Source: Candidatus Aenigmatarchaeota archaeon
GTDB taxonomy: Archaea > Aenigmatarchaeota > Aenigmatarchaeia > PWEA01
Length of the DNA: 64,000 nt
Direction: 5' to 3'
NCBI GenBank assembly: GCA_046539325.1
Contig: JBKHHD010000006.1
Span: forward strand, 3,898-67,897
Notes under the pieces: generated by a model
What the model saw: the letters and a program-made list of their open reading frames with translations, nothing else
Databases searched by the model: none
Told to the model about the DNA's origin: nothing
In this document: positions 1 to 64,000 of the stretch, piece by piece
How the letters are laid out: each line of letters begins with the position of its first letter
Position numbering within the stretch: position 1 is the first letter of the stretch
Program-made: the position numbers and the translations under genes

Positions 1-11
1 ATTTTATAGTT

Positions 12-509
12 ATGTTTATGAATATTGCGGAAGCAGCTGAGGAAGCAGAGAAGCTTGATGAAATTCAGAAAATACTTTCTTCCGATGGTTTTCTCTGCTC
101 GGCTTACTTCATGGTAAATAAGGACAAGAAACCAGAAAGCTGGAACCTTGCATTTTACTCCGAAGAACAAAAGGAGATAACAGCCGTGAAGGTAACAGAA
201 GAAGGTGCGGAAGTAGGGGTTACAGATGCGCCGTTAAGGGAAGATACAGGTAAAATAAAGCTTGAGGAAGTTGATGTAAGTGCGGAGAAGGGCCTGGAAA
301 GGATAAAGGAAGTTCTCGAGGAAGAGTATTCAATTTCTTACGAAAAGATACTTTTTACTTTGAGAAGCGTCGATGATGGTCAGGAATGGAGGGGCGTATT
401 TGTTGGGGAAAATCTTTCAATAGTCTCTATTGCTGTGAACACAAAGACGGGTGAAGTCACGGAAAAGGAGAAGAAAAGTATGAGTCCTGGAAAGTCCCTT
501 GGTGGATAA
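12..509 (+). CDS. hypothetical acidic protein, no family recognised
   Basis: 165-aa ORF from track, ordinary non-repetitive composition, no competing frame; no motif I can name. Confidence 0.45.
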   Translation: MFMNIAEAAEEAEKLDEIQKILSSDGFLCSAYFMVNKDKKPESWNLAFYSEEQKEITAVKVTEEGAEVGVTDAPLREDTGKIKLEEVDVSAEKGLERIKEVLEEEYSISYEKILFTLRSVDDGQEWRGVFVGENLSIVSIAVNTKTGEVTEKEKKSMSPGKSLGG

Positions 510-593
510 AAGTAGGACGAGGATTGCTGAAGGAATCCTTCGAAAACCTTCCATTGAAAGATTTTTTTGCAATGTTTTTTCTAAAGAAGAAGA

Positions 594-748
594 TGGGACC
601 GCCGGGATTTGAACCCGAGATCTCCGGCTTTTACGCGTCGCGAAACAAAATTTACCGCGACGGGCCTTATAAGACCGGCGCTTTGGTCAAGTCTTTTGAT
701 GAAACTTTTTCTAAAAGTTTCTTTCTAACCAAGCTAAGCCACGGTCCC
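594..748 (-). tRNA. intron-containing tRNA, probable tRNA-Ile(UAU); ~41-nt insert in D-loop and ~38-nt intron in anticodon loop
   Basis: Minus strand reads GGGACCG-TG-GCTT..[51 nt]..AAGC-G-CCGGT-CTTATAA..[intron]..GCCGG-AGATC-TCGGG-TTCAAAT-CCCGG-CGGTCCC-A. It has a perfect 7-bp acceptor, a canonical T-arm and a 5-bp anticodon stem. Length is 155 nt, so ~80 nt must be spliced out. The anticodon call depends on the exact splice sites. Confidence 0.75.
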
Positions 749-812
749 ATACCGAAACAAGGTATAGTTGCAGTTAAAGCTTTTTATTTTTGAGCAGTTA
801 AAAAGATTTAAC

Positions 813-1700
813 ATGGCATTGGAAGGTCTGGAAGAAATAAAAGAATTTCTGGTTTCTGGTGGCTTCGATATCTTCGAGTACCCAAGAGGTTGTTTTGACC
901 TTGCAGCGAAGAGAGAAAGGCTCATGCTTCTAAAAATATTATCCAACATAGACTCGCTTCAGAGGGACCAGGCAGAGGACCTTAAAACTCTTTCAAACTT
1001 CCTTGACTCAAACTGCTTCGTGCTTGGGAAAAACACAAGGAAGGAAAAGCTTGATAATTCAGTGATATACGAACGCTTTGGGATTCCTGCTATGACACCA
1101 GAAACCTTCACCTCGGTAGTTGAAGGCAAATATCCAGATAGCTTCAGAACTAGAGGCGGGACCTTTGGGGAGATTCATCCGGAGAAGCTCAAGATACTTA
1201 GAAAAAGAAAGGACATGACACAGAAGGAAGTCGCTGGAAAGCTCGGTGTCTCACAAAAAAGCATATCAGAACACGAGTCAGGAAAGAAAAGGGCACTCAT
1301 GGACATGGTATGTGCGCTAGAAGAGCTGTTCAACGAAGAGGTCAGGAAAGGTGTGAATCCATTTGAAATAGAACCTAAATTTGAAAGGCGAGGCCATGGC
1401 AACAAGTTCTGTGAAAGGTTGGAGGATCTTGGTTTCAGGACAAGTTCTATTAGAAGAGCGCCTCCAAAAATTCTGGGCAAAAACGAGATAACTGTACTTT
1501 CCAGAACAGTAAAAAAGGGTGTACAAGATGATTTGAAATCCCTCGGGAACTTCTCAAGGATAAGCGAAGCCGAGGCCTTTGTAATAACCGATGAAGAGAT
1601 AACTGTGGAAGTACCTTCCTTGAAAGAGGGGGAATTGAAGGAGGTTGAAAATTCCCAGGAACTTGTAAAGGTAATAAAGGAAAAGAAGCATTCTGCCTGA
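813..1700 (+). CDS. archaeal XRE-family HTH transcriptional regulator (central HTH: MTQKEVAGKLGVSQKSISEHESGK)
   Basis: Track ORF 768..1700; start moved to ATG 813 (MALEGLEE) because the upstream part overlaps the tRNA gene; helix-turn-helix motif visible. Confidence 0.75.
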   Translation: MALEGLEEIKEFLVSGGFDIFEYPRGCFDLAAKRERLMLLKILSNIDSLQRDQAEDLKTLSNFLDSNCFVLGKNTRKEKLDNSVIYERFGIPAMTPETFTSVVEGKYPDSFRTRGGTFGEIHPEKLKILRKRKDMTQKEVAGKLGVSQKSISEHESGKKRALMDMVCALEELFNEEVRKGVNPFEIEPKFERRGHGNKFCERLEDLGFRTSSIRRAPPKILGKNEITVLSRTVKKGVQDDLKSLGNFSRISEAEAFVITDEEITVEVPSLKEGELKEVENSQELVKVIKEKKHSA

Positions 1701-1737
1701 AGTAAATTAATAAAGACTGAGACATGTTTGTTGCTTC

Positions 1738-2217
1738 ATGAGACTAGGACATCTTAAGCTGAGAAAAGTACTGACCGAGAAGAACAGAAAAAGGATGTTC
1801 AAAATAGGTGTGGTTCTCTTCTTTCTCGGACTGTTAACAATGATACTGTCTTTCAGGCCGCATCCAATGCTAAGCATACCGATAAAATACCTCAGCATAA
1901 CATTCACAGCTGCCTTCATAATGATACCTCTAGGAGCTCTACTCGTGATGATCTCCAGGTTCTTCTACAAGCTGACCTATATAACTGCATTGCTGGTCTT
2001 CCTGGCTTCGATGGGTATAGTAGCACATATACAGATGCAAAGCTACAGGACAAGTAGTATGGATAGATGTTGTGAGCTGTTTGTGGAGGTAGGTGGATGC
2101 GATATCCGTGAGCTACCCGGAAACTTTACGACAACCGTAGACGGAGGAGAAATGGATTGCACAAGCCTCCCACCTGGGAAAAGTGTATATAGCTGGAGAT
2201 CTATATGTGACTGCTAA
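1738..2217 (+). CDS. hypothetical membrane protein with Cys-rich C-terminus
   Basis: Three hydrophobic segments then CC..C..C..CDC tail; start uncertain (internal MFKIGVV possible). Confidence 0.4.
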   Translation: MRLGHLKLRKVLTEKNRKRMFKIGVVLFFLGLLTMILSFRPHPMLSIPIKYLSITFTAAFIMIPLGALLVMISRFFYKLTYITALLVFLASMGIVAHIQMQSYRTSSMDRCCELFVEVGGCDIRELPGNFTTTVDGGEMDCTSLPPGKSVYSWRSICDC

Positions 2218-3050
2218 TTTCTGAGGTCCTTTACCTTTTTTATGTTCCACTTGAATCCTTTTTCATCGACAGGCGTCTCAAGAACCATCGGCTTGCCCTT
2301 CAGTTTTTCGTGGTTTATTAAAATCTCAAACGGCCCTTCGCCTATTTTTCCCCTGCCTATATGTTCGTGCTCGTCCTTCTCCGATCCGAAGCTGTATTTG
2401 GAATCATTGAGATGAAGAAAATGAACGTTCTCTATCCCTATTTCTTCGTCCAGTTCTTCTAGTAGCTCCTCCAACTTTTCCTCCGTAGAGAAGTCATAGC
2501 CCGCAGAGTACATGTGGCAGGTATCCAAGCACACGCCAAGCTTGACGTAGCTGTAGTCCGAAAGATCTACCATCCTTGAGAGCTCACGGAAGGTCTTTCC
2601 CAGAGTCGTTCCTTTTCCAGCCGTGTTCTCAAGGAGAACCATTACGTCTCCAGGTATATCCAGCTTTGAAAGCCGTGAAGCAACGTTCTCTATGCCTTCC
2701 TCAACACCTGCGCCAGTGTGCGCTCCTGGATGGAAAACGTAGTAAGGTATACCCAGCTTCGCTGCAGCCTGTATTTCTGACTGCATGCATTTCAACGACT
2801 TCTTCGCTAGCTCTTCCTTGGGCGTAGCCAGATTGATAAGATAGGTGCTGTGAACTATCCAAGGTTTTACGTTCTTGTCGTTTACAAGCTTCCTGAACTT
2901 CCTCGCGTCCTCGTTTCCTGGCTCGCCTACCTTCCAGCCACGGGGCGAGCCGACAAAGATCTGACCGCAGTTTCCACCCAGTTGCTCTTCCCTTTCCACG
3001 GCCTTGTGTATACCTCCGCTTATGGAGACGTGGGCTCCCAGTCTGAACAT
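2214..3050 (-). CDS. nfo: endonuclease IV (AP endonuclease family 2)
   Basis: RLGAHVSISGG, HSTYLINLATP, HPGAH, LENTAGKG, CLDTCHMYSAGYD and HLNDSK..GS.KD.HEHIG motifs; start set to ATG 3050 (MFRLGAH), the track ORF continues upstream to 3224. Confidence 0.9.
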   Translation of the reverse strand: MFRLGAHVSISGGIHKAVEREEQLGGNCGQIFVGSPRGWKVGEPGNEDARKFRKLVNDKNVKPWIVHSTYLINLATPKEELAKKSLKCMQSEIQAAAKLGIPYYVFHPGAHTGAGVEEGIENVASRLSKLDIPGDVMVLLENTAGKGTTLGKTFRELSRMVDLSDYSYVKLGVCLDTCHMYSAGYDFSTEEKLEELLEELDEEIGIENVHFLHLNDSKYSFGSEKDEHEHIGRGKIGEGPFEILINHEKLKGKPMVLETPVDEKGFKWNIKKVKDLRN

Positions 3051-3185
3051 ACCATAACAAGGCCGTGCAAAGCTTAAAATAGTTTCCAGGAATCCACAAC
3101 CTTTAAATATGTGCATGGAGGTATATTTGCCCTGGGGTAAACCACTATTCCAATCTTCAAACACTGTTAAACAAAAACTAAGGAG

Positions 3186-4877
3186 GTGATTACTATTCCA
3201 CAAGGAGCACAAGGTGTCGGTCAACCTATCTTCATTCTGGGTGAAGACGCCGAGAGACAGAGCGGTAAAAGCGCCCAGAAGAACAACATCGCCGCTGCCA
3301 AAGCAGTTGGTGACACAGTAAGGACGACGCTAGGTCCCAAGGGAATGGACAAGATGCTTGTCGATTCGATGGGAGACATAGTAGTGACTAACGACGGTGT
3401 CACAATTCTCGACGAAATGGAAATCGAGCATCCAGCAGCAAAGATGATGGTCGAAGTAGCTAAGACGCAGGAAGAGCAGGTTGGCGACGGTACAACAACA
3501 GCCGTAGTGATCGGTTCCGAGCTTCTGAAACAAGCGGAAGACCTTCTCGACCAGGACATTCATCCTACAGTGGTCACGAGAGGATTCAACCTTGCAGCAA
3601 ACAAGGCCCTGAAGCACTTGGACGATATAAGCGAAGAGGTAGACTTTGAGAAGAACAGGGATCTTCTGAAGAACATAGCAATGACTTCCATCACAGGAAA
3701 GTCCGCTGAAAAGGCCTACGAGAAGTACGCTGATCTCGCTGTTGAAGCGATAGAGTCTATCATGGACAAAAGTGAAGGAGAAGTGAACATAGACAAGGAC
3801 GACGTCAAGATCGAGAAGAGAGAGGGAGACGGAATCAGCAGCTCAGAGCTCATTGAAGGTCTTATCATAGACAAGGAGATGGTCCATGCTGACATGCCGA
3901 AGAAGCTGAAGAATGCGAAGGTAGCTCTGATCAACACGGCCATAGAAGTAGACGAAACAGAGACAGACGCAGAGATTCAGATCTCCTCGCCAGACCAGCT
4001 AGAGAACTTCCTAGATCAGGAAGAAAAGATGCTCAAGGGTATGGTCGAGAAGATCGTTGATTCCGGAGCTGACATCGTCTTCTGCCAGAAAGGCATAGAC
4101 GACATCGCTCAGCACTACCTAGCAAAGAAAGGAATCGCTGCAGTTCGCAGGGTGAAGAGCGACGACATGGAGAGGCTTGCGAGAGCTACTGAGGCAAAGA
4201 TAGTGAACAGCCTTGACGATTTAAGCAGTGAAGACCTGGGCGAAGCAGGAAACATCGAAGAGAAAAAGGAAGGCGACAAGATGATCTACGTAAAGGACTG
4301 TAAGAGTCCGAGAACCGTTTCCCTCCTACTTACAGGAGGAACGGAGCATGTCGTCGACGAAGCAGAGAGGTCGATGAACGACGCTCTCGACTGCATAGTT
4401 ACTGCGCTCAAGTCAGGCAAGATTGTCGCAGGCGGAGGTTCCGTAGAACAGGAGCTTTCCAACAGGCTGAAGAAGTACGCGCAGTCCGAGTCAGGACGAG
4501 AGCAGCTCGCGATAAGAGCCTTTGCAGAAGCATTGGAAGTAATTCCAAGGACGCTTGCTGAGAACACAGGCCTAGATCCTGTAGACGCTCTCGTTGAGAT
4601 AAGATCTGCTCACGAACAAGGAAACGTAAACCACGGCCTAGACGTAGAGAAGGGCAAAGTAGTGAACATGAAAAAAGCTGGAGTTATAGAGCCGAAGGGG
4701 ATCAAGGAGCAGGCACTACAGTCCGCGAGTGAAGCTGCAGAAATGATTCTGAGAATCGACGACGTAGTCTCAGCTGGCGAGCTAAGCGGTGGCGACGAAG
4801 GCGGCGCACCAGGAGGAGCACCAGGCGGAATGCCAGGAGGCGGAGGAATGCCACCAGGAGCCATGGGAGGGCTCTAG
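3186..4877 (+). CDS. ths: thermosome subunit (group II chaperonin)
   Basis: [30 protein letters not shown] motifs and a GGM-type C-terminal tail ([25 protein letters not shown]); the only canonical start is GTG 3186, which sits inside an AGGAGGTG box, so the start is uncertain. Confidence 0.93.
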
Positions 4878-4960
4878 AACGTAAACAAACTCCCCTAAAC
4901 TCTTCTTTTTCTTTATCCCTTGCCACAAGATATTTAAGTAAGACTCACAAATCTACCAAT

Positions 4961-5560
4961 ATGTCAGAGGACGAAGTAGAGATAGAACCAGACGACGACG
5001 AAGAATACGAAGTTGTTCCACTTTCTCCTATAAGAAAGCTTGAGAAGAGAATCGATGAACTTGAAGAGAAGAAGGATGTAGGCAACGCTAAAGGAGTCTT
5101 TAACGAAGTACTCGACCTTGTAAAGGCAAACCAGAGGATGGTTGAAGAAATGGTGAAGTCCAACAGCGAGCTCAGAAGAGAGCTTGAAAAGCTTCCTGAT
5201 AAGATAGATAAGGTTACCGAGCAGTGGGATGAGTTCCTCGACATGTTAAAGAAGGGCGAAGAAAAACAAAGCGGTGCACAGCAATCGGAAGAAATGTCAA
5301 ATGAAATGAAGAAGTTGGTCGACCTCAATAAAAATTTAATAGAAAAAAACGAGGAGATGGTAGACTCGTTACGTTCTTTAAAAAGAAGTATGAGGGGCAC
5401 AGTTGGAAAGAGAAAGAGCCCGAAAGTCAGAGTAAAAAAGAATTCAGAGAAGAGGCAGCCAAAAAAGGACACAGGAAGAACCGAACAAAGAGATGAGAAT
5501 AGAAGAGGAAATCCAAGAGTAAAGATAAAGGACGATAGAAAGGGAGAAAGAGACAAATGA
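4961..5560 (+). CDS. hypothetical coiled-coil protein, acidic N-terminus and Lys/Arg-rich C-terminus
   Basis: 199-aa ORF; heptad-like E/K/L pattern; 4-nt overlap (ATGA) with the next ORF suggests co-translation; sits directly upstream of the pilin genes. Confidence 0.55.
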   Translation: MSEDEVEIEPDDDEEYEVVPLSPIRKLEKRIDELEEKKDVGNAKGVFNEVLDLVKANQRMVEEMVKSNSELRRELEKLPDKIDKVTEQWDEFLDMLKKGEEKQSGAQQSEEMSNEMKKLVDLNKNLIEKNEEMVDSLRSLKRSMRGTVGKRKSPKVRVKKNSEKRQPKKDTGRTEQRDENRRGNPRVKIKDDRKGERDK

Positions 5561-5760
5561 GAGATGAGATAAGTAACCTTGAATTTTCTGTTCTCCTGGC
5601 CTTGGCCGTTATGGTTTCTATAGCTTTCTTACTAATACCTCTACAAGGCTGGACCCAGGCACTTTACGGACGTGATCTGATACTTGAGATACTTATCTCT
5701 GTCCTGATAGTTGTCCAGGTAATTTCACTAGCCTTCCAGGTAAGGAACTACGAAGATTAG
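5557..5760 (+). CDS. small two-TM membrane protein
   Basis: 67 aa, two hydrophobic helices, start overlaps the stop of the preceding ORF. Confidence 0.45.
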   Translation: MRDEISNLEFSVLLALAVMVSIAFLLIPLQGWTQALYGRDLILEILISVLIVVQVISLAFQVRNYED

Positions 5761-5814
5761 AGAAACCATTAGGTAATATTTAAATAGGAGGCTAAGTATA
5801 ACCATATTGATAGC

Positions 5815-6252
5815 ATGAAAAGAAAAGGTGTAACCCCCGTAATTGCGATCATCATGCTTCTGCTGATCGTAGTTGTTATGGTCGGTGGTGTCTTTGCTTG
5901 GATGCAGACTATGCAGGAAGACGTAGAAGGCATGACCGAGGAGGAGCTCGCAAGTTTCATCGAAGAAGCTGAGGATCACATCAGTATAGAGAACTATGAG
6001 TGTGAATCGGGTGGATCCGATGACCCTGAGGTATCCAAGGTATACGTCAGAAACACTGACGAAGTAGATGACTACAATGTCACTGCATACGTCGATGGTG
6101 CAAAGAAAGATGAAGACATCGAATTAACAAAGGATTCTCTCACAGAGTTGTTTGATGAATCAGACTTAAGTCAAGACGATATAATGCGTGGCGACACACT
6201 TGAACTATCCATGGAAGGAGATACGATCGCCAGTGAGACGTTCAGCTGCTAG
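5815..6252 (+). CDS. archaeal type IV pilin-like protein (class III signal peptide)
   Basis: MKRKG|VTPVIAIIMLLLIVVVMVGG: basic residues plus Gly then a hydrophobic helix, the archaeal prepilin/archaellin-type N-terminus; TATA-like ATATTTAAATA upstream. Confidence 0.8.
   Translation: MKRKGVTPVIAIIMLLLIVVVMVGGVFAWMQTMQEDVEGMTEEELASFIEEAEDHISIENYECESGGSDDPEVSKVYVRNTDEVDDYNVTAYVDGAKKDEDIELTKDSLTELFDESDLSQDDIMRGDTLELSMEGDTIASETFSC
5851..5936 (+). repeat. 86-nt block identical to 6333..6418 (pilin N-terminal core)
   Basis: ATCATGCTTCTGCTGATCG...GAAGGCATGAC read identically in both genes, while the flanking codons differ even at synonymous sites. Confidence 0.9.
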
Positions 6253-6275
6253 ACCAAGGCAGAAGAGTGTGAAAC

Positions 6276-6734
6276 ATGATGAAGGGATTACTCAGTCTTA
6301 GGGATAAAGGTGTGACGCCAGTTATCGCAATAATCATGCTTCTGCTGATCGTAGTTGTTATGGTCGGTGGTGTCTTTGCTTGGATGCAGACTATGCAGGA
6401 AGACGTAGAAGGCATGACTGAGGAGCAGTTATCCGGCTTAATGGAAGAAGTGAAGGAAAGTATAAAGATAGAGAACTACCAGTGCAGTGGTGATGACATC
6501 GAGAAAATCTATGTCAGGAACAGCGACGACGTAAATAAGTACAATGTTTCTGTCTACGTAAACGGAGGCCTTGCCCTAGAAAATGTACAACTAAAACCAA
6601 ATACGTTACATGAGCTAGTAGAAGACGGTGAAGGTAATATAGATAACACATTGGACAAGGATGTAAAGCGGGGCGACACTTTGTCCATTGGATCAAAGGG
6701 CGAGATCGTCCAAAGTGAGACTTTCAGTTGCTAG
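6276..6734 (+). CDS. archaeal type IV pilin-like protein, paralog of 5815..6252
   Basis: RDKG|VTPVIAIIMLLLIVVVMVGGVFAWMQTMQEDVEGMTEE identical to its neighbour; shared ENY.C and C-terminal SETFSC. Confidence 0.8.
   Translation: MMKGLLSLRDKGVTPVIAIIMLLLIVVVMVGGVFAWMQTMQEDVEGMTEEQLSGLMEEVKESIKIENYQCSGDDIEKIYVRNSDDVNKYNVSVYVNGGLALENVQLKPNTLHELVEDGEGNIDNTLDKDVKRGDTLSIGSKGEIVQSETFSC
6333..6418 (+). repeat. second copy of the 86-nt pilin core block
   Basis: see 5851..5936. Confidence 0.9.
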
Positions 6735-6803
6735 TACTGGTTAAACAACAGTTTTATATTCTTCTCTGTAAATACATGCAATATGCTGAACTGCTCTGCC
6801 TTT

Positions 6804-7412
6804 ATGGACGGAGAAAAGGGCCAACAGGTACTGACGGCCGTTCTGCTTACTGCAGTTATATTGACAGTTTCTAGCTCCTCGTACTTCTGGGGTAGAAACA
6901 TGTTAGACAAGTCTCGGGATCAAAGGAACTTCGAAGAGATGGAGAACTTGATGAGAAATATAAACAAAAACATAATGGGGGTTTCCAGTCGCGGTGGAAG
7001 AAGGGATATGTCCATAGATCTTCCGGACGATGCTGAGTTAAGAATAAACGAAGCAGAAGAAGGGGGAATGGACAATATAACACTGAACTTCGTAGTAGAA
7101 GGACAGATGATGGCCACAGACCAGGAGATAGCTATCAAAGGATCCAAAGGTTCCGAAGCTCCTATAACCCAAGACTCTGACGTAATAGTTGCGAACTCTG
7201 AAGAATCGAATGGAAACTATCTTGTAGAGTTCAAAATATACTACAAGAACGTTACTGTAGATGGAGAACCAAGCAGTAGGATAGATATAGACGCTACAGG
7301 AAGGCTTTCAGCTATAAGTGAAAGCACAGACCTAATAATAAACCAGGGACCAACAGAACAGATAGGCGATGGAGATTTCAGCGTTAATAAAGTTGAAGTG
7401 AGAATAGTTTAG
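6804..7412 (+). CDS. pilin-like protein (class III signal peptide MDGEKG|QQVLTAVLLTAVILTV)
   Basis: KG-Q followed by a hydrophobic helix; start chosen at the second ATG (track ORF starts 6783). Confidence 0.65.
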   Translation: MDGEKGQQVLTAVLLTAVILTVSSSSYFWGRNMLDKSRDQRNFEEMENLMRNINKNIMGVSSRGGRRDMSIDLPDDAELRINEAEEGGMDNITLNFVVEGQMMATDQEIAIKGSKGSEAPITQDSDVIVANSEESNGNYLVEFKIYYKNVTVDGEPSSRIDIDATGRLSAISESTDLIINQGPTEQIGDGDFSVNKVEVRIV

Positions 7413-7424
7413 ATAGTTGGTACT

Positions 7425-7877
7425 ATGGACCAAAAAGGACAGTATCTTTCCCTGGAACAGATGATATTATTCACAGTAAGCGTAATCGTGATGGTTCTAA
7501 TATACTACTCCTTTTCAACCTTAAGGCAGAAAGCAGGTGAGTCTATAATCGAAGATCAGCTAAGAGAAGTATCAGAAATAGCTCTCGGGGGTATTTATAG
7601 AGTAGAAAACCAACATACTGATGACGGAAAAACCTACAAAAGGATAGAATATGACATACCCAAAGAAATTTCAGGGCAGATGTATAAAATTGATATAAGA
7701 GGAGGCGAAGAAGTACATATACAATCTGAAGGAGGCGAAGAAGTAGTGAAACCTATAGGTAAGCCATCCGAGAATTTAGATATAGTCAAGCAGGATGCTT
7801 TTATGGACGGAGTTTCCTCCAGAAAGGGAAAGCTTGAAATCGTGCTAGATGACAACGAGATCAAAATAGGTAGGTAA
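7425..7877 (+). CDS. pilin-like protein (MDQKG|QYLSLEQMILFTVSVIVMVLIY)
   Basis: Class III signal-peptide pattern, 150 aa. Confidence 0.65.
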   Translation: MDQKGQYLSLEQMILFTVSVIVMVLIYYSFSTLRQKAGESIIEDQLREVSEIALGGIYRVENQHTDDGKTYKRIEYDIPKEISGQMYKIDIRGGEEVHIQSEGGEEVVKPIGKPSENLDIVKQDAFMDGVSSRKGKLEIVLDDNEIKIGR

Positions 7878-7878
7878 G

Positions 7879-10170
7879 ATGGAAGGGATAAAGGACGAAA
7901 CCAAGGAAGAGATAAAGAAAGGTATAGCAGAGGCACTCGAAGAACTCGGAGCAGAGTTGAAGGGGGGTAAAGAAGAGGCTGATAAACTTGATAGAGATGT
8001 AAGACAAGGACCCGGGGCCAGAAATATATTGAATATGTTACAGGCCGGCGTCAAGAAAGGGGACTTCAATGAAGATACCGAGGAAGACGAAGATGATAAA
8101 TCAAAAGACGACGAAGAGAAAGATTTTTCTGACGGAATTGAGGAGGTAAGTTCAGAAATAGAAGAAAGGTCTGTGGAAGAAGAAGTAGACGAGGAAATAC
8201 CAATCTCAGAACCACCCGTAAATGATATTGAAGAAGTAGAGGTAATAGAAGACGAAGAAAAACAGGGACCTGAAGCTGTGGAAGAGGAAGAAGAGGTTAC
8301 AGAGGAAGATGAAGGAGATAGTGAGATCGTCGAAGATATACTTGAAAGGCTTCGCACTGGACTTAGCTACAGATATACTGAAAGGGAGGGGAAAATTAAA
8401 CAATTCAGAGGTAAAACTGAAGGTACTGAGCCAAGACAGAAAGGGATTAATCCGAGGCAAGAACAAAGAATACCTCCTGAAAGCTCGTCTCCACAAAGAG
8501 CCGGTGCACCATCTCAAGGTCAAACATCCTCCGAAAGAAGTCAGGATGAGTCAGGAGTAGAATCCTATGTTTTTGAAAACGCGACCTTGGAAGAAGGGAC
8601 AAAGCTCCCAAATACAAGCTGGGAAGGATCCACGTCTATAGACCTAGGAAAGGATGAAAAAGATGAGAAGCTCACAAATATAGACGAATACTACAGCCTT
8701 GTACCCAAAAATCCTGAGCCTGACGAGGATATATATGCATACGCCCACATAACATGGGACGAAGAAAAAAATTCTCTGGTATACAGAGTTACCGAGCCTG
8801 AGCTTTCGGACAAAGATGAAGAACTCCTTGAAAAGATAAGAGAAGGTATAGAGGAGAGGCTTGATGTAGATTTCGAGTCACTGGGAAAAATAAAGGCAAG
8901 AGGTTACCTATCCAGGAGGATGGAGGAGATTCTTGAACTGCTCGGAGAGGAAGTCAGCGGAATCAGAAAAAAGGCGATACGATATTATCTTGAAAGAGAC
9001 TTCGTGGATATGGGTAAAATAGAGCCTCTTATGCGTGATCCAAATATAGAAGAAATTTCATGTGACGGTGTTGGAATACCTATATTTGTTTACCATCGAA
9101 ATGCAAAATACGGATCTCTGGAGACAAACATAGCTTTTGAGAACGAAGAAAGGCTTGATCAATACGTAATGAGGCTTGGTCAGAAGGTAGGTAAAACAGT
9201 TTCTATGTCCAATCCTCTGGTTGACGCTTCGCTTCCCGATGGGTCAAGACTCCAGGCAACACTGGGCACAGATATCGCAAGGAAGGGTTCTAACTTTACC
9301 ATAAGGAAATTTACAGAAAATCCTCTGACACCTACCGATCTCATAGAGTTTGAAACAGTTGATCCAAGAACTCTTGCATACCTCTGGTTGGCTATAGAAA
9401 ACCAAAAATCGGTCTTAATCTCTGGCGGAACAGCAACAGGTAAGACAACCATGCTCAATGTAATATCCCTTTTCATAAAGCCAGAGATGAAGATAGTCAC
9501 CATTGAAGATACAGCAGAACTGAGGTTACCCCACAACCACTGGGTCCCCGAAGTAGCTAGAGAGGCCATGGCCAAAGAGGGCTCGGACACAGTAGATATG
9601 TTTGACCTCCTCAAAGAGTCTTTGAGGCAGAGGCCGGACTACATAGTCGTGGGTGAAGTGAGGGGCGCTGAGGCATTTGTCCTATTCCAGCAGATGTCAA
9701 CAGGCCATCCCGGCCTGGCTACAATACATGCCGAGAACCCCGAAAGGCTCATAAGCCGTCTTACCACGAAGCCTATAGACCTACCCCCTTCACTTCTCAG
9801 CGCTCTTGATATAGTTATATTCCTGCGTAAAGTTAGGAAAGGCGGTACCCTTCAAAGGAAAATAGACCAGATAGTTGAAGTAAAGAGGTTCTCAAGGGAA
9901 GAAAACGTTCCAAAGATGAACCGTGTATTCAAATGGAACCCCCGGAAGGACGAACTCGTAAATGAAAATCCTAGCTTGATACTAAATGAGATCTCAGAAC
10001 TGAAAGGTATGGACAAAGAGGAATTGAGGAGGGAAATAAAGGATAGAGAAAGAGTGATAGAATGGATGGTACACGAGGGAGTTAGAGATCTTGATACAAT
10101 AGGTAACGTACTTTCAAAATATTACTCGGAAAGAGAAACCCTCCTGGAAAAAATAGAGACCCGAGGGTAA
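7879..10170 (+). CDS. type IV pilus/archaellum-family assembly ATPase (FlaI/PilB/VirB11 superfamily) with ~300-aa acidic N-terminal extension
   Basis: Walker A SGGTATGKTTMLN, RQRPDYIVVGEVRGAEA, His-box TGHPGLATIHA; the first ~230 aa are E/D/K low complexity. Confidence 0.9.
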   Translation: MEGIKDETKEEIKKGIAEALEELGAELKGGKEEADKLDRDVRQGPGARNILNMLQAGVKKGDFNEDTEEDEDDKSKDDEEKDFSDGIEEVSSEIEERSVEEEVDEEIPISEPPVNDIEEVEVIEDEEKQGPEAVEEEEEVTEEDEGDSEIVEDILERLRTGLSYRYTEREGKIKQFRGKTEGTEPRQKGINPRQEQRIPPESSSPQRAGAPSQGQTSSERSQDESGVESYVFENATLEEGTKLPNTSWEGSTSIDLGKDEKDEKLTNIDEYYSLVPKNPEPDEDIYAYAHITWDEEKNSLVYRVTEPELSDKDEELLEKIREGIEERLDVDFESLGKIKARGYLSRRMEEILELLGEEVSGIRKKAIRYYLERDFVDMGKIEPLMRDPNIEEISCDGVGIPIFVYHRNAKYGSLETNIAFENEERLDQYVMRLGQKVGKTVSMSNPLVDASLPDGSRLQATLGTDIARKGSNFTIRKFTENPLTPTDLIEFETVDPRTLAYLWLAIENQKSVLISGGTATGKTTMLNVISLFIKPEMKIVTIEDTAELRLPHNHWVPEVAREAMAKEGSDTVDMFDLLKESLRQRPDYIVVGEVRGAEAFVLFQQMSTGHPGLATIHAENPERLISRLTTKPIDLPPSLLSALDIVIFLRKVRKGGTLQRKIDQIVEVKRFSREENVPKMNRVFKWNPRKDELVNENPSLILNEISELKGMDKEELRREIKDRERVIEWMVHEGVRDLDTIGNVLSKYYSERETLLEKIETRG

Positions 10171-10175
10171 TAGCT

Positions 10176-11060
10176 TTGAACTTCAAAGAATGGTACAGAA
10201 AAAAGTCTGTCGGACTCTTCTCCGGATACATAGAGCCCTACATACATTACTTTGAGGACCTTAAGCCCGATCTGACAAAGGCAGATATCAATGTCTCATT
10301 GAGAGAGTATCTTTCTATGGCTATCATGACTATAGTTATAGTATTCTCAATAGAAATGCCCCTGATAGCCTTCATAGTTGGACTGATGCCTGAATTTACG
10401 ATTCCTATGGCTGTGTTCTTTTCCCTTACGGTATCGCTCGGTGTCGCTGGAATGATAGCCTTCATGTTTTATATACATCCCTCTTTGAGGGCAAGTTCTA
10501 GGGGTGAGAATATAGAACATGGTGTCCCTTTTGCAGCGACATATTTAGCAACGATCTCGGGAAGTGGTATACATCCTGCCGATATGTTCAAAATACTTTC
10601 AGAGTTCGAAAGCTACGAAGAAATAGCCGAGGAAGCCGAAAAAATATCGACGAGGGTAGAACTCTTCGGAATGAATATAACGGAAGCTATCTCACGCTCC
10701 GCTAAGGGCTCACCTTCGGAAAGGCTCAGTGACCTATTATGGGGTATGATAACAACAATAAGGAGCGGTACGGATCTATCCGAATATCTCCAAGGAAAGT
10801 CCAGGGAGCTTATGAGAGAGTACGAAAGAGACCTGGAGGAGTATTCTGAGAGTCTTGGGACCTTCCTACAGATATACCTCACCCTGATAATAGTTGGGTC
10901 CATATTTACTGTCATAGTGACCTCAATCATGTCGGCATTCGGACTCGGTGCAGAAATGGCTGGAATGATAACTATTATACAGTTTTCAGTGGTTTTCATA
11001 TTTTTACCTGTGATAACATTAGGATTTGTATGGTTACTCCAGACAACCTACCCAGGGTGA
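10176..11060 (+). CDS. pilus platform membrane protein, FlaJ/TadC/PilC-like (T2SS-F domain), first half
   Basis: TTG start; TM helices flanking a cytoplasmic helical domain (ISRSAKGSPSERLSDLLWGMITTIRSGTDLSEYL). Confidence 0.75.
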   Translation: MNFKEWYRKKSVGLFSGYIEPYIHYFEDLKPDLTKADINVSLREYLSMAIMTIVIVFSIEMPLIAFIVGLMPEFTIPMAVFFSLTVSLGVAGMIAFMFYIHPSLRASSRGENIEHGVPFAATYLATISGSGIHPADMFKILSEFESYEEIAEEAEKISTRVELFGMNITEAISRSAKGSPSERLSDLLWGMITTIRSGTDLSEYLQGKSRELMREYERDLEEYSESLGTFLQIYLTLIIVGSIFTVIVTSIMSAFGLGAEMAGMITIIQFSVVFIFLPVITLGFVWLLQTTYPG

Positions 11061-11065
11061 TGTAA

Positions 11066-12025
11066 ATGTTGGATGAAATTCAAAGACAGATGGACAAAGA
11101 AGACAAGCTCTTAATCTTTCCTGCAGTCTTCTCTGTATTTCTTATCCTTGGTGTAGTCCTGCTACATCCTGAACCAGGCATGATCGGAATAACTATACTT
11201 CTTTCTATAATGATATCCATCTCACCCTACGCGATATGGAAGTACTTCAGGGTGAAAAAGGTGAAGGGAATGGAGAAACAGTTCCCTAATTTCCTGAGGG
11301 ATCTCGTCGAGGCTAAGAAAAGTGGCCTGACACTGACTGAAGCCCTAAAGGAGGCCTCTGAAAACGAGTATGGAATGCTAAACGAAGAAGTAGAGAAGAT
11401 GAGCAACCAGCTGTCATGGAATATGAGCTTTGATGAGGTTATGACGAAGTTCGGCGAAAGAAACAAGGATAGCGATATGATAAGCAGGACCGTAAAAATA
11501 ATAATGGAAGCTAAGAGGAGCGGCGGGAACATAATCTCTGCCATGGAAACTATATCTTCAGATGTTTCGAGACTAATAGAAATAGAGAAAAAAAGGAAGT
11601 CAGAGATGTCTCAACATGCGGCTGTAATGTACCTCATATATTTCATGTTTCTTGCCATAACTATAATACTATCTAAAATTCTAGTTCCTATGACTACAGA
11701 AATAGGAGGTGAAGGTGGTAAAGCACTGATGATAGGCAGCGGAGGTACTATTTGCTCGCCAGCCACACAACCTTCTGAGGAGCTTATATGTTCGATGTTT
11801 GAAGGTATAGCGTTAGCACTCGGAATAGGTGGGGAGGGTGGAGCTTACTACGAAGGACTCTTTTTGTCTATGGTACTGGTCCAAGGAATGTTTTCTGGTC
11901 TCATAATAGGACAGATAAGGAACAATTCTGCTGTGAGTGGCATCAAGCACTCTCTTATAATGACGGGCGTTGGTCTGGTAACCTATATAATAGCCGCTAG
12001 GTACGTAACAATTGAAATAATCTGA
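11066..12025 (+). CDS. pilus platform membrane protein, FlaJ/TadC/PilC-like, second half
   Basis: LRDLVEAKKSGLTLTEALKEAS...IIMEAKRSGGNIISAMETISSDV is a typical T2SS-F repeat; lies 5 nt after the previous stop. Confidence 0.75.
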   Translation: MLDEIQRQMDKEDKLLIFPAVFSVFLILGVVLLHPEPGMIGITILLSIMISISPYAIWKYFRVKKVKGMEKQFPNFLRDLVEAKKSGLTLTEALKEASENEYGMLNEEVEKMSNQLSWNMSFDEVMTKFGERNKDSDMISRTVKIIMEAKRSGGNIISAMETISSDVSRLIEIEKKRKSEMSQHAAVMYLIYFMFLAITIILSKILVPMTTEIGGEGGKALMIGSGGTICSPATQPSEELICSMFEGIALALGIGGEGGAYYEGLFLSMVLVQGMFSGLIIGQIRNNSAVSGIKHSLIMTGVGLVTYIIAARYVTIEII

Positions 12026-12030
12026 TCACC

Positions 12031-12492
12031 ATGAAGTTTCTCAAAGAATCAGTAAAGGGACAGTTCAGCATAGAATACTTGATAGCCTTCCTTCTATTTT
12101 CAATAGTCATACTTTATATATCTTTCCAGGCTGCAGACGTTTTACCTCAAATCTTAACAGAAAGAGCAGTGTCGCGCAAGGATGCAGAAGCCCACAGGAT
12201 AACAAATTTTCTTGCTGAAAACGAAGGTGGTCTTGCTGACGAACCATACAGGTTGAATAAAACAAAGTTGAATGAATGGAAAGAAAGATGTGATGAAGAC
12301 TACGATAAGACAATAAAAATGCTTGGTCTAGAGGAAATATCAGGTGTACAGATAAAAAGGTTTGACAGCTACGGAGGCCACGACATTTGTTCAGGACCAC
12401 CCGTTCCATCAGGCGTAAGCCTGGGCTATGCAGTAAGTTTCGGATATATACAAGGCGAGGAGATAAACAGACTAGAGGTGGTAGTATGGTAG
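12031..12492 (+). CDS. pilin-like protein (MKFLKESVKG|QFSIEYLIAFLLFSIVILY)
   Basis: Class III signal-peptide pattern. Confidence 0.6.
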   Translation: MKFLKESVKGQFSIEYLIAFLLFSIVILYISFQAADVLPQILTERAVSRKDAEAHRITNFLAENEGGLADEPYRLNKTKLNEWKERCDEDYDKTIKMLGLEEISGVQIKRFDSYGGHDICSGPPVPSGVSLGYAVSFGYIQGEEINRLEVVVW

Positions 12493-13844
12493 GTAGGAAG
12501 GGTTTTGTATACATAATGGAGGTAGTACTTATATCAGTAATACTAGTTGTTTCTCTTGGTTTTCTTTTAAGGCCACTTGACGTAGATGAAGACTGGACCT
12601 CAATGGACCTCGGGAAGGTAGGTAGAAGTGCTTTGTTGTCCATAGACAGGAGAGATGGTTTAGAAAATACTGTGTTTTTAGAAGAACCGTACCTTGAGGA
12701 TGAGCTGGACGAGCTATTTTACTCCAAGAGTGATATGAACGTGAGATATAACTTAAGGATGGAACATACATACGCCAGAAAACTTACGGTTGGATTTAAC
12801 TGTACTGGTGAAGGCTGCTCGATGGACGCAGAGGAAAGCCATAGCGAGAAGGAGGAATACAGGAGGTTATGGGAAACGATCGACGAGTCCTGGATGAACA
12901 ACAGATCCAGAAATGTAGTAATGGAGGGAGTCAAACTTGACGGTGATGAAGTCACTGAAGGTGAAATCGATGTCTTGTTTATAAGAGGTGAAGATCAGCT
13001 TGAGGAAGCAAATGAGAGCATAGACGAGATAAAGGCTTTCCTTGACAGTGGAGGCGCAGTAATCCAGTTAACGGACTTCAACGAGGTCAATGATTACGCT
13101 ATCCAGGAAGAGATATTCGAACTGGAAAATCCCGAAACACCAAAGAACGAGATATATTTCGAAAACAGGTACGATCCTGAAAAACCTAACTACGAACCTT
13201 CAAAGCTTTTCTACGGAGTCGGCAGCATTGTAAATACTGGACAACCCGGAATAACGAAGCCAAGGGAAGGAACATGGAAGCTAAGGGACCGTGAATACAC
13301 TGTAGAGGTAGATGAAAACGACGCTGAAGTTAACGTAACCAATGAAACAGGACACGTTTTATGCAGCAGCTGCAGTGAAGGTGAAAGTTTTGAACTGGAC
13401 ATTGAAGACCTCGAAGGTGATGCTTCAGTAAGAAAAATTAGAAATCCTGATGAAGGGGCTTATAGAAATCAGACAGTTGTATGGTTCGACTACCCAGGAA
13501 GCTATGAATTTTTATCTGGAAGTTTCACAAGCTCCGCAGAAGGATCTGAAGACTATTCAGAAGTGACGAGGGATGAGGCTGTCATGGTCTTAAACGAGGT
13601 TCATGGTGGAAGGACTGTATGGGTATCGTCACCTGAAGACGGGGAGATAGGCGCTGATATGAAGGACGATCTAAAGAGTCTAATCCGTGCCGGGCTCCTC
13701 TGGTCCGGAGAACGAGGTGAATGGTTGAAGGAAGCAGAAAAATCACCAGAAAGAAGGTCATCGTATATTACACATTATGGCTCCTACAAAAAGGATATAT
13801 ACGAGCCCTACAAGATAACTATGGAAATCTGGTACACATACTGA
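12486..13844 (+). CDS. large pilin-like / pilus-associated protein (MVGRKG|FVYIMEVVLISVILVVSLGF)
   Basis: Start moved from track 12387 to ATG 12486, which overlaps the upstream stop and exposes a class III signal-peptide-like N-terminus; 452 aa. Confidence 0.6.
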   Translation: MVGRKGFVYIMEVVLISVILVVSLGFLLRPLDVDEDWTSMDLGKVGRSALLSIDRRDGLENTVFLEEPYLEDELDELFYSKSDMNVRYNLRMEHTYARKLTVGFNCTGEGCSMDAEESHSEKEEYRRLWETIDESWMNNRSRNVVMEGVKLDGDEVTEGEIDVLFIRGEDQLEEANESIDEIKAFLDSGGAVIQLTDFNEVNDYAIQEEIFELENPETPKNEIYFENRYDPEKPNYEPSKLFYGVGSIVNTGQPGITKPREGTWKLRDREYTVEVDENDAEVNVTNETGHVLCSSCSEGESFELDIEDLEGDASVRKIRNPDEGAYRNQTVVWFDYPGSYEFLSGSFTSSAEGSEDYSEVTRDEAVMVLNEVHGGRTVWVSSPEDGEIGADMKDDLKSLIRAGLLWSGERGEWLKEAEKSPERRSSYITHYGSYKKDIYEPYKITMEIWYTY

Positions 13845-13854
13845 GGTCTATTCC

Positions 13855-14535
13855 ATGAAGAAAAAGTTCTGTGTCAAGTGCGGCGAAGAGACAGAAGAGC
13901 TAGTTGAAAGTCTTTGCAAGAGCTGTTTCTCTGAAACAAAGGAATGGACCAAGATACCGGACAGGCTACAGGTTACAAAATGCAAGGGATGTAGAAGAAA
14001 GAAAGTTGAGGGCTGGGTGGACATGCCTCTAAGAAAAGCGATCCTAAAGAGCCTGGAGAAAGGGATAACTTCAAAGGGTCAGATAGAATCGATAGACATA
14101 GAAATACAGGAAGAGAGATCTAAAGCTGTGGCTACAGTAAAGGGCAAGCTGAAAGGTGTGGAAATGGAAACCAAGAAAGAAATTGATCTTAAGATAGAAG
14201 AAAGTCTCTGTGGTGAGTGCAAGAAGATCAACACAGGATATTTTGAAGCCACTGTACAGGTACGTATAGAAGACGGTAACACTGAAAAAATTCTGGACGA
14301 CTGTGAAGAAATTCTGAGACAAAGAAAAACAAAAGAAGCAATGGTTTCAGGTGTCGAGGAAAGGAAGAACGGCTTCGATATACTTATGCCATCGAACTCA
14401 GCAGCAAAATATCTAACAAAGGAACTTGCCAAGAGGTACAATGTCGAGAGGAAAGAAAGCAAGACTCTAAAGGGACTGGAGGACGGACACAAGACCTACA
14501 GAAGCACTTACTTAGTAAGAATTTTGGGTTCCTGA
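13855..14535 (+). CDS. NMD3-family protein (archaeal, short form)
   Basis: N-terminal CxxC..CxxC, then CKGC and CGEC zinc-knuckle pattern typical of NMD3. Confidence 0.7.
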   Translation: MKKKFCVKCGEETEELVESLCKSCFSETKEWTKIPDRLQVTKCKGCRRKKVEGWVDMPLRKAILKSLEKGITSKGQIESIDIEIQEERSKAVATVKGKLKGVEMETKKEIDLKIEESLCGECKKINTGYFEATVQVRIEDGNTEKILDDCEEILRQRKTKEAMVSGVEERKNGFDILMPSNSAAKYLTKELAKRYNVERKESKTLKGLEDGHKTYRSTYLVRILGS

Positions 14536-14577
14536 AAACTACAATACATTTTTAAAATTTGAAAATAAGGTTTGGAC

Positions 14578-14877
14578 ATGCCTGAAGAAGAAAAGTCGAG
14601 GCTGAGAGAGCCTAACGATGATCAAGTTCTAGGGAAGGTTATAGAACTACTTGGAGCTGATAGACTTAGGGTTGAGTGTGAGGACGGCGAAGAGAGGATA
14701 GTAAGGATCCCAGGTAAGCTGAAGAAAAGGGTATGGGTAAACAGGGACGATATAGTAATTGTAGAGCCTTGGGACATAGAGAGTGAGGAAAAGGGCGACA
14801 TGGTTTGGCGCTACAACAAGAACAAGATACCCCGCCTGAAGAAGAAGGGATACCTCAAGAGAATCTCTGTTTCTTGA
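14578..14877 (+). CDS. eif1a: translation initiation factor aIF-1A
   Basis: GKVIELLGADRLRVECEDGEERIVRIPGKLKKRVWVNRDDIVIVEPW S1-like core; ATG 14578 preferred over TTG 14572. Confidence 0.9.
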   Translation: MPEEEKSRLREPNDDQVLGKVIELLGADRLRVECEDGEERIVRIPGKLKKRVWVNRDDIVIVEPWDIESEEKGDMVWRYNKNKIPRLKKKGYLKRISVS

Positions 14878-14892
14878 TTTTTTGGTGTTTGA

Positions 14893-15393
14893 ATGAAGGA
14901 CAACATTAGATTCACAGAGGAAAGGATAAAGATAGTCGAAAAAAATAAAGATAAAATAGAAAGAAAGTCAGATACAGATATAACTATAAATGGACTTGAC
15001 GTATCCGTAGAAGGCGAGGCAGTGGACGTACTCAAGGCAAGGAATATAATGGACGCTCTTTTCGAAGGCTTTACTCTCGACGAATCGTTTAAACTTTTAA
15101 ATGAGAAAAATCAACTAAAGGTTGTTCGTTTGAAGGACTTCGCTTCCTCGGGCATGTCCGTTGAAAAACTTAAGGGGAGGATAATCGGCGAGGGTGGAAG
15201 GACAAAGAGACTTATAGAGGAGCTGGCGAAGGTTTCATTATCCGTACACGGAAAAAACGTTTCGATGATAGGCAACGCGAGGGAAGTGTCTGCCGCGACA
15301 AAGGCTGTGCAGATGCTTGTAAACGGAAAGCCTCACAACAAGGTATACAGGTACCTTGAACAAAATCAACCTGACAACGAAGAGATGGTATAG
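14893..15393 (+). CDS. KH-domain RNA-binding protein (Dim2/Pno1-like)
   Basis: GRIIGEGGRTKRLIEEL GxxG KH motif; position next to aIF-1A is common in archaea. Confidence 0.7.
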   Translation: MKDNIRFTEERIKIVEKNKDKIERKSDTDITINGLDVSVEGEAVDVLKARNIMDALFEGFTLDESFKLLNEKNQLKVVRLKDFASSGMSVEKLKGRIIGEGGRTKRLIEELAKVSLSVHGKNVSMIGNAREVSAATKAVQMLVNGKPHNKVYRYLEQNQPDNEEMV

Positions 15394-16977
15394 ATGCCAG
15401 GAAAAACAGCTGAGGAAATGGCACTGGACCAGAAGGAGATTTCTGTTGCCGAGTTCTTTGAGAAGAACAGACACCTCCTTGGGTTCGACAATCCGGCCAA
15501 AGCTCTCATAACTGTGGTAAAGGAAGGTGTTGACAACGCCCTGGACGCTTGTGAAGAAGCAGGGAAGCTACCACACCTTAAGGTAAATATAGACGAGGAA
15601 GGTAAGAACAAGTACAATATATCCCTCAAAGACAACGGTCCTGGAATTGTAAAGGAACAGATGCCCTCAATTTTCGGGAAGCTCCTCTACGGTTCAAAGT
15701 TCCACAGCCGTAAGCAGAGCAGAGGGCAACAGGGAATTGGAATCTCGGCTTCCGTTCTATATTCACAGCTAACCACTGGCAAGCCTGCTATCATTACTTC
15801 AAGGACCGATAAGAATTCACCTCCTAAGAGGTTCAAGCTTAAGATAGATACTGTAGAAAACGAGCCAGAAATACTTGAAGAAGAAGAACTAGAGGATGGC
15901 TTCGAGCCAGGAACTGAAATAACTGTCCATGTCGAAGGCAAATACCTTCAAAGGTACCACTCCGTTGACGAATATCTCAAACAAACAGCTATAGCTAATC
16001 CTTATGCACATATAGAGTATAGTAATCCAGAAGGCGAGGAATACGACTTCAAGAGGGCAGCAAACGAGCTACCTCCGGAGCCAAAGGAGATAAAACCACA
16101 CCCTTACGGCGTAGAGCTGGGCGTACTAGGAAGAATGTTAAAGAACACTGACTCCAACAAGATACTTTCGTTTCTGCAGAACGAGTTTACGAGGGTTGGG
16201 AGGACTTCTGCAGAGGAGATTTGCAGGCTAGCGGAGGTGGATCCTGACAAAAAACCTGATAAGCTTAATCATAGTGAACAAGAGGCAGTGCTCGACGCAA
16301 TGCAGAAAGTAAAGATTCAAAGGCCACCGACGGACTGCCTCTCGCCTATAGGCGCCAAACTGATAAAGAGCGGTCTTGGGAAGGAAATAAACGCGGAGTT
16401 CGTGACTTCTTCAAGCAGGGACCCTGAGGTCTACAGGGGGAATCCGTTCCAGGTTGAGGTAGGGATAGCTTACGGCGGTGAGCTGGAAGAAAGGGAAAAC
16501 GAAAAAGTAAAGATTATGAGATATGCGAACAAAGTACCGCTACTATACCAGGCCTCTTCTTGCGCTATAACAAAGGCTCTGGAGAGGACGGACTGGAAAC
16601 GGTATGGCTTAGAACAGCCTGGAAGCAACGGAACGCCCAAGGGACCTGCAACCATATTCGTACATTTGTGTTCGACCTGGGTACCGTTCACCTCTGAGTC
16701 CAAGGAGTCTATAGCAAGATATCCTAAGATCGTCAAGGAGATAAAGCTCGGTCTTCAGGAATGTGCCCGTGACCTGAAGCGACACCTGTCAAAGAAGCAG
16801 AAAGGGAAGAAGGAGAAGAGGAGGAAGAAGATTTTCAGCAACTACATGCCGCTTGTACTTGAAAACGCTGTAGAACTTACAGGTGAAGGTCAGGATCTAT
16901 CAATAGATCCAATCATGCAAAGAGTTATAGATGAGGAACTTGTGGAAAAAGTAGAGGAAGGTGATGAGGATGAGTGA
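15394..16977 (+). CDS. top6B: DNA topoisomerase VI subunit B
   Basis: [32 protein letters not shown] (GHKL Bergerat fold), GQQGIGISA. Confidence 0.93.
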
Positions 16978-18058
16978 TGAGGAAATATCCGAGAGTCTGA
17001 CGGAAATAGGTGAAACTATAATCCAGAAGGTAAGTAACGATCAGGTTCCGTCGGTTCAAATACCTTCGAGGACAACTTCCAATATAGTCTACGATGAGAA
17101 CGCAAAATGTTACGTGCTTGGTGATAAAAGAACGAACAGGGACGCAGGAAATATAAGGCATGTCAAGAGGCTCGCGCAGATGCTTAAGGTCGCTAGCTTC
17201 TGCAAAAACGAGCTTATGGGCTCTGAGAGGCATGTCACAAAGAGAGAGCTTTATTACATATCAGAGTCCTGGGGCGATAAGCTGAAGTTTAAGACACAGG
17301 ACAGGAGCGACGATCTCGTGGAAGATATAGAAGCTATGATAGGAAGGCCAAGAGAGGATCTAAAGATAAATCCAAAGGCGAAGGGCTCCATATACGGCGA
17401 CATAACTCTGAAGTTCACGAACCCACGTGGAGAAACCATGGAAGTGAACTGCCTCGACTCTGCGGACGGACAGTCTATAGGACCGAGGACATGTGAGGCA
17501 GACATTGTTGAGTGCAATGCGGACAAGGTAATTGCCATAGAAACTGACGGTATGTACAACCGTCTTATGGAGGAGAACGCCCATGAGAAGTTCAACGCTG
17601 TTTTGGTCAACCTAGGAGGACAGGCGACCAGAGCCACGAGGAGGATAATCAAAAGGATAAACGAACTGAAAGATATTCCTGCTTACATCTTTACTGACTC
17701 AGATCCATGGGGACTACACATAGCCATGGTTATCATAGCAGGATCCGCGAAATCAGCCCATATAAACGAAAGGTTAGCAACACCCGATGCAAAGTGGCTT
17801 GGAGTTACGGCTTCAGATATAAAGAACTACAAACTGAGGTCGGACGAGCTAAGGGACGTCGACTTTAAAAGGGTTGATGAGCTGAAGGACGATCCAAGAT
17901 ATGCAAATGATAAAAGGCTCGTAAACGAGCTGAATAGATGGGAAGAAATAGGCAAGAAGTCAGAACAGCAGGCTCTCATGAGGTACGGTTTCGAGTACGT
18001 TGTCGACGAATACCTTCCGGCAAAGCTCGAAGAGCTAGGTGCGCCAGGGTTCAAGTGA
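16961..18058 (+). CDS. top6A: DNA topoisomerase VI subunit A (Spo11 homolog)
   Basis: VTKRELYY catalytic Tyr context, Toprim IAIETDG and FTDSDPWG; overlaps the top6B end. Confidence 0.93.
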
Positions 18059-18104
18059 GGGAATCTTTTAATATTTAAGTTCTAAGAAGGTAAAGGTGTT
18101 ACGG

Positions 18105-18177
18105 GCCCGGATAGCTCAGTAGGTAGAGCGCCACGCTGTTAACGTGGTTGTCGCAGGTTCGAATCCTGCTCCGGGCG
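18105..18177 (+). tRNA. tRNA-Asn(GUU), no intron
   Basis: GCCCGGA-TA-GCTC-AGTAGGTA-GAGC-G-CCACG-CTGTTAA-CGTGG-TTGTC-GCAGG-TTCGAAT-CCTGC-TCCGGGC-G. Confidence 0.93.
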
Positions 18178-18253
18178 CTATTCCCTCTCAAGGTAGCGAC
18201 TATGTTGTATTTTTAGGCACTACATTAAGATAGAAAAATTATTCAAACATAAA

Positions 18254-18607
18254 TTACCCATCGCTACTTGTCAAGTACTCCTCTTTACCTCTTCTGCCCT
18301 CTCTAAGCTCTTCTTGTGTCGCTTCTTCAATTTCCTCGTAATCAGTTTCTAATTCACCGTCCAAAAACTCTTTGTACTTACTTTTACCTGACAAAGGAGA
18401 TTTCCTATAATCAAGTTCAGCTGAATAAAAAGCCTCATTTGCGCTCTCAAATTCCCCATCTTCAAGTTTTCCGAGGGCATCTCTATGTAAGGAACTTTTA
18501 TCAGTTCTCGTTTTGAGTCTTACCTCGATATAGACTTCAGGCGGAAAAATTAAACGGTTAGCCTTGAGGCTACCCCATACGAAAGCTATTCTACATACCT
18601 TTATATA
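18254..18607 (-). other. 117-codon open frame with protein-like composition but no ATG/GTG/TTG start (possible pseudogene or non-canonical start)
   Basis: My translation: ..IAFVWGSLKANRLIFPPEVYIEVRLKTRTDKSSLHRDALGKLEDGEFESANEAFYSAELDYRKSPLSGKSKYKEFLDGELETDYEEIEEATQEELREGRRGKEEYLTSSDG*; absent from the ORF track. Confidence 0.35.
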
Positions 18608-18646
18608 TTAAGGTAAAGTTATTTTACTTAAGCCGGAGGTTGAAAG

Positions 18647-18901
18647 GTGCCTAACAAAATAGACGAAGACGAGGTTTCTGGAATAGACAAAGAAATATTA
18701 GAGATTCTAACGAAGGAAAAGGATCCAATAACAACTTATAGGATTGCTAAAAAAATCGATGTCTCCTGGTCAACTGCCAATACCCATTTGAAGGACCTTC
18801 AGATAGAGGGTCTAGTAGAATCAAAGGAAGAGGAAAATAAGGGCAAGAAATCAAGGGTCTGGTGGGTAGAACAAGACAGCTTGGATAAGTTCTTGAAATA
18901 A
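18647..18901 (+). CDS. small winged-helix DNA-binding protein
   Basis: GTG start after GGAGGT; ILEILTKEKDPITTYRIAKKIDVSWSTANTHLKDLQIEGLVE is a wHTH pattern. Confidence 0.65.
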   Translation: MPNKIDEDEVSGIDKEILEILTKEKDPITTYRIAKKIDVSWSTANTHLKDLQIEGLVESKEEENKGKKSRVWWVEQDSLDKFLK

Positions 18902-18908
18902 AAGTAAA

Positions 18909-18980
18909 GGGTGGGGCAGGCTCCAAAGAGCCCGGCTCGGAACACCCCCATGGTCCGAGAAATACGTGTACACCCCACCT
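18909..18980. ncRNA. candidate structured RNA element (closing stem plus two hairpins)
   Basis: GGTGGGG(18910-16)/CCCCACC(18973-79) encloses GGCTC-CAAA-GAGCC and CTCGGA-12nt-TCCGAG; a GC-rich island in AT-rich spacer, followed by TTTTT. Confidence 0.3.
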
Positions 18981-19087
18981 ATGCACTATTTTTACCAACC
19001 AATCTATTTAAGCTTTTCCCAAAACAAGCTAACCTTTTTATATCAATGTATAAATATATGAAGATAGAAAGAGATCTGGAACAAACT

Positions 19088-19176
19088 CGTGGTCGGGGTT
19101 GAAGATGCTTCTGTGACACCCCCTAAACCCCAAGCAAATAAACTCCAATAGGTGTGGAGGAAATACCCCGACCACG
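19088..19176. ncRNA. candidate structured RNA or 5' leader closed by a perfect 12-bp stem
   Basis: CGTGGTCGGGGT(19088-99)/ACCCCGACCACG(19165-76); TATAAATA box at 19049-56 about 30 nt upstream; lies 59 nt before the radical-SAM ATG. Confidence 0.3.
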
Positions 19177-19234
19177 TCCCCAACATATTTCTTGTACCAT
19201 GAAGAATTTAACCTCTCTTGAATAAGATAAGGTA

Positions 19235-20836
19235 ATGAAGTCAAAAAATGTCCTTATAGTCGATGGCTACGTTGATGAGCCAAGTACTCTAGGTGTACCT
19301 CCATACATCGCGCCACAGATAAGGATGATAGCAGGCTGTCTTGAGGAACTTGGCCTCAGCTGGAGCTACACCACAGCCGATGAGTACAGGGAAAACGGGC
19401 TCCGAAACGCAGAGAAGGTCATAGTGTACGGCGGTGTAACAGTTCCTGGCAAATATCTCCGCGGGACTCCGCTCAGCGAGAGAGAAGTAGGAGAAATAGG
19501 AAGTACCACCATAGAGACGTTTCTGGGAGGACCGCTGGCCAGGCATGGTGAAGTTAAAGGCTTCGATTACTACTCATACAAAGACCTCTCGGCATATTTC
19601 TACGAGCACGAGAAAGGAAATGATGAAGATAGATGGGCTGACAGAGAAGAGATGGAGAGGTGGCTGAAAAAGGGAAGTAAGGTCGTCGAGGAGCACCCTG
19701 ACTTCCCTGATCCGTTGATAGCTGAGATAAGTCTTTACAGGGGCTGTGTCAGATACTTCACAGGTGGTTGTTCCTTTTGTTCGGAATCAGAGTACGGAAA
19801 GCCGGAGTTCAGGGAACAGAGCGATGTCGTAGAGGAAATAAAAGGGCTTTATGAACTAGGAGTAAGGAACTTCAGAATAGGCGGACAGTCCTGTACCGTA
19901 AGCTATATGGCGGAAGGTGTCGGTCAAACAGAAACGCCCAAACCAATGCCAGGTGAGATCAAAGAACTGTTCGACGGTATCTGGAAGGAATGCCCGAAAA
20001 TAAAGGTCCTGCATCTGGACAACGCAAACCCATCTGTAATAGCTTCCTGGCCAGAGAGATCAAAGGAAATAATTGAAATTCTAGTGGAAAATACTACGCC
20101 AGGGAATATCCTAGCATTGGGTCTCGAAACAGCTGATGAAATAGTAAAGGAGAAGAACAACCTAAACTCCTCGTCTGAAGAAGCCATGAAAGCAGTAAGG
20201 ATAATAAACGAAACTGGAAGGAAAAGAGGTGAAAATGGAATGCCACAGCTCCTTCCGGGTCTAAACTTCCTCGGTGGTCTGAAGGGGGAAACAGCAGAAA
20301 CCTATGAGAAGAACTTTCGTTTTCTGAAAAAAATCATGGACGAAGATCTTCTCCTCCGAAGGATAAATATAAGACAGGTCCTTTCAAAGAACGAAGAGTT
20401 GAAGACGGAAAACAAAAATGAGTTCAGAGAGTTCAAGAAGAAAGTAAGGGAAGAGATAGACAGACCTATGCTGAAAAAGATATTACCCAAGGGAACGGTT
20501 CTCAAGAATGTCTACATGGAGAAACATGACGGAAAAAAGACCTTCGGACGTCAGATCGGAACCTATCCTCTTCTTGTCGGTGTGAACTATTCACTTGAAC
20601 TGGGGAGATATTATGATATCGTAATCACTGACTACGGCTACAGAAGCGTAACCGGACTACGTCATCCTTTCTACATAAACGAAGCAAGTTTCAAAGAGCT
20701 CAAGGCTGTGCCAGGAATAGGAGAAAATCGTGCATCGAATATATTCCAAGAGAAACCACAGGACGAAGAGAAACTAAGAGAACTCGTAGCTAACGAAGAG
20801 GATTTCAAGAAAATTATGGACTATGTCGAAATATAA
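19235..20836 (+). CDS. radical SAM protein with C-terminal helix-hairpin-helix (archaeal COG1031-like)
   Basis: Cys cluster CVRYFTGGCSFC; C-terminal LKAVPGIGENRASNIF HhH motif. Confidence 0.7.
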   Translation: MKSKNVLIVDGYVDEPSTLGVPPYIAPQIRMIAGCLEELGLSWSYTTADEYRENGLRNAEKVIVYGGVTVPGKYLRGTPLSEREVGEIGSTTIETFLGGPLARHGEVKGFDYYSYKDLSAYFYEHEKGNDEDRWADREEMERWLKKGSKVVEEHPDFPDPLIAEISLYRGCVRYFTGGCSFCSESEYGKPEFREQSDVVEEIKGLYELGVRNFRIGGQSCTVSYMAEGVGQTETPKPMPGEIKELFDGIWKECPKIKVLHLDNANPSVIASWPERSKEIIEILVENTTPGNILALGLETADEIVKEKNNLNSSSEEAMKAVRIINETGRKRGENGMPQLLPGLNFLGGLKGETAETYEKNFRFLKKIMDEDLLLRRINIRQVLSKNEELKTENKNEFREFKKKVREEIDRPMLKKILPKGTVLKNVYMEKHDGKKTFGRQIGTYPLLVGVNYSLELGRYYDIVITDYGYRSVTGLRHPFYINEASFKELKAVPGIGENRASNIFQEKPQDEEKLRELVANEEDFKKIMDYVEI

Positions 20837-20847
20837 AGAAAGTGAAA

Positions 20848-21600
20848 CTAAACAACCTTGATCTGACCGGTGTCTCTCAGCTGAATTCTAGGTTGATTTT
20901 TGTAAGTAGTAATCAAGCCTTCGGTTCTTACGGTTTTGTTCTCGTAACTCTCTAACCTTCTTGAAAATCTCCCTTGATAATCATCCCAAATTATAGCTGC
21001 GAAACAATTATCGGGATATTTTCCACCGAAGTTGAGATAGGTTATACCATCTCCTCTGTTTACTTCGCTGACCTCGCCCTGAACAATCTCTACCTCAGAT
21101 ACATATTTTTCGGCCTCGCATGGATGCACAGAGTTTGAAGCAGTCATATTTTTATTCCAAAGACACCCTCTGTTGTTTTCTATTGCTCTCCTTTCTGCCT
21201 CTATCATTTTATCTATGTACTTTTCTCCGGGATCAAAGTAATGGGTATATGCGAGGCCTTCCCGAACCAGTTTCTTGTTTATATTTCGTTCCTCTTTAAA
21301 GATATAGGATAAGTTTCTTCCGTAGGTACCTTCTCCAACGGTTTCGACCTTCACCTCAGTTCCGTTTACCTTTTCCGTCAACCACTCCTTTGCTTCTTCA
21401 TAACATTCATTGCCAACCTCGGTACTGTCCACTCCCATCAACCTAACTTTACCGCTGTCCTCAATAACTACAGTGTCTCCATCAATGACTTCTGTAACAT
21501 TACCTTTCATTGTCTTGGTTTTCTTCACACGAGGTGATGAGAAATATAAAAGCAAAAACCCAAGGAAAAGGACAACAAGAAAAATGTTTCTTGTTTTCAA
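20848..21600 (-). CDS. membrane-anchored/secreted thermonuclease (SNase) fused to a C-terminal OB-fold domain
   Basis: N-terminal TM IFLVVLFLGFLLLYF; DGDTVVIEDSGKVRLMGVDSTEV..GRNLSYIF..LVREGLA SNase motifs; C-terminal VEIVQGEVSEV..FAAIIWDD..VRTEGLITTYKNQPRIQL OB pattern. Confidence 0.8.
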   Translation of the reverse strand: MKTRNIFLVVLFLGFLLLYFSSPRVKKTKTMKGNVTEVIDGDTVVIEDSGKVRLMGVDSTEVGNECYEEAKEWLTEKVNGTEVKVETVGEGTYGRNLSYIFKEERNINKKLVREGLAYTHYFDPGEKYIDKMIEAERRAIENNRGCLWNKNMTASNSVHPCEAEKYVSEVEIVQGEVSEVNRGDGITYLNFGGKYPDNCFAAIIWDDYQGRFSRRLESYENKTVRTEGLITTYKNQPRIQLRDTGQIKVV

Positions 21601-21614
21601 CTTAGCACCTGTTT

Positions 21615-21773
21615 CTAAGCAAAGAACTTGAGAACACTGACTACGCCTATTAGAGAGGCTGATAAAATTATTACCTGTATAGGAGTAAGCTTGATCTTCT
21701 CCGGCGACTCGTCGAAGTAACGCGTGAGACCTGCAAAACCCGAAGGCATCTTGTTCTCGTTCTTCTTTGCCAT
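21615..21773 (-). CDS. preprotein translocase subunit Sec61-beta (SecG, archaeal)
   Basis: Not in the ORF track (52 aa). My translation MAKKNENKMPSGFAGLTRYFDESPEKIKLTPIQVIILSASLIGVVSVLKFFA* matches the archaeal Sec61-beta pattern AGLxRYxDE plus a C-terminal TM. Confidence 0.8.
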   Translation of the reverse strand: MAKKNENKMPSGFAGLTRYFDESPEKIKLTPIQVIILSASLIGVVSVLKFFA

Positions 21774-21869
21774 AATATCCACCTCATTCTTATCCTCTAA
21801 ACCTTATAAATCTCACGGAGCCAGAAAGTTTTTTATATCTAAAGGGGCTAATTCAAAGCGCTACCTTAA

Positions 21870-22004
21870 GGGAGGGTAGCTCAGCTCGGGAGAATACAAA
21901 AGCAAGGCTTTTGATTTTCGCCCATAGGAAATCCCGAAAGCGCTAGACTGAAGATCTATATGGAAATCTAGTTGTCGGGGGTTCGAATCCCTCCCCTCCC
22001 ACCA
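21870..22004 (+). tRNA. tRNA-Phe(GAA) with two non-canonical introns and encoded CCA
   Basis: GGGAGGG-TA-GCTC-AGCTCGGGA-GA[46 nt, 21894-21939]GC-G-CTAGA-CTGAAGA-TCTA[12 nt, about 21959-21970]G-TTGTC-GGGGG-TTCGAAT-CCCTC-CCCTCCC-A-CCA; TTTTTTATATC box ~30 nt upstream. Confidence 0.85.
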
Positions 22005-22051
22005 TCCTTCTGATAAAGCTTATTAGTACTGGCGAAGAATAATATGTTGTT

Positions 22052-22576
22052 ATGCAGATTCCTATAGTTGGTCTTGGCGAGATGTCCTCCGAAACTATCA
22101 AAAGAATGAAGAGTATGCTTAACAAGGACTTCAAAAAGCTGAAGTTTTACACTGCCGGAAGGTCCGAATTTCCTGAGAACAGCTTCAATGACTTCAGAGA
22201 CCAGTACATGGCCGAAAGGCTGATGGACGAGTTTCGGGAGGACGGAATACAGGTAATCGTCACTGACGAAGATGTATACAGCAAAAGAAAGAACTACGTG
22301 TTTGGTGAATCTGAGTACAGAGGGCCTGCAGTAGTCAGCACCAAGAGGCTCGACCCTGCCTTCTACGATAGAGAAGGTGACAAAGAGAAAGCATTTCGAA
22401 GAATGGAAAAGGTCGCCGTGCATCAACTAGGCCATTGCTTCGGCATGGACAACTGTGAGAATCCTGGCTGTGTCATGAATTCACCCAGCTCAGTAAAAGA
22501 TCTGGACGATGGAAGCGCCGGCTTCTGTGAGGAATGCCAGGTAGAGATCTCTACGAAGGGCCTTCCGCTCAAATAG
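22052..22576 (+). CDS. amzA: archaemetzincin (peptidase M54) with Gln in place of the catalytic Glu
   Basis: HQLGHCFGMDNCENPGCVM...FCEEC fits H-E-x-x-H-x-x-G-x3-C-x4-C-x-M-x17-C-x-x-C except for E->Q (CAA at 22424-22426). Confidence 0.85.
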   Translation: MQIPIVGLGEMSSETIKRMKSMLNKDFKKLKFYTAGRSEFPENSFNDFRDQYMAERLMDEFREDGIQVIVTDEDVYSKRKNYVFGESEYRGPAVVSTKRLDPAFYDREGDKEKAFRRMEKVAVHQLGHCFGMDNCENPGCVMNSPSSVKDLDDGSAGFCEECQVEISTKGLPLK

Positions 22577-22617
22577 ATTTAAAAGACTCTGCTTCATTAA
22601 AGTTCTGGGGTGTCCTT

Positions 22618-23700
22618 ATGCAGAAAGCAAGGATAGAAGATGGGAAAATAACCGTCGAAGAAGATCCGGAAGAAGTCTTCCAGCTTGGCGGATACGGAAA
22701 GCTTGAGAGTGGAGGACTTATCTTAAAGCCGGTGGAGGCTATGAGCCTTCTACAGAGGGAGAAGATCGAAGTGGTTAAAGACGGAGAGAATCTTACAGAG
22801 GAGGAACTGTACAAAGAAGCCTGTAGTATGACTGAAGGCTTCCATGAAGAGTTGCTTGTATATCAGGATATGAGGAGAAGGGGTTTCGTAGTTAGGCCTG
22901 GTTACTCCTTTCCCTGTGACCTAAGAGTCTACGAAAGAGGCACATCCTTCGACGAGGACGAGAAGAAGTTGAACCACGTCAAGTGGCTCGTCGACGTTGT
23001 AAGGACTGATTCTGACTTCTCTCTTGTGGAGAAGATAAAGAAGGTTGAGAACGCTGACAACATAAGAGCAAAGCTTGCCCTCGGAATCGTAGACGAAGAA
23101 GGCGATGTAACATACTACGAGGTCGATAAAGAGAAGAAGTTGAACAGTAAAACTTCCAAAGATCTGGACGGTACGGAAAGGGCGAAGGGATTTCTGGATG
23201 GAAACACGGTCACGGTCTGGGAAAACCTTGAAGGAATATACGAACCACATTACTTTGGCAAGAAGAGGAAGAGTAGGATAGAGCTTAACCTAATGGAGGC
23301 CGTTTTCCTTGCTGAAAGGGACAAGCTTGAGGTTGCAAGGGGCGAAGAAAAAGTAACTGTAGAAGAGCTTCTCGAGATAGCAAGGGAAAAAGATATAGAG
23401 TTCGAGGACAAATATAAGGTATACGAGGATCTGAGAGAAAAGGGGTTCCTTGTAAAGTGTGGGTTCAAATTTGGGACGCATTTCCGCGTCTACGACCGCG
23501 GCGTTGAACTTAAAAGAGGCCAGAAAAGTCCTGACGAGCATACGAAGTGGGTAGTCCATGCTGTCCCTTCAGATGAAAAGTGGTCGTATCCAGAGCTTTC
23601 GCGCTTCGTCAGACTAGCTTTAAATATTAGGAGCAAACCAACATTAGGCGTCGTGGACAAATCAAAAAAATACTACAGAATAAGGAGGATAAAACCATGA
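22618..23700 (+). CDS. endA: tRNA-splicing endonuclease, two-repeat (alpha2-like) architecture
   Basis: C-terminal repeat GFKFGTHFRVYDRG...HTKWVVHAV...ALNIRSKP; N-terminal repeat GYSFPCDLRVYERG...HVKWLVDVV...ADNIRAKL; start moved from 22534 to ATG 22618. Confidence 0.85.
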   Translation: MQKARIEDGKITVEEDPEEVFQLGGYGKLESGGLILKPVEAMSLLQREKIEVVKDGENLTEEELYKEACSMTEGFHEELLVYQDMRRRGFVVRPGYSFPCDLRVYERGTSFDEDEKKLNHVKWLVDVVRTDSDFSLVEKIKKVENADNIRAKLALGIVDEEGDVTYYEVDKEKKLNSKTSKDLDGTERAKGFLDGNTVTVWENLEGIYEPHYFGKKRKSRIELNLMEAVFLAERDKLEVARGEEKVTVEELLEIAREKDIEFEDKYKVYEDLREKGFLVKCGFKFGTHFRVYDRGVELKRGQKSPDEHTKWVVHAVPSDEKWSYPELSRFVRLALNIRSKPTLGVVDKSKKYYRIRRIKP

Positions 23701-24824
23701 AAATAGACAACTTGAAGGTCAAAGATATAGTTGATGAAGAATTTTTTTCCGTTTCGACGGAAGACAATCTAAAAGAAGTCCTTAACAAAATCAGGGAGAA
23801 AAATGCTTTTGCAGTACCGGTTATGAAGGATGGTGAGCTGGAAGGTATGATAACATGGAGGAAGATAATCCAGAGGTCGGCTCCACCGAAAACAAAGGTC
23901 AAAAAACTTATAAGCCATCCACCTAAGATCGATTCGAATATAACAGTGGTAGAGCTTGCAGAGAAGATGCTTGAAACTGGCTCGAGGGCAGTTCCTGTCT
24001 ACGATAACAATGAGTTTTTAGGGGTTGTCACACAAAGTGAAGTCATAGGAGCCGTGTCAAAGGACAATAGCTTCTCGGGAAAGAAAGCCGGTGCTATTTC
24101 CACAGAACTCAAAACTATAAGAGAAGATGAATCAATAGGAAAGGCAAAGGCAATGATGAGGGAGAACAGGATTGCGAGGCTTCCTGTTGTCGATAAGGAC
24201 GATGACTTGGTTGGTTCCGTAGATCTTTCAGGCATTGTAAAGACTTTCCATCCTGAAAGGGCTATGAAGCTTGGCGAGAAAAAGGGCGACTCTTTGCCGG
24301 AGAGGGATTCCCCTGTGACAAGTATAATGAATAAGTCTCCCGTGACCGTTCCGTACAATTCAAATATACAGGAAGTGGCCAAGGAGATTTCAAGGGGTGA
24401 CGGCCTATACGCAATAACCATGGAGGAAAACAAGCCCCAAGGTATAGTTACTCCTAAGGACATCGTTGAACTGATAGCCTCGCGGAAGAAAAAGGAAGGT
24501 GCCTACATACAGGTTGCCGGAGTCCAGGACGTCGACTCCTTCATGAAGGACAAGATACTTGATTCTGCTGAAAGGAAGGTCCAGAAGGCAGGGAGGATGT
24601 TCAAGGAAGTTCAGAGACTTATTCTACACGTAAAAACTCAGAACGTTGAAGGAAATCAGAGGCAGTATTCTACAAGAGCAAGGTTATACACTTCAAACGG
24701 ACTTTTCACAGCAACCCAGGACTGGGAGTGGGATCTACTTGATTCCGTTCAGGGCTGCTTGGAAAAGATAGACAAACAGATGACAAAGAAGCATGATAAG
24801 CAGATAGACAGAAACAGGGGATAG
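23697..24824 (+). CDS. four-CBS-domain protein fused to an HPF/RaiA (S30AE)-like C-terminal domain
   Basis: Four CBS repeats (aa ~8-262). The C-terminus IQVAGVQ..FMKDKILDSAERKVQKAG..LILHVKTQ..YSTRARLYTSNGLFTATQ..DLLDSVQGCLEKIDKQMTKKHDK is collinear with E. coli YfiA beta-alpha-beta-beta-beta-alpha elements. Confidence 0.65.
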   Translation: MKIDNLKVKDIVDEEFFSVSTEDNLKEVLNKIREKNAFAVPVMKDGELEGMITWRKIIQRSAPPKTKVKKLISHPPKIDSNITVVELAEKMLETGSRAVPVYDNNEFLGVVTQSEVIGAVSKDNSFSGKKAGAISTELKTIREDESIGKAKAMMRENRIARLPVVDKDDDLVGSVDLSGIVKTFHPERAMKLGEKKGDSLPERDSPVTSIMNKSPVTVPYNSNIQEVAKEISRGDGLYAITMEENKPQGIVTPKDIVELIASRKKKEGAYIQVAGVQDVDSFMKDKILDSAERKVQKAGRMFKEVQRLILHVKTQNVEGNQRQYSTRARLYTSNGLFTATQDWEWDLLDSVQGCLEKIDKQMTKKHDKQIDRNRG

Positions 24825-24833
24825 TAAGCTAAT

Positions 24834-26360
24834 TTAGAATTCCTCGCCTGCTTCATCAAAGTTTAAGGTCCCATCCACGAGACTTCGGAGTATTCTTGGT
24901 ATATCATCAATGGAAACTCTTATCTGATCAGTGCTATCCCTGTCTCTTATGGTAACAGTATCGTCCTCCATCGTATCGTAGTCCACCGTTACGCAGTACG
25001 GAACTCCTATTTCATCCGCGCGGGCGTATCTCTTTCCAATGGAGCCACGTTCCTCGTACTCCACGTTCATTCTGTCCTTCAGATCGGCATGAATTTCTTT
25101 GGCCTTCTCGTCAAGACCGTCTTTAGCCATCAAAGGAAATATCCTGCATTTCACTGGAGCTAGTCTTGGATCCAGCTTAAGTAGCTTTCTATCTTCTTCA
25201 ACTGTATAGGCATCCATTATAAAGACCATTAGACTTCTCTCTATCCCCTGTGACGGTTCCGAAGCCACATGTGGAAGAACATGCTCTTCTTTATCCTGAT
25301 CGTAAATACCAAGGTTTTTACCTGAATGTTCTTGGTGGTGACGAAGATCGTAGTCACCACGATCCGCGTTTCCGTAAACTTCATCCCAACCAAATGGAAA
25401 TCTATATTCTATATCGAAGCACGAACTGGCGTAGTGGGCCAGCTCTTCATCTGGATGTTCCCTTAGACGAAGATCCTCTGGATCCACGCCCAACTCAACA
25501 AACCAGTTGAAATGTTGATATAACCAGTATGCAAGCCACTCCGTTTCCATATAATTACCTTGAATTAGCTCTCCTATAGTCATTCTTTCATGTTTTTCAT
25601 CCTCCTCCTGATGCTCGGCCGTCAATACTTGAAGTTCGTAATTCCTTATAGTGTCGTCTAGAAAGGGACAGTTTTCCTTATTATCAGGATGAACAAAATA
25701 TTCTATCTCGAGTTGTTCAAATTCCCTGTTTCTGAATACGAAGTTTCGTGGAGAAATCTCATTCCTAAAGGCTTTGCCAGTTTGTGCTATCCCGAAAGGT
25801 AGTTTTTGCCTTGTACTCTCTCTTACATTTTTGAAGTTGGTAAAAATTAGCTGCGCGGTCTCGGGCCTTAGATAGGCTTTGTTTTCCTCAGATTCCACAG
25901 GACCAAGGTTCGTCTCAAACATCAGGTTAAACTCCTTGACCTCGGCAAGCTCGCCTCCGCACCTAGAACATCTTATATTCTCCTCCTCTATTATTTTATT
26001 CAGTTCTTCAGGTTCCTCACCCTCGACCTTCTTCCCTGTTTCTTCCTCTATGAGCCTGTCCGCCCTGACTCTCCTCTTGCATTTCTTGCAGTCGACAAGA
26101 GGGTCTGAAAAAGAATCAACATGTCCCGAAGCCTTCCAGACCTCGTTGCTTGATATTATGGAGCCGTCTATTCCTACGATGTCGTCTCTTCTCTCCACGA
26201 ACTCCTCCCACCAGAGGTCTGTCATGTTTTTCTTTATCTGCGTCCCCACAGGGCCGTAGTCCCAGAATCCAGAAAGTCCGCCGTATATCTCGGAGTTGGG
26301 GAAGATTATTCCTGTCTTCTTACAAAAGGACTTTATATCATCCAGATCCATCTTTCTCAC
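24834..26360 (-). CDS. glyS: glycyl-tRNA synthetase (archaeal/eukaryal dimeric type)
   Basis: GLSGFWDYGPVG, YLRPETAQ, FRNEISPR class II motifs; C-terminal anticodon-binding domain. Confidence 0.92.
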   Translation of the reverse strand: MRKMDLDDIKSFCKKTGIIFPNSEIYGGLSGFWDYGPVGTQIKKNMTDLWWEEFVERRDDIVGIDGSIISSNEVWKASGHVDSFSDPLVDCKKCKRRVRADRLIEEETGKKVEGEEPEELNKIIEEENIRCSRCGGELAEVKEFNLMFETNLGPVESEENKAYLRPETAQLIFTNFKNVRESTRQKLPFGIAQTGKAFRNEISPRNFVFRNREFEQLEIEYFVHPDNKENCPFLDDTIRNYELQVLTAEHQEEDEKHERMTIGELIQGNYMETEWLAYWLYQHFNWFVELGVDPEDLRLREHPDEELAHYASSCFDIEYRFPFGWDEVYGNADRGDYDLRHHQEHSGKNLGIYDQDKEEHVLPHVASEPSQGIERSLMVFIMDAYTVEEDRKLLKLDPRLAPVKCRIFPLMAKDGLDEKAKEIHADLKDRMNVEYEERGSIGKRYARADEIGVPYCVTVDYDTMEDDTVTIRDRDSTDQIRVSIDDIPRILRSLVDGTLNFDEAGEEF

Positions 26361-26418
26361 AACTCTTCTTTATTACTTGAGATTTAAATTTAAAAGTAAC
26401 CAAAGGTCTTGTAGCTTC

Positions 26419-27057
26419 ATGAAAGTAGACATGCATGTCCACACAAGGTTCTCGAAGGACTCAAGAATGGATCCAGAGGAGCTGGTCGAGGAGGCGGAGA
26501 AAAAGGGTCTGGACGGAATAGTCGTAACGGATCACGACACAATGGAAGGCTTTAGAGGAGCTGAGAAGCTGGATAGTGACGTAACTGTAGTCCCCGGCGA
26601 AGAGATAACTACGGACAAGGGCGAGCTCCTGGGTCTTTTTCTGGATAAAGAAATAGAGAATTCGGATCCTGAAAAGGTTGTCAAAGAGGTAAAAGAACAG
26701 GATGGCATAGTAGTAGTTCCTCATCCCTTTGATCCAATCCGTTCCTTTGATGGCTGGAAGGAGCTTGAAGGGATAGATGGATTAGAGGTATTCAACAGTC
26801 GAAACCTGACCTCAGGAATGAACAAAAAGGCAAAGGAGTATGCGGAGAAAAAATCTCTGATAAAGACAGCAGGGAGCGACGCACACAGTCCTTGGGAAGT
26901 AGGCAAGGCTTATGTAGAGGCTGAGGCGAAAAGCATTGAGGAGTTTAAAGAAGAGTTAATTGATAGTGGAGTTAAAGTAAATGGAACCAAAGGAAGTATA
27001 CTGTCCTATATACACGGAAACCTGGAAAAGATAAAACATGGCTTGAGAAGGAGATAG
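26419..27057 (+). CDS. PHP-domain metal-dependent phosphoesterase
   Basis: MKVDMHVHTRFSKDS, VVTDHDT, VVPHP, GSDAHS motifs; start moved from 26296 to ATG 26419. Confidence 0.8.
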   Translation: MKVDMHVHTRFSKDSRMDPEELVEEAEKKGLDGIVVTDHDTMEGFRGAEKLDSDVTVVPGEEITTDKGELLGLFLDKEIENSDPEKVVKEVKEQDGIVVVPHPFDPIRSFDGWKELEGIDGLEVFNSRNLTSGMNKKAKEYAEKKSLIKTAGSDAHSPWEVGKAYVEAEAKSIEEFKEELIDSGVKVNGTKGSILSYIHGNLEKIKHGLRRR

Positions 27058-27059
27058 CT

Positions 27060-28097
27060 ATGGCTGAAAAATCAAACAAAGGTCTAATTAAGTTCCTGGG
27101 TCTCCTTGCAGTAGGGTTAGTAATATTCATATCAGTTTTCAGATTAGTTGGTTTCGGAAAAATAACTTCAGCAATAGGCCAACTGTATCTCCCATACTAC
27201 CTCATAGTAATTGGTATAATAGTTTTCAACATTTTCCTGTGGTCCTATAGATGGGGGCTTTTCATAAGGATGGAACATCCAGAAATTTCCTCCTTCGATA
27301 TATTCAAAACCACTTTAGTCGGAGTAGCTATCAACAATCTCACTCCGGTCCTGAAGATGGGAGGAGAGGCCGCAAGAGTCTACCTCTTAAAGATAAGACA
27401 CGGGATGAGGGGAAGGGAAGGTCTCGCAACCACGACCTCAGATCTCACAATGGAATTCATAGTCGACTTTATGCTTGTCATTGTTTCTGTGATCTTTCTA
27501 ATGATATTTCTAAGCCCGCCGATTTGGCTCTACGGAATCTTACTTGGATTCCTGATTGTTTCCTCCCTCATAGTTTTCAGTATTTTCGGTATATACACCG
27601 GCCAAAGAATAATCTCAAGTATTATAGCATGGTTCTGCCGAAGGACCGATAGACTGGACTCTGAAATTACCCTTGCAAAGTACGAGACCTTCCAGGAAAC
27701 CTTCAGGGAAACGATGAACAACAAAAGGGTCTTCACAGGCGCAATGTCACTGACCGTGATGAGGAAGGTACTGTTGGTAACGAAGTACTATGTTCTCTTT
27801 GCAGCTCTCGGACACACCATGAGCCCTATAAGCATAATCATAGCTATAGGCGTCGGATACATGCTTATGATTATACCTTCGACGCCCGGAAGCCTTGGTG
27901 TCTTTGAAGGTGGCATGGTTTCAATTTTTGTAATGCTTGGTGTACCTGCAGGAGCGGCTGCAGCTGCGGTCTTCCTTGATAGGCTCATATGGTTCTGGGG
28001 TACGACCAGTGCAGGAGGACTCCTTGGAACATACTACGGCCTAAGCCTTATTGGAAGCAAGGTAATAGAATCGTACAAAAATGCAGAAGTACAATGA
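27060..28097 (+). CDS. UPF0104/flippase-like (LPG-synthase TM region family) membrane protein
   Basis: ~8 TM helices and the LTPVLKMGGEAARVYLL signature. Confidence 0.65.
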   Translation: MAEKSNKGLIKFLGLLAVGLVIFISVFRLVGFGKITSAIGQLYLPYYLIVIGIIVFNIFLWSYRWGLFIRMEHPEISSFDIFKTTLVGVAINNLTPVLKMGGEAARVYLLKIRHGMRGREGLATTTSDLTMEFIVDFMLVIVSVIFLMIFLSPPIWLYGILLGFLIVSSLIVFSIFGIYTGQRIISSIIAWFCRRTDRLDSEITLAKYETFQETFRETMNNKRVFTGAMSLTVMRKVLLVTKYYVLFAALGHTMSPISIIIAIGVGYMLMIIPSTPGSLGVFEGGMVSIFVMLGVPAGAAAAAVFLDRLIWFWGTTSAGGLLGTYYGLSLIGSKVIESYKNAEVQ

Positions 28098-28138
28098 GGT
28101 AAAGGTATTTAATTCACAAATGTTCAAGTTTAGGTACT

Positions 28139-29380
28139 ATGTACAGGCTGACTGAGGAAGGAGAGAAATACCTCGAAGAAGGGCTTCCTGAAAAGAGGCT
28201 CATGCAGTCTCTGGACGGAACAAAAGAGATAAGCGAAGTGAAGGAAAGGATCGAAGGGTCTTCATTAGCTATAAACTGGGCACTCAAGAACGGTTGGATA
28301 GAGATAAAGGAAGGTACTATCCATGTGAAGAAGAGGCCCAAGGAGATCAGGCTTCAGAAGGCCTTGGAAAAGGTCAAGCAAGGGGAAGGGCTTGACGAAA
28401 ACACAAAGGAGAAGTTAATAGACAGAAGCCTTATAGAAGAAGTCAGGGAAGATATAGTAAAGCAGGCCAAGGAGCAGCTCGAAAAAGGCTCGACATCCAA
28501 TCTCACGCCCGAACTCATAAAAACAGGTCTCTGGAGAGAGGCTGATTTCAAGGAATACGACCCCACGAAAACCGGAAAGAGGAAGTACCCCGGGAGAAAA
28601 CATATTCTCTCCTACTACATACAGGATATAAGGAGGGTTTTCTTTGACATGGGCTTCGAGGAGATGAAAGGACCCTATGTAGAGTCCAGTTTCTGGAACA
28701 TGGACGCACTGTTCATACCGCAGGACCATCCTGCACGGGATATGCAGGACACCTTCTATATGAAGAAACCCGAGGAGACAAAGCTCCCTGATAAAGAGCT
28801 GATTGGATCCGTTAAAAAGATGCATGAACAGGGGAACAGTAGATCGGAAGGCTGGAACTACAGCTGGAAGGAAGAAATGGCTAAAAGACCTGTTCTGAGG
28901 ACACATACAACTGCTGTCAGCGCACGGAAGCTAGCTGAAATAGAGCCACCTGCAAAGCTTTTCTCAGTGGACAAGGTATTTAGAAACGAAACTCTGGACT
29001 ATTCGCATCTTCCTGAGTTCATGCAGGTCGAAGGTATAGTTGCCAGCGGAGAAGTAAACTTCCAGAACCTTCTAGGATACCTTGAGGAGTTCTACAAAAA
29101 GCTTGGTTTCAAAAAGATAAGGTTCAGACCTGGCTACTTCCCCTACACAGAGATGTCCGTGGAGCCGGAGGTGTACTTTGAGGAAAAGGATGAATGGTTA
29201 GAGATGGGCGGCGCGGGAATATTCAGAGAGGAAGTTACTGAACCGTTGGGAATCGAAGTTCCTGTACTCGCCTGGGGCCTCGGGCTCGAAAGGCTTCCAA
29301 TGATAAGGGAAGGTATAGATGATATAAGGAACTTCTACTATGAAAACAACCTTAAGATGTTGAAGGGGGCCAAGATATAA
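28139..29380 (+). CDS. pheS: phenylalanyl-tRNA synthetase alpha subunit
   Basis: FWNMDALFIPQDHPARDMQDTFY, RTHTT, FRPGYFPYTEMS, GAGIFR motifs. Confidence 0.92.
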   Translation: MYRLTEEGEKYLEEGLPEKRLMQSLDGTKEISEVKERIEGSSLAINWALKNGWIEIKEGTIHVKKRPKEIRLQKALEKVKQGEGLDENTKEKLIDRSLIEEVREDIVKQAKEQLEKGSTSNLTPELIKTGLWREADFKEYDPTKTGKRKYPGRKHILSYYIQDIRRVFFDMGFEEMKGPYVESSFWNMDALFIPQDHPARDMQDTFYMKKPEETKLPDKELIGSVKKMHEQGNSRSEGWNYSWKEEMAKRPVLRTHTTAVSARKLAEIEPPAKLFSVDKVFRNETLDYSHLPEFMQVEGIVASGEVNFQNLLGYLEEFYKKLGFKKIRFRPGYFPYTEMSVEPEVYFEEKDEWLEMGGAGIFREEVTEPLGIEVPVLAWGLGLERLPMIREGIDDIRNFYYENNLKMLKGAKI

Positions 29381-31005
29381 TGGCTGTCGTTAGCTTTGAT
29401 ATGAAAGAACTTGAAGAGCTTGTAGGGAAAAAACTGAACAAGGACGTGCTTGAGAACAAAGTCCCTATGATGGGATGTGAATTTGAAGGTGTGGAAAACA
29501 GGAAGGTAAACTACGAAGTCTTCCCCGACAGGCCTGACCTTCTTTCAGTGGAAGGATTTGCAAGAGCACTCCGCTACTTTCTTGGTGTTGAAGAAGGCCT
29601 TGAAAACTACGAAGTAGGGAAAAGTGGCATTGAACTGAAAGTAGAAGACAGTGTGGATCCTGTACGTCCCTGTATATCCGCTGGTGTGGTAAGAAACGTT
29701 CAGCTGGACGAGTCCGTTCTCAAATCAATCATGCAGGTCCAGGAAAAGATACACAAAACCTTCGGGAGAGGAAGGAAGAAAATAGCCATAGGTATCCATG
29801 ACCTTGACAAGGTGGAAGAACCTTTTACTTACAAGGGCGTTGATCCTGAAAGCATCGAGTTCGTTCCTCTTCAGAGCGACAAAAGGATGGATCTGAGGGA
29901 GATAGGTGAAAAGCACCCCAAAGGCAAGTACGTTGACATTCTTGAAGGAAACGAAAAATGGCCCGTTATAGTGGACAAAAACGAAGAGGTCTTAAGCTTC
30001 CCTCCTGTAATCAACGGACAGCTAACGGAGCTTTCCGAGGAAACTGAAAATATATTCATAGACGTGACAGGAACTGATGGAAAGGCTGTGGAGGAAGCTC
30101 TGAACATAATAGTAACCTCCCTGGCCGATAGGGGAGGTGGCATAGAAACTGTAACAGTAAATGGAGGTCAAAGACCGGATCTGGACCCGAAGGAAATGGA
30201 GGTAGATTTAGGCTACGTTAACAAGCTACTTGGCCTTAATTTAAAGGAAGGTGAATTTGAGGATCTTATCGGAGGGATGGGTTTCGGATACTCGGAAGGA
30301 AAGGTTCTTGTCCCACCCTACAGAGTGGATGTGATGCATCCTATGGATGTAGTCGAAGATGTGGCAATAAGCCACGGGTACGAGAACCTTAAGCCTGAAA
30401 TACCGGATGTTCCTGGAACAGGAAGGTCCCAGAGAATAGAAGATCTCACAGAGAAGGTCAAGGAAGTTATGCTTGGCTTTGGATTCCAAGAGGTTAAAAC
30501 TACTGTTTTGACGAACAAGGAAAGGCAGTTTGAGAAGATGGAAAGGAACTTAGAGGAAGCAGTGGAGATGAAGAACTCGTTTTCAGAAAACTACAACATC
30601 TGCAGAAAATATCTAACTCCTGAGCTGCTGGAAGTTTTAAGACAAAATCAGCACAGGTCTTATCCACAGAAGATATTTGAGATAGGCGACGTTCTGCTCC
30701 TCGATGACGAAGAGGAAACAAAAACAAGAAATAAGAGGAAAGCCTCTGGCCTGATATGTAACGATGAAGTAAACTACGTAGACCTCGCCTCGGTTGTCTC
30801 ATCAATACTACAGCTACTTGACAGGAAAGTAAAATTTGAAGAATACGACTCCGGATCCTATCTGAAAAACAGAGCAAGTAGGATTGTTGTAGACGGTGAG
30901 AAGATCGGGGAAGTTGGAGAGGTTCATCCAGAGGTTCTTGAAAACTGCAGAATAGAAAAGCCTGTGGTTGCTTTCGAGTTAGGCTTGGAAAGTCTTGGAA
31001 AATGA
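29380..31005 (+). CDS. pheT: phenylalanyl-tRNA synthetase beta subunit (archaeal type)
   Basis: Start overlaps the pheS stop (TAATG); B3/4 and B5 domain pattern, 541 aa. Confidence 0.88.
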   Translation: MAVVSFDMKELEELVGKKLNKDVLENKVPMMGCEFEGVENRKVNYEVFPDRPDLLSVEGFARALRYFLGVEEGLENYEVGKSGIELKVEDSVDPVRPCISAGVVRNVQLDESVLKSIMQVQEKIHKTFGRGRKKIAIGIHDLDKVEEPFTYKGVDPESIEFVPLQSDKRMDLREIGEKHPKGKYVDILEGNEKWPVIVDKNEEVLSFPPVINGQLTELSEETENIFIDVTGTDGKAVEEALNIIVTSLADRGGGIETVTVNGGQRPDLDPKEMEVDLGYVNKLLGLNLKEGEFEDLIGGMGFGYSEGKVLVPPYRVDVMHPMDVVEDVAISHGYENLKPEIPDVPGTGRSQRIEDLTEKVKEVMLGFGFQEVKTTVLTNKERQFEKMERNLEEAVEMKNSFSENYNICRKYLTPELLEVLRQNQHRSYPQKIFEIGDVLLLDDEEETKTRNKRKASGLICNDEVNYVDLASVVSSILQLLDRKVKFEEYDSGSYLKNRASRIVVDGEKIGEVGEVHPEVLENCRIEKPVVAFELGLESLGK

Positions 31006-31015
31006 AGACCTGTCC

Positions 31016-31798
31016 TTACTTCTTGAAGAAGCTTGATATCCTTGAAAGAAGCCCTCTTCTTCCATAGTCAAGGTCTAGCTCCTCGGCAACAACCTGAGAA
31101 GCTATTTCTTTGAAAGCCTTGCTAGCTGGTGAATGTGGATCGTGATGTACAACAGGCTTCTTCATAGCGACTGCTTCAGGAACCTTTTCATCGTATGGCA
31201 CTTTACCTAGAACAGGCAGGCCGTCTAGCATATCACTGACCTCTCTTTCGTTGAGCTCCTGTTTGGAGCCTGTGTGAGAGTTTATTACAGCACCAATAAC
31301 ATCGACGCCAAAGTCCTCGGCAAGGTTCTTCGTTTTGAGGGCATCGGTAAGCGAAGGTAGGTTTGGATGTGTTACAAGGAGAAGTTCGTCTGAAGCCTCG
31401 AGGGTGGATACTGTCTCCTGACCGAGGCCGGCCGCAGTATCAAGTAAAACCATATCCGTTTCGCCCATTAGCTCTTCTATGGCGAGAGGCAGATGTCTTG
31501 AATCAGTGCCTTCCATATCATCAATACCTATGCCTGAAGGAACAACCTTTATTCCAGAAGGATGGACGTACATCGCCTCGGGCATCATAGCATCTTCCTT
31601 GAGAACGTCGTGTAACGTGACCGGGTACAGAGGGATTCCGAGATGCATCGATAGATTAGGTGTGGTAAGGTTTCCGTCTACCAGTGTTACATTTTTGTCT
31701 GCTTCAGTGAGAATAGCACCGAGGTTTGAGACGAGAGTTGTCTTTCCTACGCCACCTTTACCTGAAGCCACAGATAGAACTCTGGTCATTGTTCCCAC
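31016..31798 (-). CDS. minD: MinD/ParA-family P-loop ATPase
   Basis: Deviant Walker A SGKGGVGKTT, LLDTAAG Walker B context. Confidence 0.85.
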   Translation of the reverse strand: MGTMTRVLSVASGKGGVGKTTLVSNLGAILTEADKNVTLVDGNLTTPNLSMHLGIPLYPVTLHDVLKEDAMMPEAMYVHPSGIKVVPSGIGIDDMEGTDSRHLPLAIEELMGETDMVLLDTAAGLGQETVSTLEASDELLLVTHPNLPSLTDALKTKNLAEDFGVDVIGAVINSHTGSKQELNEREVSDMLDGLPVLGKVPYDEKVPEAVAMKKPVVHHDPHSPASKAFKEIASQVVAEELDLDYGRRGLLSRISSFFKK

Positions 31799-31842
31799 AC
31801 ATCTTTAATTTGAAGGCCTACAAATTTAAAGCTTTCCGTCGT

Positions 31843-31861
31843 AACAGACGCGGTGGGATTT
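31843..31861. repeat. direct repeat of the 3' end of tRNA-Arg (18/19 match to 32007..32025)
   Basis: AACAGACGCGGTGGGATTT versus AACGGACGCGGTGGGATTT; 15 nt are contiguous and identical. Confidence 0.8.
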
Positions 31862-32008
31862 TAGAAGAAACCTTTCAAAATCTTGGAACCAAGTTCCAAG
31901 TGTTGGAAAGCTCTGCTTTCCAAAGGGTTTCATCCAAAGTTAGGATCTGAACGGAGTGAAGATGGAACCTGGATGAACTTTAAGTGGCAGGGTATCCTCT
32001 TAAAGCAA

Positions 32009-32083
32009 CGGACGCGGTGGGATTTGAACCCACGACCCCTGGCTTAGAAGGCCAGTGCTCTGTCCAGGCTGAGCTACGCGCCC
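32009..32083 (-). tRNA. tRNA-Arg(UCU) with a G3:U70 pair
   Basis: GGGCGCG-TA-GCTC-AGCCTGGACA-GAGC-A-CTGGC-CTTCTAA-GCCAG-GGGTC-GTGGG-TTCAAAT-CCCAC-CGCGTCC-G. Confidence 0.9.
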
Positions 32084-32339
32084 ATGGATCTAAAATTAAA
32101 CAGTCCGCCTTATATCTTTTGCCCGTCCGTGTATTAACGGTAAAGTTTTATAAAGGCGTCCTACAATACATAAGGACGATAACATGGAAAAGGACAGAAG
32201 GTTCGGCAAGGAAGAAGCAATCTGCCTCTCCACCGGACTAGGACTTCTCCTGCTGGTTCTGCTGGTTTAAGAACTGTGCTAAAGCGCCGCTCTAAATTCT
32301 TTTTAATTTTAAGTTACAACTGTAAAGAGTCATGGTACC

Positions 32340-34994
32340 ATGGAAACGGAAAAACTGAAGGAAATTGAAAGGAAGTGGCAGGAGAGATGGGAGGAGGAAG
32401 GTATATTTAAGGCCGAAGAAAACAGCCCTAAGGATAATTTTTACGCGCTCGACATGTATCCTTATCCTTCCGGATCAATGCACATGGGCCACGTTAGAAA
32501 CTACGCTCTCGGCGATGTAAATGCAAGGTTCAGAAGGATGCAAGGCTACAACGTACTGTATCCTATAGGATTCGATTCCTTCGGACTTCCTGCAGAGAAC
32601 GCAGCGATACAAAGAGGTAAAAATCCCAAAGACTGGACCGAATCGAATATAAAGAGCATAAAGGGTCAGATGAAGAGGCTGGGCTATTCCTTCGACTGGT
32701 CAAGAGAGATCGCTTCGCACAGAGAAAGCTACTACAGATGGGACCAGTGGATCTTCCTACAACTGTACAAAGAAGATCTGGTTTACAAGGACACGGAAGA
32801 GGTAAACTGGTGCCCTGGCTGTAAGACAGTTCTTGCAAACGAACAGGTAGTTAACAACAGATGTGAAAGATGTGACGCAGAGATTGAGAAGAAGAATCAG
32901 GAACAGTGGTTCTTCAAGATAACAGAATACGCAGACGAGCTTCTTGAAGGTCTGGAGGATATAGACTGGCCGAAGAAGGTCAAAAAGATGCAGGAGGACT
33001 GGATAGGAAGAAGCGAGGGCGTGGAATTGACCTTCGAACTTGCTGATAGGGATGATTCTCTGGAGGTATTTACCACGAGACCTGATACCCTGTTCGGATG
33101 CACATTTATGGCTCTGGCGCCTGAGCACCCGCTTTCGGAGGAACTGGCCGAGGAGAAAGAGGAAATAAGAAAGTTTGTGGACGAGATAAAGAAGCTCGAC
33201 GAAAAGGAACGCAAAGGCAAGAGAGGTATAGACACAGGGCTCAAGGCCGTAAATCCTGTAAACGGAGAGAAAATACCAATATACATAGCTGAGTTCGTGC
33301 TGATGGAATACGGTACTGGTGCGATAATGGCAGTGCCAGCACACGATCAGAGAGACTACGACTTCGCCAAGAAAAACGATATAGAAATAGTTAAGGTAAT
33401 CGAGCCAGAGGAAGGCCTGAAGGAACTGGAAGAGGCCTATACAGAAGAAGGTGTCCTTGTAAACTCAGGCCGTTTCAACGGCCTCAAAAACGAAAAGGCC
33501 AAAGAGGAAATAACAGAATACCTCAGAGAGAAGGACAAAGCAAAGGAGACAGTAAACTATAAGCTCAAGGACTGGAACGTATCCAGGCAAAGATACTGGG
33601 GCTGCCCGATACCTATCGTATACTGTGATAACTGTGGCGAGGTCCCTGTTCCAGAGGAGGATCTTCCTGTAAAGCTTCCTGAAGAAGACGTTGCCATAGA
33701 TGTAAAAGGCAGTCCACTGGAACACGTACAAGAGTTCGTACAGGTAAAATGTCCTCAATGTGGCGGCGAAGCAAGGAGGGAAACCGATACATTCGACACA
33801 TTTGTCGACTCTGCTTGGTACTTCCTGAGATTCTGTTCTCCACGCTACGAAGAAGGGCCATTCGATCCCGAAAGAGCTCGCTCCTGGATGCCTGTGGACC
33901 AGTACACAGGTGGCATAGAGCATGCTGTTCTACATCTACTATACGCAAGGTTCTTCACGAAGGCGCTCTCGGACCTTGGGCTCCTGGAGTTCAGGGAGCC
34001 CTTCAAGAGGCTGCTAAACCAGGGAATGGTGCTCTTGGACGGAGAGAAGATGTCAAAGTCGAAAGGAAACGTGGTGCGTCCAAGTGAAATAATAGAAGAC
34101 TACGGCGCAGATGTAGGAAGGTTCTTCATACTCTCGAGAAGCTCACCGGAAAGGGAAATGAACTGGACCTCCGAAGGTGTTGAATCTGCATATAAGGCCC
34201 TGAGGAGATTCTATAACTTATACGAGGCTGTCTATGAAATTAGCGAAAGCCATGGAAAGGTCGAAGAATTAGAGGACAGATACTATCTATCCACACTTCA
34301 CAGATCAGTGAAAGAGATGACAGAAAGAATGGAAAATATGGAGTATAGCTACGCAGCCGACGTACTCGACGGCCTTGTATCCAAGGGCTCTAAATACCTA
34401 AAAGAAGGAAACGGGAAGGCCAAAAAACAGGTCTTAGGCGAATACATAGAGAAGCTCGTACGTATGTTTGCTCCCTTTACACCTCATCTTTCCGAGGAAC
34501 TATGGGAAGAGATGGGAAGAGAAGGTTTTGTTTCGACGGCAGACTGGCCGGAAGCTGAGAAGGATAAGATAGACAAGGAAGCAGAGGCCGCCATGGAACT
34601 GTTTGGTAGCATGAAGAAGGATATAAGAGAGATAGAGAAGATAACAAGCATAGAGGACCCGGATGAGATAAAGGTTATAGTTGCAGCGCCGTGGAAATAC
34701 AAGCTTTACGAGAAAGCTTTCGAAGGACAGGAGCTATCGAAAATAATGCAGGACGAGGAGATAAGGAGTAAAGGTGACAAGGCAGCGAGCTACTTTCAGG
34801 AGCTGAGCAAAGAGCACGAGCTGGAGGAACTGGTCCTTGATTCACAGAGCGAGGCGAAGAACCTCAAAGAAGTTAAGGATAAGATAGAAGAGGAGTTCGA
34901 AGCTGAGGTTGTAGTTGAAAAGGAGGGGGAAAGCAACGAGGTGAAGGCAGGCAAGGCGAGGCCTGAGAAACCAGCTATAGTTCTCAAGGACTGA
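32340..34994 (+). CDS. leuS: leucyl-tRNA synthetase, bacterial-type sequence
   Basis: YPYPSGSMHMGHVRNY, PIGFDSFGLPAENAA, WCPGCKTVLANEQV..RCERC..QWFFKITEYADELL, KMSKSKGN; collinear with E. coli LeuS as I recall it. Confidence 0.93.
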   Translation: METEKLKEIERKWQERWEEEGIFKAEENSPKDNFYALDMYPYPSGSMHMGHVRNYALGDVNARFRRMQGYNVLYPIGFDSFGLPAENAAIQRGKNPKDWTESNIKSIKGQMKRLGYSFDWSREIASHRESYYRWDQWIFLQLYKEDLVYKDTEEVNWCPGCKTVLANEQVVNNRCERCDAEIEKKNQEQWFFKITEYADELLEGLEDIDWPKKVKKMQEDWIGRSEGVELTFELADRDDSLEVFTTRPDTLFGCTFMALAPEHPLSEELAEEKEEIRKFVDEIKKLDEKERKGKRGIDTGLKAVNPVNGEKIPIYIAEFVLMEYGTGAIMAVPAHDQRDYDFAKKNDIEIVKVIEPEEGLKELEEAYTEEGVLVNSGRFNGLKNEKAKEEITEYLREKDKAKETVNYKLKDWNVSRQRYWGCPIPIVYCDNCGEVPVPEEDLPVKLPEEDVAIDVKGSPLEHVQEFVQVKCPQCGGEARRETDTFDTFVDSAWYFLRFCSPRYEEGPFDPERARSWMPVDQYTGGIEHAVLHLLYARFFTKALSDLGLLEFREPFKRLLNQGMVLLDGEKMSKSKGNVVRPSEIIEDYGADVGRFFILSRSSPEREMNWTSEGVESAYKALRRFYNLYEAVYEISESHGKVEELEDRYYLSTLHRSVKEMTERMENMEYSYAADVLDGLVSKGSKYLKEGNGKAKKQVLGEYIEKLVRMFAPFTPHLSEELWEEMGREGFVSTADWPEAEKDKIDKEAEAAMELFGSMKKDIREIEKITSIEDPDEIKVIVAAPWKYKLYEKAFEGQELSKIMQDEEIRSKGDKAASYFQELSKEHELEELVLDSQSEAKNLKEVKDKIEEEFEAEVVVEKEGESNEVKAGKARPEKPAIVLKD

Positions 34995-35039
34995 AGCTTA
35001 GTTTTATAAGTTTAGCGCCTGTATTCTTGGTAGGATAAT

Positions 35040-35717
35040 ATGAAAGAAGGTGACGTTATAACACTGGACTATATAGGCAGGATAAAGGAGTCCGGCGAAC
35101 TGTTCGACACTACAAAGAGAGAAGTTGCAGAGGAAGAGGACGCAGTAAACGAAAGGGCAAAATACGAGCCGGTTAAGATTATAGTAGGTGCGGAGATGGT
35201 CGTCGAAGGTCTCGATGAGAAGTTGAAGAAACTTGAAGTAGGCGATAAAGAGGAGGTCGAGGTTCCTCCTGAAAAGGCCTTCGGTGAGAGGAAAGGTGAT
35301 CTGATAAAGACGTTCTCCGAAAACAAGTTCAAGGATCAGGAAATGAATCCTTATCCTGGAATGCGCGTCACCATAGACCAACAGGTTGGAAGGGTTCTTT
35401 CAGTTAACTCAGGCCGTGTAAGAGTAGATATGAACCATCCCCTTGCAGGCAGAACACTGAACTACGACCTGGAGATAAAGGAAAAGATAGAAGGCGATGA
35501 AGAAAAGGTAAAGGCGGTCGGTGGTTACTACCTTGGCGAGGAGCCAGACGTTGAGATAGATGATGCGGAAGCAACTATAGAAGTTCCTGAGGAGGCAAAC
35601 GAACGGATACTTGAAGAGATCAAGGAGAAGGTTGAAGAGTTCTTAGAAGTGAAGAACGTAAGCTTCAAGGAGGTCGAGAAGGATGAAAATGAAGGAGAAG
35701 TTGAAGAATCTCAGTAA
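35040..35717 (+). CDS. FKBP-type peptidyl-prolyl isomerase (SlyD-like with IF insert) and acidic tail
   Basis: DVITLDYIGR..GELFDTT, NHPLAGRTLNYDLEI. Confidence 0.85.
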   Translation: MKEGDVITLDYIGRIKESGELFDTTKREVAEEEDAVNERAKYEPVKIIVGAEMVVEGLDEKLKKLEVGDKEEVEVPPEKAFGERKGDLIKTFSENKFKDQEMNPYPGMRVTIDQQVGRVLSVNSGRVRVDMNHPLAGRTLNYDLEIKEKIEGDEEKVKAVGGYYLGEEPDVEIDDAEATIEVPEEANERILEEIKEKVEEFLEVKNVSFKEVEKDENEGEVEESQ

Positions 35718-35967
35718 AAGGGATAAGGCAATAGTGGCTTTCTGGATAGTTCTCTTTGCAGTTCTTTTGTTTCAATTTCTTAGAGTTCCGAGGTCTGAGC
35801 TTGAGGAACAGTGCGCGGAGTTTACAAGGCAAAACGGCTGTATGGAGGGCGAAGAGATACAGAGTATGGAATCAGGACAAAGGCTTTACGAGCTTATCGA
35901 AGGTACAGCATACGACAACCCCAAGGAAGCATGTGGTTGTGTAACCGACAATATTACTGATCCGTAA
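35683..35967 (+). CDS. small membrane-anchored Cys-containing protein
   Basis: One TM (IVAFWIVLFAVLLF) and 4 Cys; overlaps the FKBP 3' end by 35 nt, start uncertain. Confidence 0.4.
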   Translation: MKMKEKLKNLSKRDKAIVAFWIVLFAVLLFQFLRVPRSELEEQCAEFTRQNGCMEGEEIQSMESGQRLYELIEGTAYDNPKEACGCVTDNITDP

Positions 35968-36151
35968 CATTCACGTTCCTCATACAAAAACTTTAAATAC
36001 CTTTAAGTTTCTTATTTTGTGTATAAAGCCAGTCAGAGCCTCCAAAGTATAAAAGGGGCTCTCAGAGGCTTTATTTGACTCATTTGACATCAAACGTATC
36101 ATTTTTAGCTGAAATGTTGTTTTAAAAGGAAATTATGTGGAGGTGACATAC

Positions 36152-37264
36152 ATGGCAGAAGCAAAAGAAATTCAATCACAGGATGAGGATATATCTCAGC
36201 CAGAACCAGAACTCGATCACGAGGCTGACGAGGACCTCAAGGAAATTCTTGAGTCGAGGAAAGCAGAGATCAAGGTAGCCGGTGTTGGAGGTGCCGGAGG
36301 AAACACAATCTCAAGGATGACACAGGTAGGAATTGTCGGTGCTGAATCCATAGCTGTAAATACAGACGCACAGGATCTTCTCTACACAGACGCCGACGAA
36401 AAGCTTCTCATTGGAAGAGAAATTACACAGGGACTAGGAGCTGGCGCAGAGCCGGAAATAGGTGAAGAAGCAGCCGAAGAGTCCAAACAGGATATAAAGG
36501 AGAAGCTCGAAGGGAGTGACATGGTTTTCGTTACGTGTGGTCTCGGTGGTGGAACAGGAACAGGAGCCGCTCCGGTTGTTGCACAAACTGCACAGAAGCT
36601 TGGTGCTCTGACAGTAGGAATTGTAACGCTTCCTTTCACGATGGAAGGTAAGCAGAGGCGTTCCAACGCAAGAAGAGGTCTAGAAAGGCTTGAAAACGCA
36701 GTGGACACTCTTATCGTGATTCCAAACGACAAGTTGCTGGAAATTGTTCCAGACGTTTCAGTGACTACTGCTTTCAAGGTAGCCGACGAGATACTAGTGA
36801 ACGCTGTAAAGGGCATCGCGGAGCTTGTAACCAAGCCTGGTCTTGTGAACCTGGACTTCGCTGACATCAAGGCAGTTATGAAGAGCGGTGGACTAGCGAT
36901 GATAGGTATGGGAGAATCCGACACGGAGAACAGGTCGCTTGAAGCTGTAGAGAAGGCATTGACCAATCCTCTGCTGGACGTAGACATAGAAGGAGCCGAC
37001 GGCGCACTGATCAACGTTACAGGAGGTCCTGACAGCACAATCAGCGAGGCACAGGAAATTGTCGAAGCAGTCTCAAACAAGCTTTCCGACGAAGCAAAGG
37101 TCATCTGGGGTTCACAGATCGTAGAGGAACTAGGTGAGTCCATAAGGACGATGCTAATCGTCACGGGCGTCAAGTCCTCACAGATCTACGGCCCGAAAAA
37201 GAAGTACAGTGAAGAGAAGCAGAGAGAGATCGAAGAGATCCTCGGAATCGAGTTCGTAGAGTAG
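36152..37264 (+). CDS. ftsZ: cell division GTPase FtsZ
   Basis: GVGGAGGNTISRM, GLGGGTGTGAAPVVA tubulin signature; ATG 36152 lies 5 nt after GGAGGTGA and is preferred over GTG 36137. Confidence 0.95.
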   Translation: MAEAKEIQSQDEDISQPEPELDHEADEDLKEILESRKAEIKVAGVGGAGGNTISRMTQVGIVGAESIAVNTDAQDLLYTDADEKLLIGREITQGLGAGAEPEIGEEAAEESKQDIKEKLEGSDMVFVTCGLGGGTGTGAAPVVAQTAQKLGALTVGIVTLPFTMEGKQRRSNARRGLERLENAVDTLIVIPNDKLLEIVPDVSVTTAFKVADEILVNAVKGIAELVTKPGLVNLDFADIKAVMKSGGLAMIGMGESDTENRSLEAVEKALTNPLLDVDIEGADGALINVTGGPDSTISEAQEIVEAVSNKLSDEAKVIWGSQIVEELGESIRTMLIVTGVKSSQIYGPKKKYSEEKQREIEEILGIEFVE

Positions 37265-37397
37265 TCCTTCCGGTTGTGGGGTACTGGAGGACAAACCCCT
37301 CTTCCTATCTATTTTTATTTATCCTGTATTTTCCCTGAACCAATAGACAATTTTTTAAAGGTTGGGTTATATTAAGAATTGGACATAGAGTGATAAG

Positions 37398-37571
37398 ATG
37401 TCAATAAAGTCTTTCCTGAAAAGCTGCAGTAGGGTACTGAAGGTAGCTACAAAGCCTTCTAGGGAAGAGTTTTGGCAGACGGCGAAGGTGACAGCTATAG
37501 GAATACTTTTGATAGGAGCAATAGGCTTCAGCATCTTCTTGCTCTTTCAGGTTCCAGGATTAATAGGGTGA
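37398..37571 (+). CDS. secE: preprotein translocase subunit SecE (Sec61-gamma)
   Basis: Not in the ORF track (57 aa). MSIKSFLKSCSRVLKVATKPSREEFWQTAKVTAIGILLIGAIGFSIFLLFQVPGLIG*; conserved KPxxxEF..AKVTAxGI pattern and the classic position before spt5-rpl11. Confidence 0.85.
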   Translation: MSIKSFLKSCSRVLKVATKPSREEFWQTAKVTAIGILLIGAIGFSIFLLFQVPGLIG

Positions 37572-37575
37572 AACT

Positions 37576-38016
37576 ATGGCTCTGATAACATTAAAGACGA
37601 CTATAGGACGCGAATCCACTGTAATGAACGATATACAGGAAAGGGTGAAGTCTGAAGGATACGATATAAAGGCTATGGTTCATCCTGGCGAGCTCGACGG
37701 CTACGTTATAATTGAAGGTAGAGAAGGGGATATAAGGAAGATCATAAGGAATACAAGACATGCGAAAGGTATAATATCCGACGACGTTGAAATGAACGAG
37801 ATAAATCAGTTCCTCGAATCCGACGAGATAGAGATAGAAGTTGAGAGAGGAGATATAGTTGAAGTTGTAGGAGGTCCATTTAAAGGTGAGAAAGGTAAAG
37901 TAACAAGGGTTGACGAAGCGAACTCTGAGGTGACCCTTGAGCTGCTCGAGGCTACGGTTCCTATACCGGTTACAGTTGGAGTAGGTTCGGTAAAGATACA
38001 GGAAAGTGGTGAATGA
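37576..38016 (+). CDS. spt5: transcription elongation factor Spt5 (NusG)
   Basis: NGN domain plus KOW motif GDIVEVVGGPFKGEKGKV. Confidence 0.9.
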   Translation: MALITLKTTIGRESTVMNDIQERVKSEGYDIKAMVHPGELDGYVIIEGREGDIRKIIRNTRHAKGIISDDVEMNEINQFLESDEIEIEVERGDIVEVVGGPFKGEKGKVTRVDEANSEVTLELLEATVPIPVTVGVGSVKIQESGE

Positions 38017-38774
38017 TTATGGCTGAAATAAACGCACTTGTCGATGCTGGAAACGTTTCTGCAGGACCGCCGTTAGGTCCACAGCTAGGTCCCTTAGGAG
38101 TTGATATAGGGCAGATAGTTTCCGAGATAAATGAAAAGACGAAAGACTTCGAAGGCATGGAGATACCTGTAACTGTAAAGGTAGATGAGGATACTAACGA
38201 ATTCGAGATAGAGGTGGGCACACCGCCAACAGCCGCGATGATAAGGGAGGAGGTAGAGCTGGAGGCTCTCTCGTCACATCCAAAGGATGAGAAGGTCGCG
38301 GACATGTTTATAGAACAATGTATAAAGATAGCAAAGTCCAAGCTACCTGACCTCAACTGCTCGGAGCTTAAATCAGCTGTCAAGCAGGTAGTTGGAACCT
38401 GTGTTTCCGCGGGCGTAATGGTAGAGGACAAGGACCCTAAGGAAGTTCTTGTAGAGATAGACGAAGGCAAATACGACGAAGAAATAGAAAACGAAAAGAC
38501 AGAGCTCACAGAAGAAGAGAAGGAAGAAATCAGGAAGAAGAGGGAAGAACTACAGGAACAGATGGAAGAAAGGGAAGAAGAATACAGAGAGAAGGCAGAG
38601 GAGATACTTGCTCAGATCGAACAAGAAGAGGAGGAGGAAGAGGAAGAGTTCGACAGGGACGAAAAGGTCAGCAGACTGGAAGCAGAGGATATACCTTACG
38701 AGATAATAGTCGAATACCTACCGGAAGAAGAGGAAGAGGAGGAAGAAGAAGGATCAGAAGAGGAAGAGGCTTAG
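38013..38774 (+). CDS. rpl11: 50S ribosomal protein L11 (uL11) with ~95-aa Glu-rich C-terminal extension
   Basis: AGPPLGPQLGPLGV core; the normal end is near IDEGKYDEEI (aa ~157), then EKTELTEEEKEE...EEEEEEEEEGSEEEEA. Confidence 0.9.
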   Translation: MIMAEINALVDAGNVSAGPPLGPQLGPLGVDIGQIVSEINEKTKDFEGMEIPVTVKVDEDTNEFEIEVGTPPTAAMIREEVELEALSSHPKDEKVADMFIEQCIKIAKSKLPDLNCSELKSAVKQVVGTCVSAGVMVEDKDPKEVLVEIDEGKYDEEIENEKTELTEEEKEEIRKKREELQEQMEEREEEYREKAEEILAQIEQEEEEEEEEFDRDEKVSRLEAEDIPYEIIVEYLPEEEEEEEEEGSEEEEA

Positions 38775-38814
38775 ATTTAAATAGTTTAATAAGTATTGGA
38801 CTTTCATCCGTTCA

Positions 38815-38836
38815 CTACCGTCGGTTCTGACGGTAG
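38815..38836 (+). promoter_or_regulatory. 8-bp hairpin abutting the rpl1 Shine-Dalgarno (possible translational operator)
   Basis: CTACCGTC-GGTTCT-GACGGTAG followed immediately by GAGGTG and ATG 38848. Confidence 0.3.
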
Positions 38837-38847
38837 GAGGTGGAATC

Positions 38848-39483
38848 ATGGACACAGAAGACGTAATCGAGAAAGTAGAAGGTCTTAAAGAAGATAGCGA
38901 CGAGAGGAATTTTCTTCAGACAGTCGACCTTATAGTCAACCTCTACGACATAGACCTTTCGGATCCGGAAAACAGATTTTCCACAGATATAATACTCCCA
39001 CATGGAAGGGGCAAGGATGTTCAGGTGTGTGTTATAGCGGACTCTAAAACAACAGAAGCTAAGAAGCTTGACGTAAATCTTATTACAAAAGACGATCTCG
39101 AGGACCTGGAAGGCAACATGGACGAGGCGAAGAAGATAGCCGAGGAGAACGACATCTTCCTCGGTGAAGCTCCTCTCATGCCAAAGATAGGTGAGGTTAT
39201 GGGTCCTGTTTTAGGTCCAAGGGGTAAGATGCCCAGTCCCTTCAAGCCTGGCGACAACCTAGGAGAAATATTAAAGAAGAGGAGGAACTCTCTGAACGTA
39301 AAGGTAGGCGAGAACAGAACTCTGCATTTCCCTGTAGCCACAGAGGAGATGCCGGCAGACAAGATAGAGGAAAATGTAAGAGCTGTTATGGATGAAATTG
39401 AAGGGAATCTTCCAAAGGGTCCTAAGCAAATAGGATCGGCTTATCTCAAACTTACTATGTCAAGTCCTGTGAGGTTGATATAA
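38848..39483 (+). CDS. rpl1: 50S ribosomal protein L1 (uL1)
   Basis: FLQTVDLIVNL, LPHGRGK, GPRGKMP motifs. Confidence 0.92.
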   Translation: MDTEDVIEKVEGLKEDSDERNFLQTVDLIVNLYDIDLSDPENRFSTDIILPHGRGKDVQVCVIADSKTTEAKKLDVNLITKDDLEDLEGNMDEAKKIAEENDIFLGEAPLMPKIGEVMGPVLGPRGKMPSPFKPGDNLGEILKKRRNSLNVKVGENRTLHFPVATEEMPADKIEENVRAVMDEIEGNLPKGPKQIGSAYLKLTMSSPVRLI

Positions 39484-40325
39484 TGATAAGGGAATGGAAA
39501 AAGAAGGACGTAGAAGAAATGAAAGAACTTCTTAACGAGAATCCGGTGGTCGGAGTTACCAGTATGTACAAGATCCCTGCTCCACAGCTACAGGACATAA
39601 GGAAGGATCTTCACGGTAAAGCAAAGATAAGGATGTCAAGGAAGACTCTTATGAAGAGAGCTCTTGAGGAGTCCGACAGAGAGGATATTGAGGACCTGAA
39701 GGAACACCTTAAAGGTGAGTCCGCTTTCATATTCACAGAGATGAATCCCTTCAAACTTTACTCATACCTACAGGAAAACAAGAGCTCTGCTCCTGCAAAG
39801 GCCGGCGATATAGCCCCTAATGATATTGTAGTAAACGAGGGTGGAACGGGAATAGATCCTGGTCCAGCTATAGGAAAGCTTCAGAACGCAGGCCTCAAGA
39901 CCTCGATAGACGAAGGTGAGATAAAGATAGTTCAGGAAAGTGTGGTTGCGGAGCAAGGAGATGAGATAAGCCACGAAGAGGCGGAAGCTCTGAAGATGCT
40001 TGACATGGAGCCGATGGAGATAGGCCTAAGCATAAAGGCTGTCTGGGAAGGCGGAAACGTATTCATGCCGAAGGACCTTGATATAGATATTGAAGAGCAC
40101 AAGGAGAAGATGAAGGCTGCTTACCAGAGAGCAATGAACCTATCTGTAAACGCTGGTTATGTAACCGAAGAAAACATCGAAATATTGCTATCTAAAGCAT
40201 GGAGAAAGGCCAAAGCACTGGCACTCGAAAGCGAGTACCCGACAGAAGAAAATATAGGAGAGATGTTGAGAATGACCCAATCAAAAACAAAATCATTAAA
40301 ATCAAAGGTAGAGGAGGTGTCTTAA
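39483..40325 (+). CDS. rplP0: ribosomal stalk protein P0 (uL10), short form lacking the acidic C-terminal tail
   Basis: uL10 N-domain plus archaeal domain II; ends ..[20 protein letters not shown] with no E-rich/GLGxLF tail. Confidence 0.88.
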
Positions 40326-40326
40326 G

Positions 40327-40641
40327 ATGGAGTACGTACAGTCTGCAATGCTCCTTCACTCAGCAGGCAAAGAGATAACAGAAGATAGTGTAACAGAGGT
40401 CCTTGAAGCAGCAGGCGTTGAAGTAGACGAAACAAGAGTAAAGTCCTTGGTAGCGGCGCTCGAAGACGTAGACATAGAAGAAGCTATTGAAAGTGCAGCA
40501 GTGCCTGCAGGAGGCGCACCAGCACCTGAAGCTTCCGAAGAAGAGGGTGAAGAAGAAGGCGAAGAGGAAGAAGAGGAGCCTGAGGACGAAGGCAGCTCAG
40601 AAGAAGCAGAAGAAGGACTAGGAAGCCTGTTCGAGGAATAA
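40327..40641 (+). CDS. rpl12: ribosomal stalk protein P1 (aL12)
   Basis: [19 protein letters not shown].., acidic linker, C-terminal [10 protein letters not shown]. Confidence 0.92.
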
Positions 40642-40688
40642 AAACCAGAACGTTTATTTTCTCTTATTTGTAATTATAGTTGATTGCT

Positions 40689-43478
40689 ATGGGAGAAATT
40701 GAGGAGTTAAAGGCGCAGATACTTGAAGAAGCATCCGAGAGTCCTAGAAAGTTCTTCCCTGTAGAAAGGATGAAGGAAAGAGGATTCAGGAGAAGAAAAT
40801 GCAGTAGTTGTGGAAAGTACTTCTGGTCCGTTGACGAGCAAAGGAAGGTATGTGGTGAAGCTGATTGCTCCGGAGGTTATACCTTTATAGATGATTCTCC
40901 TACGGACAAAGTTCTAGATCAGACCACTGCATGGACAGAGTTCAGAGACTTTATGGAGGAAAGGGGTTATACAGGTATAGGAAGGTATCCTGTTCTAGCC
41001 AGATGGAGGGACGACACGGACTTCGTAAGAGCTTCCATATACGACTTCCAGCCCTACGTCGTCTCTGGGGAAGTAGACCCTCCTGCTAACCCGTTAGTAG
41101 TTCCACAGTTCTGCCTGCGCTTTAATGATATTGACAACGTCGGTATTACAGGTAGCCACTACACAGGCTTCATAATGACAGGGCAGCATGCCTTCGTCCC
41201 TGAGGAAGAGTACGACCAAGAAGTTTACTTTGAGCATATGCTGGACTGGCTTGTCGAAGGACTTGGAATAGATGTAGAGAAGATTGTTCTACATGAGGAC
41301 GCCTGGGCTGGGGGTGGGAACCTTGGCGGCTGTATGGAGTTCTTTGTTGATGGAATGGAGCTACTGAACCAGGTTTACATGACCTACGAGATTGATTCTT
41401 CTGATAAAGGTTACTCCGGGATAGACACGATGGTTCTTGATATGGGCATGGGACATGAAAGAGTTGCGTGGATAAGTAATGGGAGCAAGACCTCATACGA
41501 GGCAAACATGCCTGAGGTTGTAGACAAGCTCTACAGGAAAACGGACGTGGAAGCCGATGAAGAGATAAGAAAGAAGTTCCTTCCTTATTCCGGTCTTCTG
41601 AATGCAGATGAAGTTGAAGATATAGATGCAAAGTGGGGTAAAATAGCCGAGAAGATAGATATTGATAAAGTTAAGCTCAAGGAGGAGATACAGACCTCCG
41701 CAGACATATACTCCATAGCTGACCATACAAGAGCGCTTCTTGTAGCCTTTGTCGACGGAGCTCTTCCCTCAAACACTGGTGAAAAGCATTCGCTTCGTGT
41801 GATAGCAAGGCGTGCCTTGGACATAGTCGACAGGCATAACTGGAATATCGACCTGAAGGAAGTTATGGAATGGCATGCCGAGGAAATGGAAAAATTGTTT
41901 CCTGAGCTAAAGGAAAATATCGATCAGGCCAGGAGAATAATGAAGCACGAAGAAAGGAAGTACAGGGAAGCCAGGGCGAAGGCTGAGAAAATTATAGAAG
42001 GTCTTGAAGGAGAGGTCGTCGATGGAGAAAAGCTTATCGATCTTTACGATACGTATGGAATTTCTCCTGAGCTGCTGGAAAGGTTTGGCGTTCAAGTGGA
42101 AAAGCCAAAGGACTTCTACTCGAAGATATCCGAAAGACATGAGACGGAGGAAGAGGAAAAAGAGGAGGAAGCATTTGATATAGGAGGGATTGAAAAGACG
42201 GAAGAGCTTTACCTGAAGGATGAGAAAAAGATCAAGTTCACTGCTAAGGTTCTGGAAATACTGACCCATAAGGGAGAAAAGTATGTAGTTTTGGACAGGA
42301 CCTGCTTTTACCCTACACAGGGAGGACAGATGAACGACCTTGGAAGTATAAACGGCTATGAGGTCTTGGATACCATAAATAAAGAAGGTATAATCCTTCA
42401 TAAGATGGATGATTTTGATTTCAACGAAGGCGAAACTGTAAAAGGCAAGATAGACTGGAAAAGGAGAAAGCAACTAATGCAGCACCATACCGCTACACAT
42501 ATAATAAACGGTGCGGCTGCACAGGTTCTTGGAAACCATGTCAGCCAAGCCGGTGCAAAGAAAACGGAAGAGAAGGCCAGGCTGGATATTACACACTATG
42601 AAAATCTTACAAAGGAGGAGCTGGAGGAGATAGAAGAAACTGCAAGGAAATGGATAGAGAATGACTACGAAGTAAATAAGGAGGTCATGAAGAAATCAGA
42701 AGCGGAGAAGCTTTACGGCTTCAAGATATATCAGGGCGGCGTTCCACCAGGAAACGAGCTGAGGATAGTAAATATAGGTGACGGTCTTGATGTGGAAGCG
42801 TGCGGTGGTACGCACGTAGACAGTACTTCTGAAGTAGAGGAAATCGTACTTGTTAACAGTACAAAGGTTCAGGACGGTGTAATTCGCCTGGAGTTTAAGT
42901 CAGGTGAAGCAGCCAGGAAGTATAGAAGTGAAAGGGAGGGAACAAAAGAAAGGCTTTCCGAATTGATAGAGATGGATGGCTACACACTTGAAGAGGTTGC
43001 AGAAATATTCGATGTTTCAGTTGATGAAACAGTAGACGTTGTTCAAAGGTTTGTCGAAGAATGGAAGAATAGAAAGGAAAGAATAGAGGAACTCAAGGAT
43101 TTCCTTGGAAAGGAAGGGCCTGTCTACAGGGAAAGGCCGAAGGATCCTCAGGAGCTTTTTGAGGAATGGAAGAAAGAGGAAAAGGATATAGATGGTTTAG
43201 AGGAAAAGATAACGGAAAGGGTTAAAGAGGAAATCACAAGTTCCGAGGAAATTTTTATCAGAGAAGAGATTCCTGTGGAGAATATAGGCAATCTCATCCA
43301 AACTGTTAGAGAAATAACAAAAAGGAACAAGGATAAAGCAGTAGTTTTGAGGGGACTTAATGCTGTTATTGCTTCAAAGGGCAGCAACTCTAACTATGAT
43401 TTGGTGAGGGAGGTAGAAAAAGAAGCCGAAGTAGTGAAGAAAGAAGGCAGCTTGGTAAAAGGATTTAACCTGAAGTAA
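40689..43478 (+). CDS. alaS: alanyl-tRNA synthetase (archaeal type)
   Basis: N-terminal RRRKCSSCGKYFWS, HHTATHIINGA and CGGTHV editing-domain motifs; ATG 40689 preferred over TTG 40680. Confidence 0.93.
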   Translation: MGEIEELKAQILEEASESPRKFFPVERMKERGFRRRKCSSCGKYFWSVDEQRKVCGEADCSGGYTFIDDSPTDKVLDQTTAWTEFRDFMEERGYTGIGRYPVLARWRDDTDFVRASIYDFQPYVVSGEVDPPANPLVVPQFCLRFNDIDNVGITGSHYTGFIMTGQHAFVPEEEYDQEVYFEHMLDWLVEGLGIDVEKIVLHEDAWAGGGNLGGCMEFFVDGMELLNQVYMTYEIDSSDKGYSGIDTMVLDMGMGHERVAWISNGSKTSYEANMPEVVDKLYRKTDVEADEEIRKKFLPYSGLLNADEVEDIDAKWGKIAEKIDIDKVKLKEEIQTSADIYSIADHTRALLVAFVDGALPSNTGEKHSLRVIARRALDIVDRHNWNIDLKEVMEWHAEEMEKLFPELKENIDQARRIMKHEERKYREARAKAEKIIEGLEGEVVDGEKLIDLYDTYGISPELLERFGVQVEKPKDFYSKISERHETEEEEKEEEAFDIGGIEKTEELYLKDEKKIKFTAKVLEILTHKGEKYVVLDRTCFYPTQGGQMNDLGSINGYEVLDTINKEGIILHKMDDFDFNEGETVKGKIDWKRRKQLMQHHTATHIINGAAAQVLGNHVSQAGAKKTEEKARLDITHYENLTKEELEEIEETARKWIENDYEVNKEVMKKSEAEKLYGFKIYQGGVPPGNELRIVNIGDGLDVEACGGTHVDSTSEVEEIVLVNSTKVQDGVIRLEFKSGEAARKYRSEREGTKERLSELIEMDGYTLEEVAEIFDVSVDETVDVVQRFVEEWKNRKERIEELKDFLGKEGPVYRERPKDPQELFEEWKKEEKDIDGLEEKITERVKEEITSSEEIFIREEIPVENIGNLIQTVREITKRNKDKAVVLRGLNAVIASKGSNSNYDLVREVEKEAEVVKKEGSLVKGFNLK

Positions 43479-43955
43479 CTAGTCATATCTTACTATTATG
43501 TAGTCTCCGTGTTCTAAGGTATAACTCCTGTACTGGTCGATGGACTGAACAGGTTTCTCCATACCTTCTATTGTCTTCCCCTTTGAGACACTGACCTCGT
43601 TACTGTAGGTAGTATTACACATATTGTTGTTCTCGTATTCCATAAGTTCTGTGCTTGTGAAGGTTACATTCATTAGATCGAAAACTTGACCAAGTGTTAC
43701 ACCGGCTTCCGTCGGGAAGGATATGATACCGTCACTGGTTACTGTCACAGAAGCTCCATCAATCTCTCCTTCGGAATCAGGTATTTCCCTTTGTTCACCG
43801 CATGTACGAATCTCCAAAAGGGCCTCACCGGCAGGCCCTGCCTGGTTCCCTGCTTCCGGGAGGGCAGCCGATATAGCGTAGACTATGGCCGAGCCACCGA
43901 AAAGGATGATTACAAGGATAACTGCTATCTGTTGTTTAGTCACGTCTACCTTCAT
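43479..43955 (-). CDS. hypothetical membrane-anchored extracellular protein
   Basis: N-terminal TM IAVILVIILFGGSAIVYAI; no family recognised. Confidence 0.5.
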   Translation of the reverse strand: MKVDVTKQQIAVILVIILFGGSAIVYAISAALPEAGNQAGPAGEALLEIRTCGEQREIPDSEGEIDGASVTVTSDGIISFPTEAGVTLGQVFDLMNVTFTSTELMEYENNNMCNTTYSNEVSVSKGKTIEGMEKPVQSIDQYRSYTLEHGDYIIVRYD

Positions 43956-43972
43956 ATTAAAACCTCATGTTA

Positions 43973-44055
43973 TAGCCCCGCCAGGATTCGAACCTGGGCC
44001 ATGAGGTCCAGAACCTCACATCCTTAGCCATTTTTGACCGCTAGACTACGGGGCT
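43973..44055 (-). tRNA. tRNA-Gln(CUG) with an oversized (19-nt) D-loop, possible ~10-nt insert
   Basis: AGCCCCG-TA-GTCT-AGCGGTCAAAAATGGCTAA-GGAT-G-TGAGG-TTCTGGA-CCTCA-TGGC-CCAGG-TTCGAAT-CCTGG-CGGGGCT-A. Confidence 0.8.
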
Positions 44056-44138
44056 CCGTTTATCCGTGCTATACTTAATTAAACTCACTTTTATAAACTT
44101 GAAGGTAAAAGTTCTTCTTGTCTCAAGGAGGTGTTAAT

Positions 44139-44573
44139 ATGCCGGTAATAGGTGTCAATATCAGGAACATCAACTCGGAAAGAGGAGAAAACGTAGGTGG
44201 CAATCTCAAGGTCAACAATACACCCAAGATCAAGGGTGTAAAGATAAAGGAAGTGGGTAACATCAACAAGGAGGCACTTTCGATAGACTTTGAGTACACC
44301 TGCAAATACTCAAAGGAAGACAGTGATGAGTCTGTTGCAGAGATAAACATAGGCGGAGAAGTGCTTTTTATGACCGATGACCCCCAGAGTGTAGTGGAAA
44401 ACTGGGAGGAAAACAAGGACCTACCCGAAGAAATAGTCATACCAACAATCAACAGCGTCATGAGAAAGTCTCTTACGAAAGCCATAGACATATCGGAGTC
44501 ACTTCAAGTACCGCCACCGATAAGGTTCCCGAAGGCAAAGAAAAAGTCTGATAGTGCTCGATACATAGGATAA
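44139..44573 (+). CDS. hypothetical protein
   Basis: ATG 44139 lies 6 nt after AGGAGGTG (track ORF starts TTG 44118); 144 aa, no family recognised. Confidence 0.55.
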   Translation: MPVIGVNIRNINSERGENVGGNLKVNNTPKIKGVKIKEVGNINKEALSIDFEYTCKYSKEDSDESVAEINIGGEVLFMTDDPQSVVENWEENKDLPEEIVIPTINSVMRKSLTKAIDISESLQVPPPIRFPKAKKKSDSARYIG

Positions 44574-44676
44574 ACTCCTTAAAATCTTTTATTTTTACTT
44601 TAAATTTATTTAATTTCTTTTTATTCCAATTAAATCCTTTAAATGTATTTATAGTTCTTATAAGCCTATTAAAACG

Positions 44677-44717
44677 TCGTGAGGGTTACCACTAACTCTC
44701 ACATTTTCGTGAGTTTT
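44677..44717. repeat. three GTGAG-type boxes (forward, reverse, forward) in an AT-rich convergent spacer
   Basis: TCGTGAGGGTT 44677-87; AACTCTCACATT 44694-705 (complement = AATGTGAGAGTT); TCGTGAGTTTT 44707-17. Confidence 0.7.
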
Positions 44718-44772
44718 GTAAAAATTTACTAAAAAATATATTTTATTAAATATGTTCTATAATATATAATTT

Positions 44773-44828
44773 AAGAAAAATATGTAGAAAAAAATGTTAT
44801 AACAAATATAGTTAAAGAAAAATATGTA
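44773..44828. repeat. 14-nt direct repeat AAGAAAAATATGTA x2 (44773-86, 44815-28)
   Basis: Read directly; the AT-rich context lowers its significance. Confidence 0.6.
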
Positions 44829-44845
44829 TAAACATATATATAGAA

Positions 44846-45370
44846 TCACTTGTTTTTTAGTGCAGTCTTATAAATACTTCTCCATTCATTCGCCAGCTTC
44901 TCTAAATGTGAAGAAAAGGACTTAGAGGGCTTGAGAACCATAAACCATCCCCTTCCAGGATCGGACTCTACCGCTTCTCTTTCCCTTTGAAGTATACCGA
45001 ATTTGACCAGTTTGGGTATCACTACGTTATAGGCAGTAGAGGACGGTATACCCTCATTTTCAAGGAAATCAGAAAGTATATCCTTGTCAACGCCATCAGA
45101 ATTCGAGAGCACAAAATCAACAAGCTTCGTGGCATATTTATTACTCCTTTCCTGGTAGTCTTCGGGAAAAATGTGGTTTATGACGTCCTCCAGATCCCAC
45201 CTAATATCCCCATCTATGGAGGGCCAATCCTCGCCTTGAACGGAGGGGAAGAAAAGGCTTTCTTTGCTTTTCAGTGTTTCGCCCTCAACTGGAACAGGTT
45301 TATCGTTTCCCTTGGAAATTTTATCACCATATTGGAAGATTTGTGTTTCACAACGTTTCGTTATAATTAT
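44846..45370 (-). CDS. winged-helix DNA-binding protein; frame is open well upstream of the only canonical (GTG 45112) start
   Basis: C-terminal wHTH (GIPSSTAYNVVIPKLVKFGILQRE). The frame stays open to 45436 and reads protein-like (..ETQIFQYGDKISKGNDKPVPVEGETLKSKESLFFPSVQGEDWPSIDGDIRWDLEDVINHIFPEDYQERSNKYATKLVDF-VLSNSDG..). AGGAG lies 7 nt upstream of ATA-ATT-ATA at 45370. Confidence 0.5.
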   Translation of the reverse strand: MIITKRCETQIFQYGDKISKGNDKPVPVEGETLKSKESLFFPSVQGEDWPSIDGDIRWDLEDVINHIFPEDYQERSNKYATKLVDFVLSNSDGVDKDILSDFLENEGIPSSTAYNVVIPKLVKFGILQREREAVESDPGRGWFMVLKPSKSFSSHLEKLANEWRSIYKTALKNK

Positions 45371-45512
45371 GGAGTTTCTCCTAAATAAAAGTTTACAACA
45401 TATCGTTATTGAACAAGAAAATATGGATTGAGACCCCTAGGGAACCAAGCAAAATATACCCAAAAACCGGAACCCATGTAATCTGGTTTATCAAATCGTT
45501 GTGCAACAGAAT

Positions 45513-45860
45513 TTACTCCTCTTCAGATTCTTCATCCTCTTCTTCAGAATCCTCACTGGAATCTTCGTCGGATTCCTCTATCTTTCTCTCAAACTTTCTG
45601 ACAAGCCCCTCCAGATCATGGGCTATTTCCTCTCCGTCGTCAGTAAGCTCAATAAGCTTCACCCTCCCTTCCTTGCTGAACTCCACCAGTTCAAGTTCCT
45701 GGAATTTGTCAAGAACCTTGATAGTATGTGAATATGTGCAGTCAACGCCTTTACTTACTTCCGTCGCATAGTTGGGGTTATCGCCCTTTTTGAGAAAAAC
45801 AAGCATTTCAGCCGGCTTCTCCTGTAGAAATAATTCCTTGAAAATTTCCTTGCCCGGCAC
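45513..45860 (-). CDS. winged-helix transcriptional regulator with acidic C-terminal tail
   Basis: GTG start; NPNYATEVSKGVDCTYSHTIKVLDKFQELELVEF wHTH pattern; the tail is SDEDSSEDSEEEDEESEEE. Confidence 0.65.
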   Translation of the reverse strand: MPGKEIFKELFLQEKPAEMLVFLKKGDNPNYATEVSKGVDCTYSHTIKVLDKFQELELVEFSKEGRVKLIELTDDGEEIAHDLEGLVRKFERKIEESDEDSSEDSEEEDEESEEE

Positions 45861-46034
45861 TTATCACACCTAGGTATAATTACTTAATCAAAGTATTTAA
45901 ATATTTAATTTTATGTTTTATGATATATATTTTTAATAATATATTTGTTTACAGGTATTTTAATAAAAATATTATATAAAATATACTTTTCTAAACATTG
46001 GTTAAAAAATATAAACTAAAAAACATATTTTTTA

Positions 46035-47060
46035 TTACTGAAAAATTTTCTCTAATGTGAGAGTTACTGAGATAAAGGCCAGGCCGGTTGCTATGGAAAT
46101 TCCAAACCTTGCGAGGCCACTTCCAGGATTAAGTATCACTCTACTTGCTTCAGAAGCCACAAGAGCGAAGCCTAGAAAGAATGCTATGTAAGTCGAATGT
46201 CTTAGAATACTTGATCTATCGGGAAAAGCAATAACGGACTTACCTACCATAGACACAAGAAATGCGGTGAAGAAAAGATAAACTGAACCTTGGAGAAATG
46301 CTGCACTTGACTCTATAATGTCTGCAGTTGGCTCCATCTGAACTGAATTGTATCCACTGTTTATAGCTATAGCTGCTATAGCTAATGAAACAACATAGAA
46401 GAAGAATGTGACTCTTCTGGCTGTAAAGGAGGTCTGAAGCTCATTGTATATTCTCTCAAGAGGCTCTTCAAGATGAAAGCCTCTTATCAACAGATAAGCA
46501 CCTAAAATACCCAGTGTTATCCTCCATCCCCTTACCCCCAGAAGGGAATAAAATATCAAGAATATAGCAGGGATTCCAAAGAATATCTTGCCCATTTTAG
46601 GATCCGAGAGGACTTCTTTAAAGAACTCATTTATCTGGTAGTACATGCCCTCTAACCTCTCGCTCTGTTTCATTATCACCCTTTTCACGGAAACTATCTC
46701 CGCATGGTTCTGAACTATGGGGAGTATCTGCTCGTCTTCAGTTCCGTCGACTACAAGAACAACTTTTTCACGGTTCGTTTCCTTGAGAACTTTCTGAAGC
46801 TGCTCGTTAAGTATCTCATCGCTTTCTACGCCTACGTGGCTGTTCCCTGTTATTGTAGCTACTTCGGAATTTTCCTTCTCCTCGTAAATCTTAACTGCCT
46901 GAAGTATTGTGTTTGTGTCAGAATCCTCAGGATCGGAGAGGCCAAGAACTTGAGCTAGCTCAAGGTTCTTTTCCTTGCCTACAACCGGTCCTTCAAAATC
47001 CGTCTTCCTGCCGACATCGTCGTCTCTGTCTACGGCAAGTACGAGAAGATCTTCAGACAT
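46035..47060 (-). CDS. DUF373-family archaeal membrane protein
   Basis: Soluble N-domain LVLAVDRDDDVGRK..VVDGTEDEQILPI followed by ~6 TM helices. Confidence 0.7.
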   Translation of the reverse strand: MSEDLLVLAVDRDDDVGRKTDFEGPVVGKEKNLELAQVLGLSDPEDSDTNTILQAVKIYEEKENSEVATITGNSHVGVESDEILNEQLQKVLKETNREKVVLVVDGTEDEQILPIVQNHAEIVSVKRVIMKQSERLEGMYYQINEFFKEVLSDPKMGKIFFGIPAIFLIFYSLLGVRGWRITLGILGAYLLIRGFHLEEPLERIYNELQTSFTARRVTFFFYVVSLAIAAIAINSGYNSVQMEPTADIIESSAAFLQGSVYLFFTAFLVSMVGKSVIAFPDRSSILRHSTYIAFFLGFALVASEASRVILNPGSGLARFGISIATGLAFISVTLTLEKIFQ

Positions 47061-47149
47061 GTGTAATACTGGTGTAGATAAAAATAAAAGAGTAACGTAT
47101 TGGATAAATTTTAAATACGTGCAGACCGCTTTTGCCTGTGGGTGTTAAA

Positions 47150-47359
47150 ATGGGTGAACTACCATTAGCTCCGGTTGATAGGATCATAAGAAGTCAAGGA
47201 GCGAAAAGAGTTTCCGAAGAAGCCACTGAGGAATTTGCAGAGGTTATCGAGGAAATTGCAGCCGATCTAGCAGCAGAGGCAGCGGCCTTAGCAGAACATG
47301 CTGACAGGAAGACTGTGAAGGGAGAAGACGTCAGGCTTGCTAGCAGGAAAGGCTTCTAA
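47150..47359 (+). CDS. archaeal histone (HMf family)
   Basis: ELPLAPVDRIIR..GAKRVSEEA...AEHADRKTVKGEDVRLA histone fold; ATG 47150 preferred over the track start 47132. Confidence 0.9.
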   Translation: MGELPLAPVDRIIRSQGAKRVSEEATEEFAEVIEEIAADLAAEAAALAEHADRKTVKGEDVRLASRKGF

Positions 47360-47385
47360 CTTCTTTTTTATTTTTATGTGATTCT

Positions 47386-48393
47386 ATGGATGAGAAGGTA
47401 AAGGAACTAGCTGAGAAGATAGCTGAAGAGAAGGGAACGGATGTAGATGAAGTTATAGATAAGATTGAAGGTAAAGAAGAGGAGTACAGCGGACTTATTT
47501 CTAAGGAAGGCGCCGCACATATAGTTGCCAAGGAGGAGGGCCTCGAGCTTATGGAGGAGGAAGGAGACAACGAGCTAAAGATAGAGAACGTCGTTTCTGG
47601 AATGAACAGCGCAACCGTCACAGGAAAGGTCGAAAAGATCTTCGGCCCGAGGACATTCGAGACGGATGACGGTGAGGGTAAGGTTGCCAACCTAATTTTA
47701 AGGGATGGAACAGGTACCGTAAGATTCTCTTTATGGAACGATGAGGCCGAGGAGCTTATCGAGGATGAAAAGATAGAGGTAGGGGATACAATAAAGGTAG
47801 AAAACGGATACGTAACCGAGGACAACAGGGACGAACCGGAGTTAAGGCTTGGTAGGTCGGGCAAGGTAAAGGAACCAGAAGAGGAGCTAGATGTTGAAAT
47901 ACAGACAGGCTCAGGAGGAAGCAGCGGAGAAAGCCAGGGAAGAGTAAAGATATCAGAGCTTGTGCCTGGACAAAGCGGTGAAGCCAGAGGCACAGTGGTT
48001 AACACATTTGGCAAGAACCCCTTCTACAAGACGTGTCCTGAATGTGAAGAAAGGGTCGAAGACGAGGAGTGTGAAGAACACGGGAAGGTTAAAATAAATA
48101 TGGCCCTTTCGTTAGTCATAGACGACGGAAGCGGGTCTATAAGATGCGTTTTCTTCAGGGACCAGGCGGAGGAACTTCTTGATATGGATACGGATGAGGC
48201 CTGGAAGATGACCGATGAAGGAGAGAACATGGAAGAGTTTATGGAAAGATGTGACGAGCTTCTAGGTAATGAAATAGTTGTCCAGGGACGCGTGAAGATG
48301 AACGACTTCTTTGGTATGCCTGAGCTTTTAGTCAATTCTATGGAAAAGGCGGATGTTGCGGAGGAGGCAGAAAAACTTCTTGAAACAGTTTAA
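47386..48393 (+). CDS. replication protein A (RPA/SSB), OB folds plus zinc motif
   Basis: N-terminal YSGLISKEGAAHIVAKEEG, OB-fold segments, CPECEERVEDEECEEHG zinc ribbon. Confidence 0.85.
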   Translation: MDEKVKELAEKIAEEKGTDVDEVIDKIEGKEEEYSGLISKEGAAHIVAKEEGLELMEEEGDNELKIENVVSGMNSATVTGKVEKIFGPRTFETDDGEGKVANLILRDGTGTVRFSLWNDEAEELIEDEKIEVGDTIKVENGYVTEDNRDEPELRLGRSGKVKEPEEELDVEIQTGSGGSSGESQGRVKISELVPGQSGEARGTVVNTFGKNPFYKTCPECEERVEDEECEEHGKVKINMALSLVIDDGSGSIRCVFFRDQAEELLDMDTDEAWKMTDEGENMEEFMERCDELLGNEIVVQGRVKMNDFFGMPELLVNSMEKADVAEEAEKLLETV

Positions 48394-48431
48394 AGTATTT
48401 AAGAATCCAACCTCAATGGGTTAAATGTTCA

Positions 48432-49376
48432 ATGTCTGATGAAATAGACCTCAAAGATCTTCCTGGTGTAGGAGAGAAGACGGCAGAGAAGCTTAAGGAT
48501 GAAGGTTACAAGGATCTTATGTCTATAGCAGCTGCTTCCTCCGGTGAAATCTCAGGCAAAACCTCTATAGGTGAATCCACAGCTAAGAAAATAATAAGCG
48601 CCGCCCGGAATGAGATGGAGATGGGCTTTGATACTGCTTCTAAGGTCTACGAGGAAAAGGATGATATTACACAGATAAGCACGAACTCTGATAAGATAGA
48701 TGAGCTCATTGGTGGCGGAATAGAGACACAGACAATAACCGAAGCGTACGGAGGCTACGGCTCAGGTAAGTCGCAGATGGCTTTTCAGCTCTCGGTAAAC
48801 GTTCAGAAGGAGGAAGGAAAGGGTGGTCTCGGTAAAGGATGCGTATTTATAGATACAGAGAATACCTTCAGCCCTGAAAGGGTTAAGGAAATAGCTGAAA
48901 ACCATGACATGGACCCCGAAGAGGTTCTCGACAACATATACGTCGCAAGGGCATATAATTCAGACCACCAGATGGTCCTCGTCAACGAAGCAGATGAGAT
49001 ATTGGGAAAGCAGGAAGTTGGTCTTGTAGTTGTTGATTCCTTGACAGGACAGTTTAGAGCGGACTACACTGGCCGTGGTGATCTAGCTGAAAGACAGCAG
49101 AAACTTAACAGGCACCTTCACGACCTTCAGAGGCTTGCTGAAGTTTACAATGTGGCTGTTTTCATATCAAACCAAGTTATGTCTAAGCCTGACGTAATGT
49201 TCGGTGATCCAACAGAAGCTATAGGTGGCCACATACTCCACCACGCAGCAGCCTTCAGAATGTACCTTAGAAAGGGCAAGGGAGATACACGAATCTGTAA
49301 GCTTGTGGACAGTCCTTATAAACCAGAGGGGGAAGCCCCCTTCAAAATAACCGAAAAGGGCATAGTCGACAAGTAG
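48432..49376 (+). CDS. radA: DNA repair and recombination protein RadA
   Basis: HhH LPGVGEKTAEKL, Walker A GGYGSGKSQ, VVDSLT Walker B. Confidence 0.95.
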   Translation: MSDEIDLKDLPGVGEKTAEKLKDEGYKDLMSIAAASSGEISGKTSIGESTAKKIISAARNEMEMGFDTASKVYEEKDDITQISTNSDKIDELIGGGIETQTITEAYGGYGSGKSQMAFQLSVNVQKEEGKGGLGKGCVFIDTENTFSPERVKEIAENHDMDPEEVLDNIYVARAYNSDHQMVLVNEADEILGKQEVGLVVVDSLTGQFRADYTGRGDLAERQQKLNRHLHDLQRLAEVYNVAVFISNQVMSKPDVMFGDPTEAIGGHILHHAAAFRMYLRKGKGDTRICKLVDSPYKPEGEAPFKITEKGIVDK

Positions 49377-49391
49377 AGTTCTTTAAACTTC

Positions 49392-49649
49392 TTAAATTAT
49401 GTCGTTCTCAGACACAATTACGAAGTCCCCCACTGAGTTTATCGCAGAAAACGGAATCAGATGCCTTCCTTGGTCATCCATTTCTACTTGAAGATCGGAG
49501 ACATGCTTTGTAGGCTCTGTAAGAACTATGTTCATAAGTTCTCCTGAGTCCGTTATGAAAGAAACATCGCCGACTGTGCCGAATTTTTTCCCTGCTTCTT
49601 CAGAAACAACTACCTTTCCCATAAGTTTTTTTCCTCTTATATCTGCCAT
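49392..49649 (-). CDS. PRC-barrel domain protein
   Basis: LMGKVVVSEEAGKKFGTVGDV...IPFSAINSVGDFVIV pattern. Confidence 0.7.
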   Translation of the reverse strand: MADIRGKKLMGKVVVSEEAGKKFGTVGDVSFITDSGELMNIVLTEPTKHVSDLQVEMDDQGRHLIPFSAINSVGDFVIVSENDII

Positions 49650-49689
49650 GCTATCACCATTTACTATTATTCAGGGGCTTATTTAAATT

Positions 49690-50355
49690 TTACAGAAGAA
49701 GTACGAGCAAACTTATCATCCCACCTGAAAAAGTTGCAGCCAGGTTCACTTCGGATTTGGTCATATAACCCCTTCTCTCCAGTGTAGCTCCAAGTATTGA
49801 GTCCATGTGACAGCCCATGAATCCACCTATAAAGGGAGCAAGGATGCCAATTCCAAAAAGGAAATGGGCTATAATAGCCACAAAAAGGGCACCTATAGCC
49901 GAAAAAACTGTCCCAAGTGGCGAAACTGCTCCGTTTGTGCCGGGTTCAACCTTCTTCCAGGTGGTTATAAGTCTGGCTCTTTTAGAGAAAACTCCAACCT
50001 CCGAAGCAAGGGTATCGGCCATGGCTGTTGATACAGAACCGGCAAACCCAACGGGGCTGGATATAATCGCAAAGAATGCAGGCGATGAGCCGTTGCCTAA
50101 TATATTTTGAATGTTTCTCGTGCCGTTCTCTTCTTCCTCCACACCGATCTTCTTCTTTCTGTCATATCTCCACTTTGTGCCAGCATAACCGACAACTAGA
50201 AAGGAAACTAAAATAAATATCCATGCTGGATCGTTTAGGGCCCATATCAATGATCCGATGATAAAGGCAGTAAGGCTGGCTTTAGCTGAGAGAACCTCTG
50301 TCTTCCATGTAACAAGTGCTAATGCTGAACAACCTGCAAAGACTTCTAGCATCAA
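49690..50355 (-). CDS. DUF92/TMEM19-family integral membrane protein
   Basis: Multi-TM; GNGSSPA and TNGAVSPLGT motifs as recalled for TIGR00297. Confidence 0.65.
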   Translation of the reverse strand: MMLEVFAGCSALALVTWKTEVLSAKASLTAFIIGSLIWALNDPAWIFILVSFLVVGYAGTKWRYDRKKKIGVEEEENGTRNIQNILGNGSSPAFFAIISSPVGFAGSVSTAMADTLASEVGVFSKRARLITTWKKVEPGTNGAVSPLGTVFSAIGALFVAIIAHFLFGIGILAPFIGGFMGCHMDSILGATLERRGYMTKSEVNLAATFSGGMISLLVLLL

Positions 50356-50364
50356 GTAGTTATA

Positions 50365-51453
50365 TCAGGTGTCCACTAATAAATTTTTGGTCTTAGTGTC
50401 TAAGAAGTAGACGTAGCCCTTTCCTCTCTTCTTCCTTTCGATTATGTCCTCCTTGAGCAGCCTCCTTAATATATTGTTAACGGACCTGACGGCATGCTGT
50501 TTCGTCTTATAGCTGTCTGTTCCAAGTTTCTCGGCTATATCTGACGGGAATAGCTCATCTTCCTCGGAAAGTATCTTTACTATCTCCCTCTGCTTGTAGG
50601 GAAGATCTTTAAGGAAGTCTCTTCCCTTCTCCTTGCTCTCTTCCTCCTTCTCCATATCGTCCTCAAAGCCCTTAAGCTCATCTAATTCCTTCTTATCGTT
50701 CTCAAGGGCCCAGTTTATCATCTTGTCACATATCTTGAGAACTTCACGCGGGAAACCTCCTGTCTTCTCGTAAATTTGTTTCACACAGTCCTCTGTGAAG
50801 GGTGAAATACCCTCTCCTCCTGCGTCTTCTATCCTTCTTCTTATAAGGTCCCTTGTTTCTTCTTCATCCAAGGTAGTAAGGTCTATTCTCGTCGTGACTC
50901 TACTCTTAAGCGTTTCAACGTTCTCCTTGAGTTTTTCATCAATCGCAGGCAAGCCTGCAAATATGAACTGTATTTCATCGACCTGATCAGTTATAGTTCT
51001 CAACCACTGCAAGACCTTAACATCTGATTCATGGGCCTCATCAACCATTAGTAGAAGGTTTTCATTAAGACGATCGCCGAGATAATCTGAAAGATCGTGA
51101 ATACTCACATTCACGCCAAAAATCCTTTCCCAAAGTGAAGGCTTTATTTTTTCCGTGAATATGTCAACAATTTCATCGTATTGCGGGGGCTTAGATAGGT
51201 ATAGAACCTCAAAGTTATCATTGAACTTTTCCTCAACCAGCTTAAGAAGGGTAGTTTTTCCTGCTCCTGTAGCACCCGACACCAACGCAAACTTCCTATT
51301 TTCTTGGATATGGTACGTAAGCTTCCTAAGTTCCTTATCGTATCCAACGAACAAATCAGGATCAATTTTCAGTGTGAAGGGATTTCTCTCAAGGCCCACC
51401 TCCTCAAACCACTCACTTACCTCCTCTTCATAGCTGTTTAACATTAATTTCAC
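50365..51453 (-). CDS. AAA+ ATPase (ExeA/AAA_22-like core) with C-terminal winged helix; Orc1/Cdc6-like architecture
   Basis: NPFTLKIDPDLFVGYDKEL, Walker A GATGAGKTT, Walker B LLMVDEAHE, GGFPREV, C-terminal wHTH (REIVKIL..FPSDIAEKLG..RRLLKEDIIERKKRGKGYVYF); GTG 51453 or ATG 51444 start. Confidence 0.75.
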   Translation of the reverse strand: MKLMLNSYEEEVSEWFEEVGLERNPFTLKIDPDLFVGYDKELRKLTYHIQENRKFALVSGATGAGKTTLLKLVEEKFNDNFEVLYLSKPPQYDEIVDIFTEKIKPSLWERIFGVNVSIHDLSDYLGDRLNENLLLMVDEAHESDVKVLQWLRTITDQVDEIQFIFAGLPAIDEKLKENVETLKSRVTTRIDLTTLDEEETRDLIRRRIEDAGGEGISPFTEDCVKQIYEKTGGFPREVLKICDKMINWALENDKKELDELKGFEDDMEKEEESKEKGRDFLKDLPYKQREIVKILSEEDELFPSDIAEKLGTDSYKTKQHAVRSVNNILRRLLKEDIIERKKRGKGYVYFLDTKTKNLLVDT

Positions 51454-51499
51454 GCCTTATTCATTTATTTTAAACCTTTTTCATACACAAATTAAACAC

Positions 51500-51770
51500 A
51501 TGTGTGAATGTTTTGTGAATATAATGTTAACTTAAAATGAATTTAATATTTAAACGTTTAATTTAACGTGGTTTTAATGAGATATTCACATACTGTAACA
51601 TCTTCATTTCATACTTCACGTTTAATTAACCCTTTCATGTGAATGTAACGTTACTCAATATTACACGAAATTAATCACGTTACATAAAAATGAAGTTTAA
51701 ATGAAGTTCACGTTACCCTCAAATTACATTCACATAGCATTCATAAACATTCACTAGACATTCACGCACG
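51500..51770. repeat. repeat family A: GTGAATGT/ACATTCAC in opposed orientations, including four helically phased copies
   Basis: + copies at 51504, 51515, 51639; complement copies at 51583, 51726, 51737 (GCATTCAT), 51747, 51758; palindrome GTAACGTTAC 51645-54; CACGTTAC at 51676 and 51709; tandem AATGAAGTT(T/C)A 51689-51710. Confidence 0.8.
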
Positions 51771-51924
51771 CTAGAATCTACGTTAATTTGGGTTAATTAA
51801 GATGTGAAGGACTGTTACTCGGGAAAAATAGCCCCTTTACCTTAACCAATGACGTCTGAGGGGAATTTTTTTCTAGAAAAGGTAAGACTTGTGGATAAAT
51901 GACCCATTTCATGGTTAAGTTATA

Positions 51925-52190
51925 GAAATGTGAGTGTTTTACGATCCAGACCAGGGGAAATTGGACAAATTATGTACAAATAGGGCATGTGTGGAGGTCA
52001 AAATGTGAGAGTTCTGAACTGAGTAAGTTACCAGATAAGCATGAGAAATACATAAAATGTGAGATTTAAGCCCGTGGAAGGCAAATATAGGTAAATTGTG
52101 AGTGTTATACTAGAAAATAATGTGTGAAATGTTCTAAATGTGAGTATTAACTTAGGAAAATGAGACTATCAATTATCTGTGAGTATATTT
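51925..52190. repeat. repeat family B: AA(A)TGTGAG(T/A), six co-oriented copies
   Basis: 51927, 52002, 52056, 52094 (AATTGTGAG), 52137, 52177 (CTGTGAG; inside the 3' end of the next CDS). Confidence 0.8.
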
Positions 52191-52483
52191 CTAGCTCGAA
52201 GCAAATAGTCCACTGGTTTTCCTGAATCAAGCTGTTCTCGAATGCCATCTTTCAATTTTATGAGCCTTATTCCGAAGTATTTGCCGTCTCCATCCTTTGC
52301 TCCCTTTGATTCAACTATAGAATCAATAACTTCCTCTATATAATAATGAACGGTAGATAAAGGCACAGAAGACTCTCTAGATAGCTTCCTTAGCCAAATA
52401 CCGTCAGGATATTTCCTTAAAGTTCCTACAAGGTCTTCTACTTTGTCTAAGTCTAGGCCATTTTGATTTTTATCATTAGTCAT
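52169..52483 (-). CDS. small winged-helix DNA-binding protein
   Basis: GIWLRKLSRESSVPLSTVHYYIEEV wHTH pattern, 104 aa. Confidence 0.6.
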   Translation of the reverse strand: MTNDKNQNGLDLDKVEDLVGTLRKYPDGIWLRKLSRESSVPLSTVHYYIEEVIDSIVESKGAKDGDGKYFGIRLIKLKDGIREQLDSGKPVDYLLRARNILTDN

Positions 52484-52491
52484 GGTTTACC

Positions 52492-52508
52492 ATTGAACAC
52501 CGTTCAAT
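52492..52508. promoter_or_regulatory. palindrome ATTGAAC-acc-GTTCAAT just upstream of the 52483 start (candidate operator)
   Basis: Perfect 7-bp inverted repeat 9 nt from the ATG, in the divergent spacer shared with thpR. Confidence 0.35.
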
Positions 52509-52592
52509 AGGGTATACATATCCTTCGGATTTTATAATATTATTCACAGTACGAGTTTTATAAGTTAACCTGAAAATGTAAAATATGGTACT

Positions 52593-53144
52593 ATGAGGTT
52601 TTTTCTGGGAACAAAGATTGATGAAAGCCTCATAAAAGCTGTTTCGAAGGTAAGGAATTCATTCAGAGATCTGGATGCAGACATAAAGGCTGTAAAGGAT
52701 GAAAACCTACATCTTACAGTCAAGTTTCTTGGCGAAATAGACGAAGAAGAGTTAGAAAGAATCGACTGCATAAGGGAAGCATTGGCCGACTTTCAACCCT
52801 TTGAGCTTGAGCTAAAGGACGTAGGAGTCTTCCCTTCTAGAGACTACATAAAGGTAATCTGGGCGGGAGCAGGTAAAGGAAGGGAAAAGTTTGCAGAGCT
52901 CATGTCTGAAATAGAAAACAGGACAAGGGAGGAAGGATTTGAGAAGGACGAAAACGATCCCGTTCCACACGTAACCATAGGGAGAGTGAAAAGCGGGAGG
53001 AACAAACAGCTAATACAGTCCGAGCTGGACGAATGGAAGGGAAAAACGTTTGGACAGATGCTCGTTGACCGAGTAACTCTCTTCAAGAGCAAGCTTACTC
53101 CAAAGGGTCCTGTATACGAAAAAATAAAGGACTACGAACTATGA
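52593..53144 (+). CDS. thpR: RNA 2',3'-cyclic phosphodiesterase (ThpR/LigT, 2H family)
   Basis: Two HxT motifs: HLTVKFLGE and HVTIGRV. Confidence 0.88.
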   Translation: MRFFLGTKIDESLIKAVSKVRNSFRDLDADIKAVKDENLHLTVKFLGEIDEEELERIDCIREALADFQPFELELKDVGVFPSRDYIKVIWAGAGKGREKFAELMSEIENRTREEGFEKDENDPVPHVTIGRVKSGRNKQLIQSELDEWKGKTFGQMLVDRVTLFKSKLTPKGPVYEKIKDYEL

Positions 53145-53512
53145 AGGACGAAAAACTTTACAAGATATCCTTAGCTGCTTCCGTAATAGGATTAATCCTA
53201 CTGTTCACCTTCTCCCATATAACCTCGCCTGAAACAAAGGAAGTATCTGAAGTAGATCCGGGTAACGTAGGAAGTAGAGTAGAGGTGTCCGGAACAGTTG
53301 AAGAGAAATATGTAACGCAAGATGGTCATCTATTTTTTCACGTGAAGGAAAACAACGACGAAATAAATGTGGCTATGTTCAACGACAACCTACAGTCAAT
53401 GGCCATTGAACCTGATTACATACAAGAAGGGCAGAAAGTAACTGTTGCTGGCGACGTTGAAATGTACGAAGGGGAACTCCAGATCCTTCCTGTAGAACTA
53501 GAAGTAAGATAA
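53141..53512 (+). CDS. membrane-anchored OB-fold nucleic-acid-binding protein
   Basis: N-terminal TM LAASVIGLILLFTF; VEVSGTVEEK..GHLFFHVKE..INVAMFND..VTVAGDVEMYEGELQILP OB pattern. Confidence 0.65.
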   Translation: MKDEKLYKISLAASVIGLILLFTFSHITSPETKEVSEVDPGNVGSRVEVSGTVEEKYVTQDGHLFFHVKENNDEINVAMFNDNLQSMAIEPDYIQEGQKVTVAGDVEMYEGELQILPVELEVR

Positions 53513-53914
53513 CTACTCGTTGTCTTCCATAGCTTCCTTGACTCCGCCCTTCCTCTTATACAAGATGGACTTTCCGTCTCTCTTCTCCTCTACAAGTCCC
53601 ATTTTCTTTAGCTCCGATACCTTTCTACTGACGTATTCCTGCCTGTAGTTCATTATCTTAGCTAAGTTCTTCGTGCTCATCCATCCGCCAAGAAGATCGA
53701 GTATCCTCTTGTGTACGTCTTTCAGGTCAGACTCGCTTGTATCTTCGGTTATAACCTTATCCAGCTTGTCCTCCATTCTTTCCATTCTTTCATCAAGACT
53801 GTTTAACTTCTCGTGGATCTCCTCAAGCTTGTCCGTCTTGAAGTCAACGGTCTCGACTATCTTTCTCACAACCCCTGTTTCAGGATCCTCAGCCTCGGTA
53901 TGTTCCTGTGGCAT
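53513..53914 (-). CDS. coiled-coil plus winged-helix DNA-binding protein
   Basis: N-terminal heptad region; C-terminal MSTKNLAKIMNYRQEYVSRKVSELKKMGLVEEKRDGKSILY. Confidence 0.6.
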   Translation of the reverse strand: MPQEHTEAEDPETGVVRKIVETVDFKTDKLEEIHEKLNSLDERMERMEDKLDKVITEDTSESDLKDVHKRILDLLGGWMSTKNLAKIMNYRQEYVSRKVSELKKMGLVEEKRDGKSILYKRKGGVKEAMEDNE

Positions 53915-53997
53915 AGTAGGTATACTTTGTCTTTCAGTACTTTTAAGTTTTGAGATAATCGTATAGCTTTATTTAGAAGAAACAACTCTTTGTTTGT

Positions 53998-55131
53998 ATG
54001 TCGAAGAAGCTGCCCTTGGTATTGTACGGAAACAGCTACGAAAATGCTGATCTATATTACGCCACAGAATTCCTCATCAGCGAGAACGTGCTTTACATTG
54101 AAACTGAAGGGAGAAGCTTCCTTATAACAAGTGAGATGGAGAAGGGAAGAGCGGAAGAGGAAAGTGAAGTTGATAGAGTTTTCACGGCGAAGAGTCTCGG
54201 ACTAAAGGAAGAGTTTGAAGGCCTGAACAACGAAGAGAGGAAAGCAAGGATAATTGAGGAAGTAGTTGAGGTTCACACGGACTCAGAGAAAGTAAAGGTT
54301 GAAAGGGACTTTCCGCTAGGCGTGTACAACGAGCTGACCATAGACGTGAAGGTTACAGAAGGGCCGTTTAAAGAACAAAGAGCTCTGAAGGATGGAGATG
54401 AAGTAGAAAAGATAAGAAAGGTTCAACACGCTGCTTCCGAATCTATAATGGCCGCAAAGAAAGTTTTGGAGGAATCAGAGATTAAGGACGGCAAGCTCTT
54501 CTATGAAGAAGAAGTTCTTACACAGGGAAGGCTGAAGAAGGTAATACTACACGACCTCCTCGACAACAACTGCTCCTGTAAAGAGCTTATTGTTTCCTCA
54601 GGCGAGGAAAGCTCCTTTCCACATAAAACCGGAATCGAAGACAAAGTTCTAGAGCCGAACGCTCCAATAATAATCGACGTATTCCCTTTCAACAAAACCA
54701 ATAGATACCACGGTGATATGACACGAACCTTCGTGAAGGGAGGGGTTCCTGAAGAAGTAGAAGATATGCACGAAGCTGTTTTTGGAGCTCAAAGAAGAGC
54801 TCTCGAGGCTTTAAAGCCAGGAGTAAAGGCTTCAGAGGTAGACAAAGCTGTGTGCGAGTTTCTGGAGGACAGGGGCTACTACAGTACTAGGCTGAACGGG
54901 TCAAAGGAAGCAGAGTTCAAGCATTCCACTGGACACGGGATAGGTCTTGAAGTGCATGAAAAACCGAGGATTGGCAAGGGTGTGGACTACGAACTAAAGG
55001 AAGGTAATGTTCTGGCGATCGAGCCTGGACTCTACAGGAAAAGAGGTGGCGTAAGGATAGAAGACCTGGTCGTAGTAAGGGAAGATGGTGCGGAAGTAAT
55101 AGGTGGAATGAACAGGTCCTTGACGGTTTAA
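53998..55131 (+). CDS. M24-family Xaa-Pro aminopeptidase/dipeptidase
   Basis: IIDVFPF..YHGDMTRTF, HSTGHGIGLEVHE, LAIEPG, GGVRIEDLVVV metal-ligand motifs. Confidence 0.88.
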   Translation: MSKKLPLVLYGNSYENADLYYATEFLISENVLYIETEGRSFLITSEMEKGRAEEESEVDRVFTAKSLGLKEEFEGLNNEERKARIIEEVVEVHTDSEKVKVERDFPLGVYNELTIDVKVTEGPFKEQRALKDGDEVEKIRKVQHAASESIMAAKKVLEESEIKDGKLFYEEEVLTQGRLKKVILHDLLDNNCSCKELIVSSGEESSFPHKTGIEDKVLEPNAPIIIDVFPFNKTNRYHGDMTRTFVKGGVPEEVEDMHEAVFGAQRRALEALKPGVKASEVDKAVCEFLEDRGYYSTRLNGSKEAEFKHSTGHGIGLEVHEKPRIGKGVDYELKEGNVLAIEPGLYRKRGGVRIEDLVVVREDGAEVIGGMNRSLTV

Positions 55132-55465
55132 CAAATATCCTCTATCTGTGAAACTCCTTTGTTTACTAAGATCTTCTTTATCTCCCCTCGGAGTGAGTTT
55201 TTAGGCACTACACCGAACTTCTCGAGAAAGGAGTTAAGCTTTCTTGCTATCTTCGTCCCTTCGGAATCAAAATCAGTGAGAACAAGCACTTCCGGGAGCC
55301 TTCAAAAACTTCCTTCGCAACCTTGTAAAGTGGTCTGCCGTTGAGCGGTATTATTTCATCTACATCCAGTTCCTTCATTACCTCAACATCACGCTTCCCT
55401 TCAACTATCACAGGGAGACCTGCTTTGTTTATAATTTTCCTGATTTCTTCTTTCATAGTTATCAT
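55128..55465 (-). pseudogene. small Toprim-domain protein interrupted by a frameshift
   Basis: Frame 1: MITMKEEIRKIINKAGLPVIVEGKRD...AKEVFEGSRKCLFSLILIPKGRR*. The adjacent frame continues VLVLTDFDSEGTKIARKLNSFLEKFGVVPKNSLRGEIKKILVNKGVSQIEDIC* to 55128. The Toprim Glu and DxD motifs are split between the two frames, and the shift lies near 55290-55301. Confidence 0.7.
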
Positions 55466-55581
55466 TTGAGGAAAGATTTGGCCCACCCATAACATCCTGA
55501 GACATATTTTCCTTGCGGAACTTTCATCAGGACTGATCTAGGTGGGCCTATGTTTAATTTACGAAGAAATTATATAAGCCT

Positions 55582-56100
55582 TCACTGAATTGTGGGCAGC
55601 ATGTCAAAGTAGCTTTTGAGGCCGTCTCTGACCTTCCTCATATAGTCGTTACAGTCCTGTATGAAGACCTGTTTTATGTCGCTGTATATCATCTTCTCGT
55701 AAAAGGTTCTGAAGGCATGCCAGAGCATCGAGCGCTGAAGCCAGGTATCTTGCGGGTAATGTGTCCTAACTCTTGCCGTTCCACTCACCTCTATGTCGCC
55801 CACGTAGTCGTATTCCTCGTGCTTCGCAGGTGTCATCTCTATAAACATCTTGATCTTCACGTAGACGTGTGTGTACTTGTCCTTGGGCTCGTAGGCGCGT
55901 ATCTCAGAAAATATCTTTTCCGTGTCCCCGTCCCTTTTATGCTGGTACTGCTTTTCAGTTATATCGTCTACGCCTATGTTACACTCGTACCTTAGAATGT
56001 CTATGACTTCATTGTAGGCCTCCTGGGGATTAGGAACTGACTCAGCGTCTATATTTACACTAACATCTCCGAAGTCGTCTATTCTGAGGTATGGAGGCAT
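55582..56100 (-). CDS. hypothetical protein
   Basis: 172-aa ORF, ordinary composition, no family recognised. Confidence 0.5.
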   Translation of the reverse strand: MPPYLRIDDFGDVSVNIDAESVPNPQEAYNEVIDILRYECNIGVDDITEKQYQHKRDGDTEKIFSEIRAYEPKDKYTHVYVKIKMFIEMTPAKHEEYDYVGDIEVSGTARVRTHYPQDTWLQRSMLWHAFRTFYEKMIYSDIKQVFIQDCNDYMRKVRDGLKSYFDMLPTIQ

Positions 56101-56163
56101 CTTATCGTCGTTCCATAATACGCGATTAAACTATAAAAAACCTACCCAACAGTATTCAATAGG

Positions 56164-56547
56164 ATGCATAACTACAAAAGAGGTTACAACTTTGAGATAA
56201 GAGTTAGGGATACGTTTCGGGACAAAGGATACGAGGCGGAGAGAAAGGCGGCTTCCGCACCCTACGATCTAATTGTGATGAAGGACGGGCGCGTCTCCTT
56301 CATAATCGACGCTAAGAAGACAGGACAGAGGGACAAAGACCACCTCTACGTAAGCAAGGAAGATATAAAGGACGTTAAGAACGAGGCTGAGAAGATCGGG
56401 GCCACGCCTCTTATAGTTTACGGGTTCTACAGAACGCCCATATACGTAGGAACTGTCGACGAGCTTCTTGAGAGAGGCGGTAAGAACGTCAGACTGGAGC
56501 AAGGAATAAAGCTTGAAAAGTTCATCGACAACTACTCCTCTCTTTAG
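56164..56547 (+). CDS. hjc: Holliday junction resolvase Hjc-like nuclease
   Basis: YKRGYNFE(I), SAPYDLIV, IIDAKKT (E..D..[ED]xK nuclease pattern), collinear with P. furiosus Hjc as recalled. Confidence 0.75.
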   Translation: MHNYKRGYNFEIRVRDTFRDKGYEAERKAASAPYDLIVMKDGRVSFIIDAKKTGQRDKDHLYVSKEDIKDVKNEAEKIGATPLIVYGFYRTPIYVGTVDELLERGGKNVRLEQGIKLEKFIDNYSSL

Positions 56548-56557
56548 GCCAAGAAAA

Positions 56558-56791
56558 CTACTTTCCATCCAATACCTTTTTCCAGAAAGGACGGTCCCAT
56601 CCCCTCTTACTCTTAGATTCTCTTCCCCTGTCTTTCAGAATTCCATAAAAGAAGAACGGTATTGAAAGGAGTAATCCGCCTATCAGGAAAACGAATCCAA
56701 GAATTCTGCTTACTGTAGCGGCGAAGATGAAGTATAGGTTCAGTCCTAGAACGATGCTAAGTATACAGAAGAACAACATTTTTTCCTTCAT
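56558..56791 (-). CDS. small two-TM membrane protein
   Basis: 77 aa, two hydrophobic helices. Confidence 0.4.
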   Translation of the reverse strand: MKEKMLFFCILSIVLGLNLYFIFAATVSRILGFVFLIGGLLLSIPFFFYGILKDRGRESKSKRGWDRPFWKKVLDGK

Positions 56792-56799
56792 CCTTATCC

Positions 56800-57552
56800 T
56801 CAGACAAACCTTTCGGTGAGGTTTTCCCTCATGTCGCCTATATCAGGAGACTGTGAAACAGCCAGCGGTACTTCCTCCGCCTCTGCAACCCTTGCTGCAA
56901 GCTCATCCGCCTCCACTGTGTTTCCGTGGAGAACGACGAGACCTGGCTTCAGGTTGGTTACCTTTATCGCCACCATAGGACTTCTCCCTGTACTTACCTT
57001 TGTGAAGACTAATGCTCTCTCCGTTGTAAGGCCGTAAAGTCTTATCAGTTCCGACGGTGAAAGCTCGACTATAGCTTTGAGGGAATCAATTATAGAGTAG
57101 CCGTATATCTCCTTCTTCTTCATGTCCTTGTTCGCAACTACCTCTGCATTACACGCATCAACGAAGTCCTCTATCTTTACACCCTTCGAGAACTCCTGTA
57201 TATCTATTACAGTGTCTGAAACAACGTCTCCGGGCCTGAACTCGGAGAACTTCTTTATAACATCTCCGCCTCTGCTCTCATCGACATCTACAAGACCGGT
57301 AACTATCTTCTCTATCATCTTTATGCCAGGACTCTGCCTTCTTCCTAGCTCGTAATCGGAGATGACAGAAGGCATAACGTCTATCTTGTCCGCGAGCTTT
57401 CTCTGAGAGATTTCAAATATGTTTCTCCACTTCTTTATTGTTTTTCCAGGATCCTCTGAGAGAACGATCTCGCCTGATATCTTCTTCTTAAGCCTGTCCT
57501 TAAGGATATCCTGTCCGTCCTCCTCAGAAACATCCATGCCTTGAGGTGTCAT
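56800..57552 (-). CDS. XRE-family HTH regulator with uncharacterised C-terminal domain (archaeal type)
   Basis: ISQRKLADKIDVMPSVISDYELGRRQ HTH. Confidence 0.7.
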   Translation of the reverse strand: MTPQGMDVSEEDGQDILKDRLKKKISGEIVLSEDPGKTIKKWRNIFEISQRKLADKIDVMPSVISDYELGRRQSPGIKMIEKIVTGLVDVDESRGGDVIKKFSEFRPGDVVSDTVIDIQEFSKGVKIEDFVDACNAEVVANKDMKKKEIYGYSIIDSLKAIVELSPSELIRLYGLTTERALVFTKVSTGRSPMVAIKVTNLKPGLVVLHGNTVEADELAARVAEAEEVPLAVSQSPDIGDMRENLTERFV

Positions 57553-57606
57553 ATCCGCTTTATCCTTTTATGCAAAACTATTTAAAATTTCACCAATTGT
57601 CGATGT

Positions 57607-57623
57607 CTAAAAATGATTTTTAG
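57607..57623. promoter_or_regulatory. perfect palindrome CTAAAAAT-g-ATTTTTAG in a divergent promoter region
   Basis: Read directly; lies between the XRE regulator (-) and the reductase (+). Confidence 0.3.
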
Positions 57624-57703
57624 CCGGACTGTCGAAGTTAAAGGAGGAAAGGTGCTTATACAATCACGGTAAACTTAAATTTGTTGTTCAGAAAGTCTTT
57701 CCT

Positions 57704-58735
57704 ATGTACGACCTGATAGTCTCCGGCGCCGGCCCCGTAGGTTCGCACCTTGCCAGACAGTTCACAAAGAAGGGACAAGACGTCCTACTACTGGAGAAAG
57801 GAGAGGTAGGGAAACCACTCAAAGGAACGGGCCACGTCTCCACGGACATATTCGACCATGTTCCAAAGGACGAAAGTTTCATAGAAAAGGAGATATACGG
57901 AGCCGAAGTCCACGACCGTTTCGGAAGCTACTCCTTCGGAAGAGATCGCTTGACTTCCTACGTAATTGACAGAGTGGAGTTCGATAAATATATGGTAGAC
58001 CTTGCAAAGGAGGAGGGCGTGGAGTTCAAAAATGAGAAATTCGATGGCTACGAAGCGGAAAGAGGTAAGGTAATAGTAGAGACGAATGAAGGTAAGTACG
58101 AAAGCAGACTGCTGGCGGGCTGCGACGGACCACAGTCGGACGTGAGGACCGCCTCAGAAATGGACGGACCTAAGATGTTCCTCCACGGAATATTTACGGA
58201 GCAGATAGAGGTGGAACCGATAGAGCAGGACTACGTCGAACTGTTTCTGGACGCGAGCGATGACTTCTTCGGCTGGAAGGTTCCGAGAGAGGAAAGTTTC
58301 GAATACGGTCTAGCGCTAGAACAGGGAAGGGATACGAGGGAGGCACTGGAAAGGTTCTCAGAAAAGGAAGGGTTTAATATCAGGAAGGTTTACGCAGGTA
58401 TGATACCAATACTACCGCCAGAAGAAATCCATAAGGGCAGGGCATTTCTATGTGGAGACGCTGCAGGGCATACAAAGCCTTTTTCCGGTGGGGGGTTAAT
58501 CTACGGGCTGACAGCAGCGAAGATAGTCGCGGAAACGATAGATCCTGAAAGGCCTACTACACTAGAAAACTATGAGGACGAATGGAGGGATGAACTGATG
58601 GGCGAGATAAATCTAGGAGACAAGATAAGGAAGTTCTACAAGCGGCCGTCCTGGTTCAGAGAGCCGATGCTATGGTTGGGCGAGAAGATGTCACAGGGAG
58701 CCCACATGGACAGACCTAGCTCTCTTCTCAGGTGA
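57704..58735 (+). CDS. geranylgeranyl reductase-family FAD-dependent oxidoreductase
   Basis: YDLIVSGAGPVGS dinucleotide fold, CGDAAGHTKPFSGGGL. Confidence 0.85.
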   Translation: MYDLIVSGAGPVGSHLARQFTKKGQDVLLLEKGEVGKPLKGTGHVSTDIFDHVPKDESFIEKEIYGAEVHDRFGSYSFGRDRLTSYVIDRVEFDKYMVDLAKEEGVEFKNEKFDGYEAERGKVIVETNEGKYESRLLAGCDGPQSDVRTASEMDGPKMFLHGIFTEQIEVEPIEQDYVELFLDASDDFFGWKVPREESFEYGLALEQGRDTREALERFSEKEGFNIRKVYAGMIPILPPEEIHKGRAFLCGDAAGHTKPFSGGGLIYGLTAAKIVAETIDPERPTTLENYEDEWRDELMGEINLGDKIRKFYKRPSWFREPMLWLGEKMSQGAHMDRPSSLLR

Positions 58736-58739
58736 AAGC

Positions 58740-59576
58740 ATGGTATACGCCGACCTTCACGTACACACCACAGCCTCCGACGGACTTCTATCCCTGGAAG
58801 AGGTTATCAAAGAAGCAAAGAGTGAAAAGTTGGGAGCTATAGCTGTGACCGACCACGACACGGTGAACCCCAATCTAAAGAAGAGGGTGGAGAAAAGGAA
58901 CGGTCTGGAGGTTGTTTCAGGAACTGAAATAAAGGCCATTCACCGCGACACAAAGATAGAAATCCTGTGTTACTTCGTCGATCCGTCGGACAACTCCCTT
59001 CAAGAACTGTTCGACGAGATGAGGGGCAACAGGATAAACAGGATGAAAGAGATGGTCGAGAGGTTCAACTCCATGGACACAGGAATTAAACTGGGCTGGA
59101 AGGAAATAGTCGAGTCCGCAGGAGGACCTGTCGGTAGGCCGCACTTCGCAAGGGCAATAGCCAACAAGGGACTGACACAAGGCTCACGTGAGGCCTTCGA
59201 CAAGTACGCAAAGGAGGACAAATATCCCTACGTTTCACTGGAAAGACCTGACGCCAAAAGGGTCATAGAACTAGCACACGACTCCAGTGCACTGACCTCC
59301 CTTGCTCATCCTTGTACAGAAGAGATAGAGGACTTCGAGTCCTTCCTCGACAGTCTCGTCGACCTGGGACTGGACTGCTGCGAAACCTATTATCCGTACT
59401 CCGAGAGCCCGAAAAGCACTACGCTCGATCCCGAAGAGGTCAAAGGCATCATAGACAGGTTCGGTTTATTCAAGACAGGAGGTTCGGACTTCCACAACAG
59501 GAAGAGCTTCAAGATGGGTGCGGCAGGGGTAAGCAGAGGAACCTTAGAGGAGATAAAAGAAGCCGTTGGGGTCTAA
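58740..59576 (+). CDS. PHP-domain phosphoesterase (TrpH/YciV-like)
   Basis: YADLHVHTTASDG, AVTDHDT, SLAHP, GGSDFH. Confidence 0.82.
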   Translation: MVYADLHVHTTASDGLLSLEEVIKEAKSEKLGAIAVTDHDTVNPNLKKRVEKRNGLEVVSGTEIKAIHRDTKIEILCYFVDPSDNSLQELFDEMRGNRINRMKEMVERFNSMDTGIKLGWKEIVESAGGPVGRPHFARAIANKGLTQGSREAFDKYAKEDKYPYVSLERPDAKRVIELAHDSSALTSLAHPCTEEIEDFESFLDSLVDLGLDCCETYYPYSESPKSTTLDPEEVKGIIDRFGLFKTGGSDFHNRKSFKMGAAGVSRGTLEEIKEAVGV

Positions 59577-59643
59577 AATTCGCGCCACGTTCGTTTCTTT
59601 GTCTGAAACCCGGCTTCATAAAACTTATAACTCTTAACAAACT

Positions 59644-60546
59644 ATAGCCGTTTTTGTACTTCTGTTCGCGGTAGCTGTCGTTGCAGGCTGCACAGGCGAT
59701 GGAGCACCGGAAGAAAACGGTGGTGGTACCAACGGCGGTGATTTCAACAGAGAGGCCGTATCAGACCAGGAGACCTACTCCGGCGAATGGTCAGGCTCGA
59801 TTGGTGCAATGGGCGTCGAAGAAGAATACAGCGGAACGTGGCAGTTCGAGGTTGACTTCGAAGAAGGAACTGTAGAAGGTTGGTTTGAAGGCGACGGTTC
59901 TGGCGATATATCCGGAACGTTCTCAGACGGAACTATAAGCACAGAAGCCGAAGGAGACGCTGCTATGGGCGCAATAAAGTGGTCCGATGACTTTTCAGCT
60001 GACGGTGAAGAAGTTTCAGGTACCTGGGAAGGTGCTGAAGATGTTCCTGGATCCGGAACATGGAGCGGCTCACTGGGCGCAGTAGAGGAAGAGGAAGAAC
60101 AAGAAGAAGAGGATTCAGGCCCTTCGGTCTCAAGCATCGATGCAGAGTGGATAGGCTACGAAGGTGGTGAATTTGACGGTGGAGTTAGAATCAGGGCCAG
60201 AAACATGGACACAGAAAACTACGACTGGCGAGTTGAATCAGCGGACGAAAACGAAGATTACGTTGTTATCTACAACAACGACGAAGATGCGCTGTACATC
60301 ACACAGGCAGGAGATGAAACATGGACAAAGGCAACAGGAAGCCTTGCAGAGGATTTCGGCAAGGATAGCATGGAAGACATGGCTACATCCTCTGAAAAAT
60401 GGGCCGAAGACCTCGGCGAAGGAACACATGACGTTAACTACGGAGCAAGCAGCATGGAAATCGAAATCGATGTAAATCCATCACTGGAAGACGATCTCTT
60501 CGTTCCGCCTGAAGGCGCAGAAGTGGAAGAACCAATAATGGGCTAG
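59644..60546 (+). CDS. acidic secreted protein with lipobox-like signal (AVFVLLFAVAVVAG|C); start codon unresolved
   Basis: The track ORF starts at ATG 59809, but the frame is open from 59638 and encodes a hydrophobic h-region plus VVAGC. There is no ATG/GTG/TTG between the TAA at 59635 and 59809; ATA at 59644 is the nearest near-cognate codon. Confidence 0.55.
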   Translation: MAVFVLLFAVAVVAGCTGDGAPEENGGGTNGGDFNREAVSDQETYSGEWSGSIGAMGVEEEYSGTWQFEVDFEEGTVEGWFEGDGSGDISGTFSDGTISTEAEGDAAMGAIKWSDDFSADGEEVSGTWEGAEDVPGSGTWSGSLGAVEEEEEQEEEDSGPSVSSIDAEWIGYEGGEFDGGVRIRARNMDTENYDWRVESADENEDYVVIYNNDEDALYITQAGDETWTKATGSLAEDFGKDSMEDMATSSEKWAEDLGEGTHDVNYGASSMEIEIDVNPSLEDDLFVPPEGAEVEEPIMG

Positions 60547-60594
60547 TATCAAAGCCCTCCCCTCTCTTTTATTTTTCTCAGAACAACAGAAAGC

Positions 60595-62586
60595 CTACGG
60601 ATTAAGTATTTCACCCTTCTCTTCAACGTAGTCCAGAAGCCTTTTGTATGTCGGGTGTTTTTCTAGAGTTGTAGAGTCTCCAACCATTATCAGCTTCTTC
60701 CTGGCTCTTGTAATCGATACGTTAAGCCTTCTCAGATCTTTGAGGAAGCCTATGTTACCGTCTTCGTTGGAACGTACAAAGGAGAGAACTATAACGTCCT
60801 TCTGCCTTCCCTGAAAACCATCGACAGTTTTTATCTCCAGACCCTCTATGTCCAGCTTGCTGTTAAGCAGATCCACCTGGTCATCGTAAGGCGATATAAC
60901 TCCTATGTCTTCAGGATTTACGCCCAGGTCTATGCATTCACGCACTACTTCCTCGACCTTTTCAGCTTCCTTTTTGTTTTCCTTGGAAGTTGATCCCTTT
61001 CTGCTGCTCTCCTTCCATTTCCCTTCGTTGTCCAAAAACAGAACAATGTTTTCTGGATCGAAGACTTCTTTCATGAGCTTAGATGACGGCTCTCCTGAAA
61101 TCTGAAGCTTATGGTCCGCAACAGTTTCGTCAGCCTTCAGTTCACCGTCGTAGAACTCCTCGCTGGAGAAATCCATTATATCTGTGTTCATCCTGTACTG
61201 CTTCTCAAGCATCTCCTTTATGTCGGAGCTATGGACCTCCAACATTCTTTCGAAAAGCGTCTCCTCCAGGCCACGCTCCTTCGCCTCCTGATTAAGTATA
61301 GTCGGTGGGAGCTGCCTGTGGTCGCCTGCCATTATCGCCTTGTTGGCATGAGTGATCGGGATTAAGCATGAAGGTTCGGTTGCCTGGGTCGCCTCATCTA
61401 TAACCGCGACGTCGAAGTCCTTGTTCTCCATTAGCTCGCTTCCTGCCGTTGAGTTTGTCGCACATACAACGTCCACGCTTTCAATCACTTCGTCCACTGC
61501 TTCCTGCTCAAGTCTCTTCGCCTTCCTGACAACCTTGTTCTTCTCCTCCTGAAGTTCTATCCACTTAGCCATACTCTTTATCTTCTTCGCCGGAACTCCT
61601 CTCATTCCCTTCTCCTTCTTCGCAAGTTTCTTTATCTTCTTGTTGTCCATTCCCCTTCTCCACTTGCCAGAAGGAAAGGTCTCCTGGTCCTGCTTGTTCC
61701 CTATCTCACCGACCTTCTTCCAAAGCTTCTGTGACTCCTTGTACTTGCTTTTGCCCTCAACTATGTAGTCGAGAGTATGTTCCTGGAGCGTTTCCGTTAC
61801 TCTCGCAGGATGTCCAACTCTTACAACGTCCACACCCCTCTCGTCCAAGAAGTCTACAATATTATCCACAGCCACATTGGAATCAGCTGTCGCTAGAACC
61901 TTCTTTCCTCTTTCAACGTGCTGCTCTATAACCTCTATCAAAGCTGTAGTCTTCCCTGTTCCAGGCGGTCCGTGGACAAGGAACAGGTCCTCTGCCTCCA
62001 GGGACCTCTCCACAGCTTTCCTCTGCGACTCGTTCAGCTTCTCGTTGTTAACCTCCAGTTCCTCCGTTTCGTTAAACCTCGGTTCTATTTTACCAAGAAG
62101 TATACCTCTCAAATACATCTTCTTTCCTGTAACAACCTCGAAATGTTCCAGAGCATCCAACATCCTCTGGAAAGTAATATCGTTAACGTACAAATCAATG
62201 CGAAGATCCTTTCCGAAGACAAAGCGTGACGGGCTTCCCTGAAAAGCAACGGAAACAGAATAGCTCGTCTTCTCCACAACAGTTCCCGTCGGGTTGTTCG
62301 GGTTTAGTGGTTCGTCCTTCGAGACCATAACCAGGTCTCCGACGCTTATTTCGTGGTCCGGAAGCTCCTCGTTCCTAGAGAACTTCACGATCTGATCCCC
62401 ACCCAGGCCCTTCCCTTCATCCTTTCCCTTCACATGAAGAAGAGCTCTGCCCTTGCCCTGTCTCTCCTCCGGACTCAGATTCTCGATTTCACTCCTATGT
62501 CTCTCCATCTCCTCCTCCCTCTCCATCTCCACCAGCTCCGAGTACTTGTCCTCATAGGAGTTATAGTCTTTGAACATGGTGCTCAT
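60595..62586 (-). CDS. superfamily-1 helicase, Upf1/DNA2-like (AAA_11/AAA_12)
   Basis: [55 protein letters not shown]. Confidence 0.88.
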
Positions 62587-62740
62587 AATCTAACCCCTAG
62601 AAAGTATTAAAAGGTTAAGTGGACCGGGCGAATTAATTCCGTATGTAGTGCCTAAAATCTAAGAACTGTAATAAAAATATAACAGTTGTTCTAAAATATA
62701 ACACATTTACAAGGAAGTATCCAATAAAATAACCATACCG

Positions 62741-63700
62741 GTGCCGCGGATGAAGGAACAGAACATAAACCAAGAAGACTGGGACTATCTGATCGTGCTT
62801 GATGCATGTAGATACGATGCTTTCGAGAAGGTCCATTCTAAGTATCTGGAAGGTGAACTGGAGAAAAGGCTCAGTAAAGGTTCCTCAACCACAGGCTGGC
62901 TTGAGAACTCCTTCCCAGGAGACTATGACTACTTGTATATATCCAGCAACCCCTTCGTCAACAGCCTTGGCCACTCACTTTCCGATATATCCACCGGATA
63001 CTACTCGAGCTGGAGGGCAACCGAACACTTCGGGAAGATAGTGGACTCGTGGAATCTGGACTGGGACCACGACCTGGAGACCGTGACTCCTGAAAAACTT
63101 ACGAAAAGAGCCGTTAAGCACATAGAGGAAGACGATTCCAAGGACCGAAGAACTATAATCCACTACATGCAGCCACACAGACCGTATCTTGAGGGCGACG
63201 TAGAAATAGAGAACATAGGACTGGAAAGAGCTGTAACCAAGGTCTCAGAAGACCAGGGCTTCTTTGAAAAATTACGCGCAGAGACCCTGTCCGTACTCTA
63301 CCACGTCTGGAAAAGAATGAGTGTTCCGATGAAGTACAGGATAAAGAAGCTTCTTGGCTACGAGACAAAGACCGAGAAGTTCATAATCAACGGTGGTGGA
63401 GATAAGATCGTGGAGTGGTATATGCAGAACTTGGAGCTCGCGTTGAAGTGGATAGAGAAACTTCTACCACACCTCGACGGCGAGGTTGTAATAACAGCCG
63501 ATCACGGTGAAGCATTCGGCGAGAACGGCATATGGTGGCACGAGTACAGGGAACACGTTCCTATACTACTAGAAGTTCCCTGGTTCAGAGTCGACATGGA
63601 CAAGTACAAGGAGGAAGATGGAAAGGTGGAGCCTGTAGAGGAAGAAAACGAGAAAGAGGACAAAATAAAGGACAAACTAAAAAAACTTGGTTACGCGTAA
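62741..63700 (+). CDS. alkaline-phosphatase-superfamily (sulfatase/phosphotransferase-like) protein
   Basis: LIVLDACRYD, MQPHRPY, ITADHGEAFGENG..WH; GTG 62741 or ATG 62750 start. Confidence 0.65.
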   Translation: MPRMKEQNINQEDWDYLIVLDACRYDAFEKVHSKYLEGELEKRLSKGSSTTGWLENSFPGDYDYLYISSNPFVNSLGHSLSDISTGYYSSWRATEHFGKIVDSWNLDWDHDLETVTPEKLTKRAVKHIEEDDSKDRRTIIHYMQPHRPYLEGDVEIENIGLERAVTKVSEDQGFFEKLRAETLSVLYHVWKRMSVPMKYRIKKLLGYETKTEKFIINGGGDKIVEWYMQNLELALKWIEKLLPHLDGEVVITADHGEAFGENGIWWHEYREHVPILLEVPWFRVDMDKYKEEDGKVEPVEEENEKEDKIKDKLKKLGYA

Positions 63701-63744
63701 CTATTTAAAAAATACACTGACAAAAGACTAACAGGGTTGGAAAC

Positions 63745-64000
63745 TTGAAGGACCTCTTTGAGAAAGCTTTCAGAAAATGTAAGGAAAGATGGTATCTGGT
63801 ATTACTTGCTGGAGTATTCCTCCTAGCTCTCAAGATAAGGCTTCTCACTGCAGACCTACACTGGCTCCAGGCCTACGACCCCTACTTCCACCTGAGATAT
63901 ACTAGTTACGTTTTCAACTTCGGAAAGATGCCTGTATGGGACCCGCTTTCGTACTTTCCACCCGGACGTCCCATAATACATCCTCCGCTTATGTACACTC
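63745..64000 (+). CDS. aglB: oligosaccharyltransferase AglB/STT3, N-terminal fragment (runs off the window)
   Basis: TTG start; TM then LQAYDPYFHLRY...PVWDPLSYFPPGRP, the STT3 first-loop motif; open to the window end, not in the track. Confidence 0.7.
   Translation, partial: MKDLFEKAFRKCKERWYLVLLAGVFLLALKIRLLTADLHWLQAYDPYFHLRYTSYVFNFGKMPVWDPLSYFPPGRPIIHPPLMYT

Follow-up and report, generated by a model that had tools for sequence, protein, structure and literature searches.

The window analysed here, a 64-kb stretch of DNA from an Aenigmatarchaeota (DPANN) genome, carries a gene which is very probably the orthologue, in this lineage, of the archaeal ribosome hibernation factor HibA/AHA. The family as such is already known, cryo-EM and genetic work on HibA and AHA having appeared in 2025-2026, and the gene of the window is an ordinary new copy. 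Before late 2025 it would have counted as a discovery; since then such factors have been published as HibA, as AHA and, in related forms, as Sri/ARC and Dri. The family shows that the fold of bacterial HPF occurs in Archaea, wired to an AMPK-gamma-like adenylate-binding module. The relevant features, all on the forward strand (+), are:

22534..23700, +, endA, tRNA-splicing endonuclease of 388 aa in which both the N-terminal and the catalytic domain are duplicated; adjoins the hibA/AHA-type gene upstream on the same strand
23684..23700, +, endA/hibA junction with GGAGG at 23684-23688 and an ATGA overlap (sequence read directly, ORF coordinates)
23697..24824, +, hibA/AHA-type gene, 375 codons, ATG start, TAG stop at 24822-24824 (ORF list and translation)
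23697..24482, +, CBS module, residues 1-262, consisting of two Bateman modules with four CBS repeats in tandem (Pfam, AF2, Foldseek)
24243..24317, +, long CBS3-CBS4 loop, residues 183-207, TFHPERAMKLGEKKGDSLPERDSPV, corresponding to the 'PTC loop' of HibA and 'loop 3' of AHA
24441..24461, +, CBS4 nucleotide-site motif G249-I-V-T252-P-K-D255, a canonical G-h-h-T-x-x-D ribose-binding signature
24483..24821, +, HPF/RaiA-like domain, residues 263-375, ~113 aa (Pfam, profile against PDB, AF2, Foldseek)

Gene neighbourhood and host

The 375-aa open reading frame is intact, its translation being continuous and free of internal stops. It is part of the gene order endA-hibA-glyS, with pheS-alpha farther downstream, and Pfam analysis of the neighbouring ORFs agrees with the sequence-only reading, which had named endA and glyS as neighbours. 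In the endA product tRNA_int_endo was found in two stretches (E 2.7e-41) and tRNA_int_endo_N also in two. The ATG of hibA (23697-23699) shares bases with the TGA stop of endA (23698-23700), and the GGAGG lies 8 nt 5' of this ATG. Across Aenigmatarchaeota the order endA-hibA-glyS is kept, and the adjacency of endA and hibA within this group holds down to ~26% HibA identity. Overlap and adjacency suggest translational coupling, and both genes are probably co-transcribed as well. A wider reading, which we consider unlikely as a whole, would be that hibA and endA form a translationally coupled operon in Aenigmatarchaeota because the processing of tRNA introns and the silencing of ribosomes are functionally connected in these symbionts with reduced genomes, and that the HibA of this clade is in addition a single-site sensor variant which has lost the CBS3 Asp. 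Neither the endA coupling nor a single-site variant is discussed in the HibA paper (PMC13324472) or the AHA paper (PMC12934967), and we consider these lineage-specific details (the endA overlap and the missing CBS3 Asp) to be minor. Profile searches against all six-frame ORFs of the 64-kb window revealed no second CBS-tetrad gene and no stand-alone HPF gene.

The habitat of the host is a microbial mat or a hypersaline lake, and the closest loci belong to Candidatus Aenigmatarchaeota MAGs with up to 87% identity and matching gene order. The host is thus archaeal, like those of HibA and AHA, and the neighbouring genes include one for an archaeal EndA.

Similarity to HibA and domain structure

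A phmmer search against the PDB aligned the protein in one stretch with chain 9SR9_H, which is HibA of Pyrococcus abyssi (Pa-HibA; E 1.7e-30, query 6-369 against target 4-375), the identity being ~25% over 361 columns. According to the data-availability statement 9SR9 represents HibA-ATP (PMC13324472). A second chain from a ribosome entry, 9L96_a (E 2e-23), is a 406-aa CBS protein of like architecture. A literature search on the PDB codes 9L96 and 9I5V did not find the source of 9L96; 9I5V belongs to a Porphyromonas gingivalis ribosome paper. HibA is known from P. abyssi (PAB0961, Q9UYR4) and Thermococcus barophilus (PDB 9SR9-9SRF and 9T7H; Madru et al., Nat Commun 2026, PMC13324472) and appeared earlier on bioRxiv (Oct 2025) as 'Hib', while AHA of Haloferax was described independently (Souza et al., bioRxiv Feb 2026, PMC12934967). 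The sequence-only reading, which had proposed a hibernation factor, reached the correct function: the alignment with HibA covers the full length, and both published homologues are such factors.

The same reading had placed four CBS domains and an HPF/RaiA-like domain in one protein at 23697-24824, and had suggested Pfam profiles as a check. For the CBS part this is borne out by four stretches of PF00571 (E 4e-43). For Ribosomal_S30AE (PF02482) the outcome depends on the query: the whole protein reaches 21.5 bits, below the cutoff of 23.7, while residues 269-375 alone reach 24.8 bits (E 3.8e-5) and pass it. The NCBIfam profile yfiA (TIGR00741) gives 27.2 bits with the full protein and 30.7 bits with the domain, both below the equivalog cutoff of 40.9. 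Because TIGR00741 remains below its cutoff and PF02482 is satisfied by the isolated domain only, we class the C-terminal domain, on these profile scores, as an HPF homologue and the protein as no equivalog of bacterial-type HPF/YfiA.

The similarity to HPF/RaiA is far beyond chance. When a profile of the C-terminal 113 aa, built from 20 homologues, was compared with the PDB, P. abyssi HibA came first (8.8e-12), followed by bacterial HPF/RaiA chains (6e-6 to 6e-3). Foldseek with the full-length model matched the CBS tetrads of SriA, Dri, AMPK-gamma and MJ1225 (E 1e-16 to 4e-20), and in the library, which ends at 2026-04-08, these tetrads were the only matches and no HibA entry was among them, because the CBS module dominates the score. 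Therefore the C-terminal domain was modelled and searched alone. This AF2 model has a pLDDT of 89.7, and its 27 best Foldseek PDB matches are all HPF/RaiA/pY (TM 0.52-0.75 on the query, rmsd 2.6-4.4 A). The elements follow each other in HPF order, as had been read from the sequence (beta 270-274, alpha 281-302, beta 305-318, beta 321-332, beta 335-344, alpha 347-374), and the first strand fits the domain start predicted at residue 269. The domain is basic (pI 9.6), and so is its last helix. Both archaeal-specific insertions, which were defined in the methods and discussion of the HibA paper (PMC13324472), are present as QDV 277-279 and EGNQRQ 318-323, and the family-conserved residues T252, D255, Y270, G275, H311, R329 and W345 are found. 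A role in sigma-54 modulation, as the old name of the Pfam family would have it, was rejected, since the role of the family is ribosome binding and Archaea are not known to have sigma-54.

The CBS module (pI 5.9) was modelled by AF2 as four beta-alpha repeats with a pLDDT of 81; the approximate limits in the model are 7-60 (CBS1), 68-121 (CBS2), 133-182 (CBS3) and 207-262 (CBS4). Between the last two repeats lies the long loop, of which residues 186-200 are disordered in the AF2 model (pLDDT <50). It aligns without gaps to residues 186-210 of Pa-HibA, which contain the PTC loop (190-207), so that residues 187-204 match this PTC loop at an equal length of 18 residues. Counted as 182-207 the loop has 26 residues, which is the mode of the family (40 of 96 sequences), and G193, G197, D204 and P206 hardly vary in close homologues.

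The published ATP/AMP site is the interface of CBS3 and CBS4 (PMC13324472, PMC12934967). In the protein of the window the canonical T-x-x-D occurs in just one of four repeats, CBS4, where neither T252 nor D255 varies within a set of 23 homologues; among full-length family representatives T252 is present in 81/96 and D255 in 80/96. In CBS3 the canonical ribose-binding Asp, found in 63/96 relatives, is replaced by Gly179. The T252/D255 site of CBS4 would probably take up a single adenine nucleotide, preferably AMP. As the canonical Asp is kept only in this repeat, a single site seems likelier than the two of AHA, and because of G179 the nucleotide stoichiometry may differ from that of Haloferax AHA. 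With its degenerate CBS3 site the protein could help to tell apart what each of the two nucleotide pockets does.

Mode of action and alternative explanations

For the proteins of P. abyssi, T. barophilus and Haloferax, ribosome binding, translation inhibition and preservation of 70S in stationary phase have been shown, the function of the family being based on cryo-EM, in vitro translation inhibition and deletion phenotypes (PMC13324472, PMC12934967). [quoted passage not shown] By homology to the cryo-EM structures from P. abyssi and Haloferax, the acidic CBS tetrad of the window protein would be tethered and would fill the vacant tRNA sites of the large subunit, the long CBS3-CBS4 loop could reach into the peptidyl-transferase centre, and together this would keep idle 70S ribosomes assembled and protected in starvation or stress. 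HibA and AHA bind AMP, ADP and ATP, and the Kd for AMP determined by ITC (12 uM) is lower than those for ADP and ATP (PMC13324472, PMC12934967). Nucleotide occupancy might also control ribosome binding or release.

The sequence-only reading had gone further here and proposed an energy-sensing device. Its first half, nucleotide binding, agrees with the published homologues; the switch itself is hypothetical, as AMP or ATP caused no detectable change in ribosome binding of P. abyssi HibA in vitro (PMC13324472). The protein could be a HibA orthologue in which the CBS tetrad is no more than a steric plug of the vacant tRNA sites and a tether between the subunits, with nucleotide binding being vestigial or regulating a process outside ribosome engagement, e.g. 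sequestration by another partner. We consider this somewhat unlikely, though it deserves to be taken seriously. It is in line with the three ribosome-bound conformations of the P. abyssi protein, which are essentially unchanged by AMP and ATP, with native P. abyssi complexes that contain no nucleotide, and with the position of the conserved CBS residues in the core of the module, away from the ribosome contacts (PMC13324472), as well as with the single canonical T-x-x-D among the four repeats. However, the invariance of T252 and D255 in 23 homologues and their presence in ~83% of the family representatives argue for selection on the site, Haloferax AHA on the ribosome carried two AMP (PMC12934967), and related ARC factors are reportedly released by ATP.

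Two further explanations were considered. CBS tetrads have many functions, and HhpR of the CM-3 family is a transcription factor, so a regulator unrelated to ribosomes (HhpR-like or regulating an enzyme) with a superficial HPF likeness might be imagined, especially as a weak NCBIfam match to HhpR exists (28.8 bits, with the cutoff at 520) and yfiA stays below threshold. But the best full-length PDB match is ribosome-bound HibA and neither HhpR nor Sri, the C-terminal domain is HPF-like by Pfam, profile and fold, and this domain is the defining mark of HibA versus the stand-alone CM families, which makes such a regulator very unlikely. An artefact of assembly or gene calling, joining a CBS gene to a stand-alone HPF-like gene, was rejected and has hardly any likelihood left: stand-alone HPF-like genes do exist in DPANN and such proteins account for 35 of the 150 best representatives, but the frame is continuous, a CBS-HPF fusion of 372-382 aa is found at 37 genome loci and recurs in 20 homologues which stem from independent assemblies and are 49-87% identical, and two metagenome runs contain the complete locus. 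These DNA runs otherwise indicate habitat only; a search for transcription evidence revealed no RNA-seq run that contains the locus.

The orthology with HibA/AHA also fits the occurrence of the architecture, which had been proposed as a phyletic check: of the 150 best cluster representatives 94 combine the CBS tetrad with HPF. Our contig scan relied on one peptide pattern, [GA][IM][VIL]TPKD[IV]xE, and its spread over Aenigmatarchaeota and Nitrososphaeraceae is no measure of family distribution, for which we took the published surveys. HibA is present in ~47% of archaeal genomes (Nat Commun 2026, PMC13324472), which makes the earlier remark that S30AE-type factors lie outside the archaeal repertoire out of date. 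For AHA 3,160 homologues from 17 phyla were counted (PMC12934967), and stand-alone HPF/RaiA-like proteins have been reported mainly in DPANN and Nitrososphaerales. An uncultivated DPANN lineage of hypersaline mats has the family with all structural hallmarks, which implies that ribosome hibernation is kept even in archaea that depend on a host and have reduced genomes.

Comparison with known systems

Like Pa-HibA, with its CBS tetrad (Pa 1-269) followed by an HPF/RaiA domain (Pa 270-392), the window protein is collinear over the full length and shares the length of the PTC loop, both archaeal-specific insertions and the T-x-x-D of CBS4. It differs in being 17 aa shorter, with each insertion one residue shorter, and in its CBS3 motif, which reads GSVDLSG and has lost the canonical Asp, versus GLVTLHD in P. 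abyssi. Furthermore, its gene is probably coupled to endA, and its host belongs to a mesophilic or halophilic DPANN lineage whereas P. abyssi is a hyperthermophile. AHA is the HibA family under a second name. Its HPF domain covers the A and P sites and the mRNA channel of the 30S subunit, its CBS tetrad sits on the 50S subunit with 'loop 3' of CBS3 in the PTC, and an equivalent loop exists in the window protein; in AHA two AMP were observed where CBS3 and CBS4 meet (PMC12934967), whereas the window protein keeps the canonical Asp in CBS4 only.

With bacterial and plastid HPF, RaiA (YfiA, pY) and long HPF the protein shares homology at the profile level and a basic last helix, and bacterial HPF and the published archaeal structures have a common binding site on the 30S subunit (PMC13324472, PMC12934967). 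The bacterial proteins however either stand alone (95-115 aa) or continue into a dimerisation domain at the C-terminus, and none has an N-terminal CBS tetrad, whereas the HPF domain of the window protein stands C-terminal to a 262-aa CBS tetrad with nothing after it. Further differences of this domain are its two small insertions and the greater length of its last helix.

The SriA-D/ARC-A,P proteins of Methanosarcina and Methanolobus and Dri of Thermoproteota have the CBS-tetrad fold and the long CBS3-CBS4 loop in common with the window protein (Foldseek: SriA 9znf_4, E 4e-20; Dri 9e6q_3 and 9e7f_3, E ~1e-16), and all of them act on ribosomes. They differ in lacking the HPF/RaiA domain and in their orientations on the ribosome, Dri consisting of two tetrads where the window protein has one tetrad and an HPF domain. 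In the phmmer search of the PDB the scores to Sri chains (E 8e-8 to 2e-5) are much weaker than to HibA, and the distribution of Sri/ARC and Dri is largely exclusive of that of HibA/AHA.

Domain architecture and fold of the protein

The gene at 23697-24824 (+) is an unbroken ORF of 375 codons, running from the first in-frame start codon to TAG in a window of 44% G+C. In its product four stretches match the CBS profile PF00571 (E 4e-43, Pfam), and the Ribosomal_S30AE profile PF02482 scores 21.5 bits on the full protein. When residues 269-375 are scanned alone this score rises to 24.8 bits (E 3.8e-5) and exceeds the gathering score of 23.7, so that the four CBS domains and the S30AE-like C-terminus proposed in the sequence-only reading are borne out by Pfam. 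The bacterial yfiA equivalog model (NCBIfam) reaches 30.7 bits versus a cutoff of 40.9; judged from these profile scores, the C-terminal domain is an HPF homologue and not a bacterial-type yfiA equivalog. Its pI is 9.6 (basic), that of the CBS module 5.9 (mildly acidic).

For the fold, 25 homologues were collected and 23 of them aligned, and the last 113 residues of this alignment were excised and used as a profile against all PDB chain sequences. The top match is the Pyrococcus abyssi chain 9SR9_H (8.8e-12), followed by Psychrobacter RaiA (8RD8_D, 6e-6), Staphylococcus aureus HPF (7e-6) and Listeria HPF; weaker matches are the HPFs of T. thermophilus and E. coli (1e-3) and E. coli RaiA/YfiA (6e-3). 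A Foldseek comparison of the C-terminal domain with the PDB agrees with the profile searches in confirming the suspected HPF/RaiA relationship: ranks 1-27 are all HPF, RaiA or plastid pY, with TM scores of 0.52-0.75 on the query and up to 0.80 on the target (rmsd 2.6-4.4 A), and unrelated folds start only at E > 0.01 and a TM of about 0.25. A 401-aa RaiA from Porphyromonas gingivalis (PDB 9I5V, chain 14), a bacterial protein whose C-terminal HPF-like region (298-400) is preceded by an extension, matches the same profile weakly (E 0.88).

Membership in the HibA/AHA family and its distribution

A phmmer search of PDB sequences aligns the whole protein from end to end in one stretch (residues 6-369 against 4-375 of the target, E 1.7e-30) with a chain labelled 'Dehydrogenase' in 8 entries (9SR9_H, 9SRA-F, 9T7H). 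These are cryo-EM structures of P. abyssi 70S ribosomes with HibA, which is defined by a four-CBS module (1-269) and an HPF/RaiA-like domain (270-392) (PMC13324472). The second match (E 2e-23) is 9L96_a, a chain of 406 aa annotated 'CBS domain-containing protein' and present in four entries. AHA from Haloferax volcanii is an independent description of the same family, for which 3,160 homologues from 17 phyla are reported (PMC12934967). The window protein is a member of this already described family, and the kind of factor foreseen in the sequence-only reading exists and has already been solved on the ribosome. The evidence supports the essentials of that interpretation, with one exception: the view that S30AE-type factors lie outside the archaeal repertoire is contradicted by the presence of HibA in 47% of archaeal genomes, from all major lineages (PMC13324472).

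An exhaustive HMMER search of the C-terminal profile against 1.84 billion cluster representatives found 804 clusters at E <= 1e-3 and 150 at <= 1e-10. Of these best 150, 94 share the architecture, having a length of 330 aa or more and a match to the CBS-tetrad profile as well; 17 are apparent N-terminally truncated fragments, and 35, none longer than 150 aa, stand alone and belong to an 'HPF/RaiA-like' class reported mainly from DPANN and Nitrososphaerales (PMC13324472). The nearest genome loci belong to Candidatus Aenigmatarchaeota MAGs (L001, 87% identical), and the sequencing runs that contain the window's own locus are microbial-mat and hypersaline-lake metagenomes. One JGI homologue (P0013) already carries the annotation 'CBS domain-containing protein/ribosome-associated translation inhibitor RaiA'.

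Besides architecture, fold and orthology, we also observed that the hallmark segments of the P. abyssi protein (Pa-HibA) are kept, at 25% identity over 361 aligned columns (HMMER alignment). The 18-residue PTC loop of Pa-HibA (190-207, RFKAQYGELAGEKIPPFS) and residues 187-204 of the window protein (ERAMKLGEKKGDSLPERD) align gap-free. The loop region comprises 26 residues (182-207), the mode of 96 full-length family sequences, and contains the sole segment with a pLDDT below 50 (186-200) in the full-length AF2 model (pLDDT 81.4). The archaeal-specific insertions 283-SAL-285 and 324-KFRGVHL-330, the segments deleted by the HibA authors (PMC13324472), correspond to QDV (277-279) and EGNQRQ (318-323), both HPF-domain insertions being one residue shorter than in Pa-HibA. 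The family-conserved positions Y270, G275, H311, R329 and W345 are all kept (W in 91 of 96).

The endA-hibA arrangement and its surroundings

The neighbours endA and glyS are as the sequence-only reading had stated, and within the 64-kb window no second CBS-tetrad or HPF gene was found.

Neighbours of hibA in the window
22534-23700, + strand, endA, tRNA-splicing endonuclease, directly upstream of hibA
24834-26360, reverse strand, glycyl-tRNA synthetase, downstream and convergent with hibA
28139-29380, PheRS alpha, downstream neighbour

In the sequence ATGA the start codon of hibA and the stop codon of endA overlap, and a GGAGG motif precedes this start by 8 nt, which suggests co-transcription and translational coupling of the two genes. 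A tblastn search of the neighbour genes against 37 loci showed the order amzA-endA-hibA-(glyS, reverse strand)-PHP-LPG synthase-pheS alpha to be common to the closer Aenigmatarchaeota, and endA is also found directly upstream of hibA at HibA identities of 26-35% (L006, L008-L010, L012, L014, L019, L028). Among the same 37 loci, those of Nitrososphaeraceae and some from Aenigmatarchaeota (L011, L013, L016, L020) lack the arrangement. It may simply be phylum-level synteny of housekeeping genes. Neither the HibA nor the AHA paper mentions the gene neighbourhood (PMC13324472, PMC12934967).

EndA itself (388 aa) is a duplicated, single-chain form in which the N-terminal and the catalytic endonuclease domain each occur twice. 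Only about 160 aa of it are matched by tblastn in the more distant Aenigmatarchaeota loci (L006-L019), which suggests that EndA architectures differ within the phylum; a link to non-canonical tRNA introns may exist. An archaemetzincin (Peptidase_M54) ORF (22052-22576, +) overlaps the longest endA ORF by 43 nt in a different frame, and endA may in fact begin at a later codon, an internal Met being present at residue 29.

A tRNA gene (21870-22004, +) that precedes amzA by about 50 nt and endA by about 530 nt was overlooked by default ARAGORN and at the Rfam gathering threshold. Its acceptor stem (GGGAGGG/CCCTCCC) and T-arm are intact and the ACCA end is encoded. The gene reads as a tRNA-Phe(GAA) interrupted twice. 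Placed by eye, an insertion of about 48 nt falls between D-arm and anticodon stem, a non-canonical position, and a second of 12 nt at the canonical 37/38 position; ARAGORN -i instead proposes a single 47-nt intron. Another tRNA of 155 nt (594-748, -; Rfam 44.3 bits) is likewise interrupted twice, by 49 nt within the D-loop region and by 39 nt following the anticodon loop, and its anticodon loop CUUAUA probably holds a UAU anticodon. Together the two genes point to multiple-intron tRNAs in this genome. Further, the region 20848-21600 (-) encodes a 250-aa protein in which a staphylococcal-nuclease (SNase) domain is combined with a hydrophobic N-terminal segment. This nuclease is probably secreted or anchored in the membrane, and a role in nucleotide scavenging would be plausible for a DPANN symbiont; its gene adjoins the same genes in two further loci (L003, L007).

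Mode of action and the nucleotide site

[quoted passage not shown] On the 50S subunit the CBS module takes one of three positions (PTC, uL5 or L1 stalk); the PTC loop is wrapped around the universally conserved equivalent of A2602 (PMC13324472). HibA inhibits in vitro translation (PMC13324472), and deletion of hibA or AHA leads to lower 70S pools or ribosomal proteins and a slower recovery from stationary phase (PMC13324472, PMC12934967). By analogy, the window protein would act in the same way.

That adenylate occupancy switches the factor on or off is still a hypothesis throughout the family. The CBS module binds AMP (Kd 12 uM) better than ADP, and ADP better than ATP, and in the P. abyssi study neither AMP nor ATP had a clear effect on binding (PMC13324472). 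Because of this result, a steric plug whose nucleotide site does not switch, or is used otherwise, is a live alternative.

In the published homologues the ATP/AMP site is formed where CBS3 meets CBS4 (PMC13324472, PMC12934967). CBS4 of the window protein has the canonical G-h-h-T-x-x-D signature (G249-IVT252-PK-D255), with T252 and D255 invariant in the 23 aligned homologues; among 96 representatives, 81 have the Thr and 80 the Asp. The CBS3 position equivalent to D255 is Gly179; it is Asp in 63 of the 96 representatives as well as in the P. abyssi and 9L96 proteins. At the same motif position CBS1 has Lys and CBS2 Glu. Going by these motifs alone, one canonical adenylate pocket is predicted, whereas two AMP were seen in Haloferax AHA. 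The only lineage-specific points of the window copy are the putative endA coupling and the degenerate CBS3 site.

Follow-up and report, generated by a model that had tools for sequence, protein, structure and literature searches.

PadR, Lrs14 and RTP proteins dimerise through a long C-terminal helix, while the Rep proteins of iteron plasmids carry two winged-helix domains and have an inverted repeat that overlaps the rep promoter. The dyad of the archaeal ORB is of the TTCCAGTGGAA type, and to our knowledge no sequence-specific fork barrier has been described in archaea. The general anatomy of archaeal origins involves inverted boxes around AT-rich DNA (PMC5333045), and negative control of an archaeal origin by an ORB-rich region set apart from it has been documented (PMC3936714). 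The locus considered here lies in a 64-kb stretch of DNA (the window) from an uncultured DPANN archaeon of the Aenigmatarchaeota, in which a short non-palindromic element, the B box, is selected as DNA, is restricted in its placement, keeps its orientation and co-occurs with a small gene, gene A.

The B box is a 13-base element, AAATGTGAGAGTT, with the 13-bp consensus AAATGTGAGA[G/C]TT, and its core is the exact 12-mer AATGTGAGAGTT. Three copies of this 12-mer had been reported in a first-pass annotation and were found as described, at 44694-44705 (-), 46054-46065 (+) and 52002-52013 (+); only 0.01 are expected in 64 kb and 0 of 100 shuffles gave three, so that a chance origin was rejected. 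The degenerate form AWTGTGAGWRTT, proposed at the same time, matches seven times in the 64 kb against 0.10 expected, and the four additional matches (51100 on the minus strand, 51927, 52095 and 52137) lie within or beside the repeat field. When up to two mismatches to the 12-mer are allowed, 12 matches are obtained against 8.15 expected; those with two mismatches outside 44.6-52.2 kb (6712, 13378, 31271 and 39373) are at chance level in number, and none of the four keeps AATGTGAG. A position weight matrix built from 47 field boxes of seven genomes exceeds the cut-off score of 15 at eight sites, namely 44694 (-), 46053 (+), 51100 (-) and five on the plus strand at 51926-52148, and at no site in the remaining ~56 kb of the window; a general oligonucleotide bias is thereby contradicted, and the same restricted placement recurs in every related locus. 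Moreover, the box is invariant at orthologous positions across lineages, even in relatives whose neighbouring AAA+ protein is only 45% identical, and both intragenic boxes keep all of their synonymous sites, although nearly all nearby third codon positions vary. These patterns agree with the earlier suggestion of one shared factor, and the box is almost certainly, judging from its conservation, the recognition site of a single sequence-specific DNA-binding protein of this Aenigmatarchaeota lineage.

The strongest site is a composite of three B-type boxes in alternating orientation (44677..44717; GTGAG-N14-CTCAC-N6-GTGAG), flanked by the 3' ends of two convergent genes. Its central full box AAATGTGAGAGTT (44694-44706, -) is bordered by TCGTGAGGGTT (44677-44687, +) and TCGTGAGTTTT (44707-44717, +), the two flanks that the first-pass annotation had pointed out. 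Within otherwise drifting AT-rich intergenic DNA, 44694-44717 forms a 24-nt block that is invariant in five genomes, and across 18 sequences, whose lineages reach down to 45% AAA+ identity, the 13-mer AAATGTGAGANTT does not change. In all 13 metagenome loci the box follows the gene A stop codon at a distance of 142-165 bp; the left inverted arm varies in sequence and in spacing (N6 or N8), which leaves a simple dimer-on-palindrome picture incomplete. Between the composite and the gene A stop, a spacer of 11% GC (44718..44845) contains a 100-bp stretch that ranks second in AT content within the 64 kb; in relatives it is likewise AT-rich, but its sequence is not conserved in all. The composite might alternatively work at the RNA level, as a small structured RNA or as a hairpin or terminator in the 3' UTR of gene A, in keeping with GTGAG/CTCAC arms able to form 5-6-bp hairpins and with a location on the sense strand of gene A at a constant spacing from its stop codon. 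That reading is highly improbable and was rejected: an Rfam search of the window finds tRNAs only, the RNAalifold consensus amounts to -3.8 kcal/mol with compensatory change in 0 of 6 pairs, with respect to adjacent genes the box copies can be sense, antisense or on an untranscribed strand, and the arms are lost in lineages L011, L022 and L033 with the box itself retained.

Gene A (44846..45319, -) encodes an orphan protein of 157 amino acids with an ATT start, as assigned by start codon comparison. Structure prediction gives a disordered yet conserved stretch of 40 N-terminal residues, a winged helix-turn-helix (wHTH) and a long C-terminal helix, at moderate confidence (pLDDT 68); the fold matches are weak (PadR, Lrs14-like AbfR2, TFE-alpha and RTP; best E = 2.4e-3), no Pfam family was found for the protein, and its own family is confined to Aenigmatarchaeota. 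The region between genes B and A (45320..45512), which contains conserved blocks, three copies of a ACAACGTTTCGTTAT-type motif distinct from the B box and a TATA-like TTTATTTA, is probably the promoter and operator of gene A, as its motifs suggest. Gene B (45513..45860, -) encodes a MarR-like wHTH protein of 115 amino acids with a GTG start and an acidic C-terminal tail (HTH_27, E = 3.7e-5), and its recognition helix varies less between lineages than the gene A one does. The gene B promoter and spacer (45861..46053) comprise a conserved TATA-like AAGTATTTAAATATTTAATTT at 45893-45912 followed by 141 bp at 12% GC, and no other 100-bp stretch of the 64 kb is as AT-rich as the one found here (8% GC).

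Beyond this spacer, an exact copy of the 12-mer (46054..46065, +; matrix position 46053) occupies the antisense strand of the last DUF373 codons (V-T-L-T-L, with the stop at 46035-46037); its position at the end of the gene, beside the spacer of 12-13% GC, had been described earlier. The copy is found at the same place in L001, L002, L003, L006, L014-L017 and L020, is degenerate in L008 (GATGTGAGGGTT) and is missing in L009; four consecutive third codon positions are invariant in the box, against 3 of the other ~54. Because the copies at 44694 and 46054 are inverted and 1.36 kb apart, they could be taken for the terminal inverted repeats of a mobile-element relic, a cassette of 36-38% GC near a tRNA-Ser (43973-44055); in addition, a distant gene A family member sits on an 8-kb contig that carries ORFan genes only. 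There is next to nothing to recommend this explanation, which was likewise rejected, since synteny and boxes are unchanged in lineages down to 45% AAA+ identity, the AAA+ locus carries the same box, no transposase, integrase or PHROG matches accompany the cassette, and a search of the ORFan contig returned no B box; furthermore, neither empty sites in close relatives nor several cassette copies per genome were seen.

The second locus centres on an AAA+ (AAA_22-type) ATPase gene with a C-terminal wHTH (50365..51453, -; Pfam, NCBIfam), whose product matches a MuB/TniB-like PHROG at 1.1e-20. Its predicted model (pLDDT 87.5) has archaeal Orc1/Cdc6 structures as top Foldseek matches (2qby_A, 1w5t, 1fnn and 2v1u), and the protein is Orc1/Cdc6-like in its three-domain architecture by predicted fold, not a member by sequence. 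A B box lies on the sense strand inside the open reading frame at +342 (51100..51111, -), and its codons AAT GTG AGT do not vary among 8 distinct sequences, while no more than 6 out of 70 third positions stay constant in them; other lineages retain a box on the sense strand elsewhere in the gene or immediately behind it, at +780, +444, +489 and +1092. Upstream extends an intergenic field of 715 bp, which begins with GTGAA/TTCAC boxes in both orientations (module A, 51454..51800), an element distinct from the B box. Such GTGAA arrays precede the AAA+ gene in 15 of 16 lineages, with 5-37 copies per ~450-520 bp against ~1 expected (L044 shows two boxes in the ~100 bp available), and their same-strand distances are helically phased, with peaks at 11, 19-22, 30-33, 41-43, 50-54 and 61-65 bp. 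The field continues with five direct B boxes on the plus strand at 51926, 52001, 52055, 52094 and 52136 (span 51926..52148), irregularly spaced by 39-75 bp, and a weaker sixth copy at 52175 falls inside the 3' end of the gene next to the array, which encodes a putative 104-aa wHTH protein (52169..52483, -). Arrays of 5-10 GTGAG cores, 1-5 of which score above 15, occupy the same place in L001-L006, L008, L009 and L012, in the form of direct arrays with 17-20-bp spacing in L003-L005; in L011, L013, L030-L033, L044 and L045 no B array was found at the AAA+ field.

This arrangement allows the field to be read as a replication origin, with the B boxes serving an initiator or an origin accessory factor as iteron-like or ORB-like sites. 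Those at 44.7 and 46.05 kb would then be titration or control sites outside the origin, similar to the region rich in ORBs that lies downstream of cdc6E in Haloarcula hispanica or to datA/DARS of E. coli, or would border a second initiation zone with the spacers of 8-12% GC as unwinding elements. The three-domain AAA+ protein adjoining a helically phased array, the regular direct B-box arrays of some relatives and the two cassette spacers as the most AT-rich DNA of the window all point in this direction, as does a neighbourhood that amounts to a replication island (RPA, RadA and histone in the window; PolB, a primase-type Toprim protein and canonical Orc1/Cdc6 in relatives). However, the AAA+ gene and its GTGAA array persist in the eight lineages whose field is free of B boxes, and the boxes are therefore not core to the role of the field; nor do they co-occur with canonical Orc1/Cdc6. 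In addition, of the 41 genes situated left of 44.6 kb, 36 are directed at the region; after strand correction the GC skew goes from plus to minus, opposite to an origin signature (weak evidence); and two expressed-looking genes lie inside the 1.36-kb bracket, an unusual content for an origin. An origin-associated role is a live alternative, if a rather unlikely one. The field alongside the B array looks initiator-bound, but other lineages dispense with the box there. As to the partition-type box that the first-pass annotation also suggested, no ParA or ParB gene was found among the genes read near the box sites, and the box is not palindromic.

The orientation of the boxes defines two recurring outward-facing brackets, 44694(-)/46054(+) over 1.36 kb and 51100(-)/51926-52148(+) over 0.8-1.0 kb, which are seen again in relatives; the 7.3-kb bracket put forward in the first-pass annotation dissolves into these smaller units. 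Outward boxes could fence the cassette and the AAA+ promoter field if a protein on the non-palindromic box halted RNA polymerases, replication forks or the spread of a chromatin protein from one direction only, according to a Ter/RTP-like or roadblock-terminator logic. Several features suit such a polar barrier or insulator: box orientation is conserved with flexible position, the composite joins one strong and two weaker boxes, and in the window three of the four sets of boxes sit precisely at the 3' termini of genes transcribing toward the fenced unit (DUF373, a 144-aa gene at 44139-44573 and the 104-aa gene), where they show the same face to an incoming polymerase. Gene A also has low-ranking fold matches to B. 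subtilis RTP, but these are weak (E of 0.095 or worse). In L031, moreover, DUF373 is inverted with the boxes kept and the downstream box has the opposite orientation, and no transcription runs through the AAA+ gene in the direction of the field, so that the intragenic AAA+ box is left unexplained by transcription. We consider a barrier function improbable.

Which protein goes with the box can be approached by co-occurrence. The first-pass annotation had placed four small wHTH genes beside the sites; two of them (45513-45860 and 53513-53914) have weak wHTH family matches and the one at 44846 is a wHTH by structure prediction, whereas the one at 52169 has no family match. The box accompanies gene A or its positional equivalent in every lineage having one, and loci without gene A (L013, L045, L044 and L030) give no matrix match of at least 15 in about 81 kb. 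In L011, L031 and L033 a short gene A-like protein still has boxes beside it; the L031 protein is related to gene A by profile-profile comparison (E = 7e-4 over 94 columns), whereas homology is not demonstrable for those of L011 and L033 (hhalign E = 0.07), next to which the box is nonetheless identical. Other candidates are dissociated from the box: the AAA+/wHTH protein always goes with its GTGAA array, whether B boxes are present or not (they are missing in L013, L044 and L045, for example); gene B, found in all lineages with the cassette, also persists in the box-free L013 and L045; canonical Orc1/Cdc6 is present in L013 and L044 with no box anywhere, and in L031 with boxes only by the cassette; and the 104-aa protein has its own conserved promoter palindrome, TTGAACACCGTTCAA (52493-52507), immediately before the start codon, and a homologue in L031 (41% identity, E = 2e-27) beside a field without B boxes. 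The ArsR-like gene at 53513-53914, found in six relatives, is 1.4 kb away from the field, and nothing was found linking it to the box. The most likely predicted reader is the gene A protein, an assignment that draws on the co-occurrence of box and gene, in about five lineages that carry the gene as opposed to about three that lack it, and is confounded by phylogeny. Several observations run counter to it: the strongest site is downstream of gene A, not in its promoter, which carries the different motif; proteins as divergent as those of L011 and L033 would be expected to shift in specificity, yet the box is identical; the gene B recognition helix is the better conserved of the two; and the downstream box of L031 is reversed.

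Taken as a whole, the box may be a shared operator of the gene A protein that faces outward around the cassette and the AAA+ promoter region, a reading from sequence that we hold tentatively, at slightly less than even confidence. The gene A protein would bind the strong three-box composite at a fixed distance behind its own gene, the box upstream of the neighbouring gene B, the iteron-like direct array adjoining the GTGAA field of the Orc1/Cdc6-like AAA+ gene, and the one sense-strand box inside that gene. The bracketed units would be the cassette of two genes, together with both of its spacers (11-12% GC), and the AAA+ promoter with its GTGAA field; protein on both sides of a unit might bridge it by looping or fence it, and could in this way set the expression or accessibility of the cassette (as a feedback loop) and of the AAA+ locus jointly.

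Among known systems, the putative operator resembles those of autoregulated wHTH regulators in having putative high-affinity sites beside the presumed regulator's own gene with a few more at a second locus and inverted half-sites in the strongest site, and the predicted gene A protein resembles the PadR family and AbfR2 of Sulfolobus as a small wHTH with a C-terminal helix. Unlike these, gene A has no detectable sequence membership in either family, its strongest site is 140-165 bp downstream instead of in the promoter, and the B boxes are non-palindromic, oriented, partly intragenic and arranged in a direct array of at least five copies. Iteron plasmids (RepA, RepE and pi proteins) likewise use one short box in a direct array by an initiator-type field and inverted elsewhere, and the 17-20-bp spacing of some B-box arrays is iteron-like; however, the gene A protein has a single wHTH, the composite comes after its gene, the spacing in the window is irregular, and the locus belongs to a chromosome and keeps its synteny throughout a phylum. 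As with archaeal ORBs and the oriC2 control region of H. hispanica (PMC3936714), repeated boxes adjoin an initiator-like gene, extra clusters lie beyond intervening genes at a distance of a few kb, and boxes are inverted around AT-rich DNA; the B box nevertheless does not resemble the ORB dyad, to which the GTGAA/TTCACGTGAA module is a closer look-alike, and tracks neither initiator-type gene phylogenetically. Similarly, Ter sites with RTP (B. subtilis) or Tus (E. coli) are non-palindromic, conserved in orientation and set in opposed pairs, with composites of strong and weak sites and, as proposed here, a small wHTH dimer as reader; the B boxes differ in lying away from a terminus and in alternating orientation within 8 kb, and the fold similarity of gene A to RTP is marginal.

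The exact 12-mer AATGTGAGAGTT occurs at 44694-44705 (-), 46054-46065 (+) and 52002-52013 (+), three copies against 0.01 expected by chance, which bears out the first-pass annotation in its claim of three copies as well as in the flanks and gene positions that it gave. Further sites are contributed by the degenerate form AWTGTGAGWRTT at 51100 (-), 51927, 52095 and 52137; a search of the window with up to two mismatches to the 12-mer returns 12 matches against 8.15 expected, so that degenerate copies elsewhere stand at chance level. For the 13-bp element with this 12-mer core (B box), a matrix was built from 47 aligned GTGAG boxes of the repeat field, i.e., the intergenic repeats upstream of an AAA+/wHTH gene (50365-51453, -), in the window and in six related genomes, and the consensus of these boxes is AAATGTGAG[A/T]NTT. 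Matrix scores above 15 are reached at eight window sites only, namely 44694 (-), 46053 (+), 51100 (-) and 51926, 52001, 52055, 52094 and 52136 (+); the uniform scatter that the annotation had set against its own proposal is not seen within the window, ~56 kb of which lies outside these sites and holds no match above 15. Chance and a general oligomer bias are rejected on the exact and degenerate counts, the mismatch search and the restriction of the matrix to eight sites. In the literature searched, the 12-mer and its complement are absent, and matches to AAATGTGAG among the papers listed are primers and unrelated sequences.

The conservation in relatives on which the proposal had been made to depend is found in four related Aenigmatarchaeota loci (L001, L002, L003 and L006), where the exact 12-mer flanks, at orthologous positions and in the same inverted layout, a cassette of two small genes: gene A, an orphan wHTH gene (44846-45319, -), and gene B, encoding a 115-aa MarR-like wHTH protein (45513-45860, -). 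The site at 44.7 kb is an invariant 24-nt block, AACTCTCACATTTTCGTGAGTTTT, amid drifting AT-rich DNA between two convergent genes, and the 13-mer AAATGTGAGANTT is invariant at sites of this type across 18 sequences from five lineages, a comparison that excludes the complete genome CP070662.1, in which the corresponding stretch (L012 20662-20761) is masked as a run of N. The copy at 46054 overlaps the final codons of the DUF373 gene that borders the cassette, and four successive third codon positions are unchanged there in 8 distinct sequences; outside the box, 3 of about 54 third positions of this gene are invariant. The copy at 51100 is a sense-strand copy inside the AAA+ ORF, where the codons AAT GTG AGT are frozen, compared with 6/70 invariant third positions. 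Most other lineages also keep a box on the sense strand, within the AAA+ gene or directly behind it but elsewhere than at the equivalent of 51100, namely L008, L009/L010 (+780), L011 (+444), L032 (+489) and L033 (6 bp past the stop codon), and it is missing in L031; where such a box is kept, selection acts on its presence there and not on the protein sequence. Judged from these alignments, the B box has the character of a protein recognition site under strong selection, and frozen synonymous sites of this kind can expose regulatory boxes hidden within archaeal ORFs.

Around each unit, in the window and in relatives, left-hand boxes lie on the - strand and right-hand boxes on the + strand, so the boxes face outward. 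The cassette is bracketed by 44694 (-) and 46054 (+) over 1.36 kb, and the AAA+ promoter with its repeat module by 51100 (-) and 51926-52148 (+). The left end of the cassette is a composite site (44677-44717), GTGAG-N14-CTCAC-N6-GTGAG, in which a full box and two boxes of the CGTGAG type alternate in orientation; most lineages keep the N14-15 arm, and the other arm varies (CTCAC or CACAC; N6 or N8). The two 100-bp stretches of highest AT content in the 64 kb, 44731-44830 (10% GC) and 45885-45984 (8% GC) in a genome of 44% GC, adjoin the cassette boxes on their inner side; their AT-richness is kept and their sequence is not conserved in every relative. A polar barrier, in which the box would block from one side, fits the conserved orientation and the position of boxes at the 3' ends of inward-transcribed genes, with exceptions in L031. 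Readings of the element as RNA are rejected, since Rfam at gathering thresholds finds only four tRNAs in the window (ARAGORN finds three) and RNAalifold detects no covariation over 18 composite sites.

The repeat field consists of two parts. The part adjoining the AAA+ start (51454-51800 in the window) is composed of GTGAA/TTCAC boxes, which frequently take the form TTCACGTGAA and number 5-37 per ~450-520 bp, where about 1 would be expected, and such an array lies upstream of the AAA+ gene in 15/16 lineages examined, the loci L001-L013 and L030-L033 among them; in L044, only two TTCAC boxes are present in the ~100 bp available. Same-strand GTGAA distances peak at 11, 19-22, 30-33, 41-43, 50-54 and 61-65 bp, i.e., every ~10.6 bp (11, 21, 31, 42, 52 and 63), and this regularity indicates helical phasing, the signature of an oligomeric protein bound to a single side of the helix. 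At the other end of the field, the B boxes make up an array of their own in a single orientation, 470-700 bp upstream of the AAA+/wHTH gene and abutting the 3' end of a gene for a 104-aa putative wHTH protein (52169-52483, -). Spacings of 17-20, 38-39 and 54 bp recur in this array; unlike the clearly phased GTGAA boxes, it shows no helical phasing at 10.0-10.5 bp (p = 0.74 and 0.18), and its weak periodic signals at 10.7-11.5 bp rest on non-independent genomes. The B-box array is confined to the clades of the window, L008, L009 and L012 and is missing in L011, L013, L030-L033, L044 and L045, although the AAA+ gene and the GTGAA array persist there, which argues that the GTGAA module belongs to the AAA+ protein and the B box to something else.

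That something else is indicated by the genes with which the box is inherited. In the clades of the window, L008 and L009/L012, gene A (A2 family) and gene B are both present, and boxes occur beside the cassette as well as at the AAA+ locus. In L011 and L033, gene B is present together with a short gene A-like gene (hhalign E = 0.07 for L033), and boxes lie next to the latter as well as within or directly behind the AAA+ gene; L031 likewise possesses gene B and a short gene A-like gene (hhalign E = 7e-4, 94 columns), with three boxes around the cassette and none at the AAA+ locus. L013 and L045 retain gene B, lack gene A and have no B boxes, and L044 and L030 lack both cassette genes and have no B boxes scoring 15 or more; together, these four loci without gene A (about 81 kb) contain no matrix match of 15 or more. 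A metagenome scan with the gene A family alignment returned 16 loci, 13 of which extend far enough downstream, and AAATGTGAGA[G/C]TT stands 142-165 bp behind the gene A stop codon in all 13, preceded by a ~90% AT spacer and usually followed by CTCAC 14-15 nt further on. As for the 104-aa protein, a clear homologue in L031 lies beside a field without boxes, and a perfect palindrome, TTGAACACCGTTCAA (52493-52507; form TTGAAC-N3-GTTCAA), located 10-24 nt upstream of its start codon and conserved in L001-L003, L005, L008 and L009, is probably its own operator. The co-occurrence pattern, which covers few independent lineages, therefore points to gene A, whose protein is the most probable candidate to recognize and bind the B box. 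Paralogy among the small wHTH genes finds no supporting evidence, as BLASTP detects no similarity between gene A and the 104-aa protein, nor between either of them and the small wHTH proteins at the equivalent L011 positions.

The ORF at 44846 was redefined to end at 45319 and encodes 157 aa; its start codon is ATT in the window, L001/L020 and L002/L014 and ATG, GTG or TTG in other relatives, preceded in all by a GGTGAT Shine-Dalgarno sequence. Because of the ATT start, the deposited call in the window is truncated to 88 aa. The deposited call in L001 is a 197-aa over-extension. Among 1.84 billion proteins, the family comprises 37 clusters at 90% identity and 53 representatives at 50%, and it has no Pfam family and no family or name in any library searched; a distant member, P0181, was set aside as uninformative, standing in a different context without a B box. 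In the structure model, a disordered N-terminal segment of 40 residues is followed by a winged helix-turn-helix and then by a long helix at the C-terminus, with weak fold matches (Foldseek E 2.4e-3 or worse) to a Methanosarcina regulator, PadR proteins, TFE-alpha and the Lrs14-like AbfR2, and a marginal match to Bacillus subtilis RTP lower in the ranking. Residues 1-40 (45200-45319) have a pLDDT of about 40, yet are nearly invariant (P10, L16, S18, E20, S21, L22, P25, S26, V27, W32, D36, R40 and W41), and this segment resembles a docking motif. It is missing from the short gene A-like proteins of L011, L031 and L033, lineages whose AAA+ field also has no B array. The stretch that separates gene B from gene A (45347-45503) contains three boxes of the type ACAACG[T/A]T[T/A]TCGTTAT, two of them direct and one inverted, together with a TATA-like TTTATTTA, all of which are conserved in the hot-spring clade only.

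Relatives of the AAA+/wHTH protein were found only in metagenome-assembled genomes of Candidatus Aenigmatarchaeota (DPANN), mostly from hot-spring sediments, and the genes keep the same order in relatives in which this protein is as little as about 45% identical: the 104-aa gene, the field, the AAA+ gene, DUF92/kinase, PRC barrel, RadA, RPA, histone, DUF373, gene B, gene A, further genes and AlaRS. In the window, two ORFs located between the loci that carry boxes, 47132-47359 (+) and 49392-49649 (-), keep their place across the phylum, and their homologues at these positions in relatives match the Pfam families of archaeal histones and PRC barrels. In L031, DUF373 alone (15251-16291) is inverted relative to all other lineages, with one breakpoint in the B-box-bearing spacer upstream of gene B. 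By sequence, the AAA+ protein is of the AAA_22 type, near ExeA, TniB and MuB (best matches AAA_22, TIGR03015 and PHROG MuB/TniB-like); it reaches 18.9 bits against TIGR02928 (cut-off 181.3) over the N-terminal P-loop only, carries no Cdc6_lid or WHD_Cdc6 Pfam domain and finds no Orc1 match in a PDB sequence search. Its model (pLDDT 87.5) shows a three-domain fold of AAA+ base, lid and C-terminal winged helix, and the best full-length Foldseek matches are archaeal Orc1/Cdc6 structures (2qby_A at 6.8e-12, 1w5t, 1fnn and 2v1u), followed by STAND NTPases at about 4e-10. The protein is thus Orc1/Cdc6-like in its predicted fold only and falls outside that family by sequence. Canonical Orc1/Cdc6 genes (Cdc6_lid, WHD_Cdc6) occur at a distance of 4-9 kb from the AAA+ gene, in L013 (905-2170), L031 (3723-4898, adjoining PolB) and L044 (1-1109); none was seen in ORF translations of the window read by eye, and no convincing repeats adjoin the canonical gene in L013. 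The phylum therefore holds the AAA+ protein and a canonical Orc1/Cdc6 in one replication-gene neighbourhood, and the former is an additional initiator candidate, not the only one.

The main rival to a gene A operator is an origin-linked role of the B box, for which speak a neighbour that resembles Orc1/Cdc6, the phasing of the GTGAA boxes, the replication genes round about, the iteron-like B array, the AT-rich spacers and an archaeal precedent in which a separate box cluster controls an origin (PMC3936714); nothing on Aenigmatarchaeota origins was found in the literature. However, the AAA+ field of other lineages can do without the box. In addition, 36/41 genes left of 44.6 kb lie on the + strand and point toward the locus, against 12/25 on that strand to the right (44600-64000), and the + strand GC skew remaining after gene-strand correction shifts in the wrong direction, from +0.037 on the left to -0.017 on the right, though this is weak evidence. 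A link to viruses or plasmids is rejected, the small genes having no PHROG matches and an IMG/VR scan for triple B boxes returning nine unrelated tandem repeats, and the same searches are among the evidence on which a transposon-end reading is rejected. If the gene A protein is the reader, its binding at both sides of a unit may, as we propose, bridge that unit by looping or else fence it, and the cassette would thereby be coupled by feedback with the AAA+ locus. A more far-reaching joint reading, which we regard as improbable, is that the B box and the gene A protein constitute an archaeal system not described before, by which a stretch of chromosome bound by an initiator is fenced or licensed, and in which the box would be an oriented boundary or control element of Ter/RTP-like or datA/DARS-like logic governing a second, lineage-specific DPANN origin of the non-canonical Orc1/Cdc6-like AAA+ protein, with the ~90% AT spacers as substrate.

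DPANN archaea cannot be grown alone, and gene regulation and replication control are almost unknown there; a short invariant element with a specific candidate reader offers predictions that can be tested with recombinant protein alone. The box ties the orphan cassette of two genes to an AAA+/wHTH protein that occurs across the phylum, has the predicted architecture of Orc1/Cdc6 and is accompanied by a helically phased array, and a lineage-specific origin or a centre of chromatin organisation has a good candidate in the AAA+ locus.

Compared with known systems, the partition-type (parS/ParB) box entertained by the first-pass annotation is not supported, since the B box is not palindromic and no ParA/ParB family match occurs among the genes scanned at 40.7-55.1 kb. 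Set against general archaeal origin anatomy (PMC5333045), the B array lies upstream of a gene whose product is Orc1/Cdc6-like in predicted fold only, where an ORB/mini-ORB element would adjoin an orc1/cdc6 gene, and inverted brackets and DNA of 8-12% GC are present, where ORB copies would flank an AT-rich unwinding element; the box does not follow the initiator, as the AAA+ gene and canonical Orc1/Cdc6 occur without adjoining B boxes in L013, L031, L044 and L045, and neither skew nor gene orientation supports an origin. Iteron/Rep systems have tandem direct repeats of about 17-22 bp at the origin, and B-array spacing is 17-20 bp in L003-L005 and 39-75 bp in the window; Rep proteins possess a pair of winged-helix domains and the rep promoter contains an inverted repeat, whereas gene A has one predicted wHTH, its composite site lies downstream, and its probable promoter carries a different motif. 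For Ter/RTP or Tus traps, which arrest forks with polarity at oriented sites around the terminus, the observations that bear on the comparison are the conserved orientation and the marginal RTP fold matches of gene A. For PadR/Lrs14 regulators, the predicted wHTH and C-terminal helix fit in topology, at the weak Foldseek values of 2.4e-3 or worse and with no Pfam match, and the putative operator adjoins its own gene and is co-inherited with it, at a distance of 142-165 bp from the stop codon in 13/13 metagenome loci and absent where the gene is absent. A dedicated wHTH protein with oriented operators, or origin-adjacent iteron-like boxes, is of an already known kind; the unusual traits are copies within genes that are held by selection at synonymous positions, brackets that face outward, a constant distance from the gene of the candidate reader, behind which the box stands, and adjoining spacers of ~90% AT.

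Follow-up and report, generated by a model that had tools for sequence, protein, structure and literature searches.

Archaeal chromosomes can carry several replication origins, each beside its own initiator gene. In iteron plasmids Rep binds to direct repeats, and autoregulation is served by inverted repeats at the promoter of rep. Escherichia coli oriC contains arrays of low-affinity DnaA sites, 9-mers lying 2 bp apart and thus phased at 11 bp. Comparable arrays are found in plasmid centromeres such as R1 parC/ParR, with its 11-bp iterons, and tubC/TubR; parS sites (TGTTTCACGTGAAACA) are isolated 16-mers, not arrays. In DPANN archaea, which are uncultured or hard to grow, the start of replication and the segregation of the small chromosomes are almost unstudied. 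We describe here a repeat array from such an archaeon which appears to form, with the very divergent Orc1/Cdc6-like gene beside it, an undescribed initiator-plus-iteron module; no description of such a pairing of array and gene was found in the literature searched.

The DNA analysed (the window) comprises 64,000 nucleotides of the Aenigmatarchaeota contig JBKHHD010000006.1, positions 3,898–67,897. It was compared with 80 related loci, each taken from a metagenome-assembled genome of Aenigmatarchaeota, with some counts taken over 75, 76 or 81 loci, and the region was aligned with relatives in which the AAA+ protein is 72–91% identical (alignment A2). The original prediction had singled out a gene-free field of 715 bp as the longest in the window and as a candidate replication origin or iteron-type control region. 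In the ORF listing of the 64 kb this 0.7-kb stretch beside the AAA+ gene is indeed the longest ORF-free gap; an apparent rival of 1176 bp (18059–19234) is occupied by a tRNA and an 84-residue wHTH ORF. The length of the gap becomes about 724 bp, not 715 bp, because the AAA+ gene, listed as ORF 50365–51453, probably starts at ATG 51444, a codon conserved in six relatives in A2. Domain searches of the window placed RadA, RPA and histone genes within 5 kb, as had been claimed, and the rpa/radA synteny is kept in 60–66 of the 81 loci.

On re-scanning, every motif was found where the original prediction had placed it. The family A sequence GTGAATGT/GTGAATAT occurs on the plus strand at 51504, 51515 and 51639 and as its complement at 51582–51589, 51726, 51747 and 51758, with GTAACGTTAC at 51645, CACGTTAC at 51676 and 51709, and AATGAAGTT at 51689 and 51700. 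GTGAATRT has 15 matches in the 64 kb against 2.9 expected, seven of them within 262 bp, and CTCACAWTT, the family B sequence, has six against 1.4 expected, five of which fall in the gap region. None of 1000 dinucleotide shuffles of the 715-bp region reached the observed seven copies of GTGAAT (mean 0.66) or five of TGTGAG (mean 0.32), so the excess over shuffled controls named beforehand as a check is present for both families; five or more copies of any 8-mer arose in 15 of the 1000 shuffles. Both of the repeat families described in the original prediction are thus present, but they are not separate, each being a variant of the same TCAC(A/G) core.

Just upstream of the promoter, two tandem units on the plus strand, TGTGAATGT and TGTGAATAT, lie 11 bp apart (51503–51522; motif scan and A2). 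The AT-rich block at 51517–51570, conserved in seven relatives, contains the palindrome TTAAACGTTTAA and is the sixth least stable 50-mer of the window; it is a candidate for either an unwinding element or a further protein site, and in the window's own clade an AT-rich element at 51517–51566 is flanked by inverted units. The central units (51582–51716) consist of ATATTCAC at 51582, TTCACG at 51615, TGTGAATGTAACGTTAC at 51638–51654, and AACGTGAA-type units, read on the plus strand as CACGTTAC, at 51676 and 51709, and these blocks are invariant or nearly so among the relatives in A2. On the minus strand at 51726–51765 a head-to-tail array of four units, ACATTCAC, GCATTCAT, ACATTCAC and ACATTCAC, is spaced 11/10/11 bp and is kept in L001–L003. 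The opposed copies described earlier as facing a core at 51640–51720 are in place, but this layout is not general, the units across the phylum being mostly head-to-tail in one orientation.

Beyond a spacer that is poorly conserved in A2 (51780–51920), six co-oriented copies of family B, CTCACA(T/A)T(T) on the minus strand or A(A/T)TGTGAG as read on the plus strand, form conserved islands between 51926 and 52185. As predicted, all six have the same direction: TGTGAG is found on the plus strand only, at 51929, 52004, 52058, 52097, 52139 and 52178. The copies are spaced by about 39–75 bp, and the last lies within the 3' end of a 104-residue ORF. Sets of two to six same-strand copies are restricted to the window and L001–L016 and L018, with at least three copies in 16 loci, and no opposite-strand copies were found among the 40 loci listed. 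Their position on the sense strand of both flanking genes, downstream of the 104-residue ORF, would fit a long UTR or non-coding RNA in which the repeats act at the RNA level. We consider this very improbable, as the stretch, spacer included, has no Rfam match (at gathering or E ≤ 1 thresholds) and its predicted folding is no better than that of shuffles (z = −0.11), results on which a structured non-coding RNA was rejected; in addition, conservation is lacking in the middle of the region, and the units of family A lie on either strand and also form DNA palindromes.

The array extends throughout the sampled phylum. GTGAA half-sites are most densely clustered upstream of the AAA+/winged-helix gene, usually directly, in 72 of 80 loci; the pairing of motif and gene, whose conservation in relatives had been named as a check, is kept in about nine-tenths of the set (~72/80). 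In the complete Aenigmatarchaeota chromosome CP070662.1 the array lies near 461–462 kb. The clusters hold 10–38 copies per locus spread over 300–450 bp, and over the 600 bp that precede the gene YGTGAA reaches 26 per kb, compared with 1.6 per kb elsewhere (76 loci). A nearest-neighbour spacing of 11 bp is dominant, with 328 cases against 56 for the runner-up, and the consensus of the unit is R-Y-GTGAA-N-W-T. The palindrome TTCACGTGAA occurs 182–189 times across the loci and is most frequent next to the promoter, its share being highest in the last 50 bp. The helically phased repeats tied to an AAA+/winged-helix neighbour that the original prediction described are thus a feature of the phylum, and its term 'iteron-type control region' is a fair description of phased direct repeats adjoining the gene of a DNA-binding-type protein.

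The predicted core promoter of the AAA+ gene (51449–51474, minus strand), assigned on archaeal promoter geometry, contains a TATA-like element, TTTAAAATAA (51465–51474). As this element is ~26 nt upstream of the ATG, the sequence suggests that the mRNA is leaderless. A GTGAA unit between the two (51449–51453) is invariant in seven aligned relatives (columns 796–800) and, from its position, is likely to be an auto-operator. The conserved units lying across the core promoter and the start codon could indicate that the array is purely regulatory, the protein being a non-initiator Orc1-like transcription factor that buffers or autoregulates its own expression through an oversized operator. The conserved neighbours radA and rpa would suit such a role, and a global regulator of this kind has a precedent in Sulfolobus Orc1-2, a non-initiator Orc1 paralogue that regulates the DNA-damage response (PMC6061795, PMC9738581). 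Orc1-2 is likewise a second Orc1-like protein beside a true initiator, but it is a clear member of Orc1/Cdc6 and works through hexamers scattered over promoters instead of a single giant array beside its own gene. We regard a purely regulatory array as unlikely: the number of sites and their extent go far beyond any operator need, the proximal ~60 bp would be enough for a promoter, and neither radA nor rpa nor other genes of the window and of the 13-kb loci were found to have a GTGAA cluster upstream.

The gene itself (50365–51444, minus strand) encodes an AAA+ ATPase with a C-terminal winged helix which, on domain, structure and profile matches, is Orc1/Cdc6-like but divergent and of the ExeA/AAA_22 type. 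Pfam assigns it AAA_22 (51 bits against a cut-off of 27) and a Penicillinase_R winged helix, and its best NCBIfam match is TIGR03015 at 92.4 bits, far below the family cut-off of 324.5 bits. The idea that the flanking gene is a canonical orc1/cdc6 did not survive these searches, since the Orc1/Cdc6 model TIGR02928 gives 18.9 bits (E = 5.6e-4) against a cut-off of 181 bits and Pfam finds neither Cdc6_lid (PF22703) nor WHD_Cdc6 (PF09079) in the window protein; the canonical Aenigmatarchaeota Orc1 in L081 carries both. By sequence, the N-terminal motif and the ATPase domain come closest to the ExeA/GspA-type AAA_22 ATPases (COG3267, TIGR03015), of which ExeA has a peptidoglycan-binding domain and a role in secretion, whereas the present family has a C-terminal winged helix and lies beside a DNA repeat array. 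In current annotation the gene goes simply by 'AAA family ATPase' or 'ExeA'.

The top Foldseek matches of the AF2 model (pLDDT 86) are archaeal Orc1/Cdc6 structures, namely 2qby_A (E = 1.6e-12), 1w5t, 1fnn and 2v1u, with E values of 1e-12 to 1e-10, and eukaryotic ORC/Cdc6 is matched as well. Alignment to Sso Orc1-1 with hhalign gave 94.8% over 269 columns across the AAA+, lid and WH domains, and the three-part fold (AAA+ base, lid and C-terminal winged helix) is co-linear with solved Orc1/Cdc6 structures. The initiator-specific motif of Orc1/Cdc6 consists of extra helices between strands β2 and β3; the model has three helices (91–101, 106–111 and 117–127) between E81–85 and E132–136, which may correspond to it. 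A sequence search of the PDB with the family profile returned P-loop-level matches only. Walker A, Walker B, R184, R235 and the WH helix are invariant in the family, and the recognition helix of the winged helix, KQHAVRSVNNILRRL, hardly varies within the phylum. As modelled, the protein has an Orc1/Cdc6-like fold, yet it is very divergent and by HMM is nearer to ExeA/AAA_22 than to Orc1/Cdc6.

The original prediction had seen in this layout a textbook archaeal oriC, with ORB elements beside orc1/cdc6. The region does resemble the origins of Sulfolobus (oriC1–3), Pyrococcus and Methanothermobacter in being a long, repeat-packed intergenic stretch upstream of an AAA+/WH gene with an Orc1/Cdc6-like fold, in having an AT-rich stretch among the repeats and, judging from the promoter sites, probably in its autoregulation. 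It differs in its 11-bp unit with a GTGAA core, set in long and mostly one-directional phased arrays, and in a protein that fails the Orc1/Cdc6 HMMs. Repeats of ORB or mini-ORB consensus are absent from the array, in agreement with the earlier observation that the motifs match no ORB. They have their counterpart elsewhere in these genomes: canonical orc1/cdc6 was found in L055 and L081 by tblastn with Sso Orc1-1 (a query sequence validated against 2qby_A), and upstream of it lies its own AT-rich region with ORB-like TTCCAG..GGAAA / TTTCATATGGAA repeats. A protein search also gave many entries named 'ORC1-type DNA replication protein [Ca. Aenigmarchaeota]', while the same tblastn search found no canonical orc1/cdc6 in the 64-kb window. 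With such a gene and upstream region present in the phylum, the locus is not a textbook oriC. The array region is not the cell's canonical replication origin, and the presence of canonical orc1 in the phylum led us to reject the AAA+ protein as a sole, divergent Orc1 that replaces the canonical initiator. The literature and supplements searched held no lineage-specific report on the presence or absence of Orc1 in Aenigmatarchaeota.

The surroundings of the array likewise lack the signature of a textbook origin. Genes converge on it, with 60% of the coding on the plus strand upstream and 67% on the minus strand downstream (80 loci), and in the window 43 kb of plus-strand genes point at it. A skew inflection had been named as a check; third-codon GC skew does not change sign at the array, with differences of about 1–2 standard errors in what is a weak test covering only ±6 kb of each of the 80 loci. 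In AT content the array regions do not exceed other intergenic DNA (75 loci), and a duplex-stability test was not distinctive.

The analysis shows phased repeats, linked to the gene throughout the phylum, and the fold of the protein, and these are best read as an iteron-type array belonging to the adjacent AAA+/winged-helix gene. From this linkage and the invariant recognition helix we infer that the winged helix of the protein reads the GTGAA half-site. With a step of one helical turn (11 bp) from site to site, molecules bound there would be aligned on one face of the DNA, and with Walker A, Walker B and the arginine finger intact the AAA+ domains could join head-to-tail into an ATP-dependent filament. 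Phased sites would guide the growth of an AAA+ oligomer in this way at E. coli oriC also, but there the protein family and motif are unrelated and the sites form two opposed halves, not mostly one orientation. An inverted-repeat version of the site is present at the gene's promoter, and through the palindromic TTCACGTGAA sites and the unit between TATA box and start codon the protein may shut its own promoter. The likeness to iteron plasmid origins of the RepA/RepE/pi type is threefold: helically phased direct repeats adjoin the initiator gene, its promoter carries the site in inverted or palindromic form, and the reader is a winged helix, as is predicted here. Unlike those origins, the module is chromosomal, single-copy, phylum-wide and not on a mobile element; its unit is 11 bp and not ~20 bp, and its protein adds an AAA+ motor.

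As to what the array does, our tentative preference, to which we give a probability of roughly 0.4, is for an auxiliary chromosomal replicator, that is, a second origin with its own initiator in addition to the canonical orc1/ORB origin, and one that may descend from a captured extrachromosomal replicon. A role as second origin is favoured by the enrichment, position, phasing and uniqueness of the array, by the Orc1-like fold, by the promoter palindromes and the AT block with its inverted units, by the rpa/radA synteny, and by the precedents of multi-origin archaeal chromosomes, iteron plasmids and E. coli oriC. It is disfavoured by the canonical orc1/ORB elsewhere, the converging genes, the unchanged skew and ordinary AT content, by units in one orientation that lack the bipolar layout of ORB pairs, by an ATPase nearer to ExeA/AAA_22, by the lack of homologues on viral contigs, and by genomes of <1 Mb that hardly need a second origin. 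The viral search covered 2.9 M contigs and gave no full-length AAA+ homologue; this, with the single-copy gene and its phylum-wide synteny, led us to reject a mobile element or viral replicon. The module is a conserved single-locus pair of a protein and its probable DNA target throughout the sampled Aenigmatarchaeota, and were it a second origin, its recognition code would be new and its initiator very divergent.

Downstream of the AAA+ gene and co-directional with it (minus strand) are the genes of a DUF92 membrane protein (49690–50355) and a PRC-barrel protein (49392–49649); from their arrangement the three probably form one operon. In 52 of the 81 loci the AAA+ gene is followed by that of the PRC-barrel protein, and the PRC-barrel family has been implicated in archaeal cell division (bioRxiv 10.1101/2023.03.28.534520), although the link to the present gene is by family name only. 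This apparent operon would suit a centromere-like or chromosome-organising site, in which the array nucleates an AAA+/WH filament for segregation or division and fires no replication. A small winged-helix DNA-binding protein of 104 residues (52169–52483, minus strand), whose gene often flanks the array, could perhaps be the adaptor. Its AF2 model (pLDDT 85) has MarR/ArsR-like Foldseek matches and a generic winged-helix fold of that type, and it has no Pfam or NCBIfam match. The gene is adjacent in between 30 (HMM) and 57 (BLAST cluster) of the 81 loci, and it was rejected as a constant partner because arrays remain where the HMM finds no adjacent copy.

Dense head-to-tail arrays of 11-bp units with one dominant orientation recall R1 parC/ParR and tubC/TubR, in which phased tandem repeats also flank a promoter and a small DNA-binding protein gene lies nearby, and the lack of a consistent unwinding element and of a skew switch also favours a centromere. 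The NTPase here is AAA+, and there is no known case of an AAA+ protein as a partition motor; a ParA, ParM, TubZ or ParB partner is not seen in the locus, and no ParB, ParR or TubZ-like gene was found in the 21-kb L081. On two contigs the array module lies 5 and ~28 kb from canonical orc1, a proximity that might suit a centromere but that was found only through both genes sharing a contig. Both loci are carried, for example, by the long contigs CAZXUR010000002.1 and CAYYKJ010000002.1. The palindromic unit TTCACGTGAA is identical to the 10-bp core of bacterial parS, and only to that core; the likeness may be chance, as a 5-bp half-site sets the palindrome. On balance we find a centromere-like site doubtful, though less so than a purely regulatory array; were it one, the partition system would belong to a new class. 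Equally doubtful is the broader proposal of a new type of chromosome maintenance, in which an ExeA-type AAA+/winged-helix ATPase polymerises on a phased parS-core-like array and works beside the canonical Orc1/ORB origin, be it as a non-Orc replication initiator or as an archaeal centromere, the first to be driven by an AAA+ protein.

Within the 64-kb window no second GTGAA cluster was found outside the AAA+ gene and its upstream region. A metagenome scan for the array gave mostly chance single matches and 15 dense arrays, of which ten lie beside the AAA+ gene or its 104-residue neighbour, two are cut by a contig end and three are unrelated small clusters. Three small interior clusters from the scan, L109, L124 and L158, have a different, parS-like AATTTCACGTGAAAT context and no related gene, and were rejected as instances of the same module. 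We note that the AAA+ coding sequence itself holds two three-copy GTGAA groups.

The gap 51454-52168 is bounded by two minus-strand ORFs. That at 50365-51453 encodes an AAA+ protein of 362 aa with a winged helix at its C-terminus, and that at 52169-52483 a protein of 104 aa. The gap is therefore downstream of the 104-aa gene and on the upstream side of the AAA+ gene. As the original prediction held, this is the longest ORF-free gap of the window, and all of the motifs listed there were found in place. GTGAATRT occurs 15 times in the 64 kb against 2.9 expected, with seven copies within 262 bp, and CTCACAWTT six times against 1.4 expected, with five copies in the gap on a single strand. The observed counts of GTGAAT and TGTGAG were matched by none of 1000 dinucleotide-preserving shuffles, while five copies of any 8-mer appeared in 15 of 1000 such shuffles of the gap. 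In the window, YGTGAA reaches 15 per kb over the 600 bp preceding the AAA+ gene and 1.1 per kb elsewhere, and no GTGAA clusters were found upstream of its other genes. No evidence of structured RNA was found in the gap. We do note three YGTGAA/TTCACR copies each at 50743-50799 and 51096-51159, inside the AAA+ coding sequence, which may be due to chance or may be additional binding sites.

Relatives of the AAA+ protein, named 'AAA family ATPase' or 'ExeA' in the databases, come almost exclusively from metagenome-assembled genomes of Aenigmatarchaeota (DPANN). Scanning a single genome for each GTDB species gave 211 encoding stretches, from which 80 loci of about 13 kb were kept. Most have a 300-900-bp gap ahead of the AAA+ gene crowded with the half-site GTGAA, and over 76 loci the 600 bp before the gene hold 26 YGTGAA per kb compared with 1.6 per kb in the remainder of the locus. 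Across the phylum the repeat goes with this gene: in 72 of the 80 loci the densest 400-bp cluster (up to 34 copies) is found on the upstream side of the AAA+ gene, in most cases immediately next to it. The unit has the consensus T-T-C/T-A-C/T-GTGAA-N-W-T, and the same-strand nearest-neighbour spacing is 11 bp in 328 cases, the runner-up spacing accounting for 56. Non-palindromic units number 656 in the dominant orientation versus 293 in the opposite one, with no consistent orientation switch along the array region across loci. The palindrome TTCACGTGAA occurs 189 times across the related loci, and the relative frequency of palindromes peaks in the upstream 50 bp nearest to the AAA+ gene. The array is sparser in the window's own clade, where GTGAAT(G/A)T and AACGT(G/T) variants occur. 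When the window is aligned with six relatives at 72-91% protein identity, the proximal ~330 bp show block-wise conservation, the middle is poorly conserved and CTCACATTT makes up conserved islands distally. Ten of 15 dense arrays in a metagenome scan lie beside the AAA+ or 104-aa gene, two of the others are cut by a contig end and three are unrelated small clusters. Small AATTTCACGTGAAAT clusters were seen in unrelated contexts in the metagenome matches L109, L124 and L158. In two near-identical loci (L019 and L020) a 252-aa ORF lies between the array and the AAA+ gene; one is from a bin labelled 'Candidatus Aminicenantia bacterium' and is probably a mis-binned archaeal contig.

The second repeat family (TGTGAG/CTCACA) is a variant of the TCAC(A/G) core common to both families. 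The window, L001-L016 and L018 each have 2-6 copies of it, on the same strand and between -240 and -800, with at least three copies in 16 loci; its loci are those that also retain the co-oriented 104-aa gene upstream. The similar GTTTAASTCTCACATTT is found in further intergenic regions of L081, a distant relative, and this family may therefore be a more general element. Also in AT-rich intergenic DNA of that locus is the similar GTTTAA(C/G)TCTCACATTT (L081:16346-16362, 16473-16490 and 17758-17775), a recurrence which suggests that CTCACATTT may not belong to the array but be a signal of general use in Aenigmatarchaeota.

The AAA+ protein probably starts at 51444, where the ATG is conserved. 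About 26 nt upstream of this ATG is the centre of a TATA-like TTTAAAATAA (51465-51474), the geometry of leaderless archaeal mRNAs, and an invariant GTGAA (51449-51453) stands in between. With this layout the promoter needs only ~60 bp, so the remaining ~650 bp must serve another purpose. The promoter palindromes would allow autoregulation of the AAA+ gene. That the whole array is purely a regulatory operator, in the manner of Sulfolobus Orc1-2 (PMC6061795), appears improbable, as there are too many sites and no other targets.

Pfam assigns AAA_22 and a BlaI/MecI-type winged helix to the AAA+ protein, and the top NCBIfam model is the ExeA-like TIGR03015 (92 bits, under its cut-off). The protein fails the Orc1/Cdc6 model TIGR02928 (18.9 bits against a cut-off of 181) and has no match to Cdc6_lid or WHD_Cdc6. 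An exhaustive profile search places the ATPase inside a large ExeA/AAA_22 assemblage, in which TPR and zinc-ribbon or peptidoglycan-binding domains replace the winged helix in near relatives. The closest proteins outside the family (P0161-P0194) have N-terminal TPR repeats and a zinc ribbon without a winged helix, so this ATPase module also occurs coupled to a protein-binding head. The best full-length structural matches of the AlphaFold model (pLDDT 86) are archaeal Orc1/Cdc6, followed by eukaryotic ORC/Cdc6, with STAND, RuvB, MuB and TnsC ranked lower. In a profile comparison with Sulfolobus Orc1-1 (query confirmed as 2qby_A, 824 bits), the protein aligned with a probability of 94.8% across 269 columns that span the three domains. 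Little or no variation is seen in Walker A, Walker B, R184, the GGFPR sensor and the winged-helix helix KQHAVRSVNNILRRL. The protein is a remote co-linear homologue of Orc1/Cdc6, a non-member by the family sequence models, and bridges ExeA-type ATPases and the Orc1/Cdc6 architecture.

We firmly conclude that the array is a conserved cis-element of helically phased half-sites and that it is genetically tied to a protein whose AAA+ and winged-helix domains have an Orc1/Cdc6-like architecture. The protein would form an ATP-dependent filament on one face of the DNA, the most economical model given how the sites are phased, that the ATPase and arginine finger are intact and that the recognition helix does not vary. 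We liken the phased sites and promoter autoregulation proposed here to iteron plasmids and to oriC with its DnaA arrays, which follow the same logic. No published description of the module was found in the literature searched, and it is best filed as an initiator-plus-iteron theme with a new recognition unit.

The textbook oriC layout (ORB repeats beside orc1/cdc6) of the original prediction did not hold for this module, since the phylum has a separate canonical orc1/cdc6 with ORB-like upstream repeats. A tblastn search with Orc1-1 detected this gene in one related locus and none in the window. In L081 it has Cdc6_lid and WHD_Cdc6, is followed by a phosphoesterase gene and polB, and is separated from the AAA+/array module by 5 kb; the distance between the two genes on contig CAYYKJ010000002.1 is about 28 kb. 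The regions upstream of canonical orc1 (L081:4899-5136, L083:2742-3000 and L085:2742-3000) contain ORB-like repeats (TTCCAG..GGAAA and TTTCATATGGAA), a run rich in AT and the palindrome TATAACAGTGTTATAG, which is conserved, and are a good candidate for the primary oriC of the phylum. An ordinary origin candidate linked to orc1 therefore exists in the phylum, and the GTGAA module is additional to it.

Genes converge on the array: across loci 60% of upstream coding is on the plus strand and 67% of downstream coding on the minus strand, and in the window 43 kb of plus-strand genes are directed at it. Third-codon GC skew does not change sign at the array across loci with short flanks. At 51517-51566 an AT-rich block ranks sixth among the least stable 50-mers of the window; over 75 loci the array regions are no richer in AT than other intergenic regions. 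None of these tests favours an origin, and they are weak because the flanks are short. Archaeal gaps that are rich in repeats and adjoin an Orc-like gene have usually been origins, and in multi-origin archaeal chromosomes each origin is paired with its own initiator. On these precedents the array may be an auxiliary origin with its own initiator, to which we tentatively give a probability of about 40%.

Gene order is maintained phylum-wide, with an OB-fold gene, LigT, (the 104-aa gene), the array and the AAA+ gene followed by (a kinase-like or DUF92 gene), PRC-barrel, convergent radA and rpa, histone and DUF373. A centromere-like or organising site would suit the PRC-barrel operon partner, whose family has been connected with division in archaea (bioRxiv 10.1101/2023.03.28.534520), together with the one-directional phased arrays and the lack of origin signatures. 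A curious addition is that TTCACGTGAA (e.g. upstream in L016, L031 and L055) exactly matches the core of bacterial parS (TGTTTCACGTGAAACA), the 10 bp at its centre. We consider such a site unlikely, if less so than the operator. The module is not viral: 2.9 million viral contigs yielded no full-length homologue. The 104-aa protein, a generic MarR/ArsR-like winged helix, is a common yet inconstant neighbour, and arrays remain without it.

Elsewhere in the window, an AT-rich island at 44100-46030 (GC about 0.37), beside a tRNA (43973-44055), contains the least stable DNA of the whole stretch. It has three small ORFs without a Pfam match (44118-44573, 44987-45388 and 45409-45771) and a single CTCACATTT copy at 44698, and may represent either a further regulatory region or an element that has integrated. 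A 155-nt tRNA match at 594-748 is presumably an intron-containing gene. An 84-aa winged-helix-like ORF (18647-18901) shares a ~1.2-kb gap with a tRNA (18105-18177), with non-coding stretches of about 470 and 330 bp nearby.
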